In this document: piece by piece, positions 1 to 64,000 of the stretch
Layout of the letters: the number at the start of each line of letters is the position of its first letter
How positions within the stretch are numbered: the stretch's first letter is position 1
Origin: Methanosuratincola petrocarbonis
Lineage (GTDB): Archaea > Thermoproteota > Methanomethylicia > Methanomethylicales > Methanomethylicaceae
Length of the DNA stretch: 64,000 nucleotides
Reading direction: 5' to 3'
Assembly (NCBI GenBank): GCA_030522375.1
Contig: CP130488.1
Span: 576,569 to 640,568, forward strand
The notes under the pieces: model-generated
Told to the model about the DNA's origin: nothing
Database searches by the model: none
What the model saw: only the letters and a program-made list of their open reading frames with translations
Program-made: the position numbers and the translations under genes

Positions 1-474
1 CCCGCCCCTCCCTGGGGGTGTGAACATGGCGCACCTGTCCACCCCTGCTACCTTCGCTGGGATCGCCGTCATCAGCACGGTCGAGGGGTATGCGGCGCTC
101 CCGCCCGGAACATAGATCCCTACCGACTGTATCGGGTCGAACTTTATCCCGGCCGAGACGCCGGGGGCTATTGTGGTGGCGAACTCCAGGGGCTTCTGCA
201 GCTCTTGGAATGTGCGTATCCTATCCGCAGAGTTCTTCAGCGCGCACCTCAGCCCCTCCGGGATCGAGCTGTATGCTTTCCTCAGTTCCCCCCACTCGAC
301 CCTTATCCGGTCCGGATCCAGCTTGACCTTGTCGAACCTTTCTGTGTACTCTAGCACTGCTTCATCCCCGAGCTCCCTGACCCTCCCAACTATCGCTGAG
401 ACATAATCGACAACTTCCTTCGGAACTTGAGATGACTCTGCGGGGGACGACTCCCACTCGCTGTACCTGATCAC
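1..474 (-). CDS. hisD: Histidinol dehydrogenase, N-terminal part; the gene runs off the window start
   Basis: Minus-strand translation upstream of the hisG stop reads VIRYSEWESSPAES...VGRVRELGDEAVLEYTERFDKV...IYVPGGSAAYPSTVLMTAIPAKVAGV, which is typical of the HisD N-terminus. The GTG/TTG start lies 2 nt from or overlaps the hisG stop. Missing from the ORF track because it is truncated by the window edge. Confidence 0.6.
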   Translation of the reverse strand, partial: MIRYSEWESSPAESSQVPKEVVDYVSAIVGRVRELGDEAVLEYTERFDKVKLDPDRIRVEWGELRKAYSSIPEGLRCALKNSADRIRTFQELQKPLEFATTIAPGVSAGIKFDPIQSVGIYVPGGSAAYPSTVLMTAIPAKVAGVDRCAMFTPPGRGG

Positions 475-476
475 CC

Positions 477-1133
477 TCAAGGACTCAACCCCTTCAGCCT
501 GTTAGTTATCGCTTCGACCTTATCATACTTTGTCTTGTACGATATCTTGTTGCAGATCAGCCTCGCCGAGGAGCTCATCACCCTCCCGATCGCTGTCAGC
601 CGGTTCTTCTCCAGCGTAGCCCCAGTGCTTGAGATGTCCACGATTGCGGTCGCGAGACCTAGCCTCGGGGCTATCTCGACCGCTCCCTTTAGTGTGATCG
701 TCTCGATTTGGATCCCGAGCTCGTCGAAATAAGCCTTCGTGATATTCGGGAATTCAGTGGCGACCTTGGAACCGTGGGGGATCTCCGAGGGGCTCTTGAT
801 CCCACTCTCCCTGCTGACCGCGACGACGAGGTCGCAGCACCCGAAACGCAGGTCGGCGAGCTCGTAGACCTCGAGCCCGGTCTCCGCAACGATGTCCCTC
901 CCTGTTATCCCGAGGTCTGCTATACCGTAATAGACATAGACGGGGATGTCCGCAGCCCTTACAGAGAGGAGGTCGATGTCAGGGTCAGTCGTCTTCGAGA
1001 GGTAGGCCCTCTCCTCGCCCAGCCCCCTTATCCCTGCCGAATCGAGGAGCCTCAGCGCCGGGTCCCGCATCCTACCCTTGTTCGGCAGGGCGAAGATCAG
1101 TCTCCCTTGACCGTCAGGGCTCATACTCCTCAC
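477..1133 (-). CDS. hisG: ATP phosphoribosyltransferase, short form
   Basis: 218 aa with short-form HisG fold motifs (LIFALPNKGRM, DLVVAVS, GATLEKNRL). Sits directly downstream of hisZ with a 20-nt overlap. Confidence 0.85.
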   Translation of the reverse strand: MRSMSPDGQGRLIFALPNKGRMRDPALRLLDSAGIRGLGEERAYLSKTTDPDIDLLSVRAADIPVYVYYGIADLGITGRDIVAETGLEVYELADLRFGCCDLVVAVSRESGIKSPSEIPHGSKVATEFPNITKAYFDELGIQIETITLKGAVEIAPRLGLATAIVDISSTGATLEKNRLTAIGRVMSSSARLICNKISYKTKYDKVEAITNRLKGLSP

Positions 1134-2211
1134 CGCTCTCGATCACTACCGTCCTTTCGCCCACGAGTATCCCGCTCCTCTCGCCCCTGTAGGCGTCCAA
1201 TGTGCAGCACCTCCCCCCCTCCCTCAGGGCCCGCGCCAGACCGATCGCCTTTTCCCTGAACCCCTCTTGGTAATACAGCTTGAGCGTATCGTTGTTCTTG
1301 TTCCGCTCCAAACCTCCGAGCGCCTTTATGCAGAGGTCTATGCTCAGCGCGAAGCCCGTTGCGGTCGTATCGATCCCAAAGTCCTTCATCATGGCGTCAT
1401 ACCTCCCGCCTCCGCCGATGGGGAGCCCCATCCCCGGGGTGAAGATCTCGAATACCAGGCCATTGTAGTATGCCATTTCCCTGATGGTGCTCAGGTCGAC
1501 AAAGACCCTGGAGGCGCACCCGTAAGCTTCGAGCGCCCGGTAGAGGCCCCTGAAGTACTCGTACTCCTCCTCGAGGCACCCTGCCCTCTCGGCGATCTCC
1601 CCGATCAGCTCTGCGCCGCCCCTCTTGGTCATGAGCATGGAGAACGTCTCAAGCGCGCCGCCCTCGCAGGTCACCTTCCTCAAGTCGTCGATGGACTTGG
1701 ACGATATCGCGCGCGCCAGCCCCTTGTAATCCCTTATCTTGTACCTCTCCATCAGCTTCCTTATCACGCCCATGCTCCCGAGGTCTACGCTCGCCCTGAT
1801 CCCTACTGAGTCGAGCATCTCAAGCGCCAAAGCGACCGCCTCGGCGTCCGCACCGACCCTCTCGCCGCCAATCAGCTCAGCGCCCGCCTGCCAGTACTCC
1901 CTGAGAGAGAGGTTCCTCGACTCCAGGTACCTGATGCAGTTTGCGATGTAGCAGAGCCTCCCCTCGTCCTTAGCCTTGGAGGCCAGCATCCTCGCTATCT
2001 GGGTCGTGACTTCCCCCCTGAGCGAGAGCAGCCTGCCGTCGTAGTCCTGTACCTTGAAAATAGAGTCTGTGAACCCCTCGCCCGCCCCGCCGCGTATGAT
2101 GTCGAAGTAGTCGAGCGTCGAGGTCCGGACCTCCTTGTAGCCCCATTTCCTGAGGATCTCCCTGAACCTGCCCTCTACGAGCAGGTAGGCCTTGACCTCC
2201 TCAGGGCCCAA
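1114..2211 (-). CDS. hisZ: ATP phosphoribosyltransferase regulatory subunit, class II aaRS-like and HisS-related
   Basis: 365 aa with HisS-like class II motifs (RYDGRLLSLRGEVT, GGGGRYD). Adjacent to and overlapping the short-form hisG. Confidence 0.75.
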   Translation of the reverse strand: MGPEEVKAYLLVEGRFREILRKWGYKEVRTSTLDYFDIIRGGAGEGFTDSIFKVQDYDGRLLSLRGEVTTQIARMLASKAKDEGRLCYIANCIRYLESRNLSLREYWQAGAELIGGERVGADAEAVALALEMLDSVGIRASVDLGSMGVIRKLMERYKIRDYKGLARAISSKSIDDLRKVTCEGGALETFSMLMTKRGGAELIGEIAERAGCLEEEYEYFRGLYRALEAYGCASRVFVDLSTIREMAYYNGLVFEIFTPGMGLPIGGGGRYDAMMKDFGIDTTATGFALSIDLCIKALGGLERNKNNDTLKLYYQEGFREKAIGLARALREGGRCCTLDAYRGERSGILVGERTVVIESGEEYEP

Positions 2212-2392
2212 ATCCCTGAATCCCCTAGGCGTCTGGAGCCTTGTGAACTAAATTCCTCCTTTCCATCATGCTCCCCTGAAGCCGGAAGCCTTTTTCGGTA
2301 TTTAAGCTTTTCCCACTCCTTTCCCACTTAAAAATAAATCGATTTGGAGCTCAATTTCGCATCATATAACCTTTAAAAAGGCTCTGGGAGAG

Positions 2393-2731
2393 TTGATTTC
2401 CGGTGCGCTTATGCGGCCTGCGACCAGGATCCTCGCCGATTCTGCTGCCGATGCGGGCAATGCGGTCTGCGAGGTTGAGCTCGGACTTCGGTCACTACGG
2501 GCCCTGGTCGGGGAGCCCGGCAAGAGGCGGTCGTTGGGCAACCTCAAGAAGGTCGGCACTGCCCTGCTGCTGACACCAACACCTGAGCCGTTCAGCGATA
2601 TCGCAGGGCTTGCACTCATCGGGATCGGGGCTTTGGCTGAACGGTGGTGCTGCCCAATGACCGTCTCTGAGATGTCTAGGGAGGCAGGGTGCGTCTTCCG
2701 GTCGCTCCTCTGCACGCCTGGGCTGCTCTGA
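2393..2731 (+). CDS. Hypothetical protein, possibly membrane-associated, TTG start
   Basis: 112-aa ORF in the 720-bp hisZ-nrdD intergenic region. An AT-rich putative promoter lies upstream at about 2325-2345. No recognisable family. An overlapping antisense ORF is also present. Confidence 0.2.
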   Translation: MISGALMRPATRILADSAADAGNAVCEVELGLRSLRALVGEPGKRRSLGNLKKVGTALLLTPTPEPFSDIAGLALIGIGALAERWCCPMTVSEMSREAGCVFRSLLCTPGLL

Positions 2732-2934
2732 ACTTATTTATTTATATTCTACGATAAGGATTCCTGGCGTGCCCAGTACGCAGTTTATTTGCCGAAATGA
2801 AAATCCGCCATATTGTGTTGGACAGTTATCAATTTTTCTAAACATTTTACTCTAAAAAACCTTATAAGCGCTGGATCCGATAGGAATAAAATGCCGGTAA
2901 ATATTAGAGTTGAGCTCGTATCGGGGGTCTGGTT

Positions 2935-5106
2935 ATGACAGAAGTAATAGTGAACGGCAAACTCCCTCCACCCGTGAGGCGGAGCGACGGAGTAATAGTC
3001 CCATTCAATAAGGATCTGATAGTGAAGAGCCTGCTCAAGGAAACCCAGCTCGTCAAGGAGCTTTACAACGAGCGCCCCCTCACAGAGGAGGAGGCTAAGA
3101 TGATTGCCGACGAGGTGCAGGACGAGATACTGGGGATGCGCCTCAAGATGCTCAGTGGCCCCCTGATACGCGAGATAGTCAACGTGAAGCTCTTAGAGCA
3201 CGGGTTCGCCAAGCAAAGGAACGTCTACACCAGGGTCGGGATGCCCCTGTACGAGGTCTACAAGATAGATAACTCCGACGGCTACGAGTCGAGGGAGAAC
3301 GCGAACCTCCAGCCGAACCCTGAGACATTCCACAAGAAGAAGGCAGACTTCCTCAGCAAGGAGTCTTACCTCCTCATGATCCCTTCACATATTGCCGACG
3401 CGCACCTCCGTGGGGACATCCATCTCCATGACCTGGAGTACTGGGGGACTCGCCCGTTCTGCCAGGACTGGGACCTCAGGTACTTCTTCTATTACGGGCT
3501 CATGCCGGACGGGACTGGGACACACACCTCGGTCGCTGGACCCGCAAAGCACGCAGAGGTCGCGATCCTGCATGCTGCGAAAGTGCTCGGGGCTGCGCAG
3601 ACCAACTTCGCCGGCGGCCAGGGCTTCTTCAACTTCACTGTCTTCATGGCTCCGTACCTGAAGGACTTTGACACGAAAAAGCTGCACCAGACCGCGCAGA
3701 TGTTCCTCTACGAGATGACCCAGCTATACGTAGCCCGCGGCGGCCAGCCCGTATTCTCCTCGATACAGATCGAGTCCGGCGTCCCAAAGGTCTGGCAGGA
3801 TGCGCCCGTGGTATCGCACGGCAAGAAGTGGCCAGACCTGAGGTACGGCGACCTCGAGGACACTGTCCACGCTTTCGCGGTCGCGCTGCTCGAGGAGTAC
3901 CTGAAAGGCGATGCGATGGGCAAGATGTTCAACTTCCCGAAGCCTGAGGTCGTCCAGAGGGCGAGGTACTGGGACGACAAGGAGTTCGAGGACGTGATGC
4001 TCAAGGCAGCCGAGCTCTCGGCGAAGTTCGGTTCGACATACTACGACAACATGATCCCCGCCTACAGGGGAGGCGAGGACGGCGTCTCGTGCTTCCAGTG
4101 CTGCGCATACTCGTTCTCGGAGGACGGCAAGTCCGAGAACTTCCAGAAGAAGGTGATGTTCGAGGACGGGGCCCACTTCTCGATGGGCGGGATGCAGGTG
4201 GTCACCGTCAACCTGCCGAGGGTCGCATACAAGTCAGGGGGGGACGAAGCGCGGCTCCTTGAGGTGCTGAAGTCCACAATGGACATCGCGAAGGAGGCCC
4301 TAATGCTCAAGAAGGCGACGATAAGGCGGCAGTTCGACAGGGGCCTGATACCATTCGCGTCCCAGCGCCCCCGCGGCGCCCCGCCGGCGGTCGACATCGG
4401 CAATCTCTCGCTCACTATAGGGTTCGTCGGGATGAACGAGCTCGTCCAGCACATGACGGGTTATGAGATCCACGAGGACCCGTCAGCCCAGAAGCTGGCC
4501 CTCAAAGTGCTGATCGAGATGGACAAGATAAGTAAGTCCTACAGCGAGGAGACTGGGGAGAAGTTCTCCATCGCAAGGACGCCTGCAGAGTCCGCTGCCC
4601 AGCGCTTCGCGGTGGCTGACCTGATACACTACCCCAAGTTTGCTAGGGAGCTGGTGAAGGGGGACCTTGAGAAGGGGCTGTCTTTGCTGAACGACACAAA
4701 GGACATCCCAGTCTACTATTCCAACGGAGCGCACGTCAACGTCGCTGCGCAGCTCCCGCTGGACCAGCGCCTCTCGATCGAGCAGAGGTTCTTCCCGATA
4801 CTCAAGGGAGGGGACATATTCCACGTCTGGCTTGGCGAGGCAAACCCGGACCCAGAAGCCCTGATGAAGCTCAACATGAGGCTTGCGAAGCAGTCATGGG
4901 TCGGCTACTGGTCCCACACGAAGGACATCACAGTCTGCAGGGACTGCGGCTATGTCGGCGGCGGGCTGAATTCGAGTTGCCCGACTTGCGGCAGCCGCTC
5001 TGTGAAGAACTACTCCAGGATAACTGGTTACTACCAGGACGTCAGCTCTTGGAACGCTGCCAAAAGGCAGGAGCTCAAGGAAAGGTACAGGGTCAGGCTC
5101 TCATGA
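2935..5106 (+). CDS. nrdD: Anaerobic ribonucleoside-triphosphate reductase, class III
   Basis: 723 aa. C-terminal Cys4 zinc ribbon (CRDCGYVGGGLNSSCPTCGS) and glycyl-radical motif (SRITGYY). NrdD-family core. Confidence 0.9.
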   Translation: MTEVIVNGKLPPPVRRSDGVIVPFNKDLIVKSLLKETQLVKELYNERPLTEEEAKMIADEVQDEILGMRLKMLSGPLIREIVNVKLLEHGFAKQRNVYTRVGMPLYEVYKIDNSDGYESRENANLQPNPETFHKKKADFLSKESYLLMIPSHIADAHLRGDIHLHDLEYWGTRPFCQDWDLRYFFYYGLMPDGTGTHTSVAGPAKHAEVAILHAAKVLGAAQTNFAGGQGFFNFTVFMAPYLKDFDTKKLHQTAQMFLYEMTQLYVARGGQPVFSSIQIESGVPKVWQDAPVVSHGKKWPDLRYGDLEDTVHAFAVALLEEYLKGDAMGKMFNFPKPEVVQRARYWDDKEFEDVMLKAAELSAKFGSTYYDNMIPAYRGGEDGVSCFQCCAYSFSEDGKSENFQKKVMFEDGAHFSMGGMQVVTVNLPRVAYKSGGDEARLLEVLKSTMDIAKEALMLKKATIRRQFDRGLIPFASQRPRGAPPAVDIGNLSLTIGFVGMNELVQHMTGYEIHEDPSAQKLALKVLIEMDKISKSYSEETGEKFSIARTPAESAAQRFAVADLIHYPKFARELVKGDLEKGLSLLNDTKDIPVYYSNGAHVNVAAQLPLDQRLSIEQRFFPILKGGDIFHVWLGEANPDPEALMKLNMRLAKQSWVGYWSHTKDITVCRDCGYVGGGLNSSCPTCGSRSVKNYSRITGYYQDVSSWNAAKRQELKERYRVRLS

Positions 5107-5960
5107 GCGCGGGCAGCGGCAGTAGTGGACACGGCTCTTCGGGCAGGGGAGGAGGGAAAGGCAGAGGCAGTGATCTCGGCGCGGGATCAAAAGCCGAGGC
5201 CTACGCCCCAGAAATTATGCCCCTCTCCCTATGCGACTTCCCTGGGGAGCCAGCCATAGTGATCTTCTTCTCCGGGTGCAACTACCGGTGCGGATACTGC
5301 CAGAACTGGAAGATAAGGGAGCAGGACAGGTCGCACTTGACAAGGATCGACCGGATCGAGCAGGTCTTGGAGGGCGGGAAGCTGATCAGCGCCTGCAAGG
5401 TGACAGGCGGGGAGCCTCTCCTCCAGCCTGAGGCCCTGATGAGGATCGCTAAGAAGGCAAGGTCGCTCGGGTACAAGTTCGGGATTGACACCAACGGCAC
5501 ACTCCCGGAGCGGCTCAGGGAGATGCTGCCTTTGCTCGACCTCGTCTCGATCGACATCAAGACCGCCCTCAACGACCTCGAGTACAGGAAGGTGGCTGGG
5601 GTGGACAGACCGATGGTGGACCGTGTGGTCGAGTCGATTAGGATCGCGCTCGCCTCGAGCGCATTCGTGGACCTCCGCATGGTAGTGATCCCGGGGGTGA
5701 ACGACAGCCTGGAGGTTATCCGGTCGATTGGCCAGGACTTGAGCAGGATGGGGTACGGGGATAAGGCCTCAGCCGGCGGTGCAAGTTTCACCTTGGTTGA
5801 GTTCGTCCCGGAAAACGCCGGGAGCAGGGAGTACTCGATGATACGGAACCCGTCAGTTGAGGAGCTCGCAAGGCTGGCGAAGGCAGTGGGTCTCCGTAAT
5901 GTGCGGGTCTCGCACCGCGCGCTTGGATATTGCGTAAGCGTAGAGAAGATTCAGCTATGA
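5103..5960 (+). CDS. nrdG: Anaerobic ribonucleotide reductase activating protein, radical SAM
   Basis: ATGA start/stop overlap with nrdD. Radical SAM CNYRCGYC motif. Carries a Gly/Ser-rich N-terminal extension; the alternative start is the MPLSLCDF methionine. Confidence 0.8.
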   Translation: MSAGSGSSGHGSSGRGGGKGRGSDLGAGSKAEAYAPEIMPLSLCDFPGEPAIVIFFSGCNYRCGYCQNWKIREQDRSHLTRIDRIEQVLEGGKLISACKVTGGEPLLQPEALMRIAKKARSLGYKFGIDTNGTLPERLREMLPLLDLVSIDIKTALNDLEYRKVAGVDRPMVDRVVESIRIALASSAFVDLRMVVIPGVNDSLEVIRSIGQDLSRMGYGDKASAGGASFTLVEFVPENAGSREYSMIRNPSVEELARLAKAVGLRNVRVSHRALGYCVSVEKIQL

Positions 5961-6019
5961 TGTTCCACCACAGATTTGTTATGAAAAAGGGAACGATAAG
6001 AAAAAAGCGAGGGGAAGGA

Positions 6020-7816
6020 TCACTGGAGTGGAATCGCCTTTATCAAGTCGAGCGTCACAAAGTCGCTTATCCGAACTTGGTCGTTGGACACTGTATAGAG
6101 GGCGTCCTCGATGTAAAGGATACGCCTTACCGTCAGGCTCCAGTAGCTCTGTTCCATTTCTGACTGGTGCACTATTATGCCCCTGAGGGAGAAGCCCACC
6201 TCGGCGCTCACATTGAAGACGAATGCGCCTTGGGAGTACTTCCATGCGCCGTAGTCCTCAGTCCACCCGACGGGGATGGCTAGCAGCTGCCTTTCCGCAC
6301 TGAAGAGGAACGCCTTCGGGTCGTAGAGCGACTCCGAGTCTGAGTAGGTATAGTTGAGCCCGAACTTCGCGACCTCCCTGGGCGCGCTCACGTCCTCCAC
6401 GTTAAACAAGGAGAGCTTCAGGTTATTCCCTTCCTTGCCGAGGCCGATTATGTGATCCTCATCCAGCGGGTGGAGGTAGCTTGAGTATCCGGGGATCTTC
6501 AGGTAGCCGAGCACAGATGGGCTGGACGGATCACTCAGGTCAATCACGAAGAACGGATCGACTTGCCTGAATGTGACTAAGTAGCACCTGTCGCCCATGA
6601 ACCTAGCCGAATAGATCCTCTCACCGGGGGCTATCCCCTCGAGCGCCCCGACAATTTCCATCCTCATGTTCAGCACGTAGAGCGCGTTCTCGCTCCCGTT
6701 CGAGGTCCACTCGGTCGTCGCAACCCTGAAGTACCCGTTGTGTTCGTCCATGCTGTACTGGTTCAGTATCCCGCCTGGCACCGTGCCGCTGGCCTCGAGC
6801 GTAACCTTCCCGTCCTTCAGGCTCAGCCTGTAGACGAGCGTCTCCTCCTTCCAGTCCTCGGCGCTACTGCTGGGGGCGATGATCATGATCCTCACCGGGT
6901 AGGAGCGGTGGGCAACGAGGTACATGTTCTCTGGCGAGACGTACATCGTAGAGGATGCGCCAGCCAGGAAAGTCTCGTCTGACGGAGGGATCGAGTCATC
7001 GATCACGTTCAAGGAGATGACGGTCATGAACAAATAGTGCGACTCCTGGGACTCTATGTAGTAGATCTCCTCAGGCTTTGTCTCCTTGGTCGATCCGTCG
7101 CACGCATAGGCTGGGAGCTCGATCCTGTAATCTTGGCTGTCAAAGTCATAAACGTACGGGTACTCCTGCGAGACTATGTAGACGTACTCTCCTATCATCC
7201 TCGAGCCGCTGATTGTGCCGTTCACAACGAGCTCTCTTGCTAGTTCAGGGGAGGATCTGTCGGTGATGTCATAGACCCTGACAAATGAGTTGGCTATATA
7301 GACCGGGTAAGCCTTGAAAGCAACCGCCGAATATCCGCTCCCGATGACCACCAGCCGGTCGCCGTTGATGTAGAGGTCCTGCGAGTATGAGTTGTTGATC
7401 ACGATCTTGGAGACGACCCTTGCATCATCGGGCGGGTAGGCCTTCACGATGTAGACTGTGTCCCCGGAGGCGATGTAGAGGTACTCGCCGTCGCTCTTGA
7501 CAATGTCTGCCTCGTCTACGCCTGCTACCTGTATGTTTGTAGTCGAATAGTCCTTCAGCCCACCTTCGGCGGTAGTCGCCTGAAATGCAAAATCCCTATT
7601 GAAGTAAAAGACCGGCCACCAGGATGGGGCTCCGCCCTTCAAGTAGGCCTCGATCTCGTCCATGCTGGAGAACCGCTTGAGGTTCGGATCAGGGGCCTGG
7701 CTCATCGAGTAGGCTGCCGCGACAAAGACAACCAACACCAAAGGAACCGCTACTATAATGGCTTTTTTGTAGGATGAAAGCTGCCTCATAACATTTACCT
7801 GATATAACGTTATCAC
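6020..7816 (-). CDS. Secreted or membrane-anchored beta-propeller domain protein, COG4880-like
   Basis: 598 aa. N-terminal TM/signal (KKAIIVAVPLVLVVFVAAAY). Long beta-rich repeat region typical of the archaeal secreted C-terminal beta-propeller protein family. Confidence 0.7.
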   Translation of the reverse strand: MITLYQVNVMRQLSSYKKAIIVAVPLVLVVFVAAAYSMSQAPDPNLKRFSSMDEIEAYLKGGAPSWWPVFYFNRDFAFQATTAEGGLKDYSTTNIQVAGVDEADIVKSDGEYLYIASGDTVYIVKAYPPDDARVVSKIVINNSYSQDLYINGDRLVVIGSGYSAVAFKAYPVYIANSFVRVYDITDRSSPELARELVVNGTISGSRMIGEYVYIVSQEYPYVYDFDSQDYRIELPAYACDGSTKETKPEEIYYIESQESHYLFMTVISLNVIDDSIPPSDETFLAGASSTMYVSPENMYLVAHRSYPVRIMIIAPSSSAEDWKEETLVYRLSLKDGKVTLEASGTVPGGILNQYSMDEHNGYFRVATTEWTSNGSENALYVLNMRMEIVGALEGIAPGERIYSARFMGDRCYLVTFRQVDPFFVIDLSDPSSPSVLGYLKIPGYSSYLHPLDEDHIIGLGKEGNNLKLSLFNVEDVSAPREVAKFGLNYTYSDSESLYDPKAFLFSAERQLLAIPVGWTEDYGAWKYSQGAFVFNVSAEVGFSLRGIIVHQSEMEQSYWSLTVRRILYIEDALYTVSNDQVRISDFVTLDLIKAIPLQ

Positions 7817-7918
7817 TATGTGATTTTATGCTATTGTTCTGAACGCCCATTCTAATGATTAGAACACCCCGCCCAAAGGGAGCAGGATTTTTATAACATC
7901 CAAGTCTTCCGAGGAAAA

Positions 7919-8341
7919 ATGTCAGCAAATAGGAACAGAAGCAGAATAAGAATCAGAAGCAAAAGAGGGGAGATCTCGACCCCCATAATAACCATCCTGG
8001 TGACTGTAGCCGCCCTGGCCGTCACTGGGATCGCGGTCAGCTGGATGCTCTCTACTGGCGCAGCTGCTGCGAACCAGGGCGCCCTAATGATCGTGGGATC
8101 CCCTGTGGTCCAGAATGATACGCTGTACCTGACTGTCAGGAACATAGGGAACGCAAACGCGACAATCTCGTCGTGCCTCCTAGGGGGCCAGAATGCAACT
8201 CGCAGTGATGTGATCCAGGCAGGGCATAGCATGGTACTCAACATCACCTTCAACAATGCCAGCTTCCCCACCGGGACCATTCTCAAGGGTTCACTGAACA
8301 CAGACCAGGGAATCTTGCCTTTCAGCGCCTTCGTCCAGTAA
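7919..8341 (+). CDS. Archaeal type IV pilin-like protein with class III signal peptide
   Basis: N-terminus SKRG|EISTPIITILVTVAALAVTG matches the class III (prepilin peptidase) signal [KR]G-x-IS plus hydrophobic helix. Lies immediately upstream of the pilus ATPase and membrane genes. A T-rich terminator follows. Confidence 0.7.
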   Translation: MSANRNRSRIRIRSKRGEISTPIITILVTVAALAVTGIAVSWMLSTGAAAANQGALMIVGSPVVQNDTLYLTVRNIGNANATISSCLLGGQNATRSDVIQAGHSMVLNITFNNASFPTGTILKGSLNTDQGILPFSAFVQ

Positions 8342-8395
8342 CCTCCCTCTTTTTTTATTTCCATCTGTTCCATCCAGTCGGGAAGTGGTATCAGT

Positions 8396-10117
8396 TTGCG
8401 CTTGATCGGCAGGCGAAGGGACAGGGGCGGGATCGACTCAAGGTCCTTCGAGAGCCTCGAGGATGAGGTCTTTGAAGGGATAGAGCGTCGATACAGCTCC
8501 CCAAAGGGAAGGTTTGACCTGCCTGCCTTCAGCATCAAGACCTCATACGTGCGCCTCTCGAACTATGAGGTCATAGAGAGCTACACCGTCGGGCTATCAA
8601 CGGTCTACATAACAAAGGACATGGAGTACCTGATCAACGACCCTCCCCTGACCCCAGAGGAGCACAAGAAATTGGGCGACATCGCTTCAAAGCTCCTCTT
8701 CATAATGCCAGCCTCGGCTGTCGGGGACGAGCGGCAGTTCGAGGAGTACCTGAAGAGGGCAGGGCTAAGCGACCAGCGGTACAAGTACTTCCTCAAGAGG
8801 GAGATTGTCGGCTACGGGCTACTCGACCCGATGGTATCCGACCCGAAGGTCGAGGACATTGTCGTTGCGTCATCGAACAGCCCCGTCTCGTGCAGCCACT
8901 CCGACTACGGCACCATGCCCAGCAATATCCGTTTCAGGCCGGATGAGATCGACAGGTACGTGGAGAAGCTGGTCCACCTCTCTGGAAAGTCCGTCTCGCT
9001 ATACAAGCCCATCCTGAGCATAAGGCTCCCGAACGGTTCAAGGCTCTCGGCCTCCTACAAGAGGGAGGTCTCGGTCGAGGGGTCGAGCTTCATAATACGC
9101 AAGTTCCCGGAGAAGCCCTGGTCAATCACCTCACTGATGCTGGTGAACACCCTCTCCCCGGAGATCGCAGCCTGGCTGATGATGCTGGAGGAGCATCGCA
9201 AGGCGTTCCTCGTCTGCGGGTCGATGGGGACTGGGAAGACCTCGACGATAAACGCCCTGTGCAACCTCATACCTGAGAGGGCTGTGATAGTCACCATAGA
9301 GGACACGCCCGAGCTCAGGCTGGCACACCCTAACAGGCTCTCGCTGGTCGTCAGGGAGTCAGCGACCTTGGACGAGCGCGGCGAGATCGGCATGTTCGCG
9401 CTGGTCAAGGAGGCGCTCCGGATGTCCGCCGACTATATCATAGTTGGGGAGGTGAGGGGCGAGGAGGGCAGGATCTGGGCACAGGCGATAATGACCGGTC
9501 ACGGGGGGATCACGTCCCTCCACGCCGAGAGCCCTTACTCCGCAATCGAGCGCCTCCTCTCGCAGCCCATCTCCGTCGACAGGGGCGCACTGAAGTCGCT
9601 GGCAGGAATACTATTCATGGGGAGATCGGCGTATTTCGCGGAGGGCCGCCAGAGGCAGCGGAGGCGGGTCCTCAACTACTACGACCTGAACCCTGATCTG
9701 ACGCTCACGCCAGTCTTCTCCTACTCATGCGAGGGGGATCGGTTCTGCCATGACGAGTCGAGGATCCTCTCCTCCAACTCCGCAAGGAGGATAATGCAGG
9801 AGACTGGCTTCTCTGAAAAGGTCTTCCTCGAGAGGTACCGCAGGCGGGTGGATTTCCTCACCAGCCTGCTCCAGATCGCAAAGGTAAGGCCGGAGTACAG
9901 GGAGTACCTGCTGGTTGCAAAAGCCGTCTGGCTCTTCCAGTCTTCCCCAGACGACTTTGACCCAGAAGATCTGATCTACTCCGGCGACTCATTCAAGGCG
10001 GGCCCAGAAGCTCTCTCAAAAGGCCTCAACGTGAACGCGAAGCTGAATGATGAGGCAGGGGTTCACACATCAGTGCCCAAAGGGGCCCGCGGGCGGGTGA
10101 AGGCCCTTGACGCCTGA
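8396..10117 (+). CDS. Type II/IV secretion system ATPase, archaeal FlaI/TadA/GspE family
   Basis: 573 aa. Walker A GSMGTGKTSTINAL and GspE-like core. TTG/ATG start region. Followed by the membrane platform gene. Confidence 0.85.
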   Translation: MRLIGRRRDRGGIDSRSFESLEDEVFEGIERRYSSPKGRFDLPAFSIKTSYVRLSNYEVIESYTVGLSTVYITKDMEYLINDPPLTPEEHKKLGDIASKLLFIMPASAVGDERQFEEYLKRAGLSDQRYKYFLKREIVGYGLLDPMVSDPKVEDIVVASSNSPVSCSHSDYGTMPSNIRFRPDEIDRYVEKLVHLSGKSVSLYKPILSIRLPNGSRLSASYKREVSVEGSSFIIRKFPEKPWSITSLMLVNTLSPEIAAWLMMLEEHRKAFLVCGSMGTGKTSTINALCNLIPERAVIVTIEDTPELRLAHPNRLSLVVRESATLDERGEIGMFALVKEALRMSADYIIVGEVRGEEGRIWAQAIMTGHGGITSLHAESPYSAIERLLSQPISVDRGALKSLAGILFMGRSAYFAEGRQRQRRRVLNYYDLNPDLTLTPVFSYSCEGDRFCHDESRILSSNSARRIMQETGFSEKVFLERYRRRVDFLTSLLQIAKVRPEYREYLLVAKAVWLFQSSPDDFDPEDLIYSGDSFKAGPEALSKGLNVNAKLNDEAGVHTSVPKGARGRVKALDA

Positions 10118-11819
10118 GGGCGGCTCTGGTTTGCTCGCGAGGCTCTCCAGACCGATCGCCAGCCGCCTCTGCCTCCGCCTCTACCAGGGTGAGCTCGGGG
10201 TCTCCCCTGACTCATACGGCAGGAAGATAGCCCTCGCCGTCCTTCTCTCATCTGCCCTCTCGTCTGTGCCAGTGGCACTACTGGTGCTGCGGCTTTGCGG
10301 TCTGGCAGCCGCGGCTCCTGAACTCCTGCTTGCAACCGGGGCTGCTGCCCTCTCTTCATGGGCGATCCCTGCATATCTTTCCGTGAGGCCTGCCCTCTCA
10401 GCTTTGGGTAGGAGGCGCGCCTGTGAGAGGGAACTCCCATTCCTGACGGCCTTCCTCGCAATCGCCTCAGCCTCGGGCATCCCTACCCAAGTTGCGCTTG
10501 AGAGGCTCAGGCGCTCCGCATTCCTCAAAGCGTTCAGGAACGAGGCACAGAGGATCGAGAAGGTCAGGCGCCTATATGCGCTCCACCCGTACGATGCATT
10601 GGTCTTCGAAGCAAGGCAACACCCCTCCGAACGCGTAAGGGATCTCTACTTCTCTGTTGTCGCCGCCCAGAGGCAGGGCGATGCTGTGCCCTCGGTGCTC
10701 AGGGATGAGCTGATGAAGGTCTTCTCGCACCTGCAGGGCACGATAAAGACCCTCTCGGACAAGTTCTCCATGATCGCCTCTGCAGAGATGATCGCTTTCA
10801 TACTCGTCCCCATGGGAGCGCTCACGCTCGGCACAGTCTTCAGCTCGGCTGTCTCGCTGCCCACCATAGTGGCTGCCTGCATTGGCCTCCCGAGCATTAC
10901 CGCAGTCCTGCTTAGTATAATGATCGACTCCTCGCTCCCGAAGGAGCTCACGACCCCTGTGCCGCTGAAAGGGTTCTCAATAGCGCTTGCCGCCCTCCCT
11001 TTGGGTGCGGCACTGTCTGCAATTTTTTGGGTGGCAGGGATCCCTGTGCCCGCTTACCTTGCATTCGGGGCAGTGCTGCTCTCCTCGCTAGCAGCAGCCT
11101 CTTTGTACTACCTCCCTATGCGGAGGGAAGTCAGCCAGGTTCTTGCCGCCCTCCCTGCCTTCACCAGGCTTGTCGCCGAGGAGGTCAAGAAGGGGAGCTC
11201 ACCAGGCATGTCCATAATACACTTCTCTGAGGCAAGGGCTTTCAACCAACACTTTGACAGGTTCCTGCACAGGATATCAGCATTCCTGAAGATAGGAGTC
11301 CCAGTATCAGAGGTCGCAGAAGCCGTACGCGCGCCCTGGGTAGTCAAGGCAGCATTCGAGTTGATAGACGAGTCCGAGAGGATGGGATCTGAGCCGAAGA
11401 GCCTAGATCACCTTTCCGAGCTCGTCTCGAGCCTTACCCTCTGCATGAAGGCGCTCTCGTCCCAGACCCGGCTCTTCACAGCTGTGAGCTATATGAATAC
11501 GCTCGTGCTGACTTTCACTACGGTGGTTGCGGTCGACGTGATCGGGAGGCTATTCGCTGGGGCCCTCGGCAGCGTTAGCATTAGCCTGCCGTTCGGCCTC
11601 TCCTTCATGACGGGATCCCAATTCGAGCTCGCAGCTGCAGTTGCGTACCTCGCAGTTATATACGACGCATTCCTGCTTGGGGTAGTCGGCGGTAAGCTCA
11701 GCAGGGGAGGATCGGTCGCGGACGGATTGATGCCCGCAGCTGTATGTGTAGCACTCTCAATTGCCGGATTCTTGGCGTTCAGGGAACTGGGCCTGATAAG
11801 GTTTGTCTTCGGAGTGTGA
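10107..11819 (+). CDS. Type IV pilus / archaellum assembly membrane protein, TadC/FlaJ-like (T2SS protein F domain)
   Basis: 570 aa polytopic membrane protein. Overlaps the ATPase stop. Typical pilin-ATPase-platform gene order. Confidence 0.75.
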   Translation: MTPEGGSGLLARLSRPIASRLCLRLYQGELGVSPDSYGRKIALAVLLSSALSSVPVALLVLRLCGLAAAAPELLLATGAAALSSWAIPAYLSVRPALSALGRRRACERELPFLTAFLAIASASGIPTQVALERLRRSAFLKAFRNEAQRIEKVRRLYALHPYDALVFEARQHPSERVRDLYFSVVAAQRQGDAVPSVLRDELMKVFSHLQGTIKTLSDKFSMIASAEMIAFILVPMGALTLGTVFSSAVSLPTIVAACIGLPSITAVLLSIMIDSSLPKELTTPVPLKGFSIALAALPLGAALSAIFWVAGIPVPAYLAFGAVLLSSLAAASLYYLPMRREVSQVLAALPAFTRLVAEEVKKGSSPGMSIIHFSEARAFNQHFDRFLHRISAFLKIGVPVSEVAEAVRAPWVVKAAFELIDESERMGSEPKSLDHLSELVSSLTLCMKALSSQTRLFTAVSYMNTLVLTFTTVVAVDVIGRLFAGALGSVSISLPFGLSFMTGSQFELAAAVAYLAVIYDAFLLGVVGGKLSRGGSVADGLMPAAVCVALSIAGFLAFRELGLIRFVFGV

Positions 11820-11913
11820 GCCCTTTGCTGAGCTGCCTTGCGCTGCATTATTATGGCAGGCATTGCGCATGCAGAGCCATGCCTGCAAACCCCATGGTTT
11901 TTGCACTGAAAGG

Positions 11914-12177
11914 TCAGAGCGCAGAGATTATCATGCTCACTATCAGGAGAGCCCAGCCCAGCAGAATTATTATCCCGAGTATCTTCTTTCCTGTGCTCAC
12001 CACCACGAGGAGGATGTATGCTGCGGTGAGCGACACGAGTAGGGCTATAGTGCTCGCAAACGCCTCAGAGAGTTCAGGGTTCACCTTGAAGAGCGTCATG
12101 CTCAGTATGCTCTCTATAGCCCACCTCAGCCCGTTGAATGCAATTCCTATCAGGTTTATTATCCATCCAAACTCCAT
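11914..12177 (-). CDS. Small membrane protein
   Basis: 87 aa with two predicted TM helices. Sits downstream of the TrmO-like gene on the same strand. Confidence 0.35.
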   Translation of the reverse strand: MEFGWIINLIGIAFNGLRWAIESILSMTLFKVNPELSEAFASTIALLVSLTAAYILLVVVSTGKKILGIIILLGWALLIVSMIISAL

Positions 12178-12280
12178 TTTGATCCACCCTACTAATGCGC
12201 AGATTCAATATAACACTAGCGGAGCGCCAATCCTGGGATCCTGAGTCACTGCAAGGAATGCTGCTTGGGCATCCATCGCG

Positions 12281-12832
12281 TCAAAAGGTCAAATCCTTGC
12301 CCTTTTCCTTCCTGACCTTTTCCCTCATCTCGTTGAACCACGGGGGGAACCTGATCTCGCCCTTGAGCTCTTGCGGCACATGCGGCTTGAGGTCGATCAC
12401 AGGCGTCCCGTCGTAAAGATCGAGCCCTTCGACCTCCAAGACATTACCAACCCTCCTGACAAGCCTGACCACGCTAAGCGCAATCGGGTTCGGCCTATGG
12501 GGGGACCGGGTGTTGAATACCCCCACCTCGGGGACTTTTTCGGGGTCGTCGGCATACTTGGCAAGCCACTTCGGCCTGACCTTCAGAACCTTCCTCTCAG
12601 CGGCTTTGACCCTGTCCAAGAAGGCGACGACTATTATGTGCGAGAATCCCTCTATGCCTTCGAGCCCCTCGGAGTACTCCTCAAAGATCTCGATCCTCCC
12701 TGGAACCCCGTCGAAGCTTTCCCCCACTTCTGAGTCGCCGTATCTTGTCCTGACGATGCCAATCGGACTGATCGCAATCTCCTTGAGCCGCATCGAGCCC
12801 AAACCCTCCGAGTCCGCCATGCCTAGGTTCAC
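12281..12832 (-). CDS. trmO: tRNA (adenine37-N6)-methyltransferase TrmO/TsaA family (UPF0066, YaeB-like)
   Basis: 183 aa with the TsaA-like beta-barrel signature (IGIVRT...G..IEIFEEY..GLEGIEGFSHIIVV, FNTRSPHRPNPI). Confidence 0.75.
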   Translation of the reverse strand: MNLGMADSEGLGSMRLKEIAISPIGIVRTRYGDSEVGESFDGVPGRIEIFEEYSEGLEGIEGFSHIIVVAFLDRVKAAERKVLKVRPKWLAKYADDPEKVPEVGVFNTRSPHRPNPIALSVVRLVRRVGNVLEVEGLDLYDGTPVIDLKPHVPQELKGEIRFPPWFNEMREKVRKEKGKDLTF

Positions 12833-12858
12833 CGCGCAACCCTCGGTCGATCCTATTG

Positions 12859-13155
12859 TTAAGTCTGCGTCTCTACTTTGCCGCTTATCTTTTTGCCCAG
12901 AAACTCGAAGAACTCGTCCCCGATCTCGCCCACGTACCTCTCCCCCGAGACGAAGACTGCAGGGGTCGACTCGACGCCCCTCTTCTCAGCCTCCTTGAAC
13001 CCCTCTTCGGTGTCAATGTCGTACTTGATGAGCCTGACAGCCTCCTGGCCCGAGTTAAGTTCGCTTACCTTGGAGGAGATTAACCTGTCTGCAGCCTGGC
13101 AGCCCGCGCAGTTCTCGGACTTGAAAAGGACGACCTCTATCGGGAGCCCTGGCAT
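12859..13155 (-). CDS. Glutaredoxin/thioredoxin-like small redox protein
   Basis: 98 aa with a CAGC redox motif near the N-terminus. Thioredoxin-fold length. Confidence 0.6.
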   Translation of the reverse strand: MPGLPIEVVLFKSENCAGCQAADRLISSKVSELNSGQEAVRLIKYDIDTEEGFKEAEKRGVESTPAVFVSGERYVGEIGDEFFEFLGKKISGKVETQT

Positions 13156-13207
13156 TTGCGGTCACATTAATGGTTCTGTGCAAACCATATATATCTTGTT
13201 TTGATAA

Positions 13208-13729
13208 GTGCGTCTGGTCGCTATGGAAAAGAGGGAGCACTTTTCATACAAGGCCATCTGCCCAGGCTGCGGCGAGGAGACCCTTTCGGTCGAGGAGCTC
13301 TACGACGAGATCCCGGGGCTGGGCATGGCTGTCCTGGTCTCGATGTTCTGCCCGAAGTGCGGGGTGAGGGCGTACCACGAGATCCCGCTTGAGAACCGCG
13401 GGATAAAGAAGATAGAGTTCCGGGTCTCCGGCGGGAAAGACCTCAGCGCGAGGGTGATAAGGTCACCAACCGGGAAGATACTGATACCCGAGCTTGGGCT
13501 AGAACTTAGCCCTGGCTCCAGGCCGGTCGGTTTTGTCACAAATGTCGAGGGGGTCCTGCAGCGTTTCCTTGAGGTTGCTGAGCAGCTCGCAGGGATCGAA
13601 GATGGCCCGAAGAGGGAAGAGGCAGAGATGGCAGTCAAGAGGATAAGGTTGGCAATGGGCGGCTCTCTCCCCTTCACGATCATAATCGAGGACGATCTCG
13701 GGAACAGCGCCATAATACCGCCTGAGTGA
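13208..13729 (+). CDS. ZPR1-type zinc-finger protein
   Basis: CPGCG...CPKCG Cys4 pair and ZPR1-like domain organisation. 173 aa; an alternative start lies at 13223. Confidence 0.65.
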   Translation: MRLVAMEKREHFSYKAICPGCGEETLSVEELYDEIPGLGMAVLVSMFCPKCGVRAYHEIPLENRGIKKIEFRVSGGKDLSARVIRSPTGKILIPELGLELSPGSRPVGFVTNVEGVLQRFLEVAEQLAGIEDGPKREEAEMAVKRIRLAMGGSLPFTIIIEDDLGNSAIIPPE

Positions 13730-13732
13730 CCC

Positions 13733-14893
13733 TCAGGCAGTGGCCAGCGCCTCTTCGAGATCCGCGATCAGGTCCTCTGTGTCCTCGAGCCCGACAGAGA
13801 GCCTCACGAGCCCGTCGGTGATCCCGAGCTCTGTCCTCTCCTCGGGGCTTATGTTCTTGTGCGATGATGATACGGGGTGGGTCACTAGCGTCTCTGCCCC
13901 TCCGAGGCTGGGGGCAGTCTTGATCAGCTTGAGCCCGCCAAGGAACCTCATCGCGCTCTCCATGCCTTCGAGCTCGAATGAGACCACCCCTCCGAACCCC
14001 CTCATCAGCTCCTTTGCCCTCTCGTGGTGGGGGCTGGACTCCAGACCGGGGTAGTGGACCTTCTTGACCTTCTGATGTCGCTCAAGGAACTCCGCTATCA
14101 CCTGCGCCTTCCTATTCTGCTCCTCTACCCTCAGCTTCAGGGTCTTCAATCCCCTGATCACCAGGTATGCCGCGAATGGATCCAGGCTACCCCCAAGGTT
14201 CCTCCTCCACTCCCAGGCATTGTTTATCCCTTCTTTTGGTCCGATCAAAACCCCGGCGACCGCATCGTTGTGGCCGCCCAGGTACTTGGTCGCGCTGTGT
14301 ATAACATACTCTGCCCCTGCTTCGATCGGCCTGAAGTTTATGGGCGTGGCGAATGTGTTATCGACGACCAAGGTTGCCCCATTCCTGCGGCATGCCTCGG
14401 CTATCCCTTTGATGTCAGGGACATTCAAGGTCGGGTTGGTGATCGACTCCACGAAGACGAGCTTGGTCTCGTCGCCGATCTCCCCTTCCAGCTTGTCGTT
14501 CAGGACACACTTGACCCTTATCCCGAACTTCTCCAACGACCTCATTAGGATGAGGCTCGCCCCGTAGACCTCCTTCGAGGCAACAATGGTGTCCCCCTGC
14601 CTGGTCAGGCTAAGCAGAAGGGTCGAGATCGCTGCCATTCCTGAAGAAAAAGCCAAGCAATCCTCTCCGCCCTCGAGGGCAGCCATCTTCATCTCGAGCA
14701 GGTTTACAGTCGGATTGTCCTCCCTGCTGTACTTGAGATCCCTGCCCCGGATCTGCTTTCCGTTTGGGTGCTTGAAGATGGTGGTCTGGTAGATTGGCTC
14801 TATTATGTCGTCGCCTTCTGCACACCCGTGGTGGATCGCGGTAGTGCTCAAGCCCCTTCTTCTTGCCATGTTCGGCACCCCGCATAATACCAA
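13733..14893 (-). CDS. PLP-dependent Cys/Met metabolism enzyme (cystathionine gamma-synthase/lyase or O-acetylhomoserine sulfhydrylase family)
   Basis: 386 aa. SATKYLGGHNDAVAGV carries the PLP-lysine motif. Family-typical N- and C-terminal regions. Confidence 0.85.
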   Translation of the reverse strand: MVLCGVPNMARRRGLSTTAIHHGCAEGDDIIEPIYQTTIFKHPNGKQIRGRDLKYSREDNPTVNLLEMKMAALEGGEDCLAFSSGMAAISTLLLSLTRQGDTIVASKEVYGASLILMRSLEKFGIRVKCVLNDKLEGEIGDETKLVFVESITNPTLNVPDIKGIAEACRRNGATLVVDNTFATPINFRPIEAGAEYVIHSATKYLGGHNDAVAGVLIGPKEGINNAWEWRRNLGGSLDPFAAYLVIRGLKTLKLRVEEQNRKAQVIAEFLERHQKVKKVHYPGLESSPHHERAKELMRGFGGVVSFELEGMESAMRFLGGLKLIKTAPSLGGAETLVTHPVSSSHKNISPEERTELGITDGLVRLSVGLEDTEDLIADLEEALATA

Positions 14894-15108
14894 CGATATT
14901 ATATTTTAATCTATCTATTTATTATTTGCAGTAATAGAAGCCCCTCCTCGTGGCTTCCCGAATCATGTGACGGACCCAGCCTCTGCTGTGGGCAGGACTG
15001 CTACTGCCGGTGGCGGTGAGCCACCCGCCCGCCCCTAAAAGGGCGTGGGATTTCCCGCCCACAATGTTAAAAGCCCAAACCCCCAAGTAACGGGAGAGTG
15101 GAAAACCT

Positions 15109-15573
15109 GTGATCACGCTCTATTTCGATGGGCTCTGCATGCCCAAAAACCCGGGCGGTGTAGCCACCTTTGGTTATGCCATTTATTCCGATGGGAAGAA
15201 GCTCAACGAGGGGCGCGGCTTCGTCGGGGCGGGAATGCTCGGCGACGACGTCTCAAACAATGTCGCGGAGTACCACGCGCTGATCAGGGGTCTCGAGCAC
15301 CTCCTCTCCATAGGTTACAACGGTGAGGTCGAGATAAGGGGCGACAGCCAATTGGTCATAAACCAGCTCTCCGGCAAGTATGCGGTCAGGGCGAGGCGTT
15401 TAGTAGCGCTCCACAGGAAGGCAGAAGATCTCCTTAAGCACTTCAGCAAAACCACTCTCAAATGGATCCCTAGGGAAGAGAACGAAGAGGCAGACCGCCT
15501 GAGCAGGGTGGCTTTCGACGAATTCCTTAGAGGGCACTATGCGGAGTACAAAAGGTACTATGGATCATCGTGA
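15109..15573 (+). CDS. rnhA: Ribonuclease HI, archaeal type
   Basis: 154 aa RNase H-like fold (LYFDG...EYHALIRGLE...EIRGDSQLVINQ...EENEEADRL). GTG start. Confidence 0.75.
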   Translation: MITLYFDGLCMPKNPGGVATFGYAIYSDGKKLNEGRGFVGAGMLGDDVSNNVAEYHALIRGLEHLLSIGYNGEVEIRGDSQLVINQLSGKYAVRARRLVALHRKAEDLLKHFSKTTLKWIPREENEEADRLSRVAFDEFLRGHYAEYKRYYGSS

Positions 15574-15653
15574 ATTCAAGCCTTAAAAATTCCAAATCGA
15601 TTTGAAGTCATAAATAAATTCTTTAGAAAGGGTTATAACAAATAACGACTTTT

Positions 15654-18119
15654 ATGATTAATGTGGTATTGATGCAGCGCAAGGTACTCCTGGTCGCGAT
15701 TCTGCTGTTGCTCTATCTCAACAGCATTGCCCTGCCTGTGGGCTCAGGGCTTTATGAATCTTCTATTGAGTCGCATATAGTGATAGGGAACGCCTCTGTC
15801 GTCGTCTTTGGAGATAACGGTGCTGCCTCGACAGAGACTTCCAATTCAGGGGATTTCTCAATAATTGATGGGCTGGCAGCAGGCACATATGACGTAGAGG
15901 TCTCGGCGCCCGGGTACATCAGCACTTACCTAAGCGGGGTGAATATATACGCTGGGTACCTGAAGGACCTCGGCGTGATCAACCTGAGCCCATCTGCACG
16001 AATCGAGGGGATGGTCGTCGGGCCGAATGACGAACCCATATCCAACATATCTTTGCGCCTTGTGGACGAAGGGAGCGGTTCGGTTGTGGCCGCCACCCGA
16101 TCTTCCGACTCTGGGGCATTCACCTTCGATTCGAACGTTAGGAGTGGCAATTATTCAATAATCGGGTACATAGATCCTTACTTCCCTGCCTCAGGCTTTG
16201 GGTACATGACCGGATCTGTCAGCGGCATCGCTGCGGCTGAGGGGCAAACTACATCAGGGGTCCTTATCCGCCTCAACGCATCGGGCATAATTGCTGGCAC
16301 GGTCAAGGATGAAAGCGGATCGCCTGTGGCTGGGGTGACGTTGAGGGCTTTCAGCATCGACGGGCAATCCAGGTTCGCTTTCGCAAAGGCCGACAGCCTT
16401 GGGCGGTTCAACATATCAACAAACCTACCCAGCGGCAGGTACAACCTGACTATATACGATGTAACCGGTTTTGTCTTCGATCCGTTCTCGGACTCCGCCA
16501 CTGTGAATTTGACTGCAGGATCTACATCGACCGTTAACTTCGTACTCAAGCGCTCTGGGATCATCTCGGGTAGGATCGTTTATTCGGACAATTCTCCGGC
16601 TGGATCAATACTCGTCTATGCCTTCAGCAGCGACAACAGGTACTTCGGTTATGCCTACTCAAATTCAGACGGCACTTACTCGATAAGCACAGGGCTCGGT
16701 ACCGGAAACTATACAGTCATTGCCAACAACGAATTCTCAAAATCCAAGACTGTGCTCGTAACGGCAGCTCATGAGACAAAGAATATTGACTTCAAGCTCT
16801 CCACGATTGGCGCTTCAAAAGTAATAGTCTCAGGGAGGGTGCTCGACTCCATGAACAGGCCCGTATCTTCAGCCATGGTATTCACCCCTTCGGACTACAC
16901 GTCGAGCTCGGATGATGGGAGCTATACAATCGAGATTGCCCTGCCCGCTGGTCAAAGTTCCATTACTGTGCCACTGACGGCATCGAAAAGGGGGTACTAT
17001 GACGGCGAGATCAATGTCACTGCCGTTGCTGGTCAAGGGGAAGTTCGGGCAGACATAACCTTGGTGGAGATGCCGAAGGGTTCCATTGCTGGAAAAGTTG
17101 TCTTCGGCCCCCCAAAGGAGAACACAGCGCTCACCATAGGTTCTGAGTATGCAAACGTCATGGTAGACCAAGAGTTCACTGTTTTCGGTTCGTCCCCGAC
17201 TTCAGGAGACGGCACAGTGGTGTATTTTATGTCCAAGAACGGTACGGGTTTCATGTACGCGGGGAACTCATCAATGACTGACGGCAGGTTCGCATTCAGC
17301 TTCGTCCCAGATTCCCCTGGCATGATGCGGATAAGGGCATACTGGTCAGGCGACAATCAATACAACCCCGTCGAGTCAAACACATTATCCATTGAGGCGT
17401 TCCCCCCTTCCTCGAAGACCCCTGTGGAGATAGCGATGTCCTCGACGGCTGCCAGCGTCCCCCCCGGATCAAGGATAAAGTTAACCGGAACCGCCCCCCC
17501 GATGAAAGATGGGGTGTTGCGACTATATGGGTCGGTGAACGGCTCGGGCTTCAATCAAATCGCCAACCTTACCCTGATCGAGGGCACCTTCTTCCACACA
17601 GTGGTGCTCAATGAGGGTGGAGTCTACTCCTTCTACGCAGTCTGGCCGGGCGATGCCAGCCGCTTCGCCAACAAATCAGGGATTGTCACTGTTACGGCGG
17701 CTCCAGGTGTGAAGGTCACCCCTACAGTTATGCTAAATTCATCCAAGACAACGGTCACGCTCTCAGAGAATGTGACCTCCGTTCCTGTTGCCATCTACGG
17801 CAGGATTTACCCGCCGGTTGCCGAGACCCAGGTTATAATCACCGTCACCGATCCCGCAAACGTGAAGACGAATATGACCGTGAGCACGAACGACTCTGAG
17901 TTCAGCCTACAGCTGATCTTGAACAAGCGCGGGACCTGGTCAGTGGTAGCCGGCATACCTGAGGGGCAGATATACGCCCCGTCCGCCTCTTCGCCCCTGG
18001 CGATCACGGCTGAATATTCTGGGGGTGCTGACAATACGATGATTTACATCATCGGGGTTGGGGTCGTCATCTTGGCGCTCGCGGTTGTCCTCTTCATCGT
18101 ATTCTCCAAGGGCAAGTGA
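15654..18119 (+). CDS. Large cell-surface protein with repeated carboxypeptidase-regulatory-like (Ig-like) domains and a C-terminal TM anchor
   Basis: 821 aa. Signal peptide (MQRKVLLVAILLLLYLNSIA; probable true start at 15672). Multiple G..Y.V repeats of the CarboxypepD_reg type. C-terminal IYIIGVGVVILALAVVLFIVFSKGK anchor. Confidence 0.75.
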   Translation: MINVVLMQRKVLLVAILLLLYLNSIALPVGSGLYESSIESHIVIGNASVVVFGDNGAASTETSNSGDFSIIDGLAAGTYDVEVSAPGYISTYLSGVNIYAGYLKDLGVINLSPSARIEGMVVGPNDEPISNISLRLVDEGSGSVVAATRSSDSGAFTFDSNVRSGNYSIIGYIDPYFPASGFGYMTGSVSGIAAAEGQTTSGVLIRLNASGIIAGTVKDESGSPVAGVTLRAFSIDGQSRFAFAKADSLGRFNISTNLPSGRYNLTIYDVTGFVFDPFSDSATVNLTAGSTSTVNFVLKRSGIISGRIVYSDNSPAGSILVYAFSSDNRYFGYAYSNSDGTYSISTGLGTGNYTVIANNEFSKSKTVLVTAAHETKNIDFKLSTIGASKVIVSGRVLDSMNRPVSSAMVFTPSDYTSSSDDGSYTIEIALPAGQSSITVPLTASKRGYYDGEINVTAVAGQGEVRADITLVEMPKGSIAGKVVFGPPKENTALTIGSEYANVMVDQEFTVFGSSPTSGDGTVVYFMSKNGTGFMYAGNSSMTDGRFAFSFVPDSPGMMRIRAYWSGDNQYNPVESNTLSIEAFPPSSKTPVEIAMSSTAASVPPGSRIKLTGTAPPMKDGVLRLYGSVNGSGFNQIANLTLIEGTFFHTVVLNEGGVYSFYAVWPGDASRFANKSGIVTVTAAPGVKVTPTVMLNSSKTTVTLSENVTSVPVAIYGRIYPPVAETQVIITVTDPANVKTNMTVSTNDSEFSLQLILNKRGTWSVVAGIPEGQIYAPSASSPLAITAEYSGGADNTMIYIIGVGVVILALAVVLFIVFSKGK

Positions 18120-18191
18120 TCTTTCCCTCCCTGCCCTACCCAATCTTTTTAAAGATCTACCCTGATAGACTCTGAAACCGCAGGTGTCTTT

Positions 18192-19094
18192 ATGAAATTC
18201 GCCACATTCGAGCAAGGCTCAAAACTCTTCCCTGGCATGGTGGTTGGAGAATACTTGGTCCGCCTGGACTTGTTAGAAACGATCAGGGGGCTCCTCGGCG
18301 GGGTCGATCTCGACCTTCTCTCATTCATAGAGCTCGCAGACGAGGCGCTCCTCTCGTCCCTGAAGGAAGAGGTTGATTCCCTTTCCGGATCCGAACTGCT
18401 CGGGATGGAAGAAAAGCGAGTAGCAGTCAAGCTTAATGAAGCACGTCTGAGGGCACCGATCACGAGGCCTCCTGCAGTCTTTTGCCTCGGCTTCAACTTC
18501 AGGTCGCATGCGCCCGAGCTAAAGAGGCCTGTCCCTGAAGTGCCGATCGTTTTCATGAAGCCTTCTAGGTCTGTGGTGGGTCCTGGCGACGAGATCGTGC
18601 TGCCCAAGGTCTCAGCGAGGGTTGACTACGAGGTCGAGCTCTGCGTCGTGATTGGGAAGGGCGGGCGATACATCCCGAGATCCGAGGCGTATTCCAGGAT
18701 CTTCGGATATACTGTGCTAAACGACATAACAGCGAGGGACATACAGCAAAGGGACTTCTCCCTCGCCCGACCGTGGCTGAGGTCGAAAGGCTTTGACACA
18801 TTCGCTCCCATCGGGCCCTTCATTGTCACCGGCGACGAGGTCGGAGATCCGATGTCGCTCTCCCTTTCACTGAGCGTGAACGGGGAGGTCAGGCAGAGCT
18901 CGAGGACGAGCGAAATGATTTTTGATGTCCCATCTGTGGTCGAGTACATATCATCTTTCACGACTCTAGAGCCTGGGGCGCTTATTGCGATGGGGACCCC
19001 TGAGAAGATTGGGCAGCTCCACGACGGGGACACGGTCGAGGCAACAGTCGAGAGGATAGGTACGCTCAGGAACAGGGCGGTGCTGGAGAGATGA
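18192..19094 (+). CDS. Fumarylacetoacetate hydrolase (FAH) family protein
   Basis: 300 aa. FAH-domain motifs (VDYEVELCVVIGK, GFDTFAPIGP). Confidence 0.8.
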   Translation: MKFATFEQGSKLFPGMVVGEYLVRLDLLETIRGLLGGVDLDLLSFIELADEALLSSLKEEVDSLSGSELLGMEEKRVAVKLNEARLRAPITRPPAVFCLGFNFRSHAPELKRPVPEVPIVFMKPSRSVVGPGDEIVLPKVSARVDYEVELCVVIGKGGRYIPRSEAYSRIFGYTVLNDITARDIQQRDFSLARPWLRSKGFDTFAPIGPFIVTGDEVGDPMSLSLSLSVNGEVRQSSRTSEMIFDVPSVVEYISSFTTLEPGALIAMGTPEKIGQLHDGDTVEATVERIGTLRNRAVLER

Positions 19095-19145
19095 CCATGG
19101 ATTTTTATATAGAAGCGGGCTTATCGTTTACGGGGGCTTACCGAA

Positions 19146-20309
19146 ATGGACTATGATGCCGTGGTTGTGGGCGCTGGCCCTGCAGGCTTGATGGCTGCGA
19201 GGAAGATCGCTTCCAAGGGCTTTTCGGTTTTGATCCTTGAGAAGGAGAAAGACCTCGGGACTAGGGCATGCGCCGAGGCGGTCTCGGTCTCGGCCTTCGA
19301 GACTGCTGAGATCCCTCCGTCCCCATCCCTCATCTCCAACACGATAAACGGGGCTTATGTCTTCCCTCCTGACGAGACGAAAGGAGTCAGGATCTCTGGG
19401 GGGGACTACCGCGGGTACATACTCAACAAGCAGCAGTTCCTCTACGCCTTGGCAAGCCAAGCGGTCTCCGCGGGTGCCGACCTCGAGATGCGATCCGAGG
19501 TCAAGGACGTCAAGATGGAAGGGGGAACCGCAAAGAGCCTGATCTATTCCCACAAGGGCGAGGACAAGGAGATCGCTTTCAAATACCTCGTTGGCGCGGA
19601 CGGTGTCGGATCCAGGGTCGCCAAGTCATGCGGGTTCGACCTTTCAGGCTTTGAGATCATCCCAACGATCCAGTACGTGATGGTCAATTGCAAGGTCCCA
19701 GAGAAAGACATTATACGCATCTACATGGGCAATGAAGTTGCCCCTCTGGGGTACGTGTGGATATTCGCAAAGAACGAGTATGTCGCCAATGTCGGGATAG
19801 GCGTCAGGGGGAAGCCGGCGAAGCCCTACTTGGACAAGTTCATCGCCTCCCACCCTGATATTTTTGAAGGATCAAGGGTTGTGAAAGAGGGGGGCGGCGG
19901 CGTGCCCGTCGGCGGCCAGATCAGAGAGATCGTAAGGGGGAATGTTGTCCTTTGCGGCGACTCCGCTGGGCAGGTGATTCCGATCACAGGCGGAGGGATC
20001 AGGACCAGCATGGGGGCGGGCAGCATAGCAGGCGCCTGCGTTGCAGAGGCACTGGAAGCAGGGGACTCCGGGGCGCTCAGGAAATATCCCGCGTCGTACG
20101 GCGAGTACTGGGGGACAAGGATCAGCAGGAGCCTCAAGGTGCTGAGGGCGCTCGAGGCGCTCGGCGACGACGACCTGGATCTCCTCGGATCGATTATGAG
20201 CGGCGACGACATTGTCGACCTGGCTAACGGTCTCGATGTGAAGAGAGTCGTAGCGAAGTTCTCGAGGCACCCCATTCTCGCAATGAAGATTGCCTCAAAG
20301 ATACTCTAA
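19146..20309 (+). CDS. Geranylgeranyl reductase family FAD-dependent oxidoreductase (digeranylgeranylglycerophospholipid reductase-like)
   Basis: N-terminal FAD fold (DAVVVGAGPAGLMAAR). GGR-family length and GD motif (VVLCGDSAGQV). Confidence 0.85.
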   Translation: MDYDAVVVGAGPAGLMAARKIASKGFSVLILEKEKDLGTRACAEAVSVSAFETAEIPPSPSLISNTINGAYVFPPDETKGVRISGGDYRGYILNKQQFLYALASQAVSAGADLEMRSEVKDVKMEGGTAKSLIYSHKGEDKEIAFKYLVGADGVGSRVAKSCGFDLSGFEIIPTIQYVMVNCKVPEKDIIRIYMGNEVAPLGYVWIFAKNEYVANVGIGVRGKPAKPYLDKFIASHPDIFEGSRVVKEGGGGVPVGGQIREIVRGNVVLCGDSAGQVIPITGGGIRTSMGAGSIAGACVAEALEAGDSGALRKYPASYGEYWGTRISRSLKVLRALEALGDDDLDLLGSIMSGDDIVDLANGLDVKRVVAKFSRHPILAMKIASKIL

Positions 20310-20405
20310 ATATTTTTTTCTGTTAAACACTTTTTATACGCATATGACAATAGAAAGTCTAATTAATGGTTTGTATGCATAATCATGATGAAGGAATGAG
20401 TTCTG

Positions 20406-21530
20406 ATGCGAAGCGAGTGCCTGATCTATCCTGTCGCAGCATCCGCTGCCTTCGCCCTTTTGACTGCCTGGCCCTCGATCTTCCCGCTAGACGCGCAAAT
20501 CAACTACAGCAACCTCTTCATGGAGGGCATCATACTGGCGGTGCTGCTCTTGGGCAGCCTATTCTCGCGCAATATGGGGGTCTTTCTGAAGCTCGGGTGG
20601 GCGGTTCTCATGTTGGGTTTCCTTGCAGGCCTCCTTGGCGAACTCACTGCGGAGCCTGAGATCTTGAGCGTGTTAATGAGCGGTCTGCTCAAAGCAGGCG
20701 GTTTTGTCCTGGTGCTCTACGGCTTGATGAAAATGCGCGGGAAAATGAACGAGGAGACCTCGCCTGCAAGAAAGTCGCTGGAGCCGCCGAAATCCAATGA
20801 CGCTGACCTTGCAGAGATGCTCGGGACCGACCAGTCTGACGATCTTGAAGTCAAGCGCCTCGCGGCGATAGGTCAGGTCGCAGCGATGGTGGGTCACGAC
20901 CTGAGGAACCCGCTCCAGGCAATTGTTTACTCAGTTTACAACACCGAGGAGGAGATCAGGAGCCTGCCTGAGGATGCGAAAAAAATGCTGGAGGAGCGTG
21001 GCTTCATCGCATTCCTCGAGAATCTGAATAAACAGGTCGGCTTCATGAACAAGATGGTAACCGACCTACAAGACTATGCCAAGTCGACAAAGCCAGAGTT
21101 CTATGACATAAACCTGAACGGTCTCGTAGAGGAGGCGCTGAAATCGGTGAGCAGACCGGAGAATGTTGCAGTAGTTGTGGAGCCTGACACGACACTAGGC
21201 AGGATAAAGGGCGACCCCCAGCTCATCAGGAGGGTGTTCATAAACCTGATAACCAATGCCTTCCAAGCCATGCCCGGGGGCGGATCCCTCGAGATCTCGA
21301 TAAGGAAGGAGGGGAACTGCGCCCAGGTATCCTTCAGCGACACTGGAGTCGGCATATCCCCTGAAAACCTCAAAAAACTCTTCGATCCGTTTTTTACTAC
21401 GAAGGCAAAGGGGATGGGCCTGGGTCTAGCCATTTGCAAAAAGGCGATAGAGGCACACCGCGGGTCAATAGAGGTGCAGAGCGAGTTGGGCAAAGGCACG
21501 CGATTCACCATCAGGCTCCCCATCGGATAG
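20406..21530 (+). CDS. Membrane sensor histidine kinase
   Basis: 374 aa. N-terminal TM helices, H-box HDLRNPLQAI, and HATPase_c motifs (NLITNAF, GMGLGLAICK). Confidence 0.8.
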   Translation: MRSECLIYPVAASAAFALLTAWPSIFPLDAQINYSNLFMEGIILAVLLLGSLFSRNMGVFLKLGWAVLMLGFLAGLLGELTAEPEILSVLMSGLLKAGGFVLVLYGLMKMRGKMNEETSPARKSLEPPKSNDADLAEMLGTDQSDDLEVKRLAAIGQVAAMVGHDLRNPLQAIVYSVYNTEEEIRSLPEDAKKMLEERGFIAFLENLNKQVGFMNKMVTDLQDYAKSTKPEFYDINLNGLVEEALKSVSRPENVAVVVEPDTTLGRIKGDPQLIRRVFINLITNAFQAMPGGGSLEISIRKEGNCAQVSFSDTGVGISPENLKKLFDPFFTTKAKGMGLGLAICKKAIEAHRGSIEVQSELGKGTRFTIRLPIG

Positions 21531-21612
21531 CGGAATCCATTCGCCGGAACAGATGCAATCCTTATTAGCCGATCCTGAAAATAGAGTATTTGTTGCCCTC
21601 TAGGGTGTTCTG

Positions 21613-22035
21613 ATGAGCGCATTGAACGAGATGATAACGCGAGGGAGGATCCACCTAGAGCTCGGCAAGAACGAGGATGCGATCGTCTATTTTGATCTGG
21701 CGCTTGAGATGGATCCCGAGAACGCGGTGGCTTGGGGCGGCAAGGGGATCGCCTTCGTCAATCTCGGCATGTACGACGAGGCACTTGAGTGCTTCGACAA
21801 GGCGATCTCTTACGACGCTGAGCTCGCTTTCGCCTGGGAAGGTAAGGGGATTGCCCTCATGAGGAAAGGCCAGGTCGAGGAGTCGATCCCGTTCTTCGAC
21901 ATGGCGCTGAAGATAGAGCCAAATTTCGCCAGGGCTGCACAGAACATGGCGATCGCGCTCGAGAAACTGGGAAGGAAGGAGGAGAGCGAGAGGTACCGCT
22001 CACTTGCCGGGTCCCTGAGGTCTCGTGGGGGATGA
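21613..22035 (+). CDS. TPR repeat protein
   Basis: 140 aa of tandem TPR units (AWGGKGIAF...AFAWEGKGIAL...). Confidence 0.7.
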   Translation: MSALNEMITRGRIHLELGKNEDAIVYFDLALEMDPENAVAWGGKGIAFVNLGMYDEALECFDKAISYDAELAFAWEGKGIALMRKGQVEESIPFFDMALKIEPNFARAAQNMAIALEKLGRKEESERYRSLAGSLRSRGG

Positions 22036-22041
22036 GGTGAA

Positions 22042-22464
22042 TCACTCGCCCATCACTTGGACAACGACCCTCCTCCCTGAGCGGGGGCCGTCCAGCTCGA
22101 GGAAGAATATGCTTTGCCATGTGCCCAGGGTAAGCCTCCCTCCTTTGACAGGGATCGTCACCGAAGGGCCGAGATAGGTCCCAGCCAAGTGTGCATCGGC
22201 ATTGTCGTCTATCCTGTTGTGCGCCCACGCCCTGCTCTCCGGGAAGTCCTCTGCCGTCTTCCTGAGTATGTCCGATTTGAGCCCCTCCTCGTCCTCATTG
22301 ACTATTATCGCGCTCGTGGAGTGGGTAGTGAAGACCACGCAAAGCCCGTCGGTGATCCCGCTCTCGGTCACCGCACCCTGGACCCCTCCAGTGATGTTGA
22401 TTACTTCCCTCCTCTTCCCTGTGTTGATGGTCAGGTGCGTTGTGAATGCCCTCAGGTTTGACAC
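22042..22464 (-). CDS. YjbQ/UPF0047 family protein (secondary thiamine-phosphate synthase-like)
   Basis: 140 aa with typical YjbQ-family sequence (GLCVVFTTHSTSAIIVNE...HLAGTYLGPSVTIPV). Confidence 0.7.
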   Translation of the reverse strand: MSNLRAFTTHLTINTGKRREVINITGGVQGAVTESGITDGLCVVFTTHSTSAIIVNEDEEGLKSDILRKTAEDFPESRAWAHNRIDDNADAHLAGTYLGPSVTIPVKGGRLTLGTWQSIFFLELDGPRSGRRVVVQVMGE

Positions 22465-22510
22465 CAGGAATAATTTGGGAAAGGTGGCGTAAAAAGTTGA
22501 GGCTCCCCGA

Positions 22511-23221
22511 TCAGAGCCCGAGCATCCTGCGCACTTCCGCTATGACCTTGGCGAGGTCTTCAACCACGGCGGAGATCAGCTCTTCGCCCTTCTCCTTGGT
22601 CGCCTTCTTGGCATCGCCGGTGAGGGCGATCTCGTAGAGCCGCTCGTCAATCTTCTTCGAGTACACTTTCACATCAGGGTAAGTGACCTCGTGCCTGCCC
22701 GCAAGGTATATGTTGACCTTGCCCTCGTCGACAGCCAGCATTGCGCTCGTCTCGTCCTCCCCTGCATGGCCTGGGGAGGAGAAGAGGTCCTTCTTACTGG
22801 TCCCGAGGTCCTTCCACCAATCGAGCACCACCACTGAGAGCCCCGTCCTGCTCGCTGCCTGCCTGGCTGCCATCTGAATCGGGGTTGAATTGCCACCATG
22901 GCCATTCAGGGCAACTACGAGCCTGATGCCATTGCGCCACGCCTCCTCCAGGATGCATTCGATGTATTTGAAGAGGACCTCCGAGTCGATGTCGAAGGTC
23001 CCGGGGAACCCGCGCATCGCGTGGCAGGATCCGTAAAATATCGTCGGCAGCACGATCGCGCCGGTCAGCTCTGCAGCCCTGCAAGCAATGTGCTCGGGCA
23101 GCTCGCTGTCCGTCCCCAGCGGGAGGTGGTCTCCGTGCCTCTCTATGCTGCCGATAGGCAGTATGGCGACAGACTTGTCCACCCTCTCAAAGTCAAACCC
23201 ATTCATGTCCTTCAGGATCAT
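22511..23221 (-). CDS. Creatininase family amidohydrolase (archaeal ArfB-like)
   Basis: 236 aa with the creatinine amidohydrolase family signature (LPIGSIERHGDHLPLGTD, ALNGHGGN). Confidence 0.8.
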   Translation of the reverse strand: MILKDMNGFDFERVDKSVAILPIGSIERHGDHLPLGTDSELPEHIACRAAELTGAIVLPTIFYGSCHAMRGFPGTFDIDSEVLFKYIECILEEAWRNGIRLVVALNGHGGNSTPIQMAARQAASRTGLSVVVLDWWKDLGTSKKDLFSSPGHAGEDETSAMLAVDEGKVNIYLAGRHEVTYPDVKVYSKKIDERLYEIALTGDAKKATKEKGEELISAVVEDLAKVIAEVRRMLGL

Positions 23222-23341
23222 AAAGGGACACCCTCTGCGATAGCTTTGCGGGCGGGCATATAAAAAAGCGCCTTTCGGCGCCGAACTTTGGCATGCAAGG
23301 TAATATATCGGTCGACGCCGGTTATTACTTGAGGACTGCCT

Positions 23342-24559
23342 ATGGTAAGGATCGGCATCATAGGGAAGACCAACGCCGGAAAGACGACCCTCTTCAATGC
23401 GATCACAATGATGAACGCAGAGGTCTCGAACTACCCGTTCACAACGAAGGAACCGAATGTAGGCATCGGATACGTCAAGACCGCATGCATGTGCAAGGAG
23501 CTTGGTGTGAAGGACAACCCGCAGAACTCTGTCTGCATCGATGGCTGGCGTTTCATACCCGTGGAGGTCGTGGACCTTCCGGGGCTCATCAAGGGGGCAT
23601 CAGAGGGCCTCGGGCTCGGCACCCGCTTCCTCTCAGTCGCAGCCCAGGCGGATGTGATCCTGCACGTCGTGGACGCCTCGGGGAGCATAAATGCGAAGGG
23701 GGAGATCTGCGAGCCGGGGATGGGATCGCCCTTGGCTGACTATTACGACATCGAGGAGGAGCTGGTGAAGTGGTACACGAAGAACCTCATTGAGAACGCC
23801 GACAAGGTGAAGAGGGCGATCCAGAACAAGGCGGTCACGCTCCCTGCGGCGCTATATGACATCCTCTCAGGGATAAAGGTCACCTACCCCCAGATCAAAG
23901 AGGCCCTCTCGAAGACCAGGCTCGAGGGCGTGCCGTTCGAGGACTGGGAGGATGAGGAGTTCAGGGCATTCGCGACCGAGATAAGGTACCTCTCGAAGCC
24001 CACGCTCATAGTCGCGAACAAGATGGACAGGCCCGTGGCGGAGAGGAACCTGAACGGGCTCATTGAGACCTTCGGCAAGAGCTTTGTGATCCCTGCCTCC
24101 GCAGAGGTCGAGCTCCTGCTGAGGCGCGCTGAGAAGGCGGGGGCGATATCGTACACGCCGGGGGACGAGAAATTCGTAGTCAAGGACGCCAGCAAGCTCA
24201 CGCCCAAGCAGAAGTGGGCGCTCGAGTACGTCCAGTCGAGGGTCTTCGACAAATGGCTACGGACCGGGGTCGACCTGGCAGTGACGACCGCCGTGCTCAA
24301 GCTCCTCAGGATAAACGTCATCTACCCTGTAGAGGACGCGAAGAAGTACTCCGACAGGAAGGGGAATGTCCTCCCTGACGCGTACCTGATGCCGCAGGGC
24401 TCCACGCCAAAGGACCTCGCAAGGCAGATCCACTCCGACCTCTACGACAACTTCCTGTACGCGATCGACTCCGTGAGCGGGATCCGCCTCCCCAACGACT
24501 ACGAGCTGCGCGACCGTGACATCATCACGATAGTCACAGCCCGGAAGAGGAAATCCTGA
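23342..24559 (+). CDS. Obg/YchF-like GTPase with C-terminal TGS-like domain
   Basis: N-terminal P-loop IGIIGKTNAGKTTLFNAI; G3 VDLPGLI; G4 NKMD. 405 aa. Confidence 0.75.
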   Translation: MVRIGIIGKTNAGKTTLFNAITMMNAEVSNYPFTTKEPNVGIGYVKTACMCKELGVKDNPQNSVCIDGWRFIPVEVVDLPGLIKGASEGLGLGTRFLSVAAQADVILHVVDASGSINAKGEICEPGMGSPLADYYDIEEELVKWYTKNLIENADKVKRAIQNKAVTLPAALYDILSGIKVTYPQIKEALSKTRLEGVPFEDWEDEEFRAFATEIRYLSKPTLIVANKMDRPVAERNLNGLIETFGKSFVIPASAEVELLLRRAEKAGAISYTPGDEKFVVKDASKLTPKQKWALEYVQSRVFDKWLRTGVDLAVTTAVLKLLRINVIYPVEDAKKYSDRKGNVLPDAYLMPQGSTPKDLARQIHSDLYDNFLYAIDSVSGIRLPNDYELRDRDIITIVTARKRKS

Positions 24560-24610
24560 AAGCCAATTTTTATTAATCCTGCCCCCCCCACTAATTCAAG
24601 GGGACAGATT

Positions 24611-25303
24611 ATGGAATATGAGATAAGGTACAAGCCTTCCTACGCGATGGCTGTTTTGAAGCTGAAGGACGGCGAGTCCGTTGTCGGGGAGTCCGGAGCA
24701 ATGACTTACATGACCCCGAACATCGAGGCCCGCACTCGGACAAGGTCAGGTATACTCGGCTCGCTCGGGCTGAAGCTGCTCGGGGGGCAGTCCTTCTGGG
24801 TCACCGACTACTCGGCGAAGGGCGGGCCAGGGGAAGTGGCATTCGTCTCCGCCCCGCTGGGGGACATCGAGCACCTCACGCTGGACGGGAAGAATGGGTG
24901 GATCATTCGGAAGGAGTCCTACGTCGCATCCTCGCCTGCCGTGGACCTGGACATAAAATGGGAGGGTTTCACGAGGGGGCTATTCGGTCAGGGGCTATTC
25001 ATGATAAAAGCCACAGGCACAGGGGACCTATTCATCAACACATTCGGCGCGATTGACCGGCACACGTTGGGGCCGGGCGAGCAGCTTATAGTCGACAACT
25101 TCCACCTTGTCGCATTCAACAACACGTGCACATACAGGGTCGAACGCTTCGGGGGCATGAAGGAGACGCTCCTCAGCGGCGAGGGGCTGGTCACCAGGAT
25201 AACTGGGCCTGGCGAAGTCCTCCTCCAGACAAAGAACCCGAGGGAATTCGCGGACTGGATATGGACCCTGATTGAGCCGCGCGTCCAGTCCAGGGCGAGA
25301 TGA
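24611..25303 (+). CDS. AIM24/DUF124 (TIGR00266) family protein
   Basis: 230 aa beta-rich protein with family-typical motifs (GESGAMTYM, GEGLVTRITGPGEV). Confidence 0.65.
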   Translation: MEYEIRYKPSYAMAVLKLKDGESVVGESGAMTYMTPNIEARTRTRSGILGSLGLKLLGGQSFWVTDYSAKGGPGEVAFVSAPLGDIEHLTLDGKNGWIIRKESYVASSPAVDLDIKWEGFTRGLFGQGLFMIKATGTGDLFINTFGAIDRHTLGPGEQLIVDNFHLVAFNNTCTYRVERFGGMKETLLSGEGLVTRITGPGEVLLQTKNPREFADWIWTLIEPRVQSRAR

Positions 25304-25848
25304 GGGTGCCCTCGTTGGAAGAGGCAATCTCATCATCCCAAGTTTTTTCCGGCAGGGCAATCAGCGTCCGAGTCGACGATGTGAGGTTGCCAAGCGGGAG
25401 GCTCGCCCGCAGGGAGACTGTGGTCCACCCTGGAGCCGTGGCTATTGTGGCCTTGGAAGGGGAAGATGTCCTGCTCGAGCGGCAGTACCGGCACACGGCG
25501 AAGAGGGTGATCTGGGAGATCCCGGCTGGGACGATCGAAGAGGGCGAGGCCCCCGAGGACTGCGCGAGGAGGGAGCTGATCGAGGAGACGGGATACGCCG
25601 CGGAAAAGATGGAGCGGATATTCAGCTTCTATGTTGCGCCCGGATACAGCACAGAGGTCATACACCTCTTCCTTGCCAAGGGTCTGAGGAGTTCCTCGAA
25701 GAGGCTCGATGACGACGAGGAGATCGAGCCGGTGTTCGTCCCACTCCAGAAGGCTATCGAGATGGTCAGGGACAACGAGATTGAGGACGCGAAGACTGCG
25801 ATAGGGATCCTCTTCTTCGAGAGGTTCTTGGGGAATGCCAGGGGGTGA
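25300..25848 (+). CDS. NUDIX hydrolase (ADP-ribose pyrophosphatase-like)
   Basis: Nudix box GTIEEGEAPEDCARRELIEETGY. Start overlaps the upstream gene's stop by 4 nt. Confidence 0.8.
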   Translation: MRVPSLEEAISSSQVFSGRAISVRVDDVRLPSGRLARRETVVHPGAVAIVALEGEDVLLERQYRHTAKRVIWEIPAGTIEEGEAPEDCARRELIEETGYAAEKMERIFSFYVAPGYSTEVIHLFLAKGLRSSSKRLDDDEEIEPVFVPLQKAIEMVRDNEIEDAKTAIGILFFERFLGNARG

Positions 25849-26379
25849 GTGGGCTTGGGGGATGACAGTGCGCATGTCTCCCGGATCAGGAAGAGCAGGG
25901 GGCAGGGGTTCGAGCGCGATCTCGTGAAAAGGTACCGCGCGGCCGGGTGGTGGTCGTACAGGACCGGGGGGAACAGCGCATACCTACCGGACGTGATGGC
26001 CACGAACGACAGCACTGGCGAGCTCGACGTTGTAGAAGCAAAAGCAGGCGCAAAGGATCACCTCTACGTCGAGTGGGATCAGATCGAAAGGGACATCTTC
26101 CTCATCAACGGGTTCAAGCGGTACCCAAGGCGCAGGATAGTGCTCGCCTTCAAGTTCCTCTCAAAGAAGCGGAAGGGGGACGGCTACCTCAGGAGGGAGC
26201 TCAGGGAATTCTACAAGATCGTGCCAGAGGAGATGTGGGACTCCCTCAGGGGGCAGACGATATGCTGCCACTACGAGAGGGGTAACGACCTCCCAGACTA
26301 CTCGCCCCCGTTCAAGATCAAGGGCAAGAGGGAGAGCGGGGCAATCGGATCCGAAGAAGACGCTGAAATCGGGGACTAG
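25849..26379 (+). CDS. hjc: Holliday junction resolvase Hjc-like PD-(D/E)xK nuclease
   Basis: GFERDLVKRYRAAGWWSYRTGGNS...PDVMA...LDVVEAKAG matches the Hjc core pattern (ERELV..L...G....R..GS...PD..A....E.K). 176 aa with a C-terminal extension. GTG start. Confidence 0.5.
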   Translation: MGLGDDSAHVSRIRKSRGQGFERDLVKRYRAAGWWSYRTGGNSAYLPDVMATNDSTGELDVVEAKAGAKDHLYVEWDQIERDIFLINGFKRYPRRRIVLAFKFLSKKRKGDGYLRRELREFYKIVPEEMWDSLRGQTICCHYERGNDLPDYSPPFKIKGKRESGAIGSEEDAEIGD

Positions 26380-26503
26380 CGCGCCGGCGCCATTCCCAAG
26401 CCGCCGATTGGGCGTCCATTGTTGCTTGGTTTGCAGCCCCCCAGGGGGCCGGCATTAAAAGCTTATTTCTGACCCGCTACAATTATCTCGGAGGGTATGC
26501 GAT

Positions 26504-26899
26504 ATGGCGTCTGACTCGGACGACGAGATCGAGATCATAAAAAAGCGGAAGCTCCTCGAGATGGAGCGCAGGCTCGCAGCGATGAAAAAGACGCAGACAG
26601 AGGCGCCCAAGAAGGTCGAGGAGGATCCGCTCTCAATTGTCAAAAGGCGCCTGATCGGGAGGGGACCGGAGGTCTTGGAAGCAGCCCTCTCCCAGTACCC
26701 CCAGGCTGCGATGGAGGTCGTGAAGTACATCGCCAACCTCTACAGGACAGGCAAGCTCCGCGAGGACATCCCTGGGGAGGACCTGTACGAGCTCTTCTGC
26801 AACTTGGGGATGCCCGTGAGGCTCGAGACCTCGATCACATACATAAAGGACGGCAAGCGCGTGCCCCTCAGCCAGAAGTTCAAGGGCAAGGGGGATTGA
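26504..26899 (+). CDS. PDCD5/TFAR19-like dsDNA-binding protein
   Basis: 131 aa, charged, KRKLLEMERRLAAM... helical-bundle pattern typical of the archaeal PDCD5-related family. Confidence 0.5.
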   Translation: MASDSDDEIEIIKKRKLLEMERRLAAMKKTQTEAPKKVEEDPLSIVKRRLIGRGPEVLEAALSQYPQAAMEVVKYIANLYRTGKLREDIPGEDLYELFCNLGMPVRLETSITYIKDGKRVPLSQKFKGKGD

Positions 26900-26942
26900 C
26901 CCGCCCGTAATGGTAAGATAAAAAAATTAAGATAAAAAAAGC

Positions 26943-28079
26943 CTATTTTTTGAGGCTCTCGAGTACAAGCTGTGAGAGTGTCTTTATCGGCGGGTATCCC
27001 GCCTCCTTGGGCAGGCCGCCCATGTGGTACATGCAGAATGCGCATCCCACGCCGACCTCTGCGCCCTTCGCTTTCGCTTCCGACATCAGCATCTCCGCCA
27101 GCTTGTTCGCGATATCGGGATAAAGCGGCTTCACGCCCGCGGGAGCCCCACAGCAGACCGCTTCCTTCCCGCTCTCCCCGTATTCGACCAGATCGCCGAT
27201 CCTGCGCAAGACATCCCTCGGGGGCTGGATTGTCCCGGTCCTCCTGACCAGGGGGCAGGGATCCTTGTAGATTATCCTCTTCCCCTCAGCTGCGCTGGGG
27301 CTGATCCTCCCTTCCTTGACAAGCTGATCGAGCAGCTCTGAGATGTGGACGACTTCGTAATCCGGCTTCCTGAAGAGGGCAGGGTACACGTTCTTGAAGA
27401 CATCGTAGCATGAGGGGCACTCGGTCACGACCGTCCTGGCGCCTGTGGACTCGAAGAGCACCGTGTTCTTCTCGGCGAGCCTCTTGGCCTCCTCGAGCAT
27501 CCCTGTGTCGATGAGGAAGAGCCCGCAGCACCACTCCTTCTCCCCGAGCGTCGTGAAATCCAAGCCCGCCTTGATCAGGACCTCCATTGTCGCCTTCGCG
27601 GTCTCGGGGAGCTTGATCCCCGACCAGCACCCTGGCACATATAGGTACTTTGCTTTCTCTGGGGGCTTGAACCCCTCTGGCAGGCAGGCGGTGCGCTTCT
27701 CCGGCGGCGCCGCCATCGGCGATCCCATCTTGATTATTGCGTCTGCTATCGTCTTGTACTTCTCAGGGACCATGTCCCTCCTCCGCAGCTCTGCCCTAGC
27801 AGCCTGGACGACGACCGAGATCGGTATGTCCATCGGGCAGGAGCTGTGGCAGCCGTCGCACCTGGTGCACAGGTACAGGGTCTTCAGGTCCTCCTCCTTG
27901 AGATCCTTGCCTTCGAAGAGCGCGATCGCAGCCTCGACCTTGGCCATGGCACCGAACTTCGGGTTGTTGGTTGCTTTGAAGAATGGGCAAACCTCGACGC
28001 AGGCGCCGCAAAGGGTGCACGCCGAAGCAATTTCTGGGGCATTCTCTAGCATCTCATACACCTGCGATCTATTCCTCAT
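26943..28079 (-). CDS. Fe-S oxidoreductase with 2x[4Fe-4S] ferredoxin motifs and two CCG domains (HdrD/GlpC/GlcF-like)
   Basis: CTLCGACVEVCP and CTRCDGCHSSCP motifs plus two CCG motifs (EWCCGLF, AVCCGAP). Start trimmed to MRNRSQVYE at 28079. The ORF-track N-terminal ~200 aa is Ser-rich antisense to grpE and was rejected. Confidence 0.75.
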   Translation of the reverse strand: MRNRSQVYEMLENAPEIASACTLCGACVEVCPFFKATNNPKFGAMAKVEAAIALFEGKDLKEEDLKTLYLCTRCDGCHSSCPMDIPISVVVQAARAELRRRDMVPEKYKTIADAIIKMGSPMAAPPEKRTACLPEGFKPPEKAKYLYVPGCWSGIKLPETAKATMEVLIKAGLDFTTLGEKEWCCGLFLIDTGMLEEAKRLAEKNTVLFESTGARTVVTECPSCYDVFKNVYPALFRKPDYEVVHISELLDQLVKEGRISPSAAEGKRIIYKDPCPLVRRTGTIQPPRDVLRRIGDLVEYGESGKEAVCCGAPAGVKPLYPDIANKLAEMLMSEAKAKGAEVGVGCAFCMYHMGGLPKEAGYPPIKTLSQLVLESLKK

Positions 28080-28185
28080 GCCGGCTATTATCCTTTGGCT
28101 GCGAGCGCACCCTCCTGCCAGCCATGCGTGAGATATATATATTTGACTGCGATATAATTCACTGCTTTTTTGAGGGGGGTACGCA
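28080..28185. promoter_or_regulatory. Divergent intergenic promoter region with AT-rich TATA-like boxes
   Basis: atatatatatttgactgcgatataattcac sits between the divergently transcribed HdrD-like gene (-) and grpE (+). Confidence 0.4.
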
Positions 28186-28791
28186 TTGCAGACTGACGGA
28201 TCCGGAGGAGACATGCGGGCAGATGGCATAGCGAAAGCTGAGGGACCCTTGGACGAGGAGAAGGGCATGGAGCTGGAGCGGCTCCAGGAAGAGGTGTGCA
28301 AGTACAAGGAGCAGCTTGACGCCCTCCAGAGGGAGCTGGACGAGTCGAAGAACAGGCTCAGGTACATGCAGGCTGACTGCGAGAACATAAGGAAGCGGTC
28401 AGAGAGGCAGATGGAGGAGGCGAGGCTCTTCGCCACTATGCCGCTGCTGTGCGACCTGCTCGAGGTGGTCGACGAGCTCGAGCTTGCACTGAGGAGCGCC
28501 TCCGGACCGGAGCAGCATGGAACCGTCCTCCAGGGGGTCGAGATGACGCTCAAGAAGATGAAGAAGATCCTTGAGAAGCACGGCGTCTCCCCGATCGAAT
28601 GCATCATGAAGCCGTTGGACCCCGAGAAGCACATGGTCGTCTCCAAGGAGGAGAGGGATGACCTGGAGGAGCACACCGTTGTTGAGGAGATAAGGAAGGG
28701 CTACCTCCTCAGGGATCGGGTAATCAGGCCGAGCGTTGTGAAGGTCTCGGTGAAGCCTTCAAGGTCAACAAAACCAAAGGAGGAGAATTGA
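28186..28791 (+). CDS. grpE: Nucleotide exchange factor GrpE
   Basis: 201 aa with a coiled-coil N-terminus and GrpE C-terminal beta domain ([17 protein letters not shown]). Confidence 0.9.
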
Positions 28792-28792
28792 T

Positions 28793-30688
28793 ATGGCAGC
28801 AAACATTCAGCCAGGAGAGAAAATTATAGGTATAGATTTAGGTACAACCAACTCTGCCGCAGCCATCTTCGAGGGCGGCAAGGCCACAGTGATACCGAGC
28901 GCCGAGGGGCCGACTGCTGCAGGGAAGATGTTCCCTTCGGTGGTCGCCTTCACCAAGGACGGGCAGCTGCTCGTCGGCGAGCCTGCTAAGCGGCAGGCAG
29001 TGGCGAACCCGGAGGGCACGGTATTCGAGATCAAGCGGAAGATGGGTACCGACTACAAGGTCAACATATTCGGGAAGGAGTACACGCCGCAGCAGATCTC
29101 CGCCTTCATACTGCAGAAGATCAAGAAGGACGCCGAGACCTACCTCGGCACAACGATTAAGAAGGCTGTCATAACAGTCCCGGCGCACTTCAACGACAAC
29201 CAGCGCCAGGCGACGAAGGACGCGGGCGAGATCGCCGGCTTCGAAGTTCTCAGGATCATAAACGAGCCCACGGCTGCTTGCCTGGCTTACGGTGTCGACA
29301 AGCTCGACAAGGAGCTAAAGATCCTCGTCTTCAGCTTCGGCGGCGGCACGCACGATGTCACGATTATGGACTTCGGGAAGGGCGTATTCCAGGTGCTGTC
29401 CACGAGCGGCGACACAGAGACGGGCGGGGCTGACATCGACAAGGCTCTTATGGACTATGTCCTCGAGGAGTTCAGGAGGCAGACCGGGATCGACCTGAGG
29501 GGCGACAGGATGGCGATGGCGAGGCTGAAGGAGGCTGCCGAGAGGGCGAAGATCGAGCTCTCCACGCTCCTCACGACCGACATCGACCTCCCGTTCATCT
29601 ATGCAGACGCATCCGGACCGAAGAACCTCCACGTGACCATTACAAGGGCGAAGCTAGAGGAGCTCGCGGCGCCTATAGTCCAGAAGACCGAGCGCACGAT
29701 CATGAGGGCTCTCGAGGACGCGAAGCTGACGCCCGCCCAGATCGACAAGATCATACTCATCGGCGGTACGACCAGGATGCCCCTCGTCCAGCGCTTCGTC
29801 GAGAGGATCCTCGGGAAGCCGGCGGAGCGCGGCGTGGACCCGATGGAGTGCGTCGCGATCGGCGCAGCGATACAGGGGGCGGTGCTCTCGGGCGAGGTGA
29901 AGGACATCCTGCTCCTCGACGTCACGCCGCTGTCGCTCGGGGTCGAGACCCTCGGCGGCGTCTTCACCAAGATAATAGAGAGGAACACCACCATCCCGAC
30001 GAGGCGCAGCCAGATCTTCACCACGGCTGCCGACTTCCAGACTGCTGTCACCATACACGTTCTCCAGGGTGAGCGGGCAATGGCGAAGGACAACGTCTCG
30101 CTGGGCATGTTCAACCTCGAGGGCATACCTCCGGCTCCGCGCGGCGTCCCGCAGATCGAGGTGACATTCGACATCGACGCGAACGGCATCCTGAACGTCA
30201 CTGCGAAGGACCTGGGGACCAACAAGGCTGCCTCAATCAGGATCACCGCCTCGACCAAGCTCTCCAAGGAGGAGAAGGAGAGGATGGTCAAGGAGGCTGA
30301 GCAGTTCGCCGAGCAGGACAGGAAGAAGAGGGAGGAGGCCGAGCTCAGGAACAATGCCGACAGCCTCATCTACACTGCTGAGAAGACGAAGAAGGACCTC
30401 GCCGACAAGCTGAAGCCCGACCAGGTGAGCAGGGTCGACGCCGCAGTCGCAGCGCTCAAGGAGGCGCTCGCCGGGACCGACGTGGAGAAGATAAAGGCAA
30501 AGTCCGAGGAGCTGACGAAGGTCCTCCAGGAGGTCGGGACCGCGATCTACCAGCAGGCTGCAGCCGAGTACCAGAAGGCGCAGCAGGCTTCCGGGCAACA
30601 ACAGCAGGCAGCCTCGGGCGCCCAAGGAGCGCAGCCGCAGGACGACAAGGAGAAGAAGGTCTACGACGCCGACTACAAGGTCAAGTGA
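28793..30688 (+). CDS. dnaK: Chaperone DnaK (Hsp70)
   Basis: 631 aa. [18 protein letters not shown]-type and other Hsp70 signatures. Starts 2 nt after the grpE stop. Confidence 0.95.
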
Positions 30689-30832
30689 CCTCCCTCCGCC
30701 CTTTTTTCGGGATGCAACAAAAGACTGAAATACCGAAAAACTCAGCAAGGTATCGGGGCAGTCACGGGCCAATAAGCCGGAAGTGATGAAGGGGGCTGTC
30801 TTCGGTCTTCGGATAAGCAAGTGGGGTGGGCA

Positions 30833-31963
30833 ATGATGTCCAACAAGCGCGACTACTACGAGATCCTCGGGGTACCTAGGGACGCGACCCCGGAGCAGAT
30901 CAAGGACGCATACAGGAAGCTGGCTCTCCAGTACCACCCCGACAGGAACAAGTCTCCTGACGCGGAGGAGAAGTTCAAGGAGATCTCCGAGGCTTACGCG
31001 GTCCTCTCAGACCCGCAGAAGAGGCAGCAGTACGACATGCTCGGGCGCGCCGGGTTCAACCAGCAGTACACGCAGGAGGACATATTCAGGGGCGCGGACT
31101 TTGAGACGATATTCAGGGACTTCGGCTTCGGCGGCTTCGGCGACATATTCGACTTCTTCTTCGGCGGCGGCAGGGGCTTCGGGAGGTACGCCCCGAGGCA
31201 GTCAAGGGGGAACGACCTCTTCTACGAGATGAAGATCACGCTCGAGGACGCTTTCAGGGGGGTCGAGAAGGAGATCGAGATCCCCAGGAGCGAGACCTGC
31301 GACCAGTGCGCCGGGTCAGGGGCTGCGCCCGGCTCAACGCCGAGGACCTGCAACCAGTGCGGGGGGAGCGGGCACGTCCAGAGAGTCCAGGCGAGCGGGT
31401 TCGCAAGGTTCGTCCAGGTCACAACGTGCCCGGCTTGCCGCGGCTCGGGGTCGATAATCGACCGCCCGTGCCCGGCCTGCAGGGGGGCTGGGATCACGAA
31501 GAAGAAGCGGAGGATCCTGGTGAAGGTCCCGGCTGGGGTCGAGGACGGGATGCAGCTGAGGCTGAGGGGCGAAGGGGACGCCTCTCCGAACGGCGGACCG
31601 CCTGGCGACCTCTACGTCCAGGTGGACGTCCTGCCAGACCCGAGGTTCAGGAGGGAGGGTGCGGACATCTACTACGACCTGAAGATAGGATTCCCGCAGG
31701 CGGCGCTCGGCGCAGAGGTGGTCGTCCCGACGCTGGAGGGGGACGCCCATGTCACGGTGAACCCGGGGACCCAGCCTGGCACTTTGATACGCCTCAGGGG
31801 CAAGGGGATGCCGAAGCTGAACGGGTACGGCAGGGGCGACCAGTACGTCGTCGTTAACGTCGCAGTCCCGGAGAGGCTGACGGCGAGGCAGAAGGACCTC
31901 CTGAAGGAGCTCGCAAAGGAATTCGAGATGCCGGTGAAGGAGAAGCGGAAGTTCGGCTTCTAG
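30833..31963 (+). CDS. dnaJ: Chaperone DnaJ (Hsp40)
   Basis: J-domain (DYYEILGV...HPD), Gly/Phe-rich linker, and four CxxCxGxG zinc-finger repeats. Confidence 0.9.
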
Positions 31964-31964
31964 C

Positions 31965-32001
31965 CGCTTCCTGCACTATTACTAGCGGCTTTTTTCATTA
32001 T
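31965..32001 (+). terminator. Hairpin plus T-tract intrinsic-type terminator after dnaJ
   Basis: agccgc...(loop)...gcggct followed by tttttt immediately after the dnaJ stop. Confidence 0.4.
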
Positions 32002-32194
32002 CACAAGGGGCAGCTGCTTCGGCTTAGAACAAAAGGGTAATGGCTTTGTGGGGGATCCGCCACCCGGCATTGACTTTATTATTCTGTCTTAAATACATCA
32101 ATGTAGCAGAGTCAGGCTGCATAAATACCATAAGGCGAGCCCCCCTCAAAAGTTCGGGAACAGCTCGCCATTTCGTATGGAGGATGGCTTGATA

Positions 32195-32329
32195 ATGGTA
32201 TCCGCCGACGATCGGGCAAAGTCGAACCCAAGCAAAGTGGATCTGTGGGGAAAGCTAATGGGCTGCGCGAAGAAGTCCTATGATCCGGACGAGGCAGAGG
32301 TAGAGCTCGACAGAGGCGAGGTCGCATAG
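32195..32329 (+). CDS. Small hypothetical ORF (44 aa)
   Basis: ATG preceded by a GGAGGA Shine-Dalgarno-like motif about 10 nt upstream. Encodes MVSADDRAKSNPSKVDLWGKLMGCAKKSYDPDEAEVELDRGEVA. Below the ORF-track length cutoff. Speculative. Confidence 0.2.
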   Translation: MVSADDRAKSNPSKVDLWGKLMGCAKKSYDPDEAEVELDRGEVA

Positions 32330-32434
32330 GGAGCCTGTTCTAGACCTTCGCGCCATTGCTTGCCGGCAATCCCTGCAGCCGAAAATATTTAAAGCGGATC
32401 CGTCAGGCAAAGCGAAAGTACTCCCGGGCTGTAG

Positions 32435-33256
32435 TTGAGCATATTAATATTAATACAACCTCCGAGGAAATTATCGGGTCTGATCAGCATGCCCGAACCA
32501 AAACAAGGATCGAGACTGGTAACTGAGCCAGGCAAGGTGCTATACTGGAGGGGGTGCATGTCCAGGCTCCGGACGAAGGAGATCGCGGACTCGACCGAAG
32601 AGCTGCTCCGGAGGATGGGCGTCGCCTTCGGCACACTCGGCGCAAAGGAGGGTTGCTGCGGCTCGGTGCTCCTCAGGACCGGAGAGACAGAGGCTGCGAG
32701 GAGGGTGGCTTCCGAGGCTGTGGGGAGGATCGCATCGGGGGGCTATTCCGAGGTAGTGACAGCCTGCCCCGGGTGCTTCAGGACGATGGCTTCGGAGTAC
32801 CCTGCGCTGGTAGGCGGGGGCGGGAACCTCCCGTTCAAAGTGAGGCACATCTCCCAGTTCCTGGTGGAGAGGAAGGGCATGCTGGAGGGGAGGCTCGGCA
32901 GGCTGGAGGCGAGGGTCACGTACCACGACCCGTGCCACCTCGGGCGGCACATGTCCGTCTATGAGGAGCCGAGGGAGCTCATCAGGATGATACCTGGGGT
33001 CGAGCTCGTCGAGCCGAAGTACAACAGGTCGAGGGCGCTATGCTGCGGGTCGGGCGGGGGCGTCAGGTCGGCGATCCCGGACCTCTCGAGGGAGGTCGCG
33101 AGGTCGCTGGTGAGCCAAGCCCCGGAGAGGGTCGGGATAATCGTGACCGCCTGCCCGTTCTGCAATTTCAACATCAAGGAGGCTGCGGCAGCGAGGCCGG
33201 GCATAAGGGTGATGGACCTCCCGGAGCTCCTGCTCGCATCTTGGAGGGCTGCATGA
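32435..33256 (+). CDS. CCG-domain Fe-S oxidoreductase, LutA-like (lactate utilisation protein A / HdrB-like)
   Basis: Two CCG motifs (EGCCGSV, ALCCGSGGG) with cysteine-rich domains. Overlaps the downstream LutB-like start. Confidence 0.7.
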   Translation: MSILILIQPPRKLSGLISMPEPKQGSRLVTEPGKVLYWRGCMSRLRTKEIADSTEELLRRMGVAFGTLGAKEGCCGSVLLRTGETEAARRVASEAVGRIASGGYSEVVTACPGCFRTMASEYPALVGGGGNLPFKVRHISQFLVERKGMLEGRLGRLEARVTYHDPCHLGRHMSVYEEPRELIRMIPGVELVEPKYNRSRALCCGSGGGVRSAIPDLSREVARSLVSQAPERVGIIVTACPFCNFNIKEAAAARPGIRVMDLPELLLASWRAA

Positions 33257-34542
33257 TGCCAGGTGAACAGAGAGGCGGGGAATGGCTGAGCAGGAAGCAC
33301 GGCGAGTTCAGGGAGTGGATGGGCGACGAGAAGCGGAGGACAGGGCTGGGGAGGGCGGTCTCCGCTTACACGGCTGCGAAGGAGAAGGCGCTGGAGAGGC
33401 TCCCGGAGCTCGAGGCGGTCAGGAAAGAGGTCCGCCAGATCAAGGAGCAGTCGATCGCCAGGATGGGCGAGCTGGCGAAGGCGGCGATGGACTCGATCAG
33501 GGACGTGAAGGGCGAGGCTTACCTGGCAAGGGACGCCGAGGAGGCGAGGAGGATAGTCTCGGAGCTCGTCGGGCAGGGCAAACTGGTCGTGAAGTCCAAG
33601 TCGCTCACCAGCGAGGAGATCGGGATAAACGAGGCTCTCGAGGGGCTCGGGAACAGGGTATACGAGACCGACCTCGGCGAGTTCATCATACAGCTCAGGA
33701 AGGAGAAGCCGACGCACATCATAAACCCGTCGGTCCACGTCCCGAGGGAGGAGGTCGCGCGGACCTTCTCAGAGCTCCTGGGGCGGAGAGTGGACCCGGA
33801 TATTGCTGGGCTGGTCGGGGTCGCGAGGGAGTACCTGAGGGACAAGTTCTGCAACGCCGACGTCGGGATCACCGGGGCGAACATAGTCTCGGCGAGGACC
33901 GGGACGCTCTTCATCGTCGAGAACGAGGGGAACGCGAGGTTCGTGAGCAACGCCCCGCCGAAGCACATCTGCATCACCGGGATCGAGAAGATAGTCCCGG
34001 GGCTGCCCGAGGCCTTCAAGGTGCTGCAGGTCCTCCCGCCGTACGCGACGGGCGTCTCCATATCCGCCTACGTCTCGCTGATAACCGGGCCCAGCAAGAC
34101 CGCGGACATCGAGAAGACTATAGTCTACGGCGCGCACGGACCGAAGGAGCTCCACGTCGTCCTACTCGACAACGGGCGGAGCAGGATGGCTGAGGACGAG
34201 GCGTTCAGGGAGGCCCTGTACTGCATAAGGTGCGGGGGGTGCATGTACGAGTGCCCGGTCTACAGGATCATCGGCGGGTCCTTCGGGAACAACTACTTCG
34301 GCGGGATAGGGCTGATCTGGAGCGCCTTCACCGCCGGGGAGGAGGCTGTCGCGGCTGCGGTGGACGCGTGCACCAAGTGCGGCAGGTGCAAGGAGGTCTG
34401 CCCGCTCGAGATCGACACCCCGAGGATGGTCGAGCGCCTCAAGGAGCGGCTCGCCAGGAAAGGGTACGTCCACCCGAGGCACGAGGAGATAAAGAGGAGC
34501 ATACTCGAGAAGGGGAACCCGTTCGGCGAGAGGGAAGGATGA
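33253..34542 (+). CDS. LutB-like iron-sulfur protein (LUD/DUF162 domain plus 4Fe-4S ferredoxin)
   Basis: ATGA overlap with the upstream gene. CIRCGGCMYECP and CTKCGRCKEVCP motifs. LUD-type N-terminal domain. Start set at MMPGEQ; the ORF-track upstream extension was rejected. Confidence 0.75.
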   Translation: MMPGEQRGGEWLSRKHGEFREWMGDEKRRTGLGRAVSAYTAAKEKALERLPELEAVRKEVRQIKEQSIARMGELAKAAMDSIRDVKGEAYLARDAEEARRIVSELVGQGKLVVKSKSLTSEEIGINEALEGLGNRVYETDLGEFIIQLRKEKPTHIINPSVHVPREEVARTFSELLGRRVDPDIAGLVGVAREYLRDKFCNADVGITGANIVSARTGTLFIVENEGNARFVSNAPPKHICITGIEKIVPGLPEAFKVLQVLPPYATGVSISAYVSLITGPSKTADIEKTIVYGAHGPKELHVVLLDNGRSRMAEDEAFREALYCIRCGGCMYECPVYRIIGGSFGNNYFGGIGLIWSAFTAGEEAVAAAVDACTKCGRCKEVCPLEIDTPRMVERLKERLARKGYVHPRHEEIKRSILEKGNPFGEREG

Positions 34543-34878
34543 GTGGATGATCGCCCACAGATATTCTCCTAATTCCCTTAGATTTCTCTGAGAACATGGT
34601 ATTTGAGAAGCTCTGGATTTCGGGACTCTAAACAAGCCTGTTTGTTGTTGGAATTACTTCTTTGAAGTCAAGATTGCACAGAAGAGACGACAAATCTACT
34701 TCGTCTTTACTAATGATTTTTCCCTCTGAGAATGTTTTGTCCGCATCGAAAAACAGCTTCCAGCCTTTGCTTTGCCCTTGATCATTTAACCGTCTTGGCA
34801 TTGTGCCTTTTATAAGCTTATCGATCTCAGAAAGTAGCGTCTCATATTGGAAAATTTTAAGATTCTATATGATCCAAC

Positions 34879-35373
34879 ATGAAGAAGAGGGGCATTGGGG
34901 ATATGCCCAAAAAGAGCCTCACAATAGCAGCAGTAGCGATTATTGTAACTTTAGCATTGGTGTCTGTTGCCTTATGGTTCACTCAGGAGCTTAAACAAAG
35001 GGAAGCTATCAACAACGTCCAAATAGCCTTGGACGGGGTGAGCGTCGAGAGTATAGGATTAACAGGTGCGACGCTCAACATTAGATTAAGGGTGTACAAC
35101 CCTGGCACGATTACTGCAACTTTGGATCATGCAGATTACGACATGTACGGCAACAATGTTCATCTCGGAAACGGCACAATCTCTCAAAGAGTAGACATTC
35201 CGCCAGGTGGGACTAGGGCGGTTTCGACAGATTTCTACCTTTCGTATGCAGGGGTCGGGAATGTCCTTTGGAATGCCATCCGGGAAGGGAAAGTGACCTG
35301 GCGCGTAAGAGGCACCGCCTACTTTGATGCCCTTTTAGGCACTATAAACATCCCATTCGACCTCACTCTTTGA
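34879..35373 (+). CDS. LEA14-like / WHy (water-stress and hypersensitive response) domain protein with N-terminal TM anchor
   Basis: 164 aa. TM helix (LTIAAVAIIVTLALVSVALWF) then an LEA type-2-like beta-sandwich (ATLNIRLRVYNPG...ADYDMYGNNVHLG). Confidence 0.6.
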   Translation: MKKRGIGDMPKKSLTIAAVAIIVTLALVSVALWFTQELKQREAINNVQIALDGVSVESIGLTGATLNIRLRVYNPGTITATLDHADYDMYGNNVHLGNGTISQRVDIPPGGTRAVSTDFYLSYAGVGNVLWNAIREGKVTWRVRGTAYFDALLGTINIPFDLTL

Positions 35374-35507
35374 AGCTGCCCTTAGCCACGCCCTCGCTTT
35401 AGCGACCTTCGACAAGAAGCTCAAGAGAATAGCGATAGAAAAGGGTTGGGATTCGTTCCAGAAAGGCGTTACGATTGGCTTGTCAACCCTCAAAAACCCT
35501 CTTTATT

Positions 35508-35900
35508 TAACGGTGGGCTCTTCGCCTTTTCATCAGCAGAAAAATGGCTACTGCAATGATCAATATTACTAATACAAGTATCGCGGCCACTGTCCCTGGA
35601 ATCCATTGCTGGTCCTGCGGCTGGACCTCTTATACCGATAAGAAAACCGCCTGACTCTTGGCCCCCTCATGATCGCTGTCGCCCTCCCAGGAGGCGGTCA
35701 CTCCCCAGTTGCCCGGCAGATCAGGTGCAATAGCGAACTCGTAGCGCCCATGCCCGTCAGCTGCCGTGCTTACGGTCATGTTGCTCCTATCGGGCTTGGC
35801 GAAAACCAGCTTTATTGTCGCCCCTGGCATCGAGATGATTGATCCTGAGACATTAATGACGTCCTTAAAAGCCGCTGCAGGATTGGAAACTGAGCGCGAT
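35508..35900 (-). pseudogene. Frameshifted C-terminal remnant of a CarboxypepD_reg-type surface protein with a TM tail
   Basis: Minus-strand frames give ...KDVINVSGSIISMPGATIKLVFAKPDRSNMTVSTAADGHGRYEFAIAPDLPGNWGVTASWEG... and, after a frame switch, ...QPQDQQWIPGTVAAILVLVILIIAVAIFLLMKRRRAHR*. This resembles the C-terminus of the 15654-18119 surface protein. No N-terminal part is present. Confidence 0.45.
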
Positions 35901-36018
35901 TCCGCCAGGTTCCCTCGCGTTTGACTTAATATTTAGGTAATTTTACTAAAAAGGATAAGTAATCATTTAAAAAGGCTTAAATATAAAAATTAAAGAAAAA
36001 AATCCGTAGATAATAAAA

Positions 36019-36543
36019 ATGGTATCCAATAGTCTAAATTGGACAAACTGGTTAAAATTTAAAAATATTTGGGTAAGGAATGGAAGTAAATATTTCTTCC
36101 AATCTAAGGAAAATCTGCTCATTCCTGAAGATCCGGGTGTCTACCAAGTCAGGTGCATACAAAAAAACGATAAGCCGATTCAAATACAAAGGGCGAATGG
36201 TGTCGATACGGAGGGCATCCTCTACATAGGCAGCTCTAGTGATCTTATGGAAAGAATAAGGACTTTTTGGAGAGGGGTTAACGAGAATGTGCCTCCAAAT
36301 CTATTGCAAGCTTCTATTTCAAGCGCCAACATGTCCCAGATTTACAACCTTTTGAAAGTCCCTCATTCAGGTGCCAATACCTACGCGATTTTCCAGTTTG
36401 CTGGGGTTTTCCCTCAGGATTCTTTAGAAGTGCAGTGGGCTCAAACATCTACATACAAATCCGATGAAACAACTCTGTTATACGCATATATGGCAAAGTT
36501 TCTTGACAAGCCTCCTTTGAATCTTTCGATCAAGCGGTGGTGA
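36019..36543 (+). CDS. GIY-YIG nuclease-like protein
   Basis: PGVYQVRC...(20 aa)...ILYIGSSSDLMERIRTF matches GIY-x10-20-YIG plus the downstream R/E motif. 174 aa, AT-rich, with a strong AT-rich promoter-like region upstream. Confidence 0.5.
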   Translation: MVSNSLNWTNWLKFKNIWVRNGSKYFFQSKENLLIPEDPGVYQVRCIQKNDKPIQIQRANGVDTEGILYIGSSSDLMERIRTFWRGVNENVPPNLLQASISSANMSQIYNLLKVPHSGANTYAIFQFAGVFPQDSLEVQWAQTSTYKSDETTLLYAYMAKFLDKPPLNLSIKRW

Positions 36544-37546
36544 TTTTAGGGAAGAGCAAAGAGTGCCATTATTCGATCTATTGCTCCAGACATCTAGATG
36601 AACTGCATAAGGGGGGCGCAAAAAATCATGCGCGCCTAAGCGCCAAGATCGATTATCGATCTTCCCCCCATTTTCTTTGCATTGACCGTCAAATCAGCCC
36701 ACCAGAAAGCTCTCAAAACCATGAGTTTCGTAAAACGGTTTCAGTACTTCCTTCAGAACCAGGTTCTAGGTTGGATCCGCAAGGATGCTGTCCGTCCCCT
36801 GTTCAGCAACGGCGATCGCCGCCCATCCATTACCATGTAAAGTCACAGGCGCCATGGGATCTTACACTTCTGATACATGCGACGTCGTCCTTCCTTCGTA
36901 TTTGTTCAATCACCAGCCGATTGAGCCTGTGATCCTTCTTGCAAGAACCATGTCCGATACCTCTGGGCATGGGATGCAGAATGATAAATCCTTGCTGCGA
37001 GGACAGAATTCCAGCTCCACCCTGGATGCGCACAATTATGCATCTAGGATCGACTCACCAAAGGTGGCTCTGATAAAAAATGGATCTCACTGAAGTGATG
37101 ATCGAACAAGATGCAGGCATTTCAAGGGAAGCATGCTATGAGATCAGGAGACTGGACTGACTTCTTTTTGGAGCGAGGAGCTCTTCAACGGGGGACAAGT
37201 GCAAGGAGCGGCGCGTTTTCTGGCTGGGACTCGAGGTCCACTGGGGGCAAGGCCCACGGGAAGCGCGCCGGACCGGAAGGGGACGGGGGTGCCGAGGTTT
37301 GAGCTGGAGGGAGTGCGAGGGTGTCCTGGAGCTCCTGTTCCTGAGGATGCGCGGGTGCGGGTCGAAGGAAGAGTGCCGGGAGGCGGTGGAGGAGGTCCTG
37401 GCGCTCGTGAAGGAAAGGAAGCTCGAGAGGTTAAAAGAGCGGTTTGGGACGATGGGGTAGATGTTTTTAAAGCAGTGCTTAATGAATTCTATACTTGGCA
37501 AATAAGAACTAAATTTTTTATATAACAAATTTTCATACTTTGCTGC

Positions 37547-38002
37547 ATGGACACTGGTGATGAAAAACTGTTCTATTTTGCATACGGATCTAACATGGAT
37601 CCAGAACAAATGAAAGAAAGACAGGCAAAGTTTTTCTCGCGGAAAGGGGCCGTTCTAAGAGGATGGCAGCTCGTTTTTAACGTCGAATCGAAAACATGGA
37701 AATGCGGTGTTGCGAATATTGTCGAAAAAGAGGCCGCAAAGGTCGAAGGTGTGCTTTATGAGATCACAAAAAACAGTCTTGACGAATTAGATCGTTATGA
37801 AGGGTTTCCTAGAAAATATCAACGGAAATTGCTATCGGTCGAAAGTGAAGGCAAAGAATACAAAGCAGAAGTCTACATTTCAAAAGAAAATAAAGACGGG
37901 CTGAAGCCCTCAAAGAGATACTTGAAACAACTTCTGAAAGGGCAAGACGTTCTTTCCAAAGAGTACGTCGAGATGCTGAGGAAAGTGGAAACCCAGGACT
38001 AG
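37547..38002 (+). CDS. Gamma-glutamyl cyclotransferase (GGCT/AIG2-like) family protein
   Basis: FAYGSNM motif (YGS-N-hydrophobic) near the N-terminus and a catalytic Glu context (EGVLYEI). 151 aa. A TTTTATATA box lies about 30 nt upstream. Confidence 0.7.
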   Translation: MDTGDEKLFYFAYGSNMDPEQMKERQAKFFSRKGAVLRGWQLVFNVESKTWKCGVANIVEKEAAKVEGVLYEITKNSLDELDRYEGFPRKYQRKLLSVESEGKEYKAEVYISKENKDGLKPSKRYLKQLLKGQDVLSKEYVEMLRKVETQD

Positions 38003-38138
38003 ACAAAAAACCGGCAGTGTTGTTAAATCATGCTCTGGTCCTGATCCTGCGGAACCCCAGCAACTTGGAATTTTTTAATTTATAATTGATTAACTTTAAA
38101 TTAGCTACAATATATAGTAATTAAAGGATGGTGAAGAC

Positions 38139-38309
38139 ATGACAAAGTGTCCATATTGCGGCCATGATGGAGCAGACAAAGTGCTTAAATCGTGGCGATT
38201 TCGTTTCTACGATGTCAGGCGGATGGAATGTGAGAAGTGCGGTAAGAAATTTAACCACTATAAGGGCACCTCTGGAGGGAAAATTTCAGAGTTCTTTATC
38301 AAGATGTGA
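38139..38309 (+). CDS. Small Cys4 zinc-ribbon protein (56 aa)
   Basis: MTKCPYCGHDG...(24 aa)...CEKCGKKF gives two CxxC pairs. A GGTGA SD-like motif lies upstream. Below the ORF-track cutoff. Confidence 0.4.
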   Translation: MTKCPYCGHDGADKVLKSWRFRFYDVRRMECEKCGKKFNHYKGTSGGKISEFFIKM

Positions 38310-38586
38310 GGGGGGCTCAACGGAAGCTCGTGAGCCTCATGTTGATTCTGATTTTATCCCCAGCGCGCCGGAAATGGGGAAAAATCCAGTTTTCCCTATC
38401 CTGGTATTGGAGTGAGGTCTCTTACCGATGAGAGCATCAAAAGCAAGTTCCCTTTGTTCAACAAACGCAACTCCTCAATCACGTCCTCTGAAGTCTTAAT
38501 TCTTAATCGTAATTTTTTAGTATTAGAAGGCTTATAGAAATGCTATCACTCACTGTTAGAAGACGACTGTTTCGCGGTGTCTTTAT

Positions 38587-41286
38587 ATGAAAAATGTGTG
38601 GGAAGTTTGCGATTTTAGTGACGATATTAAGTTCGGGAGGTTTGATCCGAGCAGGTTTGCTGTTGAGCTTCATGCTGTTCTTGATGGAACGGCTGATCCT
38701 GTATATATAGATTCTAAACTTTTCCTTTCGAATACCTATCCGACATCGAACATGGCTTTCATATTGAAAGAAGCTTTGAAAAGGCTAAGTTCTAAGGGCA
38801 GTCAGCCAGTTTTCATTTTGGATACGGAGTTCGGAGGAGGAAAAACTCATACACTTCTCTTATTGTATCATGTATTTAGCAATAGAAGCATAGGCACAGA
38901 GTTCATTAGGGATTTGGGTATTGACAAGGAAATTGATGTTCTGGAAGTTCCAGAGGTAAGATTGGTGGCTATAGACTGTAGAAGCGTGAAGAGAAATACT
39001 CTTTGGGGCGAGTTAGCTGATGTTTTGGGGCATTATAAAGATTTTGAGGCTGAGGATTCTGCAAGGCAGCCTGTGCAGGATATCAGTAAATTTAAGTCTT
39101 TGCTTAAGGAGCCCACTCTGATTTTGATTGATGAGTTGCCAGATTATTTGCTTAGGGCGGCGGCTCGTGAGGTCGGAAAGGTAACACTCGCGGATCTAAC
39201 TTTGTCTTTCATAATTCACTTGATTAGCGCGGTTGCAACGAGTAAGAATTCCATGCTAATTATAACTTTGACCGGGAAGCAAAGCCTGTATGAGAGGTTT
39301 GTGAAGAGGTTTAAGGGGGAGTATCAGAGGATTCTGGACGGATTTTTGATTGAGGAGCTACATGACATAACTATTGAAGCGTCTTCTAGACAGACGAAGT
39401 TCATTGTTCCAGTAGAGAAGGACGAAGTTTCAAAGGTTATCCGAAAGCGTCTAGTGAAGAGCATAAAGGATGTGGATGAAGTCAGAAAAATAGTACGTGC
39501 ATATTGCGATTATTATCAGAATAAGGGAATATTGATAAGTCCTGGTTATGAAGAAAGGCTTGAAAATGCTTATCCGTTTCATCCGTTCCTCATTGACGTT
39601 CTTTATGAAAGAGTCTCAACCATCGAGGAGTTTAACAAGACCAGGGGCACACTTCGGTTATTGGCGATGATTTTACACAGGATTTATAGGGATAAAGTTG
39701 AATGTAAATTGGTTTCTGCCGGCGACATTCCCCTTCATGACCCTGAGATAAAGGATGAGCTTACTTCCAAGCTGGGGAAGGGTGATATGAGGCCCGTTAT
39801 CGAGGCCGACTGCATAGGCAAGGCGAAGGTTATTGACGGAAAGAGGAAAATTAAATTGGCTGAAAATATCGCTCGAACCATCTACTTATACTCGCTTATA
39901 GGGGCTGTGAAAATTTCGGGAATCAGGACGGGGGATGTGAAGCTTGCTGTTTGTCAGCCTGGAATTGACCCTGCTATTGTTGACGACATACTTAGAGAGA
40001 TGGACGAGGAATTTTGGTATTTGAAGCATGAAGCAGGCGAGTATTATTTTGATAAGGAGCCAAACATAAACAAGATAATTCACGATTACAATGGCGAGGT
40101 GAGGCCCGAAGAGGCTAGGGGAATTATCAAGAGCACTTTGGAGTCCATGCTTCCGAACGGTTCAGGTGTTAAATGCATAGTTTGGGATAAAGACAAGGTT
40201 ACCGACGAGCCTGACAGTCTTAAAATCTTTGCTCTTGATTACATGGATGTTGTCCGCTCTGATGAATTAGGCGTTCTCGAAAGCATTCTTGAAAGCAGAT
40301 CTGAGGGCGGGATTAGAAGTTATAGGAATACTGTAGTTATGCTCCTGCCTTATAAAGAGGGCGTGAATGCGTTAATGGAAAGTGCGGTATTGATCCGCGC
40401 TATTGAAAAGGCGAAAATGGACGAACGCATCAAGCTTGACAGGGATAGATTAAAGAAAATTAACGAGAAGCTTGAAGCCAGTAAGGGCCATATGGTTACG
40501 GACTGTCAAAACGTTTACTCAAAGGTGGTTTATCCTAGGATCGGCGATGGGAAACTGCAGATAGACGATTTGGGGTATGAAGAGAAAAAGAGCTTAACAG
40601 ATATGGTTTTGTCCCATCTTAGGCGTAGGGGAAAACTTGTTGACAACTTATCGGCATCAGCGATAGAGGATCTCTTGAAGGGGGATGGAGCTGGAAAAGA
40701 CAAAGTTCAGATTAAGGATATTTACACGCTTTATCGGACAGATAGACGGAAACCTTTCATACTTTGCGGCGCCGTTGTTCTTGACGCTGTTAGGAACGGT
40801 GTTAGGGAGGGCCTGTTCGGATATGCGAGGGAGCTTGTTGAGAAAGACGGTAAATACGTGGCGAAGCCTAGAGAAGAAGTATTCAGCGTGGACTGGGAAG
40901 GATGGATTATAAAACCAGATCTCGTTTACGTTGAAGAGAAAAAGGAGCGGGAAAAAGAAAAAGAAGAGGAAAGGAAACCTTGGCCTCCGCCAGAGCCCCT
41001 TTATAATTATCGTTTTGAATGTAAAAGTTTGAATGAAGCCTTGGAGCACCTGAATAAGCTTAAAGTTTTGTCTGTGGGTCGGGCCTTGGATATGCGCATT
41101 TCAATCAGTCTTATAAACGAAAGCGAAGACAAGGTCAGCATTGAAAGTAAATTGAAGAAGCTCGGGGAGCTTGAGAGTCTGCTTAATGTACTTAGGTCTA
41201 AGGGCTATTCTGGAAACGGCGAAATCACAGTAAGCTCTAAAGAGGATCTAAGCGAAGATTTGAAAAGGTATGGTTTGAGGGGTTAG
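38587..41286 (+). CDS. DUF499-type P-loop ATPase (BrxC/PglY-like, COG1483-like)
   Basis: 899 aa. Walker A TEFGGGKTHTLLLLYH and Walker B LILIDELPDY. Long alpha-helical C-terminal region. First gene of a co-directional cassette with the MTase and helicase. Confidence 0.8.
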   Translation: MKNVWEVCDFSDDIKFGRFDPSRFAVELHAVLDGTADPVYIDSKLFLSNTYPTSNMAFILKEALKRLSSKGSQPVFILDTEFGGGKTHTLLLLYHVFSNRSIGTEFIRDLGIDKEIDVLEVPEVRLVAIDCRSVKRNTLWGELADVLGHYKDFEAEDSARQPVQDISKFKSLLKEPTLILIDELPDYLLRAAAREVGKVTLADLTLSFIIHLISAVATSKNSMLIITLTGKQSLYERFVKRFKGEYQRILDGFLIEELHDITIEASSRQTKFIVPVEKDEVSKVIRKRLVKSIKDVDEVRKIVRAYCDYYQNKGILISPGYEERLENAYPFHPFLIDVLYERVSTIEEFNKTRGTLRLLAMILHRIYRDKVECKLVSAGDIPLHDPEIKDELTSKLGKGDMRPVIEADCIGKAKVIDGKRKIKLAENIARTIYLYSLIGAVKISGIRTGDVKLAVCQPGIDPAIVDDILREMDEEFWYLKHEAGEYYFDKEPNINKIIHDYNGEVRPEEARGIIKSTLESMLPNGSGVKCIVWDKDKVTDEPDSLKIFALDYMDVVRSDELGVLESILESRSEGGIRSYRNTVVMLLPYKEGVNALMESAVLIRAIEKAKMDERIKLDRDRLKKINEKLEASKGHMVTDCQNVYSKVVYPRIGDGKLQIDDLGYEEKKSLTDMVLSHLRRRGKLVDNLSASAIEDLLKGDGAGKDKVQIKDIYTLYRTDRRKPFILCGAVVLDAVRNGVREGLFGYARELVEKDGKYVAKPREEVFSVDWEGWIIKPDLVYVEEKKEREKEKEEERKPWPPPEPLYNYRFECKSLNEALEHLNKLKVLSVGRALDMRISISLINESEDKVSIESKLKKLGELESLLNVLRSKGYSGNGEITVSSKEDLSEDLKRYGLRG

Positions 41287-41290
41287 CAGT

Positions 41291-41644
41291 TTGAGGTCTG
41301 TGAAATACCGCCTTGAAGAAAGCGGGAGTGGAAAAACCGCGTGTCTGCAGGCGGTAATAGAGGATAGGTTTGGACGTAAAAAAGTCAGTCTTTCTAGGCT
41401 TAGAGGGTGGCGAAAAGAAATAGCGGAGGAGCATTTAAAGCTTGAAAGCGGAAAATGGGACGATGATGCCGCAAAAACTCTTGTGAGTTTAGAAGCCTTA
41501 AAATGCGCAAGAAGCCTGGATGAAGCCTTAAAGTTTTTGCAGGCTGTAAATAGCTTAAGCCAGCTTGATCTTCATTTCTGGGCAACTAAATTCTTGAACG
41601 ATGATAAAAAACCCAGAAGGGCTTGGAGGATGCTTTATGGATAA
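41291..41644 (+). CDS. Small hypothetical protein between the ATPase and methyltransferase
   Basis: 117 aa. Starts 5 nt after the ATPase stop and its stop overlaps the MTase start, so it is translationally coupled. No recognisable family. Confidence 0.45.
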   Translation: MRSVKYRLEESGSGKTACLQAVIEDRFGRKKVSLSRLRGWRKEIAEEHLKLESGKWDDDAAKTLVSLEALKCARSLDEALKFLQAVNSLSQLDLHFWATKFLNDDKKPRRAWRMLYG

Positions 41645-44231
41645 AACATTGATGGACAACAAGAGCGTCGAACACCTAAAACTGTTTGCGGATGTTAGCG
41701 AGGAGGCTAGGAAGGAAAAACTTGGCAGGCCGCCTATAAGTGAAATGATTTATTGGTGGACGAGAAAGCCGCTTATTGTTGGAAGGACTGTAACACTTCT
41801 TTCGTTGCTTCCTGAAAACACCAATCTGGCTGATGTTAAGCCTTTGCTGGGGCTCGGTAGGGAAAAAAGAGCTTTCAATTATGCGCCAAAGCTTGAGTCT
41901 ATAAAGAAGAATGCGGGCAAGCCACTAGACTCGTTAACCGTGTTTGATCCTTTTGCTGGAGCTGGCAACCTTCTATTTGAGGCGGCCCGTTTGGGGCCTA
42001 ACTGCACAGCTATGGACTATAATCCTGTTGCACACATTATATTGAAGGCTACGTTGGAATACCCGGCTGTTTATGGCGAAAGGCTTGCAGAGGACGTTGA
42101 GCGATATGGCAAATTGGTAATAGAGCGGGCGAAGAAAGAGGTCGGCAAGTTCTACTATAGAAAGAACGGTCGCCAAACCTTGCATTATTTGTGGTGTTGG
42201 TGTATAAAATGCCCTTATTGCGGTCAAAGAGTGCCCCTAACGAATCAAATGTGGCTTGATAAAAAAAGGAAAACAGGCTATAGGATTAAGCCTACGAAAG
42301 ACAACGACTTTGAGATAGAAGTTGGAATGGTAAGTGATAAAGAAGGCTCGAAGTACACCCAGAAAGACGGGGAAGCCACCTGCATAAAATGCAAAAACGC
42401 AATAAGTTATCAGCACATGACCAAAGACATTGCTGAGAGAAGAGACAAACAAATGATAGCAGTCGTAGTCAAGGCACAGAAAGGAAAAGACTATGAACCG
42501 TTCACGATGGAGGATATAGAATTATTCAATAAAGCAACGGCAGAGCTGAAGGACCAATGGGCAAATCTAATAAGCCAAGACCTAATCCCGCAAGAGGAAC
42601 TCAAAGAATCAGAATTATTCCGTGTAACTAATTATGGCTTGAAAAAGTGGTTTGAGTTTTTCAACGAGAGACAATTGCTTTTGATGTCCACGCTTTTGCG
42701 CATCATCCGCGATGTCTGCTCGGAAATAGTGGACAAAGAATACAGAAAGGCTATAGCCACTTACTTGGGGCTGATGATGTGCAAGCATGTTGATCACAAT
42801 TGTATTGGTGTGAGATGGGACCCAACAAAACAGATAACTTGTGATTCCCTATCTATGAGAAGTCCCCGTATTATCTACAATTTCGCTGAAACCAACCCGT
42901 TTGAGAAGACTAGCGGTTCATTTCACAGTGTATTACGGAATGTTGTTGATGCGGTAAGTTTTGCGGCGTTGAATAAGACGCCTGCTAAGGTTTTGCGCGG
43001 TTCTGCAGTAAATATGGCTGTATCAAACAAATTTGACTTAGTTTTAACTGACCCGCCATATATGGAGGATGTCGCTTATGCGGAGTTGAGCGAATTTTTC
43101 TATGTGTGGCTCACTAGAGTTCTCAGAGACTATTATCCTGAGTTGCCATCAACAGTTCCAAGCGATGAAGATCTTGTTTTAAGCAAGGGTAGGTTCGGCG
43201 GAAACGAAAAACTTGCTTTAGAGTTTTATAAGAAAGGCATGACTTTAGCCTTCCAAAACATCTACAAGTCCCTTAAAGATGACGGGCTTTTGGTGGTCTT
43301 CTTTGCCCATTCAAGTACCGAGGCCTGGGATCTTCTCTTAGAGGTTTTAAGGGGATCCAGGTTTAGGGTGGTTTCCAGCTATGCCGTGCACACGGAAAGC
43401 ACAGAAAATCCTTTGGCAAGAGGCAAGACTTCCTTCATGAGTTCCATAGTGCTTTCATGCAGGAAGATACTTGAGGATAAAGAGGCTTATTTTGAAAGCC
43501 TCATGCCCAGAGTTGAGGAAGAGATAAAAGAGTTAATTGAAGGTTTAAGCGACGAGGATCTGCTCAGCCTTCCCATAACCGACCTCCTTATAATGGCCTA
43601 CGGTAAAGTGCTTGAAGAATTAACACAATACTCCCAAATCAAAAGCTACAGGGCTGATTTCAAGGCTAAATTTGAAGATTTGATAGGCGAAGCCAGAGAC
43701 TTCATCTTCAGAGAAGTCGTAAGAAAGCTAACTGGAAGATCGCTTAACATTTTAGGACCCGAAGCCTCATTCGCACTTATAACAAAAATCTTTTACAGAA
43801 GCTCAATCCCTAGTGATGAAGCCCTAAAAGTTGTTAGAGCGTATGGGCTGACCGTCGACGCCCTAGTGAAAAAGGGCTACGCCAAAAAAATCAGCGGCGG
43901 AATAGAAATAACGCCCTTCACAGAAGTCCCCTTAGACATCAGCCCCGAAGAAGTGGAAAGAAACAACCTCTACCAACAACTCCTCTACCTATTAAAAACA
44001 GCCAACGAGAAAGGGGCGCCGGCCATCAAACAGCTGCTGTCATCCTACGGCAACTTCGGGCTTCAAGAACTCCAATACATCATAAACCTACTGACAAAAC
44101 ATTATAGACTGCTCATTAACAAAGGCGAAGAACTTAGAGACAGCGAAAAAATCGAACTCCAAGTTTTAGATTCTATATCAGATGTTATAGGCCAGCCAAT
44201 GCAAAGAAGGACCCTCGACAGCTTCACTTAA
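41637..44231 (+). CDS. DUF1156-type N6-adenine/N4-cytosine DNA methyltransferase with an internal zinc ribbon (COG1743-like, PglX-like role)
   Basis: SAM motif I VFDPFAGAGNL and catalytic motif IV LVLTDPPYMEDVAY (DPPY). A CxxC...CxxC zinc ribbon (CIKCPYCGQ...CIKCKNA) lies between them. Long C-terminal domain. The ORF track starts at 41601; the in-frame ATG at 41637 overlaps the upstream stop. Confidence 0.85.
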   Translation: MDKTLMDNKSVEHLKLFADVSEEARKEKLGRPPISEMIYWWTRKPLIVGRTVTLLSLLPENTNLADVKPLLGLGREKRAFNYAPKLESIKKNAGKPLDSLTVFDPFAGAGNLLFEAARLGPNCTAMDYNPVAHIILKATLEYPAVYGERLAEDVERYGKLVIERAKKEVGKFYYRKNGRQTLHYLWCWCIKCPYCGQRVPLTNQMWLDKKRKTGYRIKPTKDNDFEIEVGMVSDKEGSKYTQKDGEATCIKCKNAISYQHMTKDIAERRDKQMIAVVVKAQKGKDYEPFTMEDIELFNKATAELKDQWANLISQDLIPQEELKESELFRVTNYGLKKWFEFFNERQLLLMSTLLRIIRDVCSEIVDKEYRKAIATYLGLMMCKHVDHNCIGVRWDPTKQITCDSLSMRSPRIIYNFAETNPFEKTSGSFHSVLRNVVDAVSFAALNKTPAKVLRGSAVNMAVSNKFDLVLTDPPYMEDVAYAELSEFFYVWLTRVLRDYYPELPSTVPSDEDLVLSKGRFGGNEKLALEFYKKGMTLAFQNIYKSLKDDGLLVVFFAHSSTEAWDLLLEVLRGSRFRVVSSYAVHTESTENPLARGKTSFMSSIVLSCRKILEDKEAYFESLMPRVEEEIKELIEGLSDEDLLSLPITDLLIMAYGKVLEELTQYSQIKSYRADFKAKFEDLIGEARDFIFREVVRKLTGRSLNILGPEASFALITKIFYRSSIPSDEALKVVRAYGLTVDALVKKGYAKKISGGIEITPFTEVPLDISPEEVERNNLYQQLLYLLKTANEKGAPAIKQLLSSYGNFGLQELQYIINLLTKHYRLLINKGEELRDSEKIELQVLDSISDVIGQPMQRRTLDSFT

Positions 44232-44243
44232 AGGGAAAGCGCT

Positions 44244-47200
44244 ATGATTCAGATAGGCTCAAGGGTTAAAATAAGAGGAAAAAACGAAACTGGAGCAGTT
44301 CTAGAGCTTAGGGGAAACTTCGCTCGAGTTTTAACGCTCACAGCCGACACGTGGCATCCAATCGAAGAATTAGAAGAAGACCTCTCTTTAATAGACCGCA
44401 TAATTACTGTAAATCTGGACGATGGATTAGACTTCATCCTGTCAATGGACGCCTACAGGCTGCTCTCAGAATACAAATTCAACCCCTACGTTCTAGCCTC
44501 ATCAACAAAAATCAGGATCTTTCCCCACCAGATAGACGAAGTCACAAGAATCCTTGACATGCCAAGGATGATGATCGCTGACGAGGTCGGTCTAGGCAAA
44601 ACAATAACCGCTGCGTTGGTCGCAAATGAACTCAAAGCCAGAGGGTTAGCAAACAAGCTACTATTTGTTGTGCCAAAGGCTCTGCTCTACAAGTGGCGCG
44701 ATGAATTAAACAACAGATTTGAAATGACTGCAGAAATCCTAGACTCCACCTATGTAAAAATACACGGGCCCCCTCTAGGCAAAAGGGAGTTCTGCTACAT
44801 CTCATCTATGGACTATCTAAAACAGAGCCATGTTATAAAAATGATTGAAGACGCAGAATTCGACATAACCGTAATCGACGAAGCCCACAAACTAGCGCTA
44901 AATACTGACAGACTAAAACTGGGCGAATGCCTAGCTCCAAGAACTAATCACATGCTTTTCCTGACGGCGACGCCCCACAACGGCGATAATGAGGACTATC
45001 TTAATAGAATCAAACTTTTAGACCCCTACATAACGGATGTGCAATCCGCCTCTCACATTCTAATTAGGAACCTAAAAGAGGATGTAGTAGACCTTGAAGG
45101 GAAAGAAGTCTTCCCTCCTAGGCAAAGCAAAACCGTATCTATCCCCATAAGCGAGGAAGAAACAAAACTTCACAGAATGGTGGATGAATATATCTCAAGA
45201 CGTATAGACGAAGCCCGGGATCGACAGGAATACAACGCAATGAGGTTTTTAGGGGGCATAATTCGCAAAAGAGCGTCGTCATCCCTAAAAGCCCTCAAAC
45301 TGACATTGGAAAGAAGACTAACAAGGCTAGGACAGGCTGTGAACGCAGAACAGGCCATAAAAAGAATGAAGGAGGCTGAAGAAGAGTTCGACGAGGAACA
45401 ATATGAGGAAAGCGAACAAGAGGTCGTAGGGATTTCGGGCTACTCCATAGAAGAAGATCGCAAAGAACTTGCAGAGTTGTTAGCTGAACTTGAAAAGATC
45501 CATGAAGATTCTAAAATAAAACATTTGATGAGCTTCATAGATACGATAAAGAAAGGCGATAAAACGACAAAAATAGTGATTTTTAGCGAATATAGAGACA
45601 CCGTAGACTACCTTTTCGAAAACCTGGCCAACAAGTATAGACTCGCGAAAATATACGGAGTCATGAACGTCGATGAGCGACATAATGCTTTGGCCAATTT
45701 TAGGGATCCAAATGGTGCGGAAATAATGGTCTGTACTGACGCGGCTGGTGAGGGCATAGACATGCAATTCGCCAACATAATGATAAACTACGACCTTCCA
45801 TGGAACCCAAACAGGCTCGAGCAAAGAATGGGGAGGATACATAGAATAGGTCAGACAAGACCTGTATACTATTACAACTTTATATTGTCGGGCACTATTG
45901 ACGGATACATTTTAAGTAAACTGTTAGAAAAAATCGAAGCAATAAAAGAAGCCATAGGCGACAAAGTCTACGATGTCGTTGGAAAACTTCTTTCAGAGGA
46001 AGGCATTTCAAGCCTATACGAAGAATTTTTGAAAGTACCTAAGGAGCTTTGGGAGGCCAAAGTCAAGAGGGTTGACGATATAATTGAGGAACGCAGGCGA
46101 ATATTGAATGAAATCAACGCCCTCCTCTCTGGACACAGGCTTGATAGAAGCAAACTTGAAGAAATCAAAAAAGTAAGACTCGAAGCCGTCGAAAAAGGTG
46201 AAGTTAAACGCTTCATAGAGGTCTACCTGGGAACTAAAGGAGGGAAAATAGAGCCCGTAAGAGAAGAAGACGAAGTTTACAGGCTAATGCTTCCGGCAAA
46301 GCTTGCACACAATCTTAACTACGGAACATTGGTCGGCAGCTTTTCAAATACAGTTGCAGAACAGAAAAACTATCCATACCTAGCTCTAGGAAACAAATGC
46401 ATAATGAGTATGATTTTGGACGCTATGAAGCCATCCGTCTCAATCTTTAAGCACGAAACATTAAGCGGAATACTTTACATTTATCGCGTCATATTGAAAG
46501 ATGGAAAGGGACAAGAAAGAAACGGAAAAATAATAGTTCTTCATTACTCCGAGGGAAAAATAAGGGAAATAGATCCAAGGAGCATATGGGATCTCGAACC
46601 TGTCGTCGGGGAAGAGCCTGAAATAGACACTAAAAACATTATTGAAGGCAAAAATTCAGCGGATCAGGCTCTACTCAAAATCGTATCCGACCTCAAAAAT
46701 GAAACCTCAGCAAAAATCGAGGAAATAAAGAACAAAACAAGAGACATAATCATAGCGTACTACTCAAGAAGAGTTGAGGAAAGTCGCAGAAAGATCGAGG
46801 ATTACCAGAATAGACTACAAGAGAGCCCCCACTACTCCAAGCTAATAAATAAAGAAGAGAGCACAATAAACTCGCTAAAACTAGAACTTGACTCAAATCT
46901 AACAGAAATATCCTCAGTATTTAATATTTACACCCTCTACGAGCTTATAGGCACGGCCATAATCATAGGAAAGCCAGGCGCAGACATCAAGAAGAAAGTG
47001 GAAAACGCAGGAGTTCAGGCAGTCATAAAATACGAAATGGAAAGGGCCAAAACAGAAGAGGAAAGAAACAGAATCAGAGATGTCTCTGACCAATATAAGG
47101 GATACGATGTAGAATCTTTTGACAGAGTGATTGAAGTCAAATCCTTTAGCACAACAGGATCAGTAGAAATGACAAGCAATGAATGGGAAACGGCTAACAG

Positions 47201-47366
47201 AATTAAAGAAGCATACTGGCTTTACACCGTGGAAAACGCCTTAGACAATCCTATAGTTTACCCAATACAAAACCCAACAGTAAAATTCAAGGATCTAGTA
47301 GAAAAAATTCCCATAATAGACTATAGATATAGAATTGACAAATGGAAAACCGCATCAACAAAATAG
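44244..47366 (+). CDS. SNF2-family helicase with a C-terminal DUF3883-like PD-(D/E)xK nuclease-like domain
   Basis: Motif I DEVGLGKTITA, motif II DEAHKL, motif III LFLTATPHNG, motif V VCTDAAGEGIDMQ, motif VI RMGRIHRIGQTR. C-terminal GYDVESFDRVIEVKSF matches the DUF3883-like restriction-endonuclease fold. 1040 aa. Confidence 0.85.
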   Translation: MIQIGSRVKIRGKNETGAVLELRGNFARVLTLTADTWHPIEELEEDLSLIDRIITVNLDDGLDFILSMDAYRLLSEYKFNPYVLASSTKIRIFPHQIDEVTRILDMPRMMIADEVGLGKTITAALVANELKARGLANKLLFVVPKALLYKWRDELNNRFEMTAEILDSTYVKIHGPPLGKREFCYISSMDYLKQSHVIKMIEDAEFDITVIDEAHKLALNTDRLKLGECLAPRTNHMLFLTATPHNGDNEDYLNRIKLLDPYITDVQSASHILIRNLKEDVVDLEGKEVFPPRQSKTVSIPISEEETKLHRMVDEYISRRIDEARDRQEYNAMRFLGGIIRKRASSSLKALKLTLERRLTRLGQAVNAEQAIKRMKEAEEEFDEEQYEESEQEVVGISGYSIEEDRKELAELLAELEKIHEDSKIKHLMSFIDTIKKGDKTTKIVIFSEYRDTVDYLFENLANKYRLAKIYGVMNVDERHNALANFRDPNGAEIMVCTDAAGEGIDMQFANIMINYDLPWNPNRLEQRMGRIHRIGQTRPVYYYNFILSGTIDGYILSKLLEKIEAIKEAIGDKVYDVVGKLLSEEGISSLYEEFLKVPKELWEAKVKRVDDIIEERRRILNEINALLSGHRLDRSKLEEIKKVRLEAVEKGEVKRFIEVYLGTKGGKIEPVREEDEVYRLMLPAKLAHNLNYGTLVGSFSNTVAEQKNYPYLALGNKCIMSMILDAMKPSVSIFKHETLSGILYIYRVILKDGKGQERNGKIIVLHYSEGKIREIDPRSIWDLEPVVGEEPEIDTKNIIEGKNSADQALLKIVSDLKNETSAKIEEIKNKTRDIIIAYYSRRVEESRRKIEDYQNRLQESPHYSKLINKEESTINSLKLELDSNLTEISSVFNIYTLYELIGTAIIIGKPGADIKKKVENAGVQAVIKYEMERAKTEEERNRIRDVSDQYKGYDVESFDRVIEVKSFSTTGSVEMTSNEWETANRIKEAYWLYTVENALDNPIVYPIQNPTVKFKDLVEKIPIIDYRYRIDKWKTASTK

Positions 47367-47819
47367 CATCCGCAGAAATTAATAGCCACTAATAGTCGAT
47401 GATTTTAAAAATTCAATACCATCTCGACCTCCAGCTTCTCAGAAACTTTCCTTCACGAAACTTTTTGAAGCCAGGTCATAGGTGTAGCACATGCTCCGAC
47501 CCTCGCCGTAGCTGGTTATATTGAACGACGCCCCCCTGAGGAGGTTTGGTTCCGGACTAGCAAGGCGCAGTGTAAGCGCCCAGAGGCACTATGTGTAAAT
47601 TCGGATTCATGGGTGCACTTGCACTAAACATAGATTGTGATCCAGATCCTGCATTTTTTGCTGCAGATGGCCTTGAAAGTGATGGGATCTCGACTTCTTG
47701 ATTGGATCGAGAATATAAAGGAGATAGTCTCGGTCGTCACTAACATGGGTTGGCAGAAGGCGTGCCCACAGAATAGTAAATATATACCCAACAGCAATTA
47801 TTTGCAGAGGGTCGGTATA

Positions 47820-48503
47820 ATGCTGGGCTCAGGGCACATAGGCTTCTGGCTCGGAGAGCGGGCCGAGAAGGAGGCGATATCTGCCTGCGAGAAGCACATG
47901 GAGAAGATATTCTCGATAGTCAGGAAGTTCCGCGAGTACGTCTACGCGTTCCTGGACAGCGACTGCGCGAAAGCCAAGGAGATGTCGTCATCGATAATAG
48001 CCCTAGAGCGTGAGGCCGACCAGATCAAGGAGAACATAATGAAAGAGCTGATGGAATCCTCGCTCCACCCGATGGACCAGGATGAGATCATACGCCTGCT
48101 CATGACCGCCGATGACATCGCTGCCCACGTGAAGTCCGCGACGAGGAAGCTCCTGTACGCCCACCCGAAAGACATCCCCGAAGATGTGAAGTCTGGCATC
48201 CGCGGTCTGGTAGACCTGCTCCTGGAGGAGGCTTTGAGCCTCATGGAGACCATTGAAGCGCTCGTCAAGAGGACCGGGGAAGTGGTCAGCAAAGCCGAGA
48301 AGACTGAGCGCCTCGAGGAGAAGATCGACGATGTGCGCGTCGAGCTGATCGCGAAGATACTCGACTGGGGGGATACAGCCCCGCACATAAGGGACTGGCT
48401 GATGATAAAAGAGGTCGTCGAGAACATCGAGGCGTCGTCAGACCGGATGGAGGACACCACCGACCTGATCAGGGCAATAGCCGTGCTCAGGGGCAAGAGA
48501 TAA
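47820..48503 (+). CDS. DUF47 / PhoU-like phosphate transport regulator-related protein
   Basis: Helical-bundle protein with DUF47-type repeats. Start chosen at the ATG at 47820, about 30 nt downstream of an AAATATATA box. The ORF-track N-terminal 61 aa is low-GC probable promoter. Confidence 0.7.
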   Translation: MLGSGHIGFWLGERAEKEAISACEKHMEKIFSIVRKFREYVYAFLDSDCAKAKEMSSSIIALEREADQIKENIMKELMESSLHPMDQDEIIRLLMTADDIAAHVKSATRKLLYAHPKDIPEDVKSGIRGLVDLLLEEALSLMETIEALVKRTGEVVSKAEKTERLEEKIDDVRVELIAKILDWGDTAPHIRDWLMIKEVVENIEASSDRMEDTTDLIRAIAVLRGKR

Positions 48504-48575
48504 TACAACCGATCGATTGCGCGATCTATCTGTCAAGCATTAAGTAAGCTAAGAAATATTTTGAAATCCAGGCTT

Positions 48576-49601
48576 TCAGCCGAGCAGCCCCTTCACAACG
48601 TAGTATATTGCGCCGCTCAGGATTATGTTCGCTGGGACGGTCAGCAGCCAGTATGAGAATAGGTATGCCGATGTGTTCCTGCTCAGCCTCTTCCTTGCAG
48701 CCATGCTAGCGCCGAGGATCGCCCCGACCGAGGCATACGAGGTTGATATCGGTAGCCCGTACCCGAACAGGATGTAGGGCACGGTTGTGAAGAGGTATAC
48801 CACCAGCGCATTTGAGAGGCTTGCCGCAAGCCCTGTAGGGAGGTCGAGCCTGGTGACCCTGAACGCAAGCGTCCTGATCACCCTGGGTCCGAATAAGAAG
48901 GCGCCGACCACTATGCCCACTGTCCCAAAGACGGCCAGCCAGATCATCGCGACCGTGTCGGTGACCTGCCCCATCTTCGAGGCGATGGTTATGTATACCC
49001 CGGTGGCGTTCGCCACATCGTTGGCGCCGAAAGAATAGGCGCTGAAGCACAGGGAAGCGATGAGGAGGATCCTGAAGAACTTCTGCAGTTTCGCCTCATT
49101 GTTGCTCTCCGCATAGCCTGCAATCATCCTGTATAGGGCATAGCCGAGCGCCAGGCTGCAGATGGGGGATGTGATCCAGCTGATTGCTATCGTCCCGAAC
49201 ACATTCAGGTTTATGCCTCCGAGCCCGAATTCGACGAGGCCGTACCCGATGACTGCGCAGATGATGGAGTGGCTAGTCGAAATGGCCATGCCCCTCATCG
49301 TCGCTGCGAAGATCCATATGTTGGCAGACAGGATTATGGCGAACGCGCCTGCCACACCGATCTCGGGGACGATCCCTTTGCCTATTGTCTTCATGACCAT
49401 CGATCCCTGCAGCACCGCCCCAAAAAAGACGAATATCGCGAAGAGGACCAGCGCCCTCTTGAGGCTCAGCACGCCCGACCCGACGGCAGCGCTCGTGGGG
49501 TTCGCAGCGTCGTTCCCCCCGAGGTTTATGGACATGATGAATGCAAGGAGGAGCCCTAGGGCGAGCAAGATCATCGCGATGTCCATGTGACCACCTTGCA
49601 C
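48576..49601 (-). CDS. pitA: Inorganic phosphate transporter, PiT family
   Basis: 341 aa polytopic membrane protein with the PiT signature (GANDVANATG / GGNDAANP) repeated. Convergent with the DUF47 gene. Confidence 0.85.
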   Translation of the reverse strand: MQGGHMDIAMILLALGLLLAFIMSINLGGNDAANPTSAAVGSGVLSLKRALVLFAIFVFFGAVLQGSMVMKTIGKGIVPEIGVAGAFAIILSANIWIFAATMRGMAISTSHSIICAVIGYGLVEFGLGGINLNVFGTIAISWITSPICSLALGYALYRMIAGYAESNNEAKLQKFFRILLIASLCFSAYSFGANDVANATGVYITIASKMGQVTDTVAMIWLAVFGTVGIVVGAFLFGPRVIRTLAFRVTRLDLPTGLAASLSNALVVYLFTTVPYILFGYGLPISTSYASVGAILGASMAARKRLSRNTSAYLFSYWLLTVPANIILSGAIYYVVKGLLG

Positions 49602-49869
49602 TCGATGTACTGTTTGACGTGTAGCATCATGATCTGTTAAAAAGGTTTCTTAAGGCAATTTTTTCTCGGTCGGGCAGCTCAAATACGAATCTGAATTAAA
49701 TAATAAAAAAATAAGGAACGCCCAATGGTGGGGATTCTGCGCAGCGCTCCTTCGGCTGTTCATAATGATCTGCCACACGCAAAATAAGCCGTTCTGGAAT
49801 TGAATTCGTAAACAGGAAAAATAAGAAACGCGAACTGTTATGAAAGCCCGATTCTCCGGTAGCGCCCTT

Positions 49870-50130
49870 TCATTCCTTCTCCTCGAGCACAATCAGCGTT
49901 TCGAAGATCTTCTTTATCGTCGATTCGTCCTCCGAAAGCCTATGGTCGCTGGCCCCGCCTTCGATCGCGATCAGCTCGGCCTCGCTTATCCCAGTCCTGG
50001 CTGAGAGCTCCTCGATCGTCATCCCCTTGCTGTACCTGAGCGTCCTGAGCATGAGCCCGGGCTGGCCGCTCTTCCTGTACACCGCAATGAAATCCTCCCA
50101 AGTTGCCTTGAAAACCACTTTGCCCACCAA
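49870..50130 (-). CDS. Small HTH (XRE-like) putative transcriptional regulator
   Basis: 86 aa. GMTIEELSARTGISEAELIAIEGG helix-turn-helix. Confidence 0.45.
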   Translation of the reverse strand: MVGKVVFKATWEDFIAVYRKSGQPGLMLRTLRYSKGMTIEELSARTGISEAELIAIEGGASDHRLSEDESTIKKIFETLIVLEEKE

Positions 50131-50203
50131 ATAACGATCCGCCGCCTACCAGAAAAGCCTTCCCCCTCGCAGCGCGGTGAGCCCCCGCAGCGCAGCACGG
50201 CGC

Positions 50204-50995
50204 TCAGAACTCGAACTTCCTTATTATGTTCTTCTCCTCGGCCCCGGTGATCTCTGCTATGACGTGGATGTACTTGCCCAGACCCGAGCTCTCTATCCTG
50301 GGCTTCAGAAGCTCGTCAATCTGGAATATCCCTGCAGAGTTAGACATCGAAATCCTCACTATGACCGGCTTCTCAGGAGGGGCCCCTTCCTGTATCCTGA
50401 CCTTCTCTATGCTGAGCGCCGAGACTGAGTGGATGTCGATCTTCCCAGCCTCGAAGGGCAGCCTCGCCCTCCCTTTTTCCATGTCGAGGGCATCCGCCAC
50501 CTTCACCACGCCCGCCTCCAGAGTCAGCGGCCTGTGAGGCTCTTCATGTGATACGACCGCGTGCATCACTTCCGAGGTCACAACTGTTGCGTCATAGGGG
50601 CTGTAGATGCCGTCAAGAATGCCCCATAGCGCGCTCATCGCGACGGCCGCGCCGAACAGCTCGTGCCCCTCCCTGGCTACTGTCATGCCAGCATCGTGGA
50701 ACAGCGCCCCGAGGACGACAACGACCTCTGCATCCTCCCTCTCCATCCCATAGTCCTTCACGATGCTCGGCACGGCGTTGTTCTTCATGAGGATCCTGAG
50801 TATCTTCAGCGCCGAATTCGCGACTATCTTGACGTGCGTGACCCCGTGGTCGGTGTACCCGAGCCGATCGATGGCCATCACGTTCGAGCACTTCCAGATC
50901 GCCTTGAGCCTCTCGTCACTCTCGATTCTCTGGACTATTGCCCTCAGCTTTTCGTTGCTCCCGCAAGGCAGGCTGAAGTCAAAGGACATGTCCAA
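50204..50995 (-). CDS. HD-domain metal-dependent phosphohydrolase
   Basis: H...HD motif (HGVTHV...LFHDAG) and conserved downstream D (KVADALD). Confidence 0.7.
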   Translation of the reverse strand: MDMSFDFSLPCGSNEKLRAIVQRIESDERLKAIWKCSNVMAIDRLGYTDHGVTHVKIVANSALKILRILMKNNAVPSIVKDYGMEREDAEVVVVLGALFHDAGMTVAREGHELFGAAVAMSALWGILDGIYSPYDATVVTSEVMHAVVSHEEPHRPLTLEAGVVKVADALDMEKGRARLPFEAGKIDIHSVSALSIEKVRIQEGAPPEKPVIVRISMSNSAGIFQIDELLKPRIESSGLGKYIHVIAEITGAEEKNIIRKFEF

Positions 50996-51031
50996 TCCTC
51001 CTTCCAGACGGATTGCTTTCCAGGCGGGATC

Positions 51032-51628
51032 CTACCCCCCGAGGTAGGCCCCAACCAGACCGCTCCTTATCATTCCTATCGCGATCGCCGACAGTATGAA
51101 TGCCATTATCCTCGATATAATCGTTGAGCCCGCCCTCCCCAGCACCTTCATGAGCGTGTTGGAGGACCTGAGGAGAGCCCACTGGAGGATGACATTCGCT
51201 GTTATCGCGAAGAGCGCAACGAGCGGTCCGTTTGGAGGCTGCATCAGGTACATCACTGTGTAGATGCTCCCGGGGCCTGCCATGAGCGGGGTAGCCAGGG
51301 GGACTATTGCGACGTCCTCCCTGTTCATCCAGCGCCCCTCCTCCTTGCCCAAGAGGCCTTCGATGGACATTATGAAGAGGAGCACCCCGCCGGCGATCTT
51401 GAAGTCGTCCATGGATATCCTGAAGAAATCGAGTATGTACGCGCCTATGACCGCAAAGACCACCAAAATTGCGAAAGCCACCTTCACCGAGTCGTTCAGT
51501 ATTTTTGCCTTCTTCTGCGCTTCAAAAGAGCTCGTGAATGCATGGAAGAGCGGGACGTTGCCTATGGGGTCGAATATGATGAACAGCGTCAGGAATCCCT
51601 GGAGGTACACCCACAGCTCGTCGACCAT
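51032..51628 (-). CDS. MarC family (UPF0056) integral membrane protein
   Basis: N-terminal FLTLFIIFDPIGNVPLF is the MarC signature. 198 aa, 6 TM. Confidence 0.8.
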   Translation of the reverse strand: MVDELWVYLQGFLTLFIIFDPIGNVPLFHAFTSSFEAQKKAKILNDSVKVAFAILVVFAVIGAYILDFFRISMDDFKIAGGVLLFIMSIEGLLGKEEGRWMNREDVAIVPLATPLMAGPGSIYTVMYLMQPPNGPLVALFAITANVILQWALLRSSNTLMKVLGRAGSTIISRIMAFILSAIAIGMIRSGLVGAYLGG

Positions 51629-51685
51629 GCGCAGTCACTTTCCATCTCTACTTAAGTTATATATCAGCATTAGCTGAAGAAGATA

Positions 51686-52861
51686 GTGATGCCCCAAGAA
51701 AGGTTTGACAAGATCTGCCCGTCGCCCATCTCGTTCCTGGAAGAGTGGGGCGTACCCCCCAGCGGAGCGATAAGGTTCGATGTGGCGGATCCTGATTTCC
51801 CGCCCCCAGAGGAGGCCGTGGAGGCGACCAGGCAGGCGTTGTCCAAGGGGTTCTTCAGATACAGCCCAAGCTGGGGGATTCCAGAGCTCAGGGAGGCGCT
51901 AGCAGCATTTCTCAAATCGACCCGGCAGATCGAATATTCCATGGATGAGATCCTCGTCACAACAGGGGGCAAGTTCGCTAACTACGCCTTCTTCGCTTCA
52001 CTTCTGAAGCCAGGGGACTCTGTCGTCCTCATAAAGCCCTTCTGGACCAGCTTCAAGGCGGTCCCAGAGATGCTCGGGATAAGAGCAGCCGAGGTGTGGG
52101 CGAGAGAGCCTTACCATCTGGATGAAGAGGCGCTCAAGTTAGTGGTAGATGCGAGGACGCGCGCCATCGTCCTGAACTCTCCGAACAACCCTACTGGAGG
52201 CATCCTGAGCGAGTCCGATCTGAAACTAGTCAGGGATCTGGCAGAGGACCACGACCTGATCGTCCTATCCGACGAGATCGATTGGGCTTATGTCTACGGC
52301 GGGAGGCGCTTCATCTCCCCTGCCTCGATAGAAGGCCTGAGGGATCGGGTGGTCGTGACTGACGGCTTCTCCAAGGTCTTCTGCATGACCGGCTGGAGAG
52401 TGGGGTTCGCAGCAGGTCCAAAAATACTGATAGACCGACTTCATATGGTCCAAGAGCATGCGGTTAGCTCGCCCTCGACATTCGCCCAATACGGCTGCCT
52501 GCGGGCACTTGACAATCACCGGGAATACATCGAGAGAAACCTCGCAGCCTGCAGGCGCAACCTGGGGATCGTCTTGGACAGGCTGAACTCGACCGGTCCG
52601 ATCGTATGCCCGGAGCCGGAAGGCGGTTTCTATGTCTATCCTAGGGTAGACCCTGCCCTCTGCTCCAGCCGGGAGTTCTGCGAGGGGCTCCTGAAAAGCG
52701 AGGGAGTGGCCGTTATCCCGGGCGAGTACTTCGGCGACGACAGGAACCGCTTCAGGCTCTGCTATGCCGTCCCCCGGGAAGTGTTGGAGGAAGGGCTTGA
52801 GAGGGTGGCCAGGTACGCGGAAAGCTTGGAAAGCAAAAACCGCCATCCTGCAGGGAAGTAA
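51686..52861 (+). CDS. Class I/II PLP-dependent aminotransferase (aspartate aminotransferase-like)
   Basis: 391 aa. SKVFCMTGWRVGF around the PLP-lysine motif (SK...G.R.G). NPTG motif. Confidence 0.85.
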   Translation: MMPQERFDKICPSPISFLEEWGVPPSGAIRFDVADPDFPPPEEAVEATRQALSKGFFRYSPSWGIPELREALAAFLKSTRQIEYSMDEILVTTGGKFANYAFFASLLKPGDSVVLIKPFWTSFKAVPEMLGIRAAEVWAREPYHLDEEALKLVVDARTRAIVLNSPNNPTGGILSESDLKLVRDLAEDHDLIVLSDEIDWAYVYGGRRFISPASIEGLRDRVVVTDGFSKVFCMTGWRVGFAAGPKILIDRLHMVQEHAVSSPSTFAQYGCLRALDNHREYIERNLAACRRNLGIVLDRLNSTGPIVCPEPEGGFYVYPRVDPALCSSREFCEGLLKSEGVAVIPGEYFGDDRNRFRLCYAVPREVLEEGLERVARYAESLESKNRHPAGK

Positions 52862-52887
52862 GTAAATAAAAAAATAAAAATAAAATA

Positions 52888-53040
52888 TTACTTTGAGGAT
52901 GCCCTGAAGAAAGCCCCGCAGCTTGGGCACTTGTAAAGCCCGACAGTTACTGCCTTCTTGCCCTTTGGAGCAAGCGTCCATGTTTTTTCTGGTTTTGCGA
53001 CCTCAGTTCCACATTTTGTGCACTTTGCCATTTTTACCAT
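52888..53040 (-). CDS. Small Cys4 zinc-ribbon protein (50 aa)
   Basis: [14 protein letters not shown]...(24 aa)...[10 protein letters not shown] gives two CxxC pairs. A T-rich tract lies immediately downstream on its strand. Below the ORF-track cutoff. Confidence 0.45.
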
Positions 53041-53236
53041 CTCTGGGGTTATCATTAACCTTCCTTTGAGCTTAAAAGGTTTACCAATGCTTTTGCGGAA
53101 CGATCACCCATCATTTCCAGCTCACATGTAATGACAGTTCCTCCACGCGCCACAGAGAATTTTGTTTACCCGTTTACTTTTGCATAAAGAAGCTAGAGGG
53201 TAAATTCAAAAAATTGCACAATTTCATGATCTCGTT

Positions 53237-53668
53237 TTGCCCCCCGAAAAGAAGGGTTATAATGTGCGTGCATACGATCAGAAATCAGATCTGATCCCTA
53301 TGCCTACCTCATTCGTTCTGGACTCGAACGTGTGCAACCACAAGAGCAGGGTCGTTGCCACATTCGGGGGCGGGTCGATCTCGTTCGTGGTCGAGTCGTC
53401 CTGCCCTCTTGTCAACGAGTTCGGCAGGTCTCTGTCCTCGTCGCCCCTGAAGGTGAGGGAGATCACGAGGAGGATCTGCGAGAACCCGATCTACATCAAG
53501 GCAACCGAGAACAACGTCCACCCGAACTGCGTCGTGCCCTGCGGCGTGGCGATGTGCGGGTGGGCAGAAGCCGGCTTGGTCTCAAAGACGCTCTTGGAAC
53601 GGTTCCCTTCGCAGTGCGTGACATATGAAAGAGGCGGAGGGAGGGAGATCGACCTCAATAAGTCTTGA
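53237..53668 (+). CDS. Hypothetical Cys-rich protein
   Basis: 143 aa with several Cys/His (CNHK, CP, CENP, CVVPCGVAMCGW). No confident family. Confidence 0.35.
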   Translation: MPPEKKGYNVRAYDQKSDLIPMPTSFVLDSNVCNHKSRVVATFGGGSISFVVESSCPLVNEFGRSLSSSPLKVREITRRICENPIYIKATENNVHPNCVVPCGVAMCGWAEAGLVSKTLLERFPSQCVTYERGGGREIDLNKS

Positions 53669-54032
53669 TCCCCGCCTCCGAGAGCGCCTTCTTGGCTTTC
53701 GGCTCGTCGTCGACCTTGATCACAATCCTGCCCATGTCCATGGTGTATGCGTAGTCGATATTGATCCCTCTCTCGCCGAGGACCTTGACCGCGCTGTGGA
53801 GATCCCCCATGCCTATTATGAGCACCTCAACCAGGTTCACCGCAGTGTTGGCGTTCCTCAGCGCCTCTGCAGCCTTCTCCGGGGCATCAAGTATGCACCT
53901 CACGATGCCGTAATTCCCCGCCTCCGCTATGCCCATTGCGAGGACCCTTATCTGGTTCCTCTCAAAGAGGTCGATCACGCTCGAGAGCCTCCCGGGCTTG
54001 TTCTCGAGGAAGATGCTGAACTGCTTGGCCAT
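53655..54032 (-). CDS. ACT domain-containing protein
   Basis: 125 aa with two ACT-like beta-alpha-beta-beta-alpha-beta halves. Immediately downstream of the PaaK-like ligase, a common archaeal pairing. Confidence 0.65.
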   Translation of the reverse strand: MAKQFSIFLENKPGRLSSVIDLFERNQIRVLAMGIAEAGNYGIVRCILDAPEKAAEALRNANTAVNLVEVLIIGMGDLHSAVKVLGERGINIDYAYTMDMGRIVIKVDDEPKAKKALSEAGIKTY

Positions 54033-54043
54033 CAGAAACCCCC

Positions 54044-55336
54044 CTAGATCCTCCTTAGGTCTATTATCCTTTGAGCCTTTCCTTCGCTCCTCGGGAGAGT
54101 CCTCGGCTCGGTGAGCTCGACCGCCGCGCTTATGCTCAGGACGTCCCTGAGCTCCTCCTCAAGGCGCTTCTGGAGGTCGACTATCTCTGTCAGCCTGTCG
54201 CTCTTGAAGTCCTCTGACACTTCCACCTTCACGAGCAGGCGGTCCAGCGGCCCGTCCCTGTCGACGACGAGCTGGTAGAACGGGGTGAGCCCCTCAAAGC
54301 CCGATATGACCTCTTCGATCTGGCTCGGGAAGACGCAAATGCCCCTTATCTTCAGCATGTCGTCGGTCCTGCCCAGTATCTTCTTTATCCTCGCATGCGC
54401 CATGCCGCACTCGCATACCTCGTCGTCGAGTATCGTTATGTCGCGCGTCCTGTACCTGAGGAGCGGCATCCCCTCCTTCTCGAGCGTCGTGACTGCCATC
54501 TCGCCCTTCTCCCCTGGCTCGAGCACTTCGCCCGTGTTGGGATCGATTATCTCCACGAAGTAGTGGTCCTCCCAGACGTGCAGTCCGTCCTTCTTCCTGC
54601 ACTCTATAGCCACTCCTGGGCCGTTGAGCTCTGACATCCCGTAAATGTCGTGCGCGGACTGCATGAACTCCTCCTCCAGGACCTTCCGGGTGCTCTCCGA
54701 CCACGGCTCCGCCCCCAACACTCCGACCCTCAGCCGGAGGTCCTTCTTCGGGTCAATGCCCTCCTCCTTCGCGCTCTCCGAGAGGAAGAGTGCATACGAC
54801 GGAGTGCAAGCGAGCACTGTCGTGCCCAGGTCTTTCATCAGCTTGAGTTGCCTCTTGGTGTTGCCCGTGCTAGCGGGTATCACCTTGGCGCCCAGCCGCT
54901 CAGCCCCATAGTGGAGGCCGAGCCCGCCGGTGAAGAGGCCGTACCCGTAGGCAACCTGCACAACGTCGTCGCTCGTGACCCCGCAGACCTCGAGGCACCT
55001 CTTGTTGAGCTCAGCCCATGCGTCTATGTCCCTCTTGGTGTATGCCACCACTGTCGGGTTCCCTGTGGTGCCTGAAGACGCGTGCATCCTCACGATCTTG
55101 GACTTGTCGACGGATATCAGCCCGAGCGGATAGTTGTCGCGCAGGTCGGTCTTCGTCGTGAACGGGACCTTCCTGATGTCCTCAGGCCGGAAGTTCGCGA
55201 TGTCGATCCCAGCCTCCTTCAGCCTCCGCCTGTAGAATGGCGAGTTCTCATAGACCCTGGTGACGACTTCCTTAAGCTTCTTGGCTTGCGCTTCCCTGAT
55301 CTCTTTTTTCCCCATCGAATACGCTTGGATGGACAT
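54044..55336 (-). CDS. Phenylacetate-CoA ligase (PaaK) / coenzyme F390 synthetase family adenylate-forming enzyme
   Basis: 430 aa. PaaK-like N-terminus (NSPFYRRRLKEAGI...DLRDNYPLGL), AMP-binding core (SSGTTGNPT) and C-terminal domain. Confidence 0.85.
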   Translation of the reverse strand: MSIQAYSMGKKEIREAQAKKLKEVVTRVYENSPFYRRRLKEAGIDIANFRPEDIRKVPFTTKTDLRDNYPLGLISVDKSKIVRMHASSGTTGNPTVVAYTKRDIDAWAELNKRCLEVCGVTSDDVVQVAYGYGLFTGGLGLHYGAERLGAKVIPASTGNTKRQLKLMKDLGTTVLACTPSYALFLSESAKEEGIDPKKDLRLRVGVLGAEPWSESTRKVLEEEFMQSAHDIYGMSELNGPGVAIECRKKDGLHVWEDHYFVEIIDPNTGEVLEPGEKGEMAVTTLEKEGMPLLRYRTRDITILDDEVCECGMAHARIKKILGRTDDMLKIRGICVFPSQIEEVISGFEGLTPFYQLVVDRDGPLDRLLVKVEVSEDFKSDRLTEIVDLQKRLEEELRDVLSISAAVELTEPRTLPRSEGKAQRIIDLRRI

Positions 55337-55455
55337 ACTGGTCAGCGGAAATTATGGCGGGTGCATTAATTTTATTCCTTTTGGCTAAGAATTCTCGACC
55401 ACCGCCTGCCATACCTTAAAATGCCATGCTGTTCTAGAGGATCAGGGGGGTTTGA

Positions 55456-56829
55456 TTGAAGGTCGCCCTCGTCAATCCTCCTGCGCACCAGAGTTTCGAG
55501 ATCCAGTCGGCTTTGGGGCTGAACGCGCCGCCCCTGGGGCTGGCTTACATCGGCGCCGTGCTTGAGAGGGACGGCTATGATGTGACCATCATTGATGCTC
55601 CAATATCATGCGAGTCACAGGATGGCGTGATTAAAAAGTTACAGTCGATGGAGCCAGATGTGATAGGGGTCACATCAACAACTCCAAACATAGGCGATGC
55701 TGTGAGTTTAATCACAAAAATTAAACAAAAGATGCCGAGCACAGTTACAGTGTTGGGAGGCTGTCACATCACGTTCCTGCCCGAGGAGACTATGGGCGCG
55801 TGCCCTGCGATCGATGTCGGGGTGATCGGCGAAGGGGAAGCCACGATGCTGGAGCTCGTCCGCTCTATCGAGGATGGAAGACCACTGGATGCGGTTGACG
55901 GGATCGCAATCAGGGACGGGGGGAAGATCCGGAAGACCCGCCCGCGCCGCCTGATCGAGGACCTTGACGAGCTCCCGTTCCCCGCGAGGCACTTGCTGCC
56001 GATGGAGAGGTACACCGCGCTCGGGGAGAGGGCGCCCATAGGGAATGTGATCACAAGCAGAGGTTGCCCCTTCCGGTGCATATTCTGCGCTTCGTCCAGG
56101 CTCTACGGCAACACATTCCGCGCGAGGAGCCCGGAGAATGTGGTCGATGAGGTCAGCGAATTGGCGGACAAGTACCGGATAAATTTCATTGAGTTTGTAG
56201 ACGACACATTCACGATAAACAAAAAACGGTCTTTCAGGTTGGCGGAGCTGCTCAGGAAACTCGACATCTCCTGGGCATTCGGCTCCAGGGTTGACACCGT
56301 ATCGAGCGAACTCCTCCAGGCGTTCAGGCGTGCCGGGGCGCTGATGTTCTACATGGGGATCGAGTCCGCCTCGGAGAGGGTCCTGCGCTTCCTGAAGAAG
56401 GGCATAACTCTGGATCAGATCAGGTCGGCGATCTCCTCGGCCAAGAAAGCGGGGCTGGAGACCACAGGCTCGTTCATAATCGGGACCCCTGGCGAGAGCA
56501 AGGAGGAGGCAATGGAGACCATAAGGTTCGCGGTCAGATCGGGGATCGACTATGCACAGTTCACGGCGATGACACCGTACCCCGGCACCGAGGTTTACGA
56601 CTATGCCAAAGCGAACAGGCTCCTTGAGACCGAAGACTGGTCAAAATACACCACAATCAAGCCGGTCATGCGGACTTTCGAGATGACTGCTGAGGAGATC
56701 CGATCGCTCGTCTCGATGGCTTACAGGAAATTCTACCTGCGGCCGAAGTTCTTGGTCATGCAGATCGCCAGGAGGCGGATCCTTATGCTGAAGCCGATCC
56801 TGAAGCGGTACCTGGCGAAGAGGAGTTGA
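55456..56829 (+). CDS. B12-binding domain radical SAM protein
   Basis: N-terminal B12-binding fold (KVALVNPP...). Radical SAM CPFRCIFC. 457 aa. Confidence 0.85.
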   Translation: MKVALVNPPAHQSFEIQSALGLNAPPLGLAYIGAVLERDGYDVTIIDAPISCESQDGVIKKLQSMEPDVIGVTSTTPNIGDAVSLITKIKQKMPSTVTVLGGCHITFLPEETMGACPAIDVGVIGEGEATMLELVRSIEDGRPLDAVDGIAIRDGGKIRKTRPRRLIEDLDELPFPARHLLPMERYTALGERAPIGNVITSRGCPFRCIFCASSRLYGNTFRARSPENVVDEVSELADKYRINFIEFVDDTFTINKKRSFRLAELLRKLDISWAFGSRVDTVSSELLQAFRRAGALMFYMGIESASERVLRFLKKGITLDQIRSAISSAKKAGLETTGSFIIGTPGESKEEAMETIRFAVRSGIDYAQFTAMTPYPGTEVYDYAKANRLLETEDWSKYTTIKPVMRTFEMTAEEIRSLVSMAYRKFYLRPKFLVMQIARRRILMLKPILKRYLAKRS

Positions 56830-56876
56830 GGAACAATACGACGGAAAGCCGGGCGGGCAGCCCAGGATCCATCCCA

Positions 56877-57422
56877 TCATCCGCCAATCGACTTGATCAG
56901 CTCTTCCTTAAGGCTCCTCTGCAGAATCTGCTGGTAGGCGCTGACCACCTTTGGGGACTTCTGACCCAGTAGCTTCCTGCAGATCGAGGGATCCCGCACA
57001 GTCTCCAGCAACCGGATCGCGAAGGCATGCCTCCAGCTAGCGACCCTGATCCTCCTCCCGAGGATCATCTCTGTGTACTTGTGGTTTATGTTGAGGGCTT
57101 GCCGGCGGCTCAGCCCGAAGATCCTTTCCTCGGATTTCTTGTCCTTTGCATAGTCCTTGAGGTAGGGCAGTATCGAGGGCATCACCAGGACCTCGCGCGC
57201 CTCCTCCCCTGACCCGACACGGACTATCCCTTGCTGGAAATCGACGTCCCCTTTCCTCATCGAGAGCAGCTCGGACGTTTTCATCCCTGTAGTCGGGTAG
57301 AGGCTCATCAGGACGAAGTCCCTGAGGCTTATCTCCCTCTTCCTGTACAGCGCCCTTATCCTGTCCAGGAACTCGCCAACTTCCGACCATGTCGGGACAT
57401 CGTCAAGTTTCAGCTTTGCCAT
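56877..57422 (-). CDS. Minimal tyrosine recombinase (phage integrase catalytic domain only)
   Basis: 181 aa. HAFAIRLLE (HxxR) and a C-terminal VVSAYQQ catalytic Tyr context. The first conserved Arg is replaced by Lys (TGMKTSE). Confidence 0.7.
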   Translation of the reverse strand: MAKLKLDDVPTWSEVGEFLDRIRALYRKREISLRDFVLMSLYPTTGMKTSELLSMRKGDVDFQQGIVRVGSGEEAREVLVMPSILPYLKDYAKDKKSEERIFGLSRRQALNINHKYTEMILGRRIRVASWRHAFAIRLLETVRDPSICRKLLGQKSPKVVSAYQQILQRSLKEELIKSIGG

Positions 57423-57442
57423 TTTTGATTACCGTCATATCT

Positions 57443-58006
57443 TTAGTTTATCTTTATCGCGTCCGAAACCTCTTTCATCCTGTCGCTTATCGTGAAGTCC
57501 AGGTAGATCTTCACGGTCTCCAGCCTCGAGTGCCCGATCAGCCTCCTGCAGAGCTCGATGTCCCTGGTCTTCTCGAGGATCCGTATTGCGTAGGCGTGGC
57601 GGAGTGCATGGCTCCTGATTCGCCTGCCCAAAAACCGCTGGGTGTACCTGTGGGTTATATTGAGCACTTGGCGCCTGCTCAGGTCGAAAACCCTATCGCC
57701 CTGGATCTGCTTGAGGTACTCCTTGACGAAAGCCTTCAGGTCCTGGCTGAGGATGGTCTGCCTTGCGAACTCGTCCTTCTTCTTCAGCTGGGTTATTGTG
57801 ATGATGTTGGTCTCAAAGTCGAAGTCGGACTTCTTGAGGAGCAGGAGCTCAGAAGTCCTAATCCCGGTCGTGGCGAGCAGCCCTATGACGCAGAGGTCCC
57901 TGAGCGGAGCTTCGCCCTGCCTGTAAGCCTTGATCATCGAGCTGACGAGGAGCTCCACTTCTCTCCACGATGGGACGTCCCTCAGCTCCAGCCTCTGCTT
58001 GGGCAC
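57443..58006 (-). CDS. Minimal tyrosine recombinase (phage integrase catalytic domain only), paralog of the upstream copy
   Basis: GTG start at 58006 preceded by AGGGGG. Chosen by alignment with the paralog (ELRDVPSWREV vs KLDDVPTWSEV). TGIRTSE Arg, HAYAIRILE (HxxR), VKIYLDF Tyr. The ORF-track 5' extension was rejected. Confidence 0.7.
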   Translation of the reverse strand: MPKQRLELRDVPSWREVELLVSSMIKAYRQGEAPLRDLCVIGLLATTGIRTSELLLLKKSDFDFETNIITITQLKKKDEFARQTILSQDLKAFVKEYLKQIQGDRVFDLSRRQVLNITHRYTQRFLGRRIRSHALRHAYAIRILEKTRDIELCRRLIGHSRLETVKIYLDFTISDRMKEVSDAIKIN

Positions 58007-58056
58007 TCGTTTCCCCCTTTTCCCTACTATGTCGGCTTGGAGGGTATAAAATCTTT

Positions 58057-58614
58057 TCAAAGGTCCACGACGGCATCGAACAGGCCGATCAGCTCCCCAA
58101 GCAGGAGCCGCTCCCTCTCGCTTATCCCTGAACCCTTGTCGTCGAAGAAATCCCCCCAGTAGGCAGTCCCCACGAAGGTCTCCGCCAGGGCTATGGCTTC
58201 CCTGAGCAGCTCTGCCCTTCCGCACTGGAGGTAGATCGTCAAGTCATTCACAAAAAGCACCGGGGTGGGGGATGCGATGTACTGGGCTAAGCACTGCTCG
58301 ATCGCGCAGGCGTTCAGCTTGGCCAGCCTCACGACTTCTTCTGCGGTAGTCCCCTCAAGGCGGGGAGCAAATACATGCGTTGGTTCGAGGTGCCGCACCT
58401 TTTCTGGAGCGGGGACGACAAGCCGCCCGCCGACCTTCCTTCCCCCCACGGAAATCTCTCCCGGGGCCATGTCGATGACTGTTATTGAGCCCGCCCCTTC
58501 TGAATCGGTGGCCTCAGCCAGGAGGCGGCTGAGCAGGCTGGTCTTCCCCCTCCCGACGTCCCCGCGTATCAGCGCCTTCTTGCCCTTGATCGCCGAATAG
58601 CTAATCCCCTTCAA
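58057..58614 (-). CDS. Small P-loop NTPase, uncharacterised
   Basis: Walker A GDVGRGKTSLLSRLL and Walker B-like VLFVNDLT. 185 aa. Overlaps the ThiW-like gene by 14 nt. Confidence 0.55.
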   Translation of the reverse strand: MKGISYSAIKGKKALIRGDVGRGKTSLLSRLLAEATDSEGAGSITVIDMAPGEISVGGRKVGGRLVVPAPEKVRHLEPTHVFAPRLEGTTAEEVVRLAKLNACAIEQCLAQYIASPTPVLFVNDLTIYLQCGRAELLREAIALAETFVGTAYWGDFFDDKGSGISERERLLLGELIGLFDAVVDL

Positions 58615-59182
58615 TTACGCGCCTCCTCTTCAGAGCCAGGACTACGAGATAGCCCATGACTGCCCCGGGGACGCTGCTCATGAGGAAAAAGATCGTGAAC
58701 AGCTGCCACTGGGCAGTTAGCCCGAGGAAGGGCTGCAATTGCGCTGCACCGATGGCTGGTGCGACAAAGAATGCGCTGATCAGTGCCCCGAGGGTCGTCC
58801 CCAAGGGTTCCGTAAGGCCGGCAGCTTCTTTCCGCACCAAATACTTGTAGGCTATGCCGACCACCAATGCGCCAGGAATCCCCCCTGGCAGGGCGAAAAA
58901 AGTCCCGGTCCCAATCCCTATCCTGATCATGCCGATCAGCCCTGCCACGACGCCCGCGTTCAGCGGTCCGAGCAAAATCCCCGCGACCACATTTATCATA
59001 TGCTGGAAGGGGAAGACTTTTGTCGGCCCCACGGGGAATGCGCCAGGAAAAACCGATAACGAAACGCCTAATGCGACAAGTATCGATGAAAGCACTAACC
59101 GGTACGTGGGCGTTTTCAAATGTATTATTTTTCTATTACTATAATTAGACCCATTCTCAATATTTTGCCTTTTTGACACCAA
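58601..59182 (-). CDS. thiW: ECF transporter S-component, ThiW-like (thiamine precursor)
   Basis: 5-6 TM protein with FPFQHMINVVAGILLGP, resembling the ThiW motif. Preceded by a TPP riboswitch. The true start is probably the TTG near 59119 (KTPTYRLVLSS...); the AT-rich 59120-59182 stretch is likely leader. Confidence 0.65.
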   Translation of the reverse strand: MVSKRQNIENGSNYSNRKIIHLKTPTYRLVLSSILVALGVSLSVFPGAFPVGPTKVFPFQHMINVVAGILLGPLNAGVVAGLIGMIRIGIGTGTFFALPGGIPGALVVGIAYKYLVRKEAAGLTEPLGTTLGALISAFFVAPAIGAAQLQPFLGLTAQWQLFTIFFLMSSVPGAVMGYLVVLALKRRRVIEGD

Positions 59183-59188
59183 ACTACA

Positions 59189-59276
59189 GATCCCTCCGCT
59201 GGCATTGCCCAGATCAGGTTCAAAGGGTCGGCGACGGTTCCAGTCACCCTCTCAGCCCCTTTCCAGGAGCTCCCCT
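59189..59276 (-). ncRNA. TPP (thiamine pyrophosphate, THI-element) riboswitch
   Basis: Minus-strand sequence GGGGCUGAGAGGGUGACUGGAACCGUCGCCGACCCUUUGAACCUGAUCUGGGCAAUGCCAGCGGAGGGAUC. It has the conserved CUGAGA and ACCUGAUCUGG-AAUGCCAGCG pyrophosphate-sensor elements. Sits directly 5' of the ThiW-like gene. Confidence 0.8.
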
Positions 59277-60158
59277 TTGCAATCCAAATTTCCCGTATGT
59301 TTATAAGTGTTCCTATTACCTGATTATAGGAATTGCGGGCAAATTTTATTTTAGTAGTAAATATTTTTTAAATATGAAAATTCATTTTTTTAATTTAGGA
59401 CCATTAACGAAATTATTTTAAGGTTTAAGAACACTTCACTTTAAAGGACATTTTTAAACTAGTTAGCGTCATGGCTTAATAAATCAACAAATATCAAAAT
59501 TTTATTCAAAAATAAAAAATCATCGATATTTAAAAAGATAATTCAAAGAAATTAATTAAAATTGGAAAATTGTGGTTCACCATCAGATTGCGCCTCCTGT
59601 GCGGAATCCAATATTTCCTGAATCCCAGAGAATTCAGGCTGCTGGGGCTTGGGAGATCGGCAGGGGTGAGCGAGAATCTGAACCGCTCTGAAGGCACTCC
59701 CCGGGGCCTGAGGCGCTCGAAAGAAAGCAGGACGGTGGTTTATCACCTGCGGCCGCCGTTTCTTATCATTTCCCAATCTCACCTAGAATGGGAAATGGTG
59801 CAAAGATGGGATCTGCAGAAATTTTTCCTTTTATTTTCCTATTATGGAAATATTGGGAAATAAAGAGTAGCCCCGTTGGTTTTTGAGGCTCTAGAGGCGG
59901 CCTGCAGGCAGCCCAAAAATTTTTATGAAAAATGAATTGCTAATTTTATGGAAAAATTGTATTAGTGGTAAAACTATTTTTTAGTTTGACTTTTTATTCC
60001 CCAAGACACTTCGTCGGCATCCTTGTAAATTAGTTTACTATGAACGCTAGAATCTAGATCCAAGTGAAAGAACTGTTGGTGTCAGATACCTTGAGATATT
60101 CGCTAAAAAACCATAAGTTATTATATGACAAAAACCACCATTAACACAGGCGAGTGCA

Positions 60159-60962
60159 ATGGTCTTGACTTTCCAAGCACTGGTTGCCGGATCGCAAGCC
60201 GGCAAGGTCAACGCCACGCTCCCTTGGCAAGTGGCATTCTATGAACCTGGCCCGCCGCCTGTCGCGGCAGATGTGCTTACCAGCGCCCGGAGGGGCGCAT
60301 TCTACGAGGAGGTTGTAAAGCTTTCGGACATAAGGCAGAGGCTTGACGCTAGGGTTATACTCGTATCCCCCAGGAGGCGGATCGGGGTGAATGATGTGCG
60401 GCTGGCAACCTCTTTCGGGATATGCGTGGTCCTTGACGGCGACTCTGAGGGTCTGCGCATGGCTTCAAGCGGCGCTGATGTGGGAGAGGTCAACGCTCGC
60501 TTTGTTGAGGCCATCCTGAAAAACAAGAGCAGGAGGGTGGCTTCCGAATGCAGGTCTGCCATAGTCGAGCTGCTCCGGGAAAAGTGGTTAACCCCTGAAG
60601 AGCTGGTCTCTGCGCTCCACCTGTCCTTTGGTGCCAGGACGGTGACCTCCCAGCTCAGGTCCCTTGCGAGGGGGGGCACCGTGCGCCTGATAGGAAGGAC
60701 TGCGAAAGGAGAGGGCGTGTATGGCCTGCCTGGAATCCAATACCCCGCGAGAGGCGATCTGTCAAGGCCGTCGAGGCTTAGATATTTGGAGGGGGCGGTG
60801 ACTGCGATGCTGTCCTCCTGCGGCCGCCCGATGACCTCGGCTGAGATGAGCGAAAGGCTCAACGCGAGCCAGCACCAGATCAGATCGGTGCTGAGAAAGT
60901 TGGCTAATGAGCGCAAAGCGGCGAGGACTGGCGATGGGTGGGTTTTTTCAGACAAAAAGTAA
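60159..60962 (+). CDS. Hypothetical protein with possible C-terminal winged-helix
   Basis: 267 aa. C-terminus MTSAEMSERLNASQHQIRSVLRKLANE...GDGWVF is wHTH-like. No confident family. Confidence 0.4.
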   Translation: MVLTFQALVAGSQAGKVNATLPWQVAFYEPGPPPVAADVLTSARRGAFYEEVVKLSDIRQRLDARVILVSPRRRIGVNDVRLATSFGICVVLDGDSEGLRMASSGADVGEVNARFVEAILKNKSRRVASECRSAIVELLREKWLTPEELVSALHLSFGARTVTSQLRSLARGGTVRLIGRTAKGEGVYGLPGIQYPARGDLSRPSRLRYLEGAVTAMLSSCGRPMTSAEMSERLNASQHQIRSVLRKLANERKAARTGDGWVFSDKK

Positions 60963-61106
60963 TAAATTAATTTCGATAATCTAGATTAGGTAAAAATTGA
61001 TTATTTTTCACTATTGGAATTTCAAACAGCTTAAAGGCGAAAAAAATCCCAAGCCTTAAAAAATATCCTTACAGAGGGTAATAATTGAATATGTGCGTGC
61101 AAACTT

Positions 61107-61901
61107 ATGATGCCTGTCCATATCAACGACATATACTATGAACCGGAAAAACAATTTTGTGGACTGTACATAGCCTCAAAAATATCTATGCCTGATTTTG
61201 ATCCTACGCTAGAGCTCCTGAGGATATTGAATGAAAACAAGATTTGTTTCTTAAGCATATCATCTCACAGAAGCGAAGATGTGGTCCATAACTTCATAAC
61301 TTTAGACCTTACAGACGTCCCTGAATTGAAAGAAAAAATGGTAAATGATATAAAAGAAAAATTCGGGCAGCGGCTGGTCTACCTTGAGTGCGCCGACTCC
61401 GGCGTCCCTGGGCTCATCTACAATGTGAACGGCTACCCGGTGATACTGAACATTTCCGGTCATCCTATGCAGGTCGCCGCGATGACGACTTCGGGATGGA
61501 TGAACCTCGTGATGGGGATGATCAGGCGGTACAAGGGCGATGCCATGCTGATGCTCTGGAATATGGGCAACGACTTCGGCGAGGCTCACGGGAAGACCCT
61601 CCTTGAGTTGAAGGGCATGAGCGACAGGCACCGCATCAGGATCGGGCTTGCCGTGCTCCAGGCGCTCGGCTGGGGTAAGTTCGAACTGGCGGAGTGCGAC
61701 GAGTTTGGGAAAGTGGTGGTGATAAGGGCAACAGAGAACTTTGAGGAGCTCATAACATGGGAGATGCTCGATTATGAGAACCGCTTCCTCCTAGGGTTCT
61801 TTGTCGGGCTGGTCAGCAAGGTATTCGACAAGGCATGCAGGGGCACAGAAGTGAAGTGCTTGAAGCTTGGCGACCCGTACTGCGAGTTCGTGATCAGGTG
61901 A
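61107..61901 (+). CDS. V4R (4-vinyl reductase) domain protein
   Basis: C-terminal ...CLKLGDPYCEFVI is typical of V4R domains. 264 aa. Confidence 0.55.
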   Translation: MMPVHINDIYYEPEKQFCGLYIASKISMPDFDPTLELLRILNENKICFLSISSHRSEDVVHNFITLDLTDVPELKEKMVNDIKEKFGQRLVYLECADSGVPGLIYNVNGYPVILNISGHPMQVAAMTTSGWMNLVMGMIRRYKGDAMLMLWNMGNDFGEAHGKTLLELKGMSDRHRIRIGLAVLQALGWGKFELAECDEFGKVVVIRATENFEELITWEMLDYENRFLLGFFVGLVSKVFDKACRGTEVKCLKLGDPYCEFVIR

Positions 61902-62783
61902 TCAGGCGAGCGGCTCCGGGCACTTGTCTGCCGCGTAGGGTAGCTTCTCAGCCTTGATCAGGAACTGTTGCCTGCTCGCCCTCACCTTCTCCAGGACGAG
62001 GCATTTGCCCCTCTCCGTGAGCGCGAAAACTGGGACTGCCGAGCCCGCCTGAATCAGTGCCTTCCCTGCAGCCGCCTCCCTGATCCACCTGGATGCGCAA
62101 GCCGACACCAAGTCCGCAACCTCGACCATCCTGCAGGCTTCCTCCTTCCCGATCCCGGTCAGGTGGACTCCGAATATGAGCGCATCAGGATGCCTTGCCC
62201 TTATCCTCTCGCCCTCTGCGGGGTCTGTTATTGTCACAGCGACATCCGAGTATCCCATCTTGTACGCGAGATCAGTCCCCTCTGCCTGATCGATCCTCGC
62301 GGTCTCGCGATCCAGGACGGTTCCGCCGAGGGCCTCTATCCTTTCGATGAGCTTAGGGATAGGGGAAGTCGAGACCAGCCCGGACATCCTCCCGCCAATA
62401 CCCTGGACAAGGTCCGGGTTTTGCGTTATGAGCGTCCCTGCGCCCTCGCAGACGATGACGGCAGCCCCCAACGCCTTCGTCCGGAGCCCATGGCTTATCA
62501 TTTCGGATGCGCCGAAGGTCACAAAGTCCTTTGACGACTCGAGCAAGCGGTTCTCAGTGCACATCCCGTACGCGCTGATCCTTCCCTCTATGTTCTTGCG
62601 GACCTTCTCTGGGGTGATGGTGTCCACCGGGGTGGAGAACTTCTTCGCCAGCGGGCATTCCCTGATCATGGGAGGGCCGACCTCGATAACCAGCCCATCC
62701 CTGACAACAACGCGGGACCTGCCTATCGCCTCAATCACATGCTCGTCTCGATCGGGCATAATCGCATCGAAAAGTTGATACAC
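61902..62783 (-). CDS. DUF2099 family protein (methanogenesis-marker-8-like)
   Basis: 293 aa. Archaea-specific conserved protein pattern (VIVCEGAGTLIT..., GGRMSGL). Recalled from memory; unverified. Confidence 0.45.
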   Translation of the reverse strand: MYQLFDAIMPDRDEHVIEAIGRSRVVVRDGLVIEVGPPMIRECPLAKKFSTPVDTITPEKVRKNIEGRISAYGMCTENRLLESSKDFVTFGASEMISHGLRTKALGAAVIVCEGAGTLITQNPDLVQGIGGRMSGLVSTSPIPKLIERIEALGGTVLDRETARIDQAEGTDLAYKMGYSDVAVTITDPAEGERIRARHPDALIFGVHLTGIGKEEACRMVEVADLVSACASRWIREAAAGKALIQAGSAVPVFALTERGKCLVLEKVRASRQQFLIKAEKLPYAADKCPEPLA

Positions 62784-63180
62784 GCCTTAGGATAATATCT
62801 CTTTTGCCGATGAAGATAGTCATGCAAACCGATGGGAAAGATGAGGGCCCCTAGGGTATCTGAGGCATTCCCCATCCAACAGTTGCCATGAGAGAAAGTG
62901 ATTTTTTCATTTCAGTTACGCATGCTCGGCTATCCATTGCATTCTGTTTCTGAAAAAGTCCAAGTCAAAACAGGCGGGTTAATGGGCTCAGATCCGCCTT
63001 CTCGACTCTGCTTCGCTCTTGAGCAAGTATCTGATCACATAGTCCATTGTCTTCCTGCGCCTGTCCTGGCTGTCCTGGAACCTCAGCGTCTTCTGGAGCT
63101 CCAGCAGGCTGATGTAAGTGTCCTCCTTTACCCTGATCAGAAAAGTCCTCTCTGGCAAAAAGCCCACCTGTAAAAAAAGA

Positions 63181-64000
63181 TTAGAGGAGAGAGTACATAA
63201 GGATTAAGGCAATGAAGAGTATCGAGATCGTGTTCATCACTTTGATGAGCGGGTTGATCGCAGGTCCGGCTGTGTCCTTGAACGGGTCTCCGACTGTGTC
63301 CCCGACTACCGCAGCCGCATGGGCTGGGCTCTTCTTGCCGCCGAAGTTGCCGAGCTCGATGTACTTCTTCGCATTGTCCCACATGGCTCCCCCTGTGGTC
63401 ATGAGCAGCGCGAGGAGCAGGCCCGACAGGATGACTCCCATGAGCATCCCTCCGAGCGCCCTCTCGTTGAGCAGGAACCCGACCAGGAGTGGTGAGAGTA
63501 TTGCAATGATGGCAGGCGCCGCAAGCTCCTTCAGTGCAGCCTTGGTCACTATGTCGACTGCCCTGCCATAGTCCGGCTTAGCAGTACCTTCCATTATGCC
63601 CTTGATCTCGCGGAACTGTCTCCTGACCTCCTCGACGATCTGGAATGCCGCCCTCCCGACGGCGGTCATCAGCATCGATGCGAACAGGAAAGGTATCGCC
63701 GCGCCCAACAGGAGACCAGCAAGCACAAATGGGTCCTCTATCGAAAGCACTACCGATCCTACCCTCTTGACGATCTCGTCCTTGTATGCCGCAAACAGCG
63801 AGAGGGCTGCGAGCGCAGCAGAGCCTATCGCATAACCTTTTGTCACAGCCTTCGTGGTGTTCCCGACCGCATCGAGCGGATCCGTCACGTCGCGGACCTC
63901 CTTCGGGAGGTTTGCCATCTCTGCGATCCCGCCTGCATTGTCTGTAATCGGTCCGTAGGCATCGATCGAGACGATCATACCGGTTGTGGAGAGCATTGCG
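63181..64000 (-). CDS. hppA: Membrane-bound H+-translocating pyrophosphatase, C-terminal part; the N-terminus lies beyond the window end
   Basis: [32 protein letters not shown] and the C-terminal TM segments are canonical H+-PPase motifs. The gene continues past 64000. Confidence 0.9.

Follow-up and report, generated by a model that had tools for sequence, protein, structure and literature searches.

In bacteria such as Pseudomonas, Vibrio and E. coli, defence systems occupy hotspots between conserved core genes. Such bacterial hotspots have been described (PMC12629846), as have the two gene sets closest to the locus reported here. The Hma system (HmaA, HmaB and HmaC in PADLOC) was tested in Halomonas meridiana, where HmaA defends against T4 and the NOV_C nickase is required; HmaA alone gave T4 defence at low MOI and growth arrest at high MOI, an abortive-infection-like behaviour, phage from cells overexpressing HmaB did not escape, and HmaB or HmaC is missing from 15-20% of HmaA loci (PMC11232893). 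The Type-1 DUF499-centred BREX-related (BR) system was described as a set of three genes, and DUF499/DUF1156/helicase trios were classed as RM-like BREX-related systems (Rakesh & Krishnan 2026, PMC12839542). The literature we searched yielded no description of defence systems in the genus Methanosuratincola. Here we analysed a 64-kb stretch of Methanosuratincola petrocarbonis DNA (the window) and conclude that a 13.2-kb segment occupying the intergenic space between lutB and the phosphate-uptake genes (DUF47/PiT) is, with high probability, a horizontally acquired, strain-variable defence island whose working core is a four-gene Hma operon (Table 1).

Table 1. Features of the island and its flanks (nucleotide positions in the window).
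Feature	Position	Strand	Evidence and remarks
lutB-like gene (LUD domain + 4Fe-4S)	33256-34542	+	Conserved left flank, outside island; Pfam LUD_dom 2.4e-53; stop codon 34540-34542
9-bp direct repeat GCCCACAGA, left copy	34553-34561	+	Straddles left border
Variable low-GC island (13.2 kb)	34556-47758	.	Borders by alignment with alternative-cargo strains; GC 0.435
Non-coding/degenerate remnant	34561-34779	.	~86% identity to left end of RM-type island (L123 16525-17038; blastn, tblastx)
LEA_2 (LEA14/WHy-like) membrane-anchored protein, 164 aa	34879-35373	+	Pfam LEA_2 2.6e-15; GC3 0.52
Surface-protein C-terminus, pseudogene fragment	35507-35925	-	Six-frame translation; GC 0.59, GC3 0.67
GIY-YIG-superfamily protein, stand-alone, 174 aa	36019-36543	+	Family alignment
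Degenerate stretch	36544-37110	.	Broken reading frames on both strands (six-frame translation)
Host-like GC patch (0.58-0.61)	37111-37460	+	Composition; ends with 53-codon ORF 37299-37460, GC3 0.889
GGACT/AIG2-like gamma-glutamyl cyclotransferase-fold protein, 151 aa	37547-38002	+	Pfam GGACT 2.9e-19, AIG2_2 7.3e-14
Zinc-ribbon protein, 56 aa, two CxxC pairs	38139-38309	+	Zn_ribbon_NrdR 2.2e-5, below Pfam cut-off
HmaC, DUF499 STAND/AAA+ ATPase, 899 aa	38587-41286	+	PADLOC HmaC 9.7e-88; Pfam DUF499 8.4e-51
ORF117, small basic protein, 117 aa, pI 9.6, TTG start	41291-41644	+	Between ATPase and MTase genes
HmaB, DUF1156 N6-adenine DNA methyltransferase, 864 aa	41637-44231	+	PADLOC HmaB 5.8e-75; Pfam DUF1156, N6_N4_Mtase, MethyltransfD12
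HmaA, Swi2/Snf2 helicase + C-terminal NOV_C PD-(D/E)XK nuclease, 1040 aa	44244-47366	+	PADLOC HmaA 1.8e-96; Pfam SNF2-rel_dom, Helicase_C, NOV_C 2e-15
Right-end non-coding remnant	47367-47758	.	blastn/tblastx vs L113; 47578-47758 ~88-91% identical to Shango-type strain DRR198553
9-bp direct repeat GCCCACAGA, right copy	47764-47772	+	5 nt into conserved right flank
DUF47/PhoU_div gene	47820-48503	+	Conserved right flank; Pfam PhoU_div 9.2e-25; own TATA box 47779-47787
PiT	48576-49586	-	3' neighbour of DUF47/PhoU_div gene

The island differs sharply in composition from its surroundings, with a GC content of 43.5% versus 56.8% in the remainder of the window (Mann-Whitney p=1.5e-7 for 1-kb windows). 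Measured in 300-nt windows, GC drops from 0.63-0.66 to 0.39-0.44 past the lutB stop and is at least 0.56 again at about 47850. Tetranucleotide usage correlates with that of the backbone at 0.44-0.67 inside the island versus 0.72-0.93 outside, and GC3 is 0.41-0.52 in island genes versus 0.78-0.90 in DnaK, DnaJ, LutA, LutB (0.90), DUF47 and PiT. Host-like GC patches at 35.5-35.9 kb and 37.1-37.46 kb show that composition is not uniform within the island either. These data bear out a sequence-only reading of the window, which had seen GC fall past lutB and recover near DUF47/PiT, had proposed checks of GC, tetranucleotide and codon usage (the island deviates in GC, tetranucleotide usage and GC3), and had placed the borders at 34550 and 47640-47820, close to the aligned borders at 34555/34556 and 47758/47759. 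Its figure of ~60% GC for the backbone was too high, the actual value being about 57% in the window and 54.4% for the genome (PMC12244365).

We then compared the site with its counterparts in other genomes. The lutB-like gene keeps its synteny in 25 related loci, and DUF47/PhoU_div relatives, which begin with MLGSGHIG, likewise lie in conserved synteny. In about 18 other Methanomethylicia species the order is DnaK-DnaJ-LutA-LutB-DUF47-PiT, with 50-1800 bp between LutB and DUF47 and the island genes absent there; most relatives carry a conserved ~200-aa hypothetical gene at this position. No truly empty site was found among the conspecific strains compared, which instead carry other cargo. The borders were set by alignment to five RM-type strains (L123, L110, L112, L114 and L117), a Shango-like strain (L124) and L126. 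Between identical borders, the RM-type strains hold a Type I R-M system (HsdM 2.7e-100, HsdS 4.5e-66, HsdR domains) and the Shango-like strain a helicase/ATPase set (SngC 6.1e-74, BrxD/SngB), and all cargoes at the site are low in GC (0.39-0.45). Because conspecific strains carry different defence cargo with common borders and low GC, the lutB-DUF47 site in M. petrocarbonis is a strain-variable defence hotspot. Horizontal acquisition, which the sequence-only reading had favoured and for which it had proposed a search for an empty site in relatives, is supported by the ~18 species lacking the island, by its foreign composition and by the location of the three closest relatives of the operon on metagenomic contigs of 38-40% GC.

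The converse reading, in which the low-GC block is old resident DNA shaped by local constraint or else an assembly artefact, could draw on AT-rich non-coding stretches elsewhere in the window (e.g. 59.1-60.1 kb, GC 0.27-0.40). However, the absence of the block from related species, the different genes and common borders in conspecific strains, and a drop in GC3 of some 40 points in its coding genes refute it, and at least four independent assemblies contain the identical block, as do several Logan contigs bridging both junctions; we give this reading practically no weight.

Strains most likely exchange cassettes through homologous recombination in the core genes on either side rather than by means of an element-encoded integrase. 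The LutB allele present in the window was found, in exact form, in Hma-type assemblies only. A 15.6-kb tract (32543-48184) contains 1 SNP, its flanks differ by about 1.5%, and identity to other strains forms a mosaic, although several of the compared assemblies are MAGs, so that consensus or chimeric assembly could account for part of the near-absence of SNPs and of the mosaic. A search of both flanks for direct repeats, as the sequence-only reading had advised, recovered the 9-bp GCCCACAGA, with a single + strand copy at each border and no other copy in the window (0.63 copies expected per window). Its direct orientation and position exactly on two independently defined borders would fit a decayed integrase-borne element (a provirus, integrated plasmid or casposon-like element) that entered by site-specific insertion and has since lost its integration module, with the repeat as an att or target-site scar; the pseudogene debris filling the left 4 kb, and a GIY-YIG gene that could be a selfish nuclease, would fit as well. 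We nevertheless consider such an origin improbable. As had already been noticed, the island contains no integrase domain in Pfam searches and no tRNA in tRNA searches, and we found no transposase, terminal inverted repeats or virus-like genes inside it; the nearest integrase-family ORFs lie 9 kb off at 56.9-58.0 kb, have host-like GC and occur in all strains whatever the cargo. Three unrelated cargoes with common borders are better explained by recombination than by three independent site-specific insertions, and in the RM-type strain the left border has the sequence GCCCTATCAGA, so that the repeat may have been part of the old flank.

In the left 4 kb of the island, four small genes (LEA_2, GIY-YIG, GGACT and zinc-ribbon) are interspersed with pseudogene debris. 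The surface-protein fragment comprises an Ig-like beta-sandwich, a TM helix and a basic tail, lacks an N-terminus, carries an in-frame TAA (35630-35632) and matches Pfam weakly (Big_3_5, 0.0011; CarboxypepD_reg, 0.053). This pseudogenised C-terminus of host-like GC had been recognised correctly by the sequence-only reading; its suggestion of a landing site within or beside a surface-protein gene is not supported, as no such gene stands at the site in any relative or alternative-cargo strain. The LEA14-like, GGCT-like and ATPase/MTase/helicase calls of that reading agree with Pfam, and its GIY-YIG call with family alignment only: 252 cluster representatives match at E<=1e-3 and the pattern GVY...YIG...R...H...E...N is complete in the island protein, with PF01541 matched by 17 of 36 family members and by the island protein itself only at E=0.045. 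No family could be assigned to the degenerate stretch, and the fetched loci contained no homolog. The 99-aa stretch containing the 53-codon ORF had no Pfam match, and the host-like patch is probably a captured piece of a host-type gene. The GGACT gene was not found beside the related Hma operons examined; the zinc-ribbon gene is annotated as a gene in assembly OZ337362.1. TATA-like boxes lie upstream of the GIY-YIG (-38), GGACT (-30) and zinc-ribbon (-29) genes (5.4% background), so that the stand-alone promoters earlier proposed for island genes hold for these three (29-40 nt upstream) and fail for the four big genes, which form one packed operon. As the LEA_2, GGACT and zinc-ribbon proteins have no PADLOC match, about one third of the island is without demonstrable defence content. 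The four small genes of the left 4 kb, the pseudogene and the host-like fragments are accreted cargo and debris.

The operon core spans 38587-47366 in the order HmaC, ORF117, HmaB, HmaA; HmaC and ORF117 are 4 nt apart, ORF117 and HmaB overlap by 8 nt, and HmaB and HmaA are 12 nt apart. Nucleotide similarity to five metagenomic/MAG loci (62-71%) is limited to 38593-47350, and the four genes are co-conserved over archaeal lineages, with HmaC identities of 40-71%. The catalytic motifs of the operon are all intact. HmaC has Walker A GGGKTH at residue 83 and Walker B D182-E183 (invariant residues checked); its model has an RdrA-like ATPase and an RRM-like C-terminus, and its best PDB fold matches are RdrA, the ATPase of RADAR, and a Walker ATPase from an archaeon. 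HmaB has motif I DPFAGAGN at 104, motif IV DPPY at 472 and CxxC pairs at 189-195 and 249-252. HmaA has GLGKT at 116, DEAH at 212, QRMGRIHRIGQ at 527 and D955...E964-V-K966...E997, nuclease residues that are invariant even in a Thermus homolog. Domain content and PADLOC scores assign the operon to the Hma system, alias the Type-1 DUF499-centred BR system. An NCBIfam search adds to PADLOC and Pfam for system identity. The defence island of the sequence-only reading is thereby upheld as to its ATPase/MTase/helicase trio, although it had recognised neither the trio as a named system, nor its conserved fourth gene, nor the strain variability of the hotspot; overall, its observation is confirmed and its interpretation partly supported.

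The fourth gene, ORF117, has homologs in the same position in L087, L089, L091, L092/93 and L133/134 (51-62% identity), and a member of its family was present in six of six archaeal contexts examined; the 8-nt overlap with the HmaB start recurs in L087, L089 and L092. The family (46 clusters) has no Pfam domain. An AF2 model (pLDDT 93) has 3 strands and 5 helices, with no fold match in PDB or BFVD, and comparison with DUF3780 gave an hhalign probability of 0.6% and no Pfam/NCBIfam match. By its conservation and position, ORF117 is a fourth operon gene additional to the published Type-1 set, which comprises three genes, ORF117 not among them (PMC12839542). This small basic, aromatic-rich protein might act as an adaptor or reader, at the place that DUF3780 holds in Type-2 systems; such a role is a guess, since ORF117 has no recognisable homolog outside its own family.

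Domain composition and published work on relatives suggest how the operon may act. HmaB would place N6-methyladenine on the host chromosome, its zinc-finger target-recognition insert reading the motif to be modified; HmaC would assemble on DNA and detect invaders, being a STAND/ORC-like AAA+ ATPase that combines DNA-binding modules with a variable C-terminal RRM; and the HmaA Snf2 translocase would nick or cut unmarked DNA via its C-terminal PD-(D/E)XK domain. Such methylation-gated restriction is unproven, because Halomonas HmaA alone protected in an abortive-infection-like manner and HmaB-grown phage did not escape. Together with the HmaA loci lacking HmaB or HmaC, these results (PMC11232893) lend some credit to a possible but less likely alternative, in which the operon is not RM-like and HmaA is mainly an infection-triggered abortive-infection/nickase effector, the MTase and ATPase being regulatory or dispensable, or the MTase serving epigenetic regulation. 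However, the four genes are undamaged, coupled in translation and conserved together in archaeal lineages, which argues for joint function, and the architecture parallels BrxC/PglXI/BrxHII of Type-3 BREX (PMC12839542).

Compared with described Hma loci, the island has the same three families, its proteins have the HmaC, HmaB and HmaA models as best or near-best in PADLOC, and island HmaA conserves the nuclease D...ExK...E that is essential in Halomonas. It differs in gene order (C-x-B-A versus A-(inserts)-B-C in the bacterial loci examined), in the conserved 117-aa gene and in its thermophilic archaeal host. Features in common with Type-1 BR systems are the C-terminal RRM-like domain of the DUF499 ATPase, the zinc-finger insert of the DUF1156 N6-MTase, a PD-(D/E)XK nuclease, predicted to be active, at the C-terminus of the Swi2/Snf2 helicase, and the absence of HKD, PglZ and iSTAND genes, whereas the island clade adds a gene between ATPase and MTase and its HmaC lacks the N-terminal HEPN fusion of many Type-1 ATPases. 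Type-2 BR systems (DUF499-DUF3780-DUF1156-PLD/HKD-helicase; Acinetobacter baumannii plasmid locus L100) have an identical order with a small stand-alone protein between ATPase and MTase, and DUF3780, described as a small beta-sheet plus five helices, resembles the ORF117 model. However, ORF117 shows no sequence relationship to DUF3780, the Type-2 helicase has an N-terminal HKD rather than a C-terminal PD-(D/E)XK nuclease, and island proteins score far under the cut-offs of NCBIfam Type-2 equivalog models. The island helicase scores equally on BrxHI/II (BrxHI 5.9e-98), DrmD (3.6e-96) and HmaA models, and the ATPase/MTase/helicase triad recalls Type-3 BREX (BrxC, PglXI, BrxHII, PglZ and others), whereas PglZ, BrxA/B/L and the DISARM components DrmA/B (DUF1998) and DrmC are absent. 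Like bacterial core-gene hotspots, the site combines conserved flanks with mutually exclusive low-GC defence cargoes in conspecifics and no element-encoded integrase; unlike them, it belongs to the Thermoproteota (class Methanomethylicia/Methanosuratincolia).

The low-GC block between lutB and the DUF47/PiT locus (34556-47758) represents a defence island gained by horizontal transfer, an element of a known kind; a sequence-only reading had proposed as much, and we found its observation confirmed and its interpretation largely right. GC content falls from 0.63-0.66 to 0.39-0.44 directly past the lutB stop codon (34540-34542) and is back to at least 0.56 at about 47.85 kb, with 34543-47819 averaging 0.435 compared to 0.568 in the remaining 50.7 kb (1-kb GC windows inside versus outside, Mann-Whitney p = 1.5e-7). 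Tetranucleotide-usage correlation with the backbone was 0.44-0.67 in the island and 0.72-0.93 outside it, and GC3 was 0.41-0.52 for island genes versus 0.78-0.90 for DnaK, DnaJ, LutA, LutB, DUF47 and PiT. All three profiles bear out the sharp AT-rich block claimed for the DNA after lutB, and the backbone, put at about 60% GC in the same reading, measured about 57% in the window and 54.4% genome-wide (PMC12244365). Composition within the island is uneven, with a host-like fragment at 35.5-35.9 kb (GC 0.59) and a host-like patch at 37.11-37.46 kb closed by a 53-codon ORF with a GC3 of 0.89. A second AT-rich dip lies further right, where a TPP riboswitch (59173-59286, minus strand; Rfam 68.8 bits, E=2e-11) precedes a gene for a ThiW-family thiamine-precursor transporter (58601-59182, minus strand) and borders a non-coding stretch of about 1 kb (59100-60150) with GC down to 0.27; this dip is regulatory or intergenic DNA, not another island. 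The riboswitch, 11 kb away, was the sole Rfam match in the window, and no ncRNA was found at the island target site.

Features of the island and of the lutB-DUF47 gap in related species
Feature	Coordinates	Strand	Details
Membrane-anchored LEA_2 protein	34879-35373		
Surface-protein C-terminus, debris	35507-35925	-	in-frame TAA
GIY-YIG-superfamily protein	36019-36543		
Broken reading frames, debris	36544-37110		
GGACT/AIG2-like protein	37547-38002		
Zinc-ribbon protein	38139-38309		56 aa
HmaC, DUF499 ATPase	38587-41286		899 aa; PADLOC HmaC 9.7e-88, Pfam DUF499 8.4e-51
ORF117	41291-41644		117 codons, TTG start; between HmaC and HmaB
HmaB, DUF1156 N6-adenine methyltransferase	41637-44231		PADLOC HmaB 5.8e-75; Pfam DUF1156 5.1e-7, N6_N4_Mtase, MethyltransfD12
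HmaA, Snf2 helicase with C-terminal NOV_C PD-(D/E)XK	44244-47366		PADLOC HmaA 1.8e-96; SNF2-rel_dom 1.4e-17, Helicase_C 1.2e-26, NOV_C 2e-15
Coiled-coil-like gene of about 200 aa, related species	L028 11278-12003; L013 11324-12025	-	also at 14 other related loci

We gathered other strains of the species by look-up with the window's MarC and GrpE proteins, and found that the lutB-DUF47 site is a strain-variable defence hotspot, where strains of the species share the flanks and differ in their defence cargo. GCA_039630685.1, GCA_039630705.1 and two Logan samples carry HsdM, HsdS, a 332-aa protein and HsdR adjoining DUF47, with an MBL-fold protein and other genes on the lutB side of the RM-type contig (the RM-type island was read outside the roughly 4.7 kb nearest lutB), and DRR198553 carries, past lutB, a SngC/BrxHI-like helicase (6.1e-74) and two BrxD/SngB-like ATPase ORFs. 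Homology to the window stops at 34555/34556 in all of these strains, giving Hma, Type I R-M and Shango-like islands a shared left border, and on the right the RM type regains homology at 47759 and DRR198553 at 47578; the alternative cargoes have a GC of 0.39-0.45 versus 0.53-0.59 in the flanks. A stretch of about 220 nt from the left end of the Hma-type island (34561-34779) is also found inside the RM-type island, at 86% identity, which suggests cargo replacement within an older island. A 57-codon AT-rich ORF in this left-end remnant (34628-34801, minus strand), with no family match, may be what is left of an older cargo gene. Variation also occurs at a second, smaller spot between PiT and an HTH gene (49825-49868): the window has only 42 nt there, RM-type strains have a 1.45-kb low-GC (0.42) insertion encoding a 359-aa protein similar to the PADLOC candidate PDC-S11 (9.5e-15), and in one Logan contig (L119) the spot is taken by a different gene, of 253 aa.

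A protein of Candidatus/Methanosuratincola petrocarbonis matches the 899-aa ATPase exactly, and the island region is 99.7-100% identical between the window and several assemblies and Logan contigs of this species. Beyond it, a LutB scan with one genome per species returned about 25 loci from Methanomethylicia and neighbouring lineages, and about 18 of these species, including the complete genome of M. verstraetei, have the order DnaK-DnaJ-LutA-LutB-(50-1800 bp)-DUF47-PiT. No island-gene homologues occur in the lutB-DUF47 gap of those species, and no similarity was found between the relatives' gaps and any island sequence; the empty site sought in related genomes was located, at the level of species rather than strain. 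In 16 of these species the gap holds a conserved minus-strand gene of about 200 aa. The entire window lacks this gene, as do all M. petrocarbonis strains and two further Methanosuratincola MAGs (L009 and L011). We do not claim this gene as Snf7/ESCRT-III, for which Pfam gave only E=4.4 and no significant match.

The left side of the island holds four stand-alone genes together with debris. The GIY...YIG...R...E...N motif set of the GIY-YIG protein is conserved across a 36-sequence alignment, and 17 of the 36 family members match PF01541 at E<=0.01, with the window protein by itself sub-threshold (E=0.045); by this family alignment the ORF belongs to the GIY-YIG nuclease superfamily. PADLOC gave no match for the LEA_2, GIY-YIG, GGACT or zinc-ribbon protein, and none of these genes was found beside related Hma operons. 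As had been read from the sequence, a pseudogenised surface-protein C-terminus and gene fragments lie on this side, the host-like patch at 37.11-37.46 kb being the third piece of debris; the proposal that the island landed in a surface-protein gene found no support. A VapC/PIN C-terminal fragment read by eye at 35374-35470 was without Pfam support and is not claimed. No island segments are repeated elsewhere in the window. TATA-like boxes lie 29-40 nt upstream of 3/5 stand-alone genes (background 5.4%) and none lies within the four-gene operon, by a simple TATA-box count, the sigma-70 scanner not modelling archaeal promoters; the stand-alone promoters attributed to island genes hold for those three and not inside the operon.

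Regarding the route of entry, Pfam scans and six-frame reading gave no integrase, recombinase or transposase in the island, and no tRNA was found in the window, in agreement with what had been noted at the outset. Flanking direct or inverted repeats of at least 14 nt did not occur beyond chance, and the only repeat found at the flanks was an exact 9-mer, GCCCACAGA, whose only two copies in the window lie in direct orientation at both borders (34553-34561 and 47764-47772). The 9-mer came to light once strain comparison had set the borders, and we estimate a probability of about 0.002 that copies would coincide by chance with both borders to within ±10 nt. Given that this is a post hoc test and that GCCCTATCAGA stands at the RM-type left border, the 9-mer may represent an old scar or belong to the flanking DNA.

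The exact LutB allele of the window occurs in Hma-type assemblies only, comparison with three other Hma-type assemblies shows one SNP in 32543-48184 and about 1.5% divergence in the flanks, and against other strains the window forms a mosaic in which some blocks are 100% and others 82-98% identical. This pattern is consistent with the exchange of cassettes through homologous recombination in the flanking DNA; consensus effects in MAGs may also lie behind the low-SNP tract and the mosaic. The SNP-free 15.6-kb tract does not, in our view, prove a recent sweep, since the mosaic identity is window-wide and several assemblies are MAGs, and the Logan contig ends at 37340, 37368 and 47522, which belong to adjacent unitigs overlapping by about k-1, are not taken as evidence of polymorphism borders. 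The segment 18200-23000, for example, is 100% identical to loci L123 (RM-type), L124 (Shango-like) and L126 and only 82-95% identical to the Hma-type loci L125 and L127, with more mosaic blocks elsewhere in the window; apparently either recombination is intense in this population or the MAGs are composite. Between dnaJ and lutA, the window shares with RM-type and Shango-type strains a 426-bp segment (32000-32425; GC 0.52) holding a 44-50-codon ORF, and several Hma-type assemblies (L001-L003, L125, L127) have about 14 nt in its place, an exception to the otherwise plain correspondence of strain background with island type. Two adjacent ORFs of 181 and 187 aa (56877-57422 and 57443-58006, both minus strand) match Phage_integrase (PF00589); they have host-like GC, lie 9 kb from the island and are annotated split in every compared strain whatever its island type, and are candidates for a XerA-like recombinase, split or in two parts, or for an old pseudogene.

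The core of the island is an Hma, or Type-1 BREX-related (BR), system in an archaeal four-gene form, with every catalytic motif of HmaC, HmaB and HmaA intact. HmaC has a Walker A motif (GGGKTH) at residue 83 and Walker B residues D182 and E183 unchanged in 69 homologs, and in fold comparison its modelled ATPase domain shows likeness to the RADAR ATPase RdrA and an archaeal Walker ATPase. The C-terminus of its AF2 model (pLDDT 87) runs E806-812, H815-829, E835-843, E849-854, H859-871, E875-884, a predicted topology that by itself would give HmaC a C-terminal RRM-like domain. HmaB carries DPFAGAGN at 104 (motif I), DPPY at 472 and CxxC pairs in a zinc-finger TRD insert. HmaA carries GLGKT, DEAH, QRMGRIHRIGQ and D955...E964-x-K966...E997, the last four residues being invariant, and its helicase scores as well on BrxHI/II and DrmD models as on HmaA. 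Its nearest solved relative is RapA, to which the alignment begins only at residue 51; residues 1-50, at the end of the helicase where Hma/Type-1 BR would have a TUDOR domain, look beta-rich (MIQIGSRVKIRGKNETGAVLEL...); sequence search returned no solved structure related to HmaC or HmaB. Nucleotide similarity between the window and related loci is confined to 38593-47350, exactly the four genes, and the related loci nearest to the operon have 38-40% GC.

The fourth gene, ORF117, starts 4 nt past the HmaC stop codon and overlaps the HmaB start by 8 nt (ATGGATAA). We found a homologue at the same position in 6/6 archaeal loci of the order HmaC-small gene-HmaB-HmaA (C-x-B-A). The related archaeal loci compared all have it: two JGI hot-environment contigs (HmaC identity 70-71%), an ENA contig (53%), Caldarchaeum MAGs (48%) and Nitrosocaldus (40%), the last with a 202-aa version whose C-terminal half matches the family profile (hhalign probability 98%). 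The small proteins are 51-62% identical to ORF117, and a profile search gave 46 clusters of 86-123 aa (mostly 114-123 aa), 0 of them with a Pfam domain. In bacteria, the Hma loci carried by Thermus and Fervidibacter plasmids are ordered A-B-C and contain no ORF117-like gene. The ENA contig (L091, 1-11556) has two tandem DUF499 systems, one A-B-C without the small gene and one C-x-B with it, and one Nitrosocaldus MAG (L133, 10467-13962) encodes the helicase in two pieces, a Snf2 part of 763 aa and a NOV_C protein of 369 aa. The AlphaFold model of ORF117 (pLDDT 93) has three strands followed by five helices and no fold match in PDB or BFVD. DUF3780 of the Type-2 system (Acinetobacter plasmid) sits at the same position, and its published fold, a small sheet backed by five helices, resembles the ORF117 model when compared by description; no sequence relationship between the two was found. 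We offer, at slightly less than an even chance, a joint proposal: that the archaeal C-x-B-A clade is a distinct four-component subtype in which the ORF117 family, with members of 114-123 aa or, in Nitrosocaldus, about 200 aa, serves as an obligatory adaptor or modified-base reader, a functional analogue or very remote relative of DUF3780, and, separately, that the Methanosuratincola lutB-DUF47 gap is an archaeal defence-cassette exchange locus at which strains swap whole systems (Hma, Type I R-M, Shango-like) by flanking homologous recombination.

M. petrocarbonis LWZ-6 is among the first cultured methanogens of Thermoproteota, and to our knowledge it lacks a genetic system. The intact pairing of methyltransferase and nuclease, with Type I R-M in sister strains at the same site, is a likely transformation barrier and also predicts a strain-specific m6A methylome. 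We found no papers on defence systems in the genus Methanosuratincola. One archaeal locus with the same flanks and three defence cargoes makes a clean natural experiment, and the new points are local, namely a conserved fourth gene family and, in a Thermoproteota methanogen only recently brought into culture, a hotspot that is well resolved.

Among named systems, DISARM is matched by the Snf2 helicase alone (DrmD 3.6e-96), with no DrmA/DrmB (DUF1998) core and no DrmC in the island, and PglZ, which marks BREX types 1-6 and Type-3 BR, was found by neither Pfam nor PADLOC among the island proteins (eight main ORFs, the zinc-ribbon protein and smaller fragments). Type-2 BR differs in its stand-alone DUF3780 protein, not present in the island, and in the N-terminal HKD/PLD nuclease on its helicase; no PLD domain was found in the island HmaA, which the PLD_Helicase model matches over the helicase core alone (residues 327-569). 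The DUF499 ATPase, DUF1156 methyltransferase and Snf2 plus PD-(D/E)XK helicase of Hma/Type-1 BR are all present. Halomonas HmaA, the only one for which protection against viruses or foreign DNA has been tested, defends against T4 and requires its NOV_C nickase (PMC11232893), and the trio was more recently named a Type-1 DUF499-centred BREX-related system and read as RM-like (PMC12839542). Type-1 BR is described with three core genes only, and the island locus differs in the fourth gene between ATPase and methyltransferase; the locus points to a conserved protein family, without Pfam annotation, that the published three-gene account of Type-1 BR/Hma omits, and this is a new point.

Follow-up and report, generated by a model that had tools for sequence, protein, structure and literature searches.

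A cassette of four genes on the chromosome of Candidatus Methanosuratincola petrocarbonis (Thermoproteota) is, by the families of its co-localised, same-strand products, an Hma system, known also under the name Type-1 DUF499-centred BREX-related (BR) system. We favor, with a probability of roughly 0.75, the reading that this copy is intact and horizontally acquired and would act as a restriction-modification-like module against viruses and plasmids, with a small protein as its fourth subunit. An earlier note on this DNA had proposed a new or poorly characterised system. The system already carries a name and has been partly validated, and what we describe is a known system with an extra feature: a small conserved gene directly after the ATPase, which is new with respect to published Hma and Type-1 BR descriptions.

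Hma was defined as a helicase, a methylase, and an ATPase, found at 1,638 loci in 26 phyla (Payne 2021; PMC8565338). The same combination, described as an ATPase, a DUF1156 N6-methyltransferase, and a Tudor-Snf2-REase helicase, constitutes the Type-1 BR system (Rakesh and Krishnan, NAR 2026; PMC12839542), a BREX-related gene set that mirrors BrxC, PglXI, and BrxHII of Type-3 BREX (PMC12839542).

A compact cassette in a low-GC island

The window analysed here is a 64,000-nt stretch of the chromosome. Its ORF listing recovers exactly the four co-directional, tightly spaced or overlapping ORFs that had been noted earlier, all on the plus strand within 8.8 kb (Table 1). The ATPase gene is followed after 4 nt by the 117-aa ORF, which overlaps the methylase gene, and a further 12 nt separate the methylase and helicase genes. 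In the 5′ region of the operon, a T/A-rich taattttttagtattag and the sequence cttatagaaa lie 45–75 nt upstream of the ATG, and this region may contain the archaeal promoter.

Table 1 Features of the cassette and its surroundings (positions in the window).
Feature	Position	Strand	Description
Low-GC island	34600..47600	.	~13 kb, carrier of the cassette; from GC profile and flanking genes
5′ intergenic region	38416..38586	+	AT-rich, putative archaeal promoter region; suggested by T/A-rich stretches
HmaC	38587..41286	+	899 aa, DUF499 STAND/ORC-like AAA+ ATPase
Small basic protein	41291..41644	+	117 aa, TTG start; fourth gene of the cassette
HmaB	41637..44231	+	864 aa, DUF1156-type N6-adenine DNA methyltransferase; longest ORF 41601-44231 (876 aa)
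HmaA	44244..47366	+	1040 aa, Swi2/Snf2 translocase with C-terminal NOV_C

The AT-rich island of the earlier reading is borne out by a GC content of 0.41–0.46 over ~34.5–47.6 kb, compared with 0.55–0.62 on either side (about 0.58 outside). The island is flanked by a LUD/4Fe-4S gene on one side and a PhoU-like/PHO4 phosphate-transport pair on the other. This deviating composition amid housekeeping genes suggests that the cassette was horizontally acquired, as our joint reading holds. Searches at the island found no tRNA and no flanking repeats above chance level, and a PADLOC search of the remaining island ORFs returned no matches. The only PHROG match in the island is an ORF at 37547-38002 of the gamma-glutamyl cyclotransferase family.

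The three Hma components retain their catalytic motifs

The cassette contains co-localised, same-strand matches to the PADLOC models for HmaA, HmaB, and HmaC, the combination by which PADLOC defines Hma, and every domain assignment made earlier was recovered by Pfam, PADLOC, and NCBIfam profile searches. The first gene product matches Pfam DUF499 (8.4e-51) and the PADLOC HmaC model (9.7e-88, residues 6–795). It corresponds to the STAND/ORC-type AAA+ ATPase of Type-1 BR systems with intact Walker motifs (Walker A GGGKT at 83, Walker B LILIDE at 178), which are unchanged across 13 HmaC orthologues. Pfam gives no match for the C-terminal RRM described as a sub-domain of the Type-1 BR ATPase, and a sequence search retrieved no relative of solved structure.

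HmaB matches Pfam DUF1156 at its N-terminus (5.1e-07, residues 30–73) as well as N6_N4_Mtase and MethyltransfD12, and it scores 5.8e-75 against the PADLOC HmaB model and 2.6e-12 against PglXI. Between motif I (FAGAG at 118) and motif IV (DPPY at 484) lie two CxxC pairs (201 and 261). The predicted Cys4 zinc-ribbon that they would form is a candidate target-recognition insert, agreeing with the zinc-finger insert after motif I of Type-1 BR N6-methyltransferases. These motifs are unchanged in 12 orthologues, and both CxxC pairs are conserved; as for HmaC, a sequence search found no relative of solved structure. The 876-aa methylase of the earlier note is a real ORF whose start needs revision, and translation most likely begins at ATG 41637 rather than at 41601. 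This ATG is preceded by a GGAGGA motif and overlaps the stop of the small ORF by 8 nt, and the revised start is preferred because the identical 8-nt overlap is conserved in four related loci (L001, L002, L004, and L046).

HmaA carries the Pfam domains SNF2-rel_dom (1.4e-17), Helicase_C (1.2e-26), and NOV_C (2e-15, residues 925–1006), the last of which (PF13020) is the DUF3883 named in the earlier note. PADLOC scores are 1.8e-96 for HmaA, 5.9e-98 for BrxHI/II, and 3.6e-96 for DrmD, and the closest solved protein is RapA (1.4e-38). The helicase motifs GLGKT, DEAH, TAT, and QRMGRIHRIGQ are followed by a C-terminal nuclease motif (D955...E964-V-K966, plus E980/E982), consistent with the extra PD-(D/E)xK nuclease of Type-1 BR helicases and predicted to be active. 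In the Halomonas HmaA protein, the equivalent residues are needed for defence (PMC11232893). Helicase motifs I, II, and VI and the nuclease signature GYD...IEVK...T..EW are unchanged in 11 HmaA orthologues, and D955, E964, K966, and E980/E982 are likewise invariant. The N-terminus has a conserved beta-rich module of ~45 aa; Pfam returned no match for the Tudor, inactive REase, and alpha+beta sub-domains described for Type-1. No PLD domain was found in HmaA by Pfam; the matches to PLD_Helicase (PADLOC) and phospholipD_antiphage (NCBIfam) are confined to the helicase core (residues ~327–573). Across the three proteins, all catalytic motifs are present and unchanged in 11–13 orthologous cassettes, down to ~30% identity, which is consistent with the intact cassette of our joint reading.

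The BREX-like character noted earlier agrees with the published classification of this gene set (PMC12839542) and with the PglXI and BrxHI/II matches. Such matches could also be expected if the cassette were the decayed remnant of a canonical Type 3 BREX or DISARM system that had lost PglZ, BrxA, and BrxF, or DrmA and DrmB: the helicase fits the BrxHI/II and DrmD models no worse than the HmaA model, the methylase matches PglXI, and NCBIfam DISARM_DrmD scores 360 bits. That score, however, is a cross-match of the Snf2 core alone, below the cut-off of 610, and a DISARM identity was rejected with no DrmA or DrmB (DUF1998) partner found. For the ATPase and the methylase, the Hma models give by far the better scores, and the compact layout with tight or overlapping junctions is repeated in all relatives. 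No PglZ, DUF1998, or BrxA/B/F was found among the large ORFs of the window or the ORFs of the island, nor was any of them found in the Pfam-annotated neighbourhoods of related loci. The absence of PglZ, BrxA, and BrxF, which the earlier note had claimed for this locus, thus extends to related loci, and the cassette is therefore no remnant of a canonical BREX system. We consider the decay explanation close to refuted.

A conserved small gene follows the ATPase

The 117-aa ORF had been listed earlier as an unknown protein and treated as filler. It indeed has no Pfam family and no PADLOC, PHROG, or NCBIfam match, yet it is the sole element beyond the published descriptions. On comparative grounds it is a real, conserved gene. 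NCBI lists the identical sequence for Ca. Methanosuratincola petrocarbonis, annotated as a hypothetical protein, and a search of 1.84 billion proteins gave 30 matches, ~28 of them genuine representatives of the family. A family member lies directly 3′ of DUF499 in the window and in 12 further archaeal or metagenomic loci, which come from Thermoproteota (Caldarchaeum, Thaumarchaeota), Alkanophagales, and metagenomes and span at least two archaeal phyla. HmaC identity across the small-gene loci is 33–71%.

The family is basic (pI 8.0–10.5), and the protein of the cassette has the motifs GWR (39–41), EALKFL, HFW..KFL (95–102), and AWR..Y (111–116). An AF2 model built with the family alignment (pLDDT 94.7, pTM 0.87) predicts a three-strand sheet (beta1-beta2-beta3) followed by five helices, for which no fold match was found among PDB or viral structures.

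Location within the operon does not by itself make this protein a subunit, because 62.7% of 1,485 Hma systems hold unrelated embedded genes, mostly in the same orientation and many of no known function (bioRxiv 10.1101/2024.01.29.577857). The ORF could accordingly be an embedded passenger within a working three-gene Hma, for example an independent mini-defence gene, a modulator resembling an antitoxin, or a small regulator. Published Type-1 BR and Hma descriptions require just three genes, cassettes with the canonical order A-B-C (L011 and the 5′ system in L003) lack the small family, and one divergent member (L035) has no adjacent DUF499; it adjoins a DUF1156 gene, behind an unrelated 160-aa ORF, on a 6.3 kb contig lacking DUF499. 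We nevertheless judge a passenger origin quite unlikely. Embedded genes in Hma systems are varied and interchangeable (434 families across 376 distinct cassettes; bioRxiv 10.1101/2024.01.29.577857), whereas the window and the 12 further loci all have the same family at the same position, and apart from the divergent member just described that family was seen in no other context. The small gene overlaps or abuts both neighbours, with junctions across loci ranging from −20 to +7 nt on the upstream side and from −26 to −1 nt on the downstream side. In L033 and L034, whose methylase gene now lies on the opposite strand, the small gene still stands after DUF499 and before the helicase. Small-protein divergence also parallels that of HmaC, with HmaC/small-protein identities between loci of 71/62, 64/57, 53/50, 48/51, 42/41, 38/39, 36/37, 33/38, 34/31, and 34/32%. 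The passenger reading is further disfavored by the lack of PADLOC, PHROG, and NCBIfam matches. Counting against a subunit role, none of ~120 HmaC homologues was found fused to the small domain.

Proposed mode of action

In the four-subunit restriction-modification-like reading, HmaB would mark host DNA, with its zinc-ribbon insert reading a specific motif, as its motifs and the known behavior of its family suggest. HmaC may act as an ATP-dependent sensor and as the scaffold by which the complex is put together on DNA. HmaA would be the effector, tracking along and nicking or cutting unmarked invader DNA; the effector role draws on experiments with the Halomonas homologue, and we infer that methylation controls it. 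The small gene is conserved and linked to DUF499, and its basic product may be an integral fourth subunit in this archaeal clade, translationally coupled to HmaC. It would most likely bind HmaC, as an adaptor or a DNA-contacting accessory, a role parallel to that proposed for DUF3780 in Type-2 and DUF7680 in haloarchaeal systems.

The earlier statement that the mechanism has not been described is now partly outdated. [quoted passage not shown] The phenotype was read there as non-canonical abortive infection or dormancy rather than methylation-gated restriction (PMC11232893). Since HmaA alone sufficed against T4 and was interpreted in this way, the roles given above to HmaB and HmaC are assumptions, as is the self/non-self logic. 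The Halomonas system is, moreover, bacterial, with the reverse gene order and without the small gene.

The same experiments raise the alternative that HmaA is mostly a solo sensor-effector leading to dormancy or abortive infection, with HmaB, HmaC, and the small protein as regulators or in a separate epigenetic role. Protection from T4 was lost at MOI 10, the authors favor a non-canonical Abi-like mechanism, and the isolated nuclease domain nicked supercoiled plasmid with no sequence specificity demonstrated (PMC11232893). We hold this to be unlikely for the cassette described here. Every orthologous cassette keeps the methylase, the ATPase, and the helicase-nuclease together, all with intact catalytic motifs, and this strict co-conservation would be hard to explain if HmaA alone mattered. 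In addition, the architecture resembles Type-3 BREX and restriction-modification logic, and the assay was heterologous and used a glucosyl-hydroxymethylcytosine phage.

Relationship to known systems

With Hma and Type-1 BR systems the cassette shares DUF499, DUF1156 with a zinc-finger insert, Snf2 with NOV_C, the lack of PglZ, and a low-GC island. It differs from the canonical order A-B-C (the 5′ system in L003; L011) in its order C-x-B-A, where x is the small gene, and its HmaC is only ~30% identical to canonical-order homologues.

Type-2 BR systems (DUF499, DUF3780, DUF1156, and PLD/HKD-helicase; the NCBIfam 'anti-phage-associated' set NF042962-4) share the gene order and the small standalone gene between ATPase and methylase (L009, L036-L044). 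HmaC identity to them is only ~23%, and their helicase has an N-terminal HKD/PLD nuclease and has lost Tudor, whereas HmaA combines a C-terminal PD-(D/E)xK nuclease with an N-terminal beta module. A Type-2 BR identity was rejected on the lack of a DUF3780 gene and of PLD, and on NCBIfam equivalog scores far under their cut-offs, with 220 bits for HmaC (DUF499_antiphage, cut-off 1200) and a second score of 218 bits (cut-off 1000). No sequence relationship between the small protein and DUF3780 was detected: the 117-aa sequence has no Pfam match to that family even at E = 10, hhalign of the small family with a 10-sequence DUF3780 alignment gave P = 0.05 over 10 columns, the helical and C-terminal family HMMs matched no DUF3780, and the N-terminal HMM returned noise only (E of at least 16). 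The folds are of similar make-up, DUF3780 being described as a four-strand sheet with five helices and the small protein being predicted to have a three-strand sheet with five helices.

Pfam DUF7680 (PF24728), a family for which our literature search found no mention, is probably distantly related to the small protein. In haloarchaeal cassettes DUF7680 follows DUF499 wherever the flank is present (21 genome loci and a Haloplanus plasmid locus) and precedes DUF1156 in most; the exceptions include a rearranged locus (L012) and loci on short contigs. The likeness of DUF7680 to the small protein, weak but specific, lies in the latter's helical half, with the motifs E.HFWA.K and EECYYWHAK. DUF7680 is the only Pfam family matched by more than one small-family member (4/23 at E ≤ 0.03, best E 0.0021), and the small-family HMM ranked 21/22 DUF7680 proteins above every unrelated ORF, as the helical-half HMM did similarly. 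The best member reaches 18.7 bits against a gathering threshold of 24, the protein in the window has no DUF7680 match in Pfam, and neither the reverse HMM search nor hhalign of the two families (P = 0.014) was significant. DUF7680 proteins are also longer (~210 aa vs. ~117 aa), and the Haloplanus locus (L010), unlike the cassette here, encodes an HsdR-N nuclease as a separate gene, along with a longer helicase.

Type-3 BREX (BrxC/PglY, PglXI, BrxHII, PglZ, BrxA, BrxF) and Type-3 BR contain a homologous trio of ATPase, N6-methylase, and Snf2 helicase. Those systems carry PglZ, iSTAND/BrxF, and BrxA, whereas the cassette lacks all of them and has a helicase with its own nuclease, which has been proposed in the literature to stand in for PglZ.

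Gene layout and genomic setting

Listing of the open reading frames (ORFs) confirmed four co-directional genes encoding, in order, a DUF499 ATPase (HmaC), a 117-aa protein, a DUF1156 N6-adenine methyltransferase (HmaB), and a Swi2/Snf2 helicase with a NOV_C nuclease (HmaA). The earlier note had given the methylase 876 aa, and an ORF of that length exists, but its start more likely lies at ATG 41637, which would give 864 aa; this codon is preceded by GGAGGA and overlaps the small-ORF stop by 8 nt, an overlap that recurs in four comparison loci (L001, L002, L004, and L046).

Features of the window discussed in the text
Feature	Coordinates	Strand	Description
DUF499 ATPase, ORF 1	38587-41286	+	899 aa, from ORF listing
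Small ORF, ORF 2	41291-41644	+	117 aa, TTG start, from ORF listing
Methylase, ORF 3	41601-44231	+	876 aa as longest ORF
Helicase, ORF 4	44244-47366	+	1040 aa, from ORF listing
5′ part of island	34879-38415		LEA_2, gamma-glutamyl cyclotransferase, ORFs of no matched family
TPP riboswitch	59173-59286	-	RF00059, full-length

NCBI contains exact matches to the ATPase and small-protein sequences from a Candidatus Methanosuratincola petrocarbonis MAG. The cassette lies on the chromosome of this archaeon (Thermoproteota, class Methanosuratincolia), in an island at ~34.5-47.6 kb where the GC profile of the window reads 0.41-0.46 against 0.55-0.62 on either side, in agreement with the AT-rich island described earlier. 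The 5′ part of the island encodes a LEA_2 protein, a GGACT/AIG2-like gamma-glutamyl cyclotransferase, and several ORFs that match no family; the cyclotransferase also matches a phage “moron” PHROG, the sole PHROG match in the island. PADLOC returned no match for island ORFs outside the cassette, and a search of the island for signs of mobile elements found no tRNA, integrase, att-like sites, or flanking repeats above chance. A sigma-70 promoter and terminator scan was set aside as inapplicable, since the host is an archaeon. Large ORFs elsewhere in the window are housekeeping genes (among them NrdD, a type IV pilus ATPase, DnaK, DnaJ, and radical-SAM enzymes), and a second low-GC stretch (~58-61 kb, GC 0.47-0.50) contains a TPP riboswitch (68.8 bits against a gathering threshold of 54.3, E 2e-11).

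The large proteins fit the Hma system

Pfam profile searches recovered the domains that had been assigned from sequence: DUF499 in ORF 1 (8.4e-51), DUF1156 (5.1e-07) with N6_N4_Mtase and MethyltransfD12 in ORF 3, and SNF2-rel_dom, Helicase_C, and NOV_C (PF13020, formerly DUF3883; 2e-15 at residues 925-1006) in ORF 4. All previously listed motifs were found as well, comprising Walker A (GGGKT) and Walker B (LILIDE) in the ATPase, FAGAG and DPPY with two intervening CxxC pairs in the methylase, and SNF2 motifs I, II, III, and VI in the helicase together with a C-terminal nuclease motif (D955...E964-V-K966). When orthologues of the three large proteins from related loci were aligned to the window proteins, invariant positions included Walker A/B, methylase motif I, both CxxC pairs, and DPPY, the helicase motifs GLGKT, DEAH, and QR.GR.HR.GQ, and the nuclease signature GYD...IEVK...T..EW. 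Pfam gave no useful match for the Tudor, inactive REase, RRM, or methylase C-terminal sub-domains, and no existing structure was found for HmaC or HmaB.

PADLOC models identified HmaC, HmaB, and HmaA at 9.7e-88, 5.8e-75, and 1.8e-96, respectively, with cross-matches of the helicase core to BrxHI/II and DrmD and of the methylase to PglXI (2.6e-12). The PADLOC paper, which counted 1,638 loci across 26 phyla, introduced Hma (for helicase, methylase, ATPase) as a candidate defence system (PMC8565338). A study of January 2026 described this gene set as “DUF499-centred BREX-related (BR) systems”, which mirror BrxC, PglXI, and BrxHII of Type-3 BREX and form three subtypes: Type-1, with only three genes for an ATPase, a methylase, and a Tudor-Snf2 helicase carrying a C-terminal PD-(D/E)xK domain; Type-2, with an extra standalone DUF3780 gene and an N-terminal HKD nuclease on the helicase; and Type-3, with an extra PglZ and an inactive STAND protein (PMC12839542). 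Few defence systems are as widespread as Hma/BR, reported from 26 phyla and ~3,600 taxa.

Judged from their sequences, the three large proteins of the window fit Type-1 BR, so the earlier reading of a minimal BREX-like module lacking PglZ is right. That the cassette is instead a degraded BREX or DISARM locus is essentially excluded: neither PglZ nor any other BREX or DISARM partner occurs among the island ORFs or the large ORFs of the window, and the same partners, PglZ included, are consistently absent from the Pfam-annotated neighbourhoods of related loci. The cassette is real and was correctly interpreted, but it adds a new archaeal representative to a system already named, classified, and partly validated. 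The overall finding is thus incremental; what marks the cassette as a variant is its conserved fourth gene, the published Type-1 having three genes only (PMC12839542).

A conserved small gene follows the DUF499 ATPase

The 117-aa ORF represents a real gene. Its product belongs to no Pfam family, and PADLOC, NCBIfam, and PHROG gave no match either. A word-indexed protein search found one close relative, while HMMER, run exhaustively over 1.84 billion representatives, returned 30 matches, ~28 of them genuine and mostly 113-127 aa long; P0146 and P0151 were rejected as repeat or low-complexity artefacts. Scans with the single small protein found one metagenome locus and no viral one. Its members are tryptophan-rich, basic proteins (pI 8.0-10.5) in which W40, R41, F96, W97, F101, and A111 are near-invariant. 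AlphaFold2 with the family alignment predicted antiparallel strands at residues 3-10, 16-25, and 28-38 followed by five helices (pLDDT 94.7, pTM 0.87; pLDDT 74.6 without the alignment), and Foldseek searches of this model against the PDB and BFVD (viral predicted structures) gave no match at E <=0.001.

In every neighbourhood fetched, with ATPase identity from 71% down to 33%, the small-family gene lies directly 3′ of DUF499, a count that includes an uncalled small ORF in L007 and a call that was too short in L008; the same holds in L045 and in L046, the latter from an Alkanophagales archaeon. In the most divergent branch (L033 and L034) the methylase is on the opposite strand and the small gene stands after DUF499 and directly before the helicase, so its association is with the ATPase and not with the methylase. 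Identity of the small protein to that of the window closely follows ATPase identity across loci (HmaC/small, in %: 71/62, 64/57, 53/50, 48/51, 42/41, 38/39, 36/37, 33/38, 34/31, and 34/32). The gap at the 5′ junction of the small gene measures between -20 and +7 nt, and that at the 3′ junction between -26 and -1 nt. No fusion of the small domain to HmaC was found among ~120 HmaC homologues. In the small protein the ATPase gene has a partner that is conserved, co-evolves with it, and is tightly coupled to it.

Because embedded genes occur in 62.7% of Hma systems, the main rival explanation is that the small gene is such a passenger. One locus departs from the usual arrangement in a way that would suit a passenger, L035 (Logan SRR27730028, 5020-6245), in which the small gene stands beside DUF1156 and behind an unrelated 160-aa ORF. 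A passenger is nevertheless disfavoured by the single fixed position of the gene over 13 loci, its co-divergence with the ATPase, its tight or overlapping junctions, and its retention after rearrangement. The L035 gene represents a divergent, AT-rich branch of the family; the methylase it adjoins is divergently transcribed, a STIV_B116-like gene follows, and the 6.3-kb contig contains no DUF499. Relatives in this branch (P0140-P0145) have long low-complexity N-terminal extensions.

Several comparison loci contain further systems or genes. An ENA contig (L003, ERZ6863514, 1-12556) carries two tandem DUF499 systems, the first a canonical helicase - DUF1156 - DUF499 set without the small gene and the second, ~1.8 kb downstream, of the window type (DUF499 - small gene - DUF1156), with ATPases ~30% and ~53% identical to that of the window, respectively. 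In L046 (GCA_003661185.1) a 149-aa EVE-domain gene (7949-8398), encoding a modified-base reader, lies directly upstream of the four-gene layout and overlaps the DUF499 start by 4 nt, in agreement with earlier literature on EVE-associated DUF499 neighbourhoods. Two Candidatus Caldarchaeum MAGs (L004, 5691-6155; L005, 1719-5343) encode DUF87/HerA-FtsK-type ATPases upstream of their cassettes, in L005 with a ParB_N gene as well, amid many unannotated small ORFs; these upstream genes may be part of a further defence system or mobile-element module adjoining Hma.

Proteins in the equivalent gene slot

We use “slot” protein for the product encoded right after the DUF499 ATPase where the order is ATPase - x - methylase - helicase. 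In Type-2 BR loci (L009, L036-L044) a DUF3780 gene lies between DUF499 and DUF1156, and in haloarchaea the slot is filled by Pfam DUF7680 (1e-37 in Haloplanus), which is found directly behind DUF499 in 21 genome loci, wherever the flank is present, with DUF1156 next in most. Two loci are arranged otherwise: in Haloarchaeobius baliensis (L012, 5705-16715) DUF499 - DUF7680 is followed not by DUF1156 but by a second DUF499 on the opposite strand and then a helicase, and in the Type-2 locus of a Deinococcus sp. NW-56 plasmid (L043, 1039-1256) the gene directly after DUF3780 is not DUF1156 but a prevent-host-death antitoxin gene, a case of a toxin-antitoxin gene lying inside a BR system.

Among Pfam families, DUF7680 alone was matched by two or more small-family proteins (4/23, best E 0.0021), every match lying in the C-terminal portion of the model. 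When the small-family HMM was run against the 3,243 ORFs of the compared loci, 21 of the 22 DUF7680 proteins ranked right behind the true members and above every unrelated ORF (E 0.13-2.1), and the top 15 non-family matches of an HMM of the helical half were all DUF7680. The aligned region pairs G-E-I-H-F-W-A-S-K with E-E-C-Y-Y-W-H-A-K. Profile comparison by hhalign gave P = 0.014 (probability 3%), the reverse search with a DUF7680 HMM was not significant, and the DUF7680 sequences are 60-90% mutually identical and thus count as roughly one observation. On HMM ranking and synteny, a remote relationship between the two families is probable. No mention of DUF7680 was found in the literature searched, and the supplementary text of the 2026 BR paper (PMC12839542) mentions neither it nor the taxa of the related loci.

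Homology to DUF3780 was suggested by eye (C-terminal E.HFWA.KFL...AWR..Y against EERWWLY...GWRKALY) and was not supported: hhalign against a 10-sequence profile gave P = 0.05 over 10 columns with a different GWR paired, HMMs of the helical half and of the C-terminal 33 residues matched no DUF3780 protein, and an N-terminal HMM gave noise-level matches only (E >=16).

Discussion

We consider it possible, at a probability of roughly 0.45, that the 117-aa protein is an undescribed core subunit of an archaeal Hma/BR clade and belongs to an ancient class of slot proteins with DUF7680 and perhaps DUF3780. What is new relative to the literature is the conserved fourth gene itself, absent from the main texts consulted on Hma/BR systems.

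Halomonas meridiana HmaA alone protects E. coli from T4, an activity that requires the Snf2 motifs and NOV_C residues D1084, E1104, K1106, and E1121, and its purified C-terminal domain nicks plasmid DNA with Mn2+ (2024; PMC11232893). The Snf2-NOV_C protein is accordingly an anti-phage effector that needs both helicase and nuclease residues (PMC11232893), and the window cassette retains these residues as well as the catalytic ones of its ATPase and methylase. In the mechanism we propose, HmaB would N6-methylate host DNA at a motif that its zinc-ribbon insert recognises, HmaC would spend ATP on assembly and scanning, and HmaA would translocate and nick unmarked DNA; the basic small protein may bind HmaC and add a DNA contact or coupling to the methylase and helicase. 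The authors of the Halomonas study suggested a rival mechanism, in which HmaA works mostly by itself in the manner of abortive infection (PMC11232893).

The small gene, conserved and translationally coupled to the ATPase, is a missing part for reconstituting or solving the complex, and it gives DUF7680 a first functional context. Should the slot-protein reading be true, biochemical reconstitution would need this fourth partner. The published split separates Type-1 from Type-2 by three versus four genes and by Tudor versus DUF3780 as alternative readers; the small gene blurs this boundary, and under the slot-protein reading the split would be incomplete, with a Type-1-style helicase, bearing an N-terminal module and a C-terminal REase, here coexisting with a slot protein. 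To DUF3780 the small protein retains a likeness in gene position and in a similar published fold, a four-strand sheet plus five helices.

Follow-up and report, generated by a model that had tools for sequence, protein, structure and literature searches.

A probable HmaA helicase-nuclease of an Hma / Type-1 BREX-Related locus in the methanogenic archaeon Ca. Methanosuratincola petrocarbonis

What is the role of a long Swi2/Snf2 helicase gene lying in a putative defence island of Ca. Methanosuratincola petrocarbonis, and does its product end in a functional nuclease? The question is of some interest, as to our knowledge the virus-host biology of the Methanomethylicia (formerly Verstraetearchaeota) is almost unstudied, and an answer allows a defence island of a methanogenic archaeon to be annotated by function. 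Our analysis of the 64-kb window (the whole stretch of DNA under study, 64,000 nucleotides) makes it very likely that the locus is an Hma / Type-1 BREX-Related (Type-1 BR, DUF499-centred) system and the gene its HmaA helicase-nuclease effector, within a low-GC island acquired horizontally. Hma was reportedly first named in the PADLOC survey. The features on which the argument rests are collected in Table 1.

Table 1. Genes of the putative Hma locus and predicted domains and residues of its helicase, in positions of the window.
Feature	Position	Strand	Remarks
HmaC, DUF499 AAA+ (STAND/ORC-like) ATPase	38587..41286	+	899 aa
Small conserved ORF	41291..41644	+	117 aa, TTG start
HmaB, DUF1156 N6-adenine DNA methyltransferase	41601..44231	+	876 aa; start may be ATG at 41637
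HmaA, Swi2/Snf2 helicase-nuclease	44244..47366	+	1040 aa; ORF boundaries exact
HmaA N-terminal five-stranded beta-barrel, Tudor-like (BR/BrxHII/RapA-type helicases)	44244..44378	+	residues 1-45
HmaA Swi2/Snf2 ATPase core, motifs I, II, III, VI	44421..46133	+	residues about 60-630; Pfam, motifs, Foldseek
HmaA two RapA-like alpha+beta domains	46149..46970	+	AF2 secondary structure
NOV_C/DUF3883 PD-(D/E)XK nuclease module (predicted)	46980..47363	+	HmaA residues 913-1040, 128 aa
Predicted catalytic codon E931	47034-47036	+	
Predicted catalytic codon D955	47106-47108	+	
Predicted catalytic codon E964	47133-47135	+	
Predicted catalytic codon K966	47139-47141	+	
Predicted catalytic codon E980	47181-47183	+	

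A first-pass annotation had credited the gene with a complete set of SNF2 motifs, and both Pfam and motif inspection confirmed this: SNF2-rel_dom matches residues 110-263 and Helicase_C residues 424-536, and GLGKT (residue 116), DEAH (212), TATP (241) and RMGRIHRIGQ (528) are all in place. The full-length AF2 model (pLDDT 86.7) has RapA as its top Foldseek match (8spg, E=4e-34), chromatin remodellers also match, and the model shows the accessory domains of RapA/BrxHII-like helicases, with a putative Tudor domain at the N-terminus, a putative inactive REase and, after these, an alpha+beta domain into which a coiled coil is inserted. The Tudor and inactive REase assignments were read off the AF2 secondary structure and the published architecture (PMC12839542). 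The strands of the N-terminal barrel span residues 6-10, 15-23, 26-30, 35-39 and 43-45, and residues 636-730 would correspond to the published 'inactive REase' (PMC12839542). Within residues 636-730 we found no conserved D/E/K triad in a set of 73 relatives, and in the longer stretch 636-782 the only invariant residues are R656, F657, G698, A714, L715, G716, G742 and W782.

The C-terminus is different. It contains the strings that the first-pass annotation had quoted, and Pfam PF13020 (NOV_C, formerly DUF3883) matches residues 925-1006 with E=2e-15. At 57 bits, where the curated cutoff is 22.1 bits, the match is far from anything that chance would give. The residues form the motif G-Y-D955 ... 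I-E964-V-K966, preceded by E931 and followed by E980. These five predicted catalytic positions (E931, D955, E964, K966 and E980) are kept in at least 95% of homologs (115, 115, 118, 116 and 115 of 121, respectively). They are invariant in 73/73 curated relatives, a set without truncated and methyltransferase-tailed variants, as well as over the archaeal and bacterial HmaA C-termini that we compared; homologs of HmaB and HmaC adjoin most of the bacterial loci in that comparison. Far from being conserved in a catalytically dead form, the arrangement is intact in the homologs. Structure prediction, which had been proposed as a check on this region, gave a PD-(D/E)XK fold. The AF2 model of the module (pLDDT 90.7) has an alpha-beta-beta-beta-alpha-beta topology in which E931 lies on alpha1, D955 at beta2, E964 and K966 on beta3, E980 on alpha2 and the segment YWLYTVE on beta4.

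Structural neighbours of the module tell the same story at the level of the family. A Foldseek search of the PDB returned nothing at E<=1e-3; all ten best matches, among them D212 (2w8m), Hjc (4tkd and 2eo0), SPARDA, PvuII and ThaI, are PD-(D/E)XK nucleases, but they are individually weak (best E=0.07, TM 0.47) and we used them for their consistent family identity only, setting the statistics aside. In BFVD the best match reached E=6.6e-4, and the named matches were SSV2 ORF211 and RecU/Hjc resolvases. Sequence searches of the PDB with the module, as a single sequence or as a 10-sequence profile, gave no meaningful match, and the module thus has no solved close relative. Family match, conserved residues, predicted topology and structural neighbours agree with the DUF3883-like PD-(D/E)xK module of the first-pass annotation, which had placed it correctly but too narrowly: it had given it the last ~120 amino acids, and in the structure model it extends over about residues 913-1040 (128 aa). 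Residue conservation and model support an intact PD-(D/E)XK fold and a candidate nuclease. That the protein is HmaA and at the same time nuclease-competent we consider highly probable, and the earlier idea of a translocase-nuclease fusion acting as candidate effector gains support from the family match, the fold and homology to HmaA of Halomonas (PMC11232893).

The helicase core says little about which system this is. PADLOC profiles of HmaA (1.8e-96), BrxHI (5.9e-98), BrxHII (1.5e-91) and DrmD (3.6e-96) all match it, and the HmaA profile aligns over residues 57-657 only (69-730 of the 1176 profile positions). Since the BrxHI and DrmD profiles equal HmaA on the helicase core, the assignment to Hma was made through the C-terminal domain and the gene context. 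Our contig scan with a helicase alignment relied on generic Snf2 motifs and returned 80 loci, mostly unrelated DrmD- or BrxH-like Snf2 helicases, of which only L003, L005, L007, L008, L009 and L049 were informative. The context consists of a tightly packed four-gene operon encoding a DUF499 ATPase, a small ORF, a DUF1156 methylase and the helicase-nuclease, conserved in six archaeal loci; the HmaB gene is joined to the helicase gene in every archaeal locus examined. In HmaC the P-loop, GGGKT, lies near residue 83 and the Walker B, LILIDE, at 178; the protein matches PADLOC HmaC (9.7e-88), Pfam DUF499 (8.4e-51) and NCBIfam DUF499_antiphage (5.4e-65), the latter with 220 bits, under the 1200-bit equivalog cutoff. 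HmaB has the SAM motif FDPFAGAG at residue 115, the catalytic DPPY at 484 and two CxxC pairs, and matches PADLOC HmaB (5.8e-75), Pfam DUF1156, N6_N4_Mtase and MethyltransfD12, and NCBIfam DUF1156_antiphage (2.1e-64). As the motifs of methylase and ATPase stand in the sequence they are intact, and HmaB is apparently active. The published core of Type-1 BR is tripartite, consisting of genes for a helicase, a DUF499 ATPase and an N6-MTase (PMC12839542). The locus has the Snf2 motifs, the C-terminal REase domain (predicted active), the DUF499 ATPase and the DUF1156 methylase of these systems, and neither the ORFs of 34.8-49.6 kb nor the annotated MAG contig gave a Pfam or PADLOC match to PglZ, DUF3780 or an HKD-helicase. 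Regarding the island itself, the 64-kb window holds no tRNA, and the flanks show only short chance-level repeats, with no att sites identified.

The small ORF is outside the published three-gene description of Type-1 BR (PMC12839542). It begins 4 nt past the HmaC stop and its end overlaps the methylase start, and from this layout it appears to be translationally coupled to the methylase. Homologs occupy the same position in five other loci (L003, L084, L085, L086 and L087), and the family, of 98-119 aa, sits between the ATPase and methylase genes in an archaeal clade; of 1.84 billion representatives searched, 30 clusters match at E<=1e-3. Its invariant motifs are DRFG, GWR, HFW and AW..G, conserved in the fuller forms DDRFGK, HFWA and AWR..G. 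We found no Pfam, PADLOC, NCBIfam or PDB relative of the ORF, the lone PADLOC match (LmuA, E=0.004) being at chance level, and no DUF3780 match even at E<=5. One family member has a sub-threshold match to DUF7680 (E=0.005), of which we found no mention in the literature searched. By analogy, a role as adaptor or regulator is conceivable, in which the product of the ORF would either gate the helicase-nuclease or link it to the methylase or the ATPase, much like the role proposed for DUF3780 in Type-2 BR. A separate observation concerns the other end of the operon: in the same clade, some relatives carry a class-I methyltransferase domain where the nuclease would be, at a fixed junction, and the one such locus that we examined also has a separate gene for an NmeDI-like nuclease. 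One might speculate, with slightly less than even confidence, that the small ORF is an unrecognised fourth subunit in the archaeal Hma/Type-1 BR clade and that the helicase C-terminus is an exchangeable effector socket.

How might these proteins work together? The co-transcribed N6-adenine methylase HmaB would mark host DNA, and the DUF499 AAA+ ATPase HmaC may aid the recognition of foreign DNA or the loading onto it. By binding and hydrolysing ATP, the Snf2 motor would move or activate HmaA on the DNA. In the module, E931, D955 and E964 are predicted to bind Mg2+/Mn2+, with K966 and E980 assisting. The module would then nick and eventually linearise the target DNA, as its conserved residues and fold suggest and as was shown for the Halomonas homolog. 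Whether the operon discriminates DNA by methylation, in the manner of restriction-modification (RM), seems to us an evenly balanced matter.

Experiments on Halomonas HmaA bear directly on this. There, the NOV_C domain is a metal-dependent nickase required for defence against T4, its catalytic residues are D1084, E1104, K1106 and E1121, mutants of the motor motifs alter defence, and the domain was superposed on Hjc 1GEF (PMC11232893). Yet, T4 propagated on cells overexpressing HmaB was not protected, and in E. coli hmaA on its own gave protection from T4 with an Abi-like phenotype, effective when the MOI was low and lost at MOI 10 (PMC11232893). These results weaken a simple RM-like model. They speak for an HmaA that responds to an infection cue as an abortive-infection nickase and indiscriminately nicks supercoiled DNA, including that of the host, with HmaB and HmaC as regulators or independent of it; indeed, the C-terminal fragment nicked supercoiled pUC19 and not linear lambda DNA (PMC11232893). 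We find such abortive infection plausible but somewhat improbable. An apparently active N6-methylase tied to the helicase is what modification-dependent self-protection predicts, the methylase belongs to the published tripartite core (PMC12839542), and tests of single genes in a foreign host such as E. coli may fail to show how the native complex behaves.

It is very unlikely that the module is PD-(D/E)XK-like in fold but catalytically inert, serving to bind DNA or as a sensor, and that the helicase is only a translocase. Inactive REases are indeed common in the BrxHII/RapA helicase lineage (PMC12839542) and no PDB match of the module is significant individually. But its five predicted catalytic residues, invariant in the 73 relatives, are common to bacterial HmaA-type helicases, and the internal domain at 636-730, by contrast, is without a conserved acidic/lysine triad. 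Furthermore, mutating the matching Halomonas residues together, in the quadruple mutant M4, cost both nicking and defence (PMC11232893). Even less probable is a canonical BREX (type 3/5) or DISARM system whose BrxHII or DrmD helicase gained an unusual nuclease. The equally high scores of the PADLOC BrxHI, BrxHII and DrmD profiles, together with a best NCBIfam match to DISARM_DrmD (2.7e-107), might suggest so, but this match has 360 bits against a 610-bit equivalog cutoff, by which DISARM class 1 was rejected, and the ATPase and methylase are DUF499/HmaC and DUF1156/HmaB. PglZ, BrxA, BrxB, BrxL, DrmA, DrmB and DrmC were found neither in the ORFs of 34.8-49.6 kb nor in the 10 kb downstream, and the island has no genes for DrmA, DrmB (DUF1998) or DrmC. 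Canonical BREX (types 1-6) was likewise rejected, the ATPase being DUF499/HmaC and the methylase matching PglX at 2.6e-12 against 5.8e-75 for HmaB.

An Hma / Type-1 BR locus is thus the reading that we retain, and the comparison with canonical BREX in the first-pass annotation misses its mark. Within its own family the fusion is neither exceptional nor new: it is the rule in Type-1 BR, where it occurs in 79% of 2446 taxa (PMC12839542, 2026). DUF3883 had been placed in PD-(D/E)XK (PMC3424549), and SNF2-DUF3883 fusions in DUF499 operons were described in 2013 (PMC3710099), before the Halomonas work of 2024. The HmaA helicase-nuclease fusion is the standard effector of the Hma system, one that has been described and tested before, and our results leave the understanding of that system unchanged, as fusion, fold and nickase activity are all published. 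What they indicate is that Ca. Methanosuratincola petrocarbonis, a member of the Methanomethylicia, has an intact Hma / Type-1 BR effector complete with its nuclease; the only possible additions are the conserved fourth gene and the swaps from nuclease to methyltransferase at a fixed junction.

Comparison with known systems places the protein closest to HmaA of Halomonas meridiana SCSIO 43005, with which it has in common a Snf2 helicase with a C-terminal PF13020 and a DUF1156 methylase and DUF499 ATPase alongside (PMC11232893). The catalytic pattern, with D on beta2, ExK on beta3 and E on alpha2, is also the same. The archaeal protein is shorter (1040 aa against about 1150-1190), as is its D-to-ExK hairpin (9 residues against 20), and the gene order is C-x-B-A, with the extra small gene, whereas it is A-B-C in the three bacterial loci examined. 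The helicase-REase of Type-1 BR (PMC12839542) has the same succession of Tudor-like barrel, Snf2 core, degenerate REase, alpha+beta domain bearing a coiled-coil insert and additional C-terminal PD-(D/E)XK REase (active in the published description), and PglZ, DUF3780 and the HKD domain are missing in both. The differences lie in the conserved fourth small ORF and in the DUF499 protein: by domain search and motif inspection HmaC is without the N-terminal HEPN domain that is present in 1370/2446 Type-1 BR taxa (PMC12839542).

More distant systems resemble only parts of the protein. E. coli RapA (8spg, 6bog, 8t0l) is the best structural match to the whole protein, over about 1000 aligned columns, and its domains follow in the same order (Tudor-like, Snf2, alpha+beta, alpha+beta/coiled-coil). 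Identity is about 17%, the Tudor-like domains at the N-terminus of RapA come in tandem, its C-terminus bears no nuclease, and it recycles RNA polymerase rather than serving in defence. The Hjc/Hje resolvases and fusellovirus D212 (4tkd, 2eo0, 1ob8, 2w8m) have the minimal core of the module, in which alpha1 carries the E, beta2 the D and beta3 the ExK. This is a likeness at the level of the fold only (E 0.07-1, TM 0.39-0.47, 11-15% identity), and these proteins stand alone as dimeric junction resolvases whereas the HmaA module is fused to a helicase. The PADLOC ZorD and PLD_Helicase profiles match HmaA over the helicase lobes only (1e-27 to 3e-32). Like HmaA, ZorD (Snf2 and Mrr-like), Hna, DdmD and the HKD-helicase of Type-2 BR, a system with the same ATPase/MTase/helicase core as Type-1 BR, combine an SF2 motor with a nuclease effector, but the nuclease is of another family or in another position, either Mrr-like or an N-terminal HKD/PLD.

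HmaA, the helicase of this locus, joins a Snf2 motor to a predicted nuclease. The first-pass annotation had described a complete set of SNF2 motifs followed by a C-terminal DUF3883-like PD-(D/E)xK module, and both observations are confirmed. Pfam places SNF2-rel_dom at residues 110-263 and Helicase_C at 424-536, and motifs I (GLGKT116), II (DEAH212), III (TATP241) and VI (RMGRIHRIGQ528) are intact. Residues 925-1006 match NOV_C (PF13020, the former DUF3883; E=2e-15, 57 bits for a cutoff of 22.1), and the strings quoted in the annotation correspond to G953-Y-D955, I-E964-V-K966, N-E980-W and Y991-W-L-Y-T-V-E997.

The structure prediction it had called for recovers the fold. Residues 888-1040 were modelled with AlphaFold2 from 73 aligned sequences (mean pLDDT 90.7, pTM 0.79), and the model shows in order alpha1 (with E931), a pair of short strands with D955 at the second, beta3 (E964 and K966), a short strand, alpha2 (E980), beta4 (YWLYTVE) and more strands and helices. 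This predicted topology is that of a canonical PD-(D/E)XK core. Foldseek gave no individually significant PDB match to the module (best E=0.07, probability 0.91, TM 0.47). All top ten matches, each non-significant by itself, are PD-(D/E)XK nucleases, among them fusellovirus D212 (2w8m), Sulfolobus Hjc (4tkd), the SPARDA nuclease domain (9qcc and 9vx6 chains), Hjc ST1444 (2eo0), PvuII and ThaI. Neither the sequence nor a profile of the module found anything in the PDB. Among predicted structures of viral proteins the best match had E=6.6e-4; the top matches are mostly unnamed or uncharacterised, the recognisable ones being SSV2 ORF211 and RecU/Hjc Holliday junction resolvases. The assignment therefore draws on the Pfam family, on the topology of the model and where it places the residues, and on structural neighbours that are consistently of one kind, and not on a single structural E-value.

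Is the site conserved? Among 5.8 billion proteins searched, 4581 relatives had E<=1e-10; the best 120 are full-length and 41-76% identical, and most of them come from metagenome bins of archaea (Nitrososphaerota, Caldarchaeum, Nitrosocaldus, Alkanophagales). Public domain tables give PF13020 in nearly all of these 120. In the 121-sequence alignment E931, D955 and E980 are each conserved in 115 sequences, K966 in 116 and E964 in 118; once truncated and domain-swapped variants are removed, all five are invariant (73/73). They are also invariant across the C-termini of HmaA and of four further archaeal and five bacterial HmaA-type proteins, the main difference being a longer beta2-beta3 hairpin in the bacterial ones. 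Three of the bacterial loci (L005, L007, L049) encode homologs of both HmaB and HmaC; L008 has only HmaB, and the fetched region of L009 contains neither. Hence the relatives do not share a catalytically dead arrangement, and the intact motor motifs and conserved nuclease residues support the proposal of a translocase-nuclease fusion as candidate effector.

Where HmaA has the NOV_C nuclease, four relatives (P0061, P0067, P0077, P0087), 50-54% identical to it over the helicase, end in a class-I SAM methyltransferase (PF05148/PF08241, GDFGCG motif). The exchanged part starts right behind the final strand of the alpha+beta domain, at about residue 905. At one locus with such a helicase, L084, the order is DUF87 - DUF1156 - DUF499 - small ORF - helicase, and 3' of the helicase lies a further gene, for an NmeDI_C restriction-endonuclease-like protein of 388 aa.

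For the full-length HmaA model (pLDDT 86.7, pTM 0.80), structural comparison of the whole protein ranks entries of E. coli RapA highest (8spg, E=4e-34; 6bog; 8t0l), with about 1000 columns aligned. The alignment of relatives shows no conserved acidic/lysine triad in residues 636-730.

Coordinates of genes (window or compared locus) and of HmaA domains (residues)
Feature	Position	Strand	Basis or remark
DUF499 ATPase (HmaC)	38587..41286	+	PADLOC HmaC 9.7e-88
Small ORF, 117 aa	41291..41644	+	between ATPase and methylase
DUF1156 methylase (HmaB)	41601..44231	+	PADLOC HmaB 5.8e-75; motifs FDPFAGAG, DPPY
HmaA helicase-nuclease	44244..47366	+	1040 aa, ORF call
Five-stranded beta-barrel	HmaA 1-45		full-length model
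Snf2 core	HmaA about 60-630		full-length model
Alpha+beta domain	HmaA 636-730		full-length model
Beta-sheet, two long helices (796-856, 863-892) inserted ahead of final strand	final strand, HmaA 896-909		full-length model
Nuclease module	HmaA 913-1040		full-length model
Methyltransferase-tailed helicases	L083 4261-7626; L084 9001-12267		
Small-ORF homologs	L003 5958-6311; L084 8475-8825; L085 6047-6400; L086 6103-6399; L087 6027-6386		

The helicase is the last of four closely packed plus-strand genes in an island of low GC (0.37-0.47 over 37.4-47.4 kb, flanks 0.55-0.65) that begins and ends sharply, near 34.6 and 47.7 kb, and is bordered by housekeeping genes (LUD/Fe-S upstream, PhoU/PHO4 downstream). 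The helicase core alone matches the BrxH, DrmD and HmaA profiles of PADLOC equally (about 1e-96), and it is the gene context and the C-terminal domain that identify the system as Hma, or Type-1 BREX-Related (BR). Among the ORFs of 34.8-49.6 kb, Pfam and PADLOC revealed no PglZ, BrxA/B/L, DrmA/B/C, DUF3780 or HKD domain. Canonical BREX is rejected on the absence of PglZ and BrxA/B/L and on the same context and domain, DISARM on the absence of DrmA/B/C and on an NCBIfam DrmD equivalog score of 360 bits, below the 610-bit cutoff. The reading given in the annotation is supported, except that its framing in terms of BREX was off.

The upstream part of the island (34600-38580) encodes a LEA_2-domain protein (34879..35373), two ORFs without family (36019..36543 and 36537..36932), a GGACT/AIG2-like gamma-glutamyl cyclotransferase (37547..38002) and, from the MAG annotation, a 56-aa zinc-ribbon ORF (roughly 38.1-38.3 kb); these ORFs have no PADLOC matches. 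A minus-strand Phage_integrase gene (PF00589; about 56880-57350 and beyond, from 20866-21342 of L001) lies ~9.5 kb downstream of the helicase, beside a second GC dip (58-62 kb, 0.50-0.52). Since housekeeping genes intervene, it probably belongs to a different mobile element. The related archaeal hma loci L085, L086 and L087 are flanked by transposases (DDE_Tnp_1, rve), DUF87/HerA-like ATPases, an AbiTii protein and QueC/TGT genes, a setting consistent with defence islands and mobile elements.

A protein with 100% identity to the helicase is encoded on MAG contig MAGV01000036.1 (GCA_001717015.1) and on a contig of a JGI metagenome. Where the MAG contig covers the island (36.3-47.0 kb), it is identical to the window save one cluster of differences (40.5-41.0 kb) in the stretch encoding the C-terminal part of the DUF499 protein, and the adjoining chromosome (47.5-53 kb) is 1-4% divergent. 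A 17-bp indel within the cluster (40899-40915) leaves the MAG HmaC frameshifted, 776 + 85 aa for 899 aa in the window. Possible reasons are variation between strains in what is proposed to be the sensor region, a recent sweep of the island, or an artefact of assembly.

Six archaeal Hma/Type-1 BR loci, that of the window included, have a conserved small ORF of 98-119 aa directly 3' of the DUF499 gene. In five it precedes the DUF1156 methylase, whose start its end overlaps; in L084 the methylase is upstream instead and a 52-aa ORF follows. At 37-51% identity the motifs DRFG, GWR, HFW and AW..G are invariant (in extended form DDRFGK, GWR, HFWA.KFL and AWR.LYG). No known family of Pfam, NCBIfam or PADLOC matched, one member having a sub-threshold DUF7680 match (E=0.005), and the family forms 30 clusters among 1.84 billion representatives. 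The published Type-1 BR description has three genes only (PMC12839542).

How might the system act? In the Halomonas homolog the NOV_C domain nicks DNA in a Mn2+/Mg2+-dependent manner, defence needs this domain and helicase motif VI, and a quadruple mutant of the conserved D1084, E1104, K1106 and E1121 loses both nicking and T4 defence (PMC11232893). The window locus keeps these catalytic residues and the fold, with motor, methylase and ATPase motifs intact and the operon conserved. The restriction-modification-like model of PMC12839542 may apply, and we hold it with middling confidence: the methylase would mark self DNA, the DUF499 ATPase would aid assembly as well as recognition, and on unmodified DNA the nuclease would be delivered or activated by the Snf2 motor. 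The main rival, an Abi-like nickase response in which discrimination would not depend on methylation, is a possibility that we regard as somewhat doubtful. It is supported by single-gene results in Halomonas, where hmaA alone produces an Abi-like phenotype and HmaB did not protect T4 (PMC11232893).

DUF3883 was placed in the PD-(D/E)XK superfamily in 2012, listed as 'DUF3883 PF13020', with helicase fusions noted (PMC3424549), and the Halomonas paper applies the names DUF3883 and NOV_C to one protein (PMC11232893). An SNF2-DUF3883 fusion encoded in DUF499 operons was described in 2013 (PMC3710099). The name Hma was given to the system later, reportedly in the PADLOC survey. The helicase-nuclease fusion is thus known from the literature, listed in public domain tables and backed by experiments on a homolog, so its interest is low; what novelty remains lies in side observations, chiefly the conserved fourth gene. 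A 2026 reclassification defines DUF499-centred BREX-Related systems and finds a helicase-REase fusion in 1921 of 2446 Type-1 taxa (79%), including 203 archaea (PMC12839542). The published architecture of BrxHII/BR helicases is the same as that of HmaA, and the additional active C-terminal REase that defines Type-1 BR helicases appears, from the model, to have its counterpart in the C-terminal domain of HmaA (PMC12839542).

Follow-up and report, generated by a model that had tools for sequence, protein, structure and literature searches.

A TPP riboswitch directly upstream of thiW in the archaeon Methanosuratincola petrocarbonis and its probable action by direct translation attenuation

The minus strand of the 64-kb stretch of Methanosuratincola petrocarbonis DNA analysed here (64,000 nucleotides, referred to as the window) carries a thiamine pyrophosphate (TPP) aptamer-like element immediately in front of a thiamine-related transporter gene, which raises the question of whether this is a genuine riboswitch and how it might control a gene that appears to begin at its very edge. 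Positions 59189-59276 had been described as a TPP riboswitch in an earlier note, in which a comparison with the Rfam TPP model was proposed. In a cmscan with Rfam 15 at gathering thresholds, RF00059 (TPP riboswitch) was matched at 59286..59173 on the minus strand with 68.8 bits and an E-value of 2e-11, above the gathering score (GA) of 54.3 bits and over the whole model (positions 1-105 of 105). At these curated thresholds, this was the sole Rfam match across the window. The full match (59173..59286) includes the P1 of the model and its flanks, and 59189-59276 is the aptamer core, beginning with the 5′ strand of P2 and running a little past AGGGA.

The core was delimited to 59191..59276 (minus strand) from the sequence, the Rfam alignment and covariation in 25 archaeal orthologues. 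P2 is formed by 59276-59273 with 59227-59224, P3 by 59270-59266 with 59259-59255, P3a by 59248-59243 with 59235-59230, P4 by 59218-59216 with 59195-59193 and P5 by 59212-59209 with 59202-59199, while the CUGAGA junction is located at 59255-59250, a CG bulge at 59198-59197, and ACCCUUUGAACCUGAUCUGGGCAAUGCCAGCGGAGGGA ends at 59191, all on the minus strand. Standard pairs were present in 90.5% of the P2-P5 helix cells of the alignment of the 25 orthologues, compared with 80.1% in shuffled controls, none of 500 shuffles reaching the observed value, and with 34-58% only when the helices were slid. Compensatory changes on both sides were found in 10 pairs of the aptamer helices. Moreover, the ligand-contacting core (UGAGA junction, ACCUGAU...GG/CC...GCG arm and AGGGA) is complete in the window and invariant in the same orthologues, and the aptamer lies on the same strand as the thiamine-related gene that directly follows it. 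The element is a genuine TPP riboswitch and an ordinary member of the RF00059 family; binding of TPP and a resulting change in expression are its predicted functions. Of the P1-P5 architecture that had been expected, P2, P3, P3a and P4/P5 form and are backed by covariation, and the P1 of the Rfam model is poorly supported.

The gene directly 3′ of the aptamer is thiW (58601..59182, minus strand), encoding an ECF-type S component of 193 aa that is a predicted thiazole-precursor transporter. The ORF matched the equivalog model TIGR02359 with 129 bits (cut-off 84.35; profile positions 3-158 of 160) and PF09512 with 123.5 bits (cut-off 30.3; E 1e-35), and its homologues carry the name ThiW. Together with the Rfam match, these results bear out the placement of the riboswitch in an archaeal genome directly 5′ of a ThiW gene, and thereby the transporter assignment. 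The nearest homologues belong to Candidatus Methanosuratincola, Verstraetearchaeota and Methanomethylicaceae, the nearest thiW genomic loci are all from Methanosuratincola or Methanomethylicia (Thermoproteota), and over 6.5 kb the window region shares 98% identity and its gene order with a metagenome-assembled genome (MAG) of M. petrocarbonis (GCA_039630845.1). The host is therefore a methanogen of the Thermoproteota (TACK), and not a member of the Thermoplasmata, towards which the presence of the riboswitch had been thought to hint. A gene for methanogenesis marker 8 is located at 61902-62783. The cultured strain of the host species is M. petrocarbonis LWZ-6, and the type strain of the species was cultured at 55°C in medium with vitamin B1 (PMC12244365).

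Regarding the region between the aptamer and the conserved part of ThiW, the earlier note had taken the AT-rich stretch at 59120-59188 for an expression platform and the annotated TTG at 59182 for a start placed too far upstream. Comparison of seven Methanosuratincola genomes argued against both proposals. The UUG at 59180..59182 (minus strand), 9 nt past AGGGA, is invariant in 7/7 genomes, whereas the candidates further downstream vary: TTG 59119 (codon 22) is TTA, TCA, TTT or CCC in other Methanosuratincola, and GTG 59095 (codon 30) is GTC or GTT. In several of these genomes an in-frame start is absent from codon 2 (codon 9 in locus L003) up to the first transmembrane helix. Frame 0 is stop-free over the first 66 nt in all seven genomes at 21-32% GC, while the other two frames contain 1-5 stops each, and zero indels were found in the AT-rich segment, in which variable sites are distributed as 9/9/12 over the three codon positions. 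Beyond the genus, an in-frame start at +4 to +9 after AGGGA was found in 26/28 archaeal thiW aptamer loci, with ATG in most clades, and the N-terminal tails that follow it in other archaeal clades are unrelated in sequence and 15-45 residues long. The UUG at 59182 is thus probably the start of thiW and 59120-59188 probably not an expression platform; the segment 59120..59179 (minus strand) most likely encodes codons 2-21, a Lys/Asn-rich, fast-evolving and variable N-terminal tail of ThiW, with M(V)SKRQNIENGSNY as the predicted peptide. A second gene caller likewise gave a ThiW of 193 aa from the conserved TTG, in disagreement with the NCBI pipeline (PGAP), which in the 98%-identical genome calls a ThiW of 164 aa from the GTG equivalent to 59095 (L081, 2520-3014). 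If the start at 59182 holds, the annotated thiW start would have to be corrected in Methanosuratincola genomes.

The reading of 59120-59188 as a separate AT-rich platform, with translation from TTG 59119 or GTG 59095 and control by alternative pairing within the platform, draws on several of the same data. The first 27 residues of the 193-aa ORF lie outside the ThiW profile matches, which start at residue 28, a block AAAATAATACAT is kept at the nucleotide level, and the 164-aa PGAP call in the M. petrocarbonis MAG starts at such a GTG. In addition, nonsynonymous changes outnumber synonymous ones in the tail (125 versus 32 codon differences, against 20 versus 100 in the first transmembrane helix). 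The tail is thus without evident purifying selection, and its coding status rests on the openness of the frame and the conservation of the start; it behaves like a spacer peptide, as would be imposed if the start codon has to adjoin the aptamer. What makes a separate platform unlikely is that neither alternative start is conserved, several genomes having none in frame, that the frame is open and indel-free where the others are interrupted, and that all other archaeal clades put an ATG directly past the aptamer in front of unrelated tails. Furthermore, no conserved terminator or anti-RBS hairpin was predicted. An upstream ORF starting at ATG 59154 (9 codons, ending 5 nt before TTG 59119) was also considered and rejected, being out of frame within the conserved ThiW frame and having its ATG absent in orthologues such as that of L001.

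With thiW starting at 59182, the GGAGG at 59193..59197 (minus strand), composed of the 3′ strand of P4 and the bulge G, would be the only element resembling a Shine-Dalgarno sequence and is proposed to serve as such from within the pyrophosphate-sensing bulge and arm of the aptamer. Its distance to UUG is 10 nt in the window and 5-8 nt in the clades with ATG, and GCG[GA]AGGGA with a start codon 4-9 nt further on recurs in 26/28 archaeal loci. GGAGG or GGTGA motifs of this type also precede some other genes of the window, for example at 28793 (aaaggaggagaattgatATG), 50995 and 25849. Barrick and Breaker (2007; PMC2258182) defined direct translation attenuation by a start codon at most 15 nt from the aptamer end, found it to be commonest for the riboswitch classes TPP, preQ1 and SAM-I, mostly in Actinobacteria and Cyanobacteria, and noted that the purine-rich conserved 3′ segment of the TPP aptamer stands in for the RBS. 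Given TTG 59182 as the start, the sequence of the window falls within this class, UUG being located 9 nt past AGGGA.

Direct translation attenuation is the best reading of the locus because the archaeal starts lie 4-9 nt past AGGGA, as opposed to the 14 bacterial thiW loci, in which the first in-frame ATG is found at +62 to +241 nt. We consider it reasonably probable that the element is a functional OFF switch of this kind, operating without a separate platform and forming nearly the whole 5′-UTR of the operon of thiW and the P-loop gene that follows it. At low TPP, the P4/P5 arm would be loose and the small ribosomal subunit could use GGAGG and UUG; with TPP bound, the P2/P3 and P4/P5 arms would be clamped together and the ribosome-binding region and start would be hidden, so that less ThiW transporter and less of the downstream P-loop protein would be made. 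The points that weigh against this reading are that UUG is a weak start codon at a spacing of 10 nt rather than the 5-8 nt of the ATG clades, together with the relaxed tail and the PGAP start described above.

We infer the switching mechanism from anatomy and precedent, since folding energies alone show no switching. In ligand-free thermodynamic folding P4/P5 was already formed, and the unpaired probability of GGAGG was about 0.42 at both 37 and 55°C. The unpaired probabilities of the Shine-Dalgarno region and the start codon barely shifted with the assumed transcription start site (TSS) or the temperature, and the z-score of the minimum free energy for the whole region was -0.71. Thermodynamic folding was consequently discarded as evidence for a switch, being uninformative without a model of the ligand. 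A literature search for experiments on the mechanism of archaeal TPP riboswitches found none.

Control at the level of transcription or RNA stability, in which TPP would cause premature termination at the U-rich stretch past the aptamer, or decay of the transcript, was considered as an alternative to direct translation attenuation. Oligo-U is a termination signal for the archaeal RNA polymerase, and the 3′ flank of the aptamer is U-rich in the clade (window, GUUUGGUGU; locus L002, AUUUGUUUUC); additionally, blocked initiation in a compact archaeal mRNA would probably destabilise the transcript too. Runs of at least 5 U are, however, absent in the window, and the U-rich flank is missing in Methanomethylicus and Bathyarchaeia despite the same aptamer-to-start layout; strict conservation applies to where the start codon lies and not to the U-tract. 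We regard this alternative as improbable and retain direct translation attenuation as the preferred reading.

Upstream of the aptamer, a TATA-like box, CTTATAAA, is located at 59300..59307 (minus strand) within an invariant block and represents a putative core promoter. The sequence CTTATAAAC (59307-59299) is invariant in 7/7 genomes, while the surrounding AT-rich spacer is variable, and the box has its 5′ edge 32 nt before the first G of P2. In a promoter scan for the box closest to YTTAWAWA, with positions counted from this G, the 5′ edge of the box was found at -31 to -35 (mode -33) in 21/26 archaeal thiW riboswitch loci, and bacterial thiW loci carry -10 boxes of the GGTATAAT type at the corresponding upstream position. 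As an archaeal TATA box is usually centred near -26/-27, the position of the box would place the TSS at about 59276-59278, right where P2 begins, and the 5′ strand of the Rfam P1 would then go untranscribed. A calibration of the TATA-to-TSS distance from leaderless genes of the window yielded too few clear cases. A second invariant block was found at 59311..59329 (minus strand) in the alignment of the seven genomes, consisting of CTATAA (59329-59324) followed by GGTAATAGG; it precedes the putative TATA box by 23 nt, is kept in all seven Methanosuratincola genomes and in several of them scores as a box at -56. This block may serve as an alternative TATA box or promoter, as a BRE, or as the site of a regulator, and the CTATAA/GGTAATAGG box could give rise to a longer, P1-containing leader in Methanosuratincola.

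The P1 of the Rfam model includes non-canonical pairs in the window. Among the orthologues, junction-proximal P1 pairing had a mean of 3.2 bp versus 2.7 bp in shuffles, with 0-1 bp in several Bathyarchaeia, and RNAduplex and register scans for P1 gave nothing above shuffles, these scans being of low power, as the bacterial controls were weak too. The window sequence also allows a 10-bp helix of 59287-59278 with 59188-59179, an extended P1 that would hide the UUG. It was rejected: it consists mostly of G-U pairs, it is not kept in the loci L001-L006, and the 98%-identical genome has G in place of U59282 without compensation. A clear P1 of 6-7 bp is present in the TPP riboswitches 5′ of a CytX-like permease gene in two uncultured archaeal MAGs (L061 and L073), in which the TATA-like box lies at -38, 5 nt further upstream than in the thiW-type elements. 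The poor P1 pairing, the lack of conservation of the long P1 and the spacing in L061 and L073 are consistent with a TSS at the foot of P2. It is possible, if rather doubtful, that TPP riboswitches of the archaeal thiW type are minimal sensors devoid of P1, with a promoter about 33 nt upstream of P2, nothing but the aptamer as 5′-UTR and the P4 strand of the aptamer as the RBS. The stereotyped layout of TATA box, aptamer and start provides a testable model of a riboswitch working with archaeal transcription and translation machinery, and the cultured strain LWZ-6 makes 5′-end mapping and thiamine shifts practicable. That the element resembles a TPP aptamer by chance or is in decay, and plays no present regulatory role, as might be argued from a weak or absent P1 and a function predicted from sequence, is very improbable and strongly disfavoured in view of the E-value of 2e-11 in 64 kb, the invariant core and covarying helices over Methanomethylicia and Bathyarchaeia, and the constant position of the aptamer on thiamine-salvage genes.

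In order to place the element among its relatives, 80 thiW loci were gathered from species-representative genomes and every one was scanned with Rfam. A TPP aptamer was found directly 5′ of thiW in 27/56 archaeal loci, namely in all Methanosuratincola and Methanomethylicus-type loci, in several MAGs labelled 'Nitrososphaerota' and in many Bathyarchaeia, and most thiW loci of Atribacterota also carry one; the scan gave no TPP match at the Nitrososphaeria-type and Methanocellales thiW loci among the 80. McCown et al. (2017; PMC5473149) counted 79 riboswitches in Euryarchaeota, 6 in Crenarchaeota, 1 in Korarchaeota and 1 in Thaumarchaeota, and a literature search yielded no paper on riboswitches of Methanomethylicia or Bathyarchaeia, nor one on ThiR. 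The frequency of the thiW aptamer in archaeal loci thus shows the TPP switch to be common in lineages that are barely documented for it. An aptamer on a thiamine-salvage transporter and the regulatory layout are both already known; the usual view holds archaeal cases to be mostly those of Thermoplasmata, and TPP riboswitches are common in Thermoproteota as well (Methanomethylicia and Bathyarchaeia).

The closest known counterparts differ from the switch of the window in defined respects. With the RF00059 members of E. coli thiM and thiC it shares the CUGAGA junction, the pyrophosphate-sensor arm ACCUGAUCUGG...CCAGCG, the covarying P2/P3 and P4/P5 and the thiamine-related gene 3′ of the aptamer. 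In E. coli thiM, anti-SD pairing takes place in an expression platform of its own, downstream of P1, whereas in the window the start codon lies 9 nt from the core, with a P1 that is weak or may go untranscribed. The direct-attenuation TPP class of Barrick and Breaker resembles it in the start at most 15 nt from the aptamer end and in GGAGGGA being placed as the RBS; it differs in that the arrangement is near-universal (26/28) in archaeal Thermoproteota thiW loci and combined with a TATA-type promoter at a fixed distance. Bacterial thiW switches (Atribacterota/Caldatribacterium, L032-L060) belong to the same aptamer family and serve the same transporter family, but have their ATG 62-241 nt away, with room for a platform, a -10-type box of the form GGTATAAT, and ThiM rather than the P-loop gene 3′ of thiW. 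The direct-attenuation layout for TPP riboswitches is said to have been predicted earlier, by Rodionov and coworkers in 2002, who also reportedly described THI elements in Thermoplasma and Euryarchaeota. The latter are likewise archaeal TPP riboswitches 5′ of a thiamine-related transporter gene, in contrast to which the present host, Methanosuratincola, belongs to the Thermoproteota. In SAM-II, SAM-III/SMK box and preQ1-II riboswitches the Shine-Dalgarno sequence lies inside the aptamer, and the ligand buries the RBS without a separate platform; the logic proposed here is the same, the likeness being functional only, as folds and ligands are unrelated.

At two bathyarchaeial loci a second TPP aptamer was observed about 2 kb 3′ of the pair of thiW and P-loop gene (L036, 6137-6246; L057, 6138-6248). 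Its TATA spacing is the same, an ATG lies about 19 nt past AGGGA with GUGAU before it, and the regulated gene extends beyond the edge of the locus.

Immediately 3′ of thiW, a P-loop gene of the RecA-like/ASCE type (58057..58614, minus strand; 185 aa) overlaps the thiW 3′ end by 14 nt and is presumably co-transcribed with it, which would bring it under the same riboswitch. From its neighbourhood and its AlphaFold (AF2) model, it is a candidate thiazole kinase. Searches of Pfam and NCBIfam with the protein gave no match. The model has a pLDDT of 93.8, and Foldseek returned generic RecA-like P-loop NTPases only, including thymidine kinases of the TK1 type, at TM scores of 0.4-0.5. An assignment to the ThiM family itself (ribokinase-like HK, PF02110) was rejected, as family matches are absent and the model has a RecA-like P-loop fold.

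Homologues of this protein, named 'hypothetical' in their sources, adjoin thiW in 54/80 loci, usually immediately 3′, and ThiM (PF02110) is found near thiW in 16/80 loci, all without the P-loop gene; no locus has both and 10 have neither, an exclusivity that is confounded by phylogeny, since every ThiM locus is from a bacterium and most loci with the P-loop gene are from archaea. The operon of L061 (240-3997) consists of a TPP riboswitch and genes for a CytX-like permease, a ThiD-ThiN fusion, ThiW and the P-loop protein, and L073 is organised likewise; without the P-loop gene, these salvage sets would be short of a thiazole kinase alone. On the exclusivity with ThiM and the gap in the L061 operon, the P-loop protein is a candidate non-orthologous thiazole kinase, its role being a functional analogy to ThiM drawn from the complementarity of gene neighbourhoods. 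That the riboswitch operon pairs ThiW with an unrecognised P-loop kinase that, in most Thermoproteota and also in some Deltaproteobacteria, takes the place of the hydroxyethylthiazole kinase ThiM appears to us plausible, at somewhat short of an even chance; alternatively, the protein could be the energising ATPase partner of ThiW. A literature search found no paper on a P-loop thiazole kinase family. If the kinase role is true, this gene would supply a step that is missing from thiamine salvage in archaea, and it may outweigh the riboswitch itself in importance.

Several further features of the window were recorded. Two tandem genes for XerA-like tyrosine recombinases (PF00589; 56877-58225, minus strand) lie directly 3′ of the operon of thiW and the P-loop gene, and the pair is also present in the M. 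petrocarbonis MAG. On the 5′ side of the riboswitch, the intergenic region 59290-60158 is unusually long (about 870 nt), AT-rich at least over 59290-59560, and contains short ORFs only and no Rfam match. Finally, an island of low GC content at about 36000-48000 (42-46%, versus 54-62% elsewhere in the window) holds very large ORFs of 900, 877 and 1041 aa and is possibly an integrated element or else a defence island.
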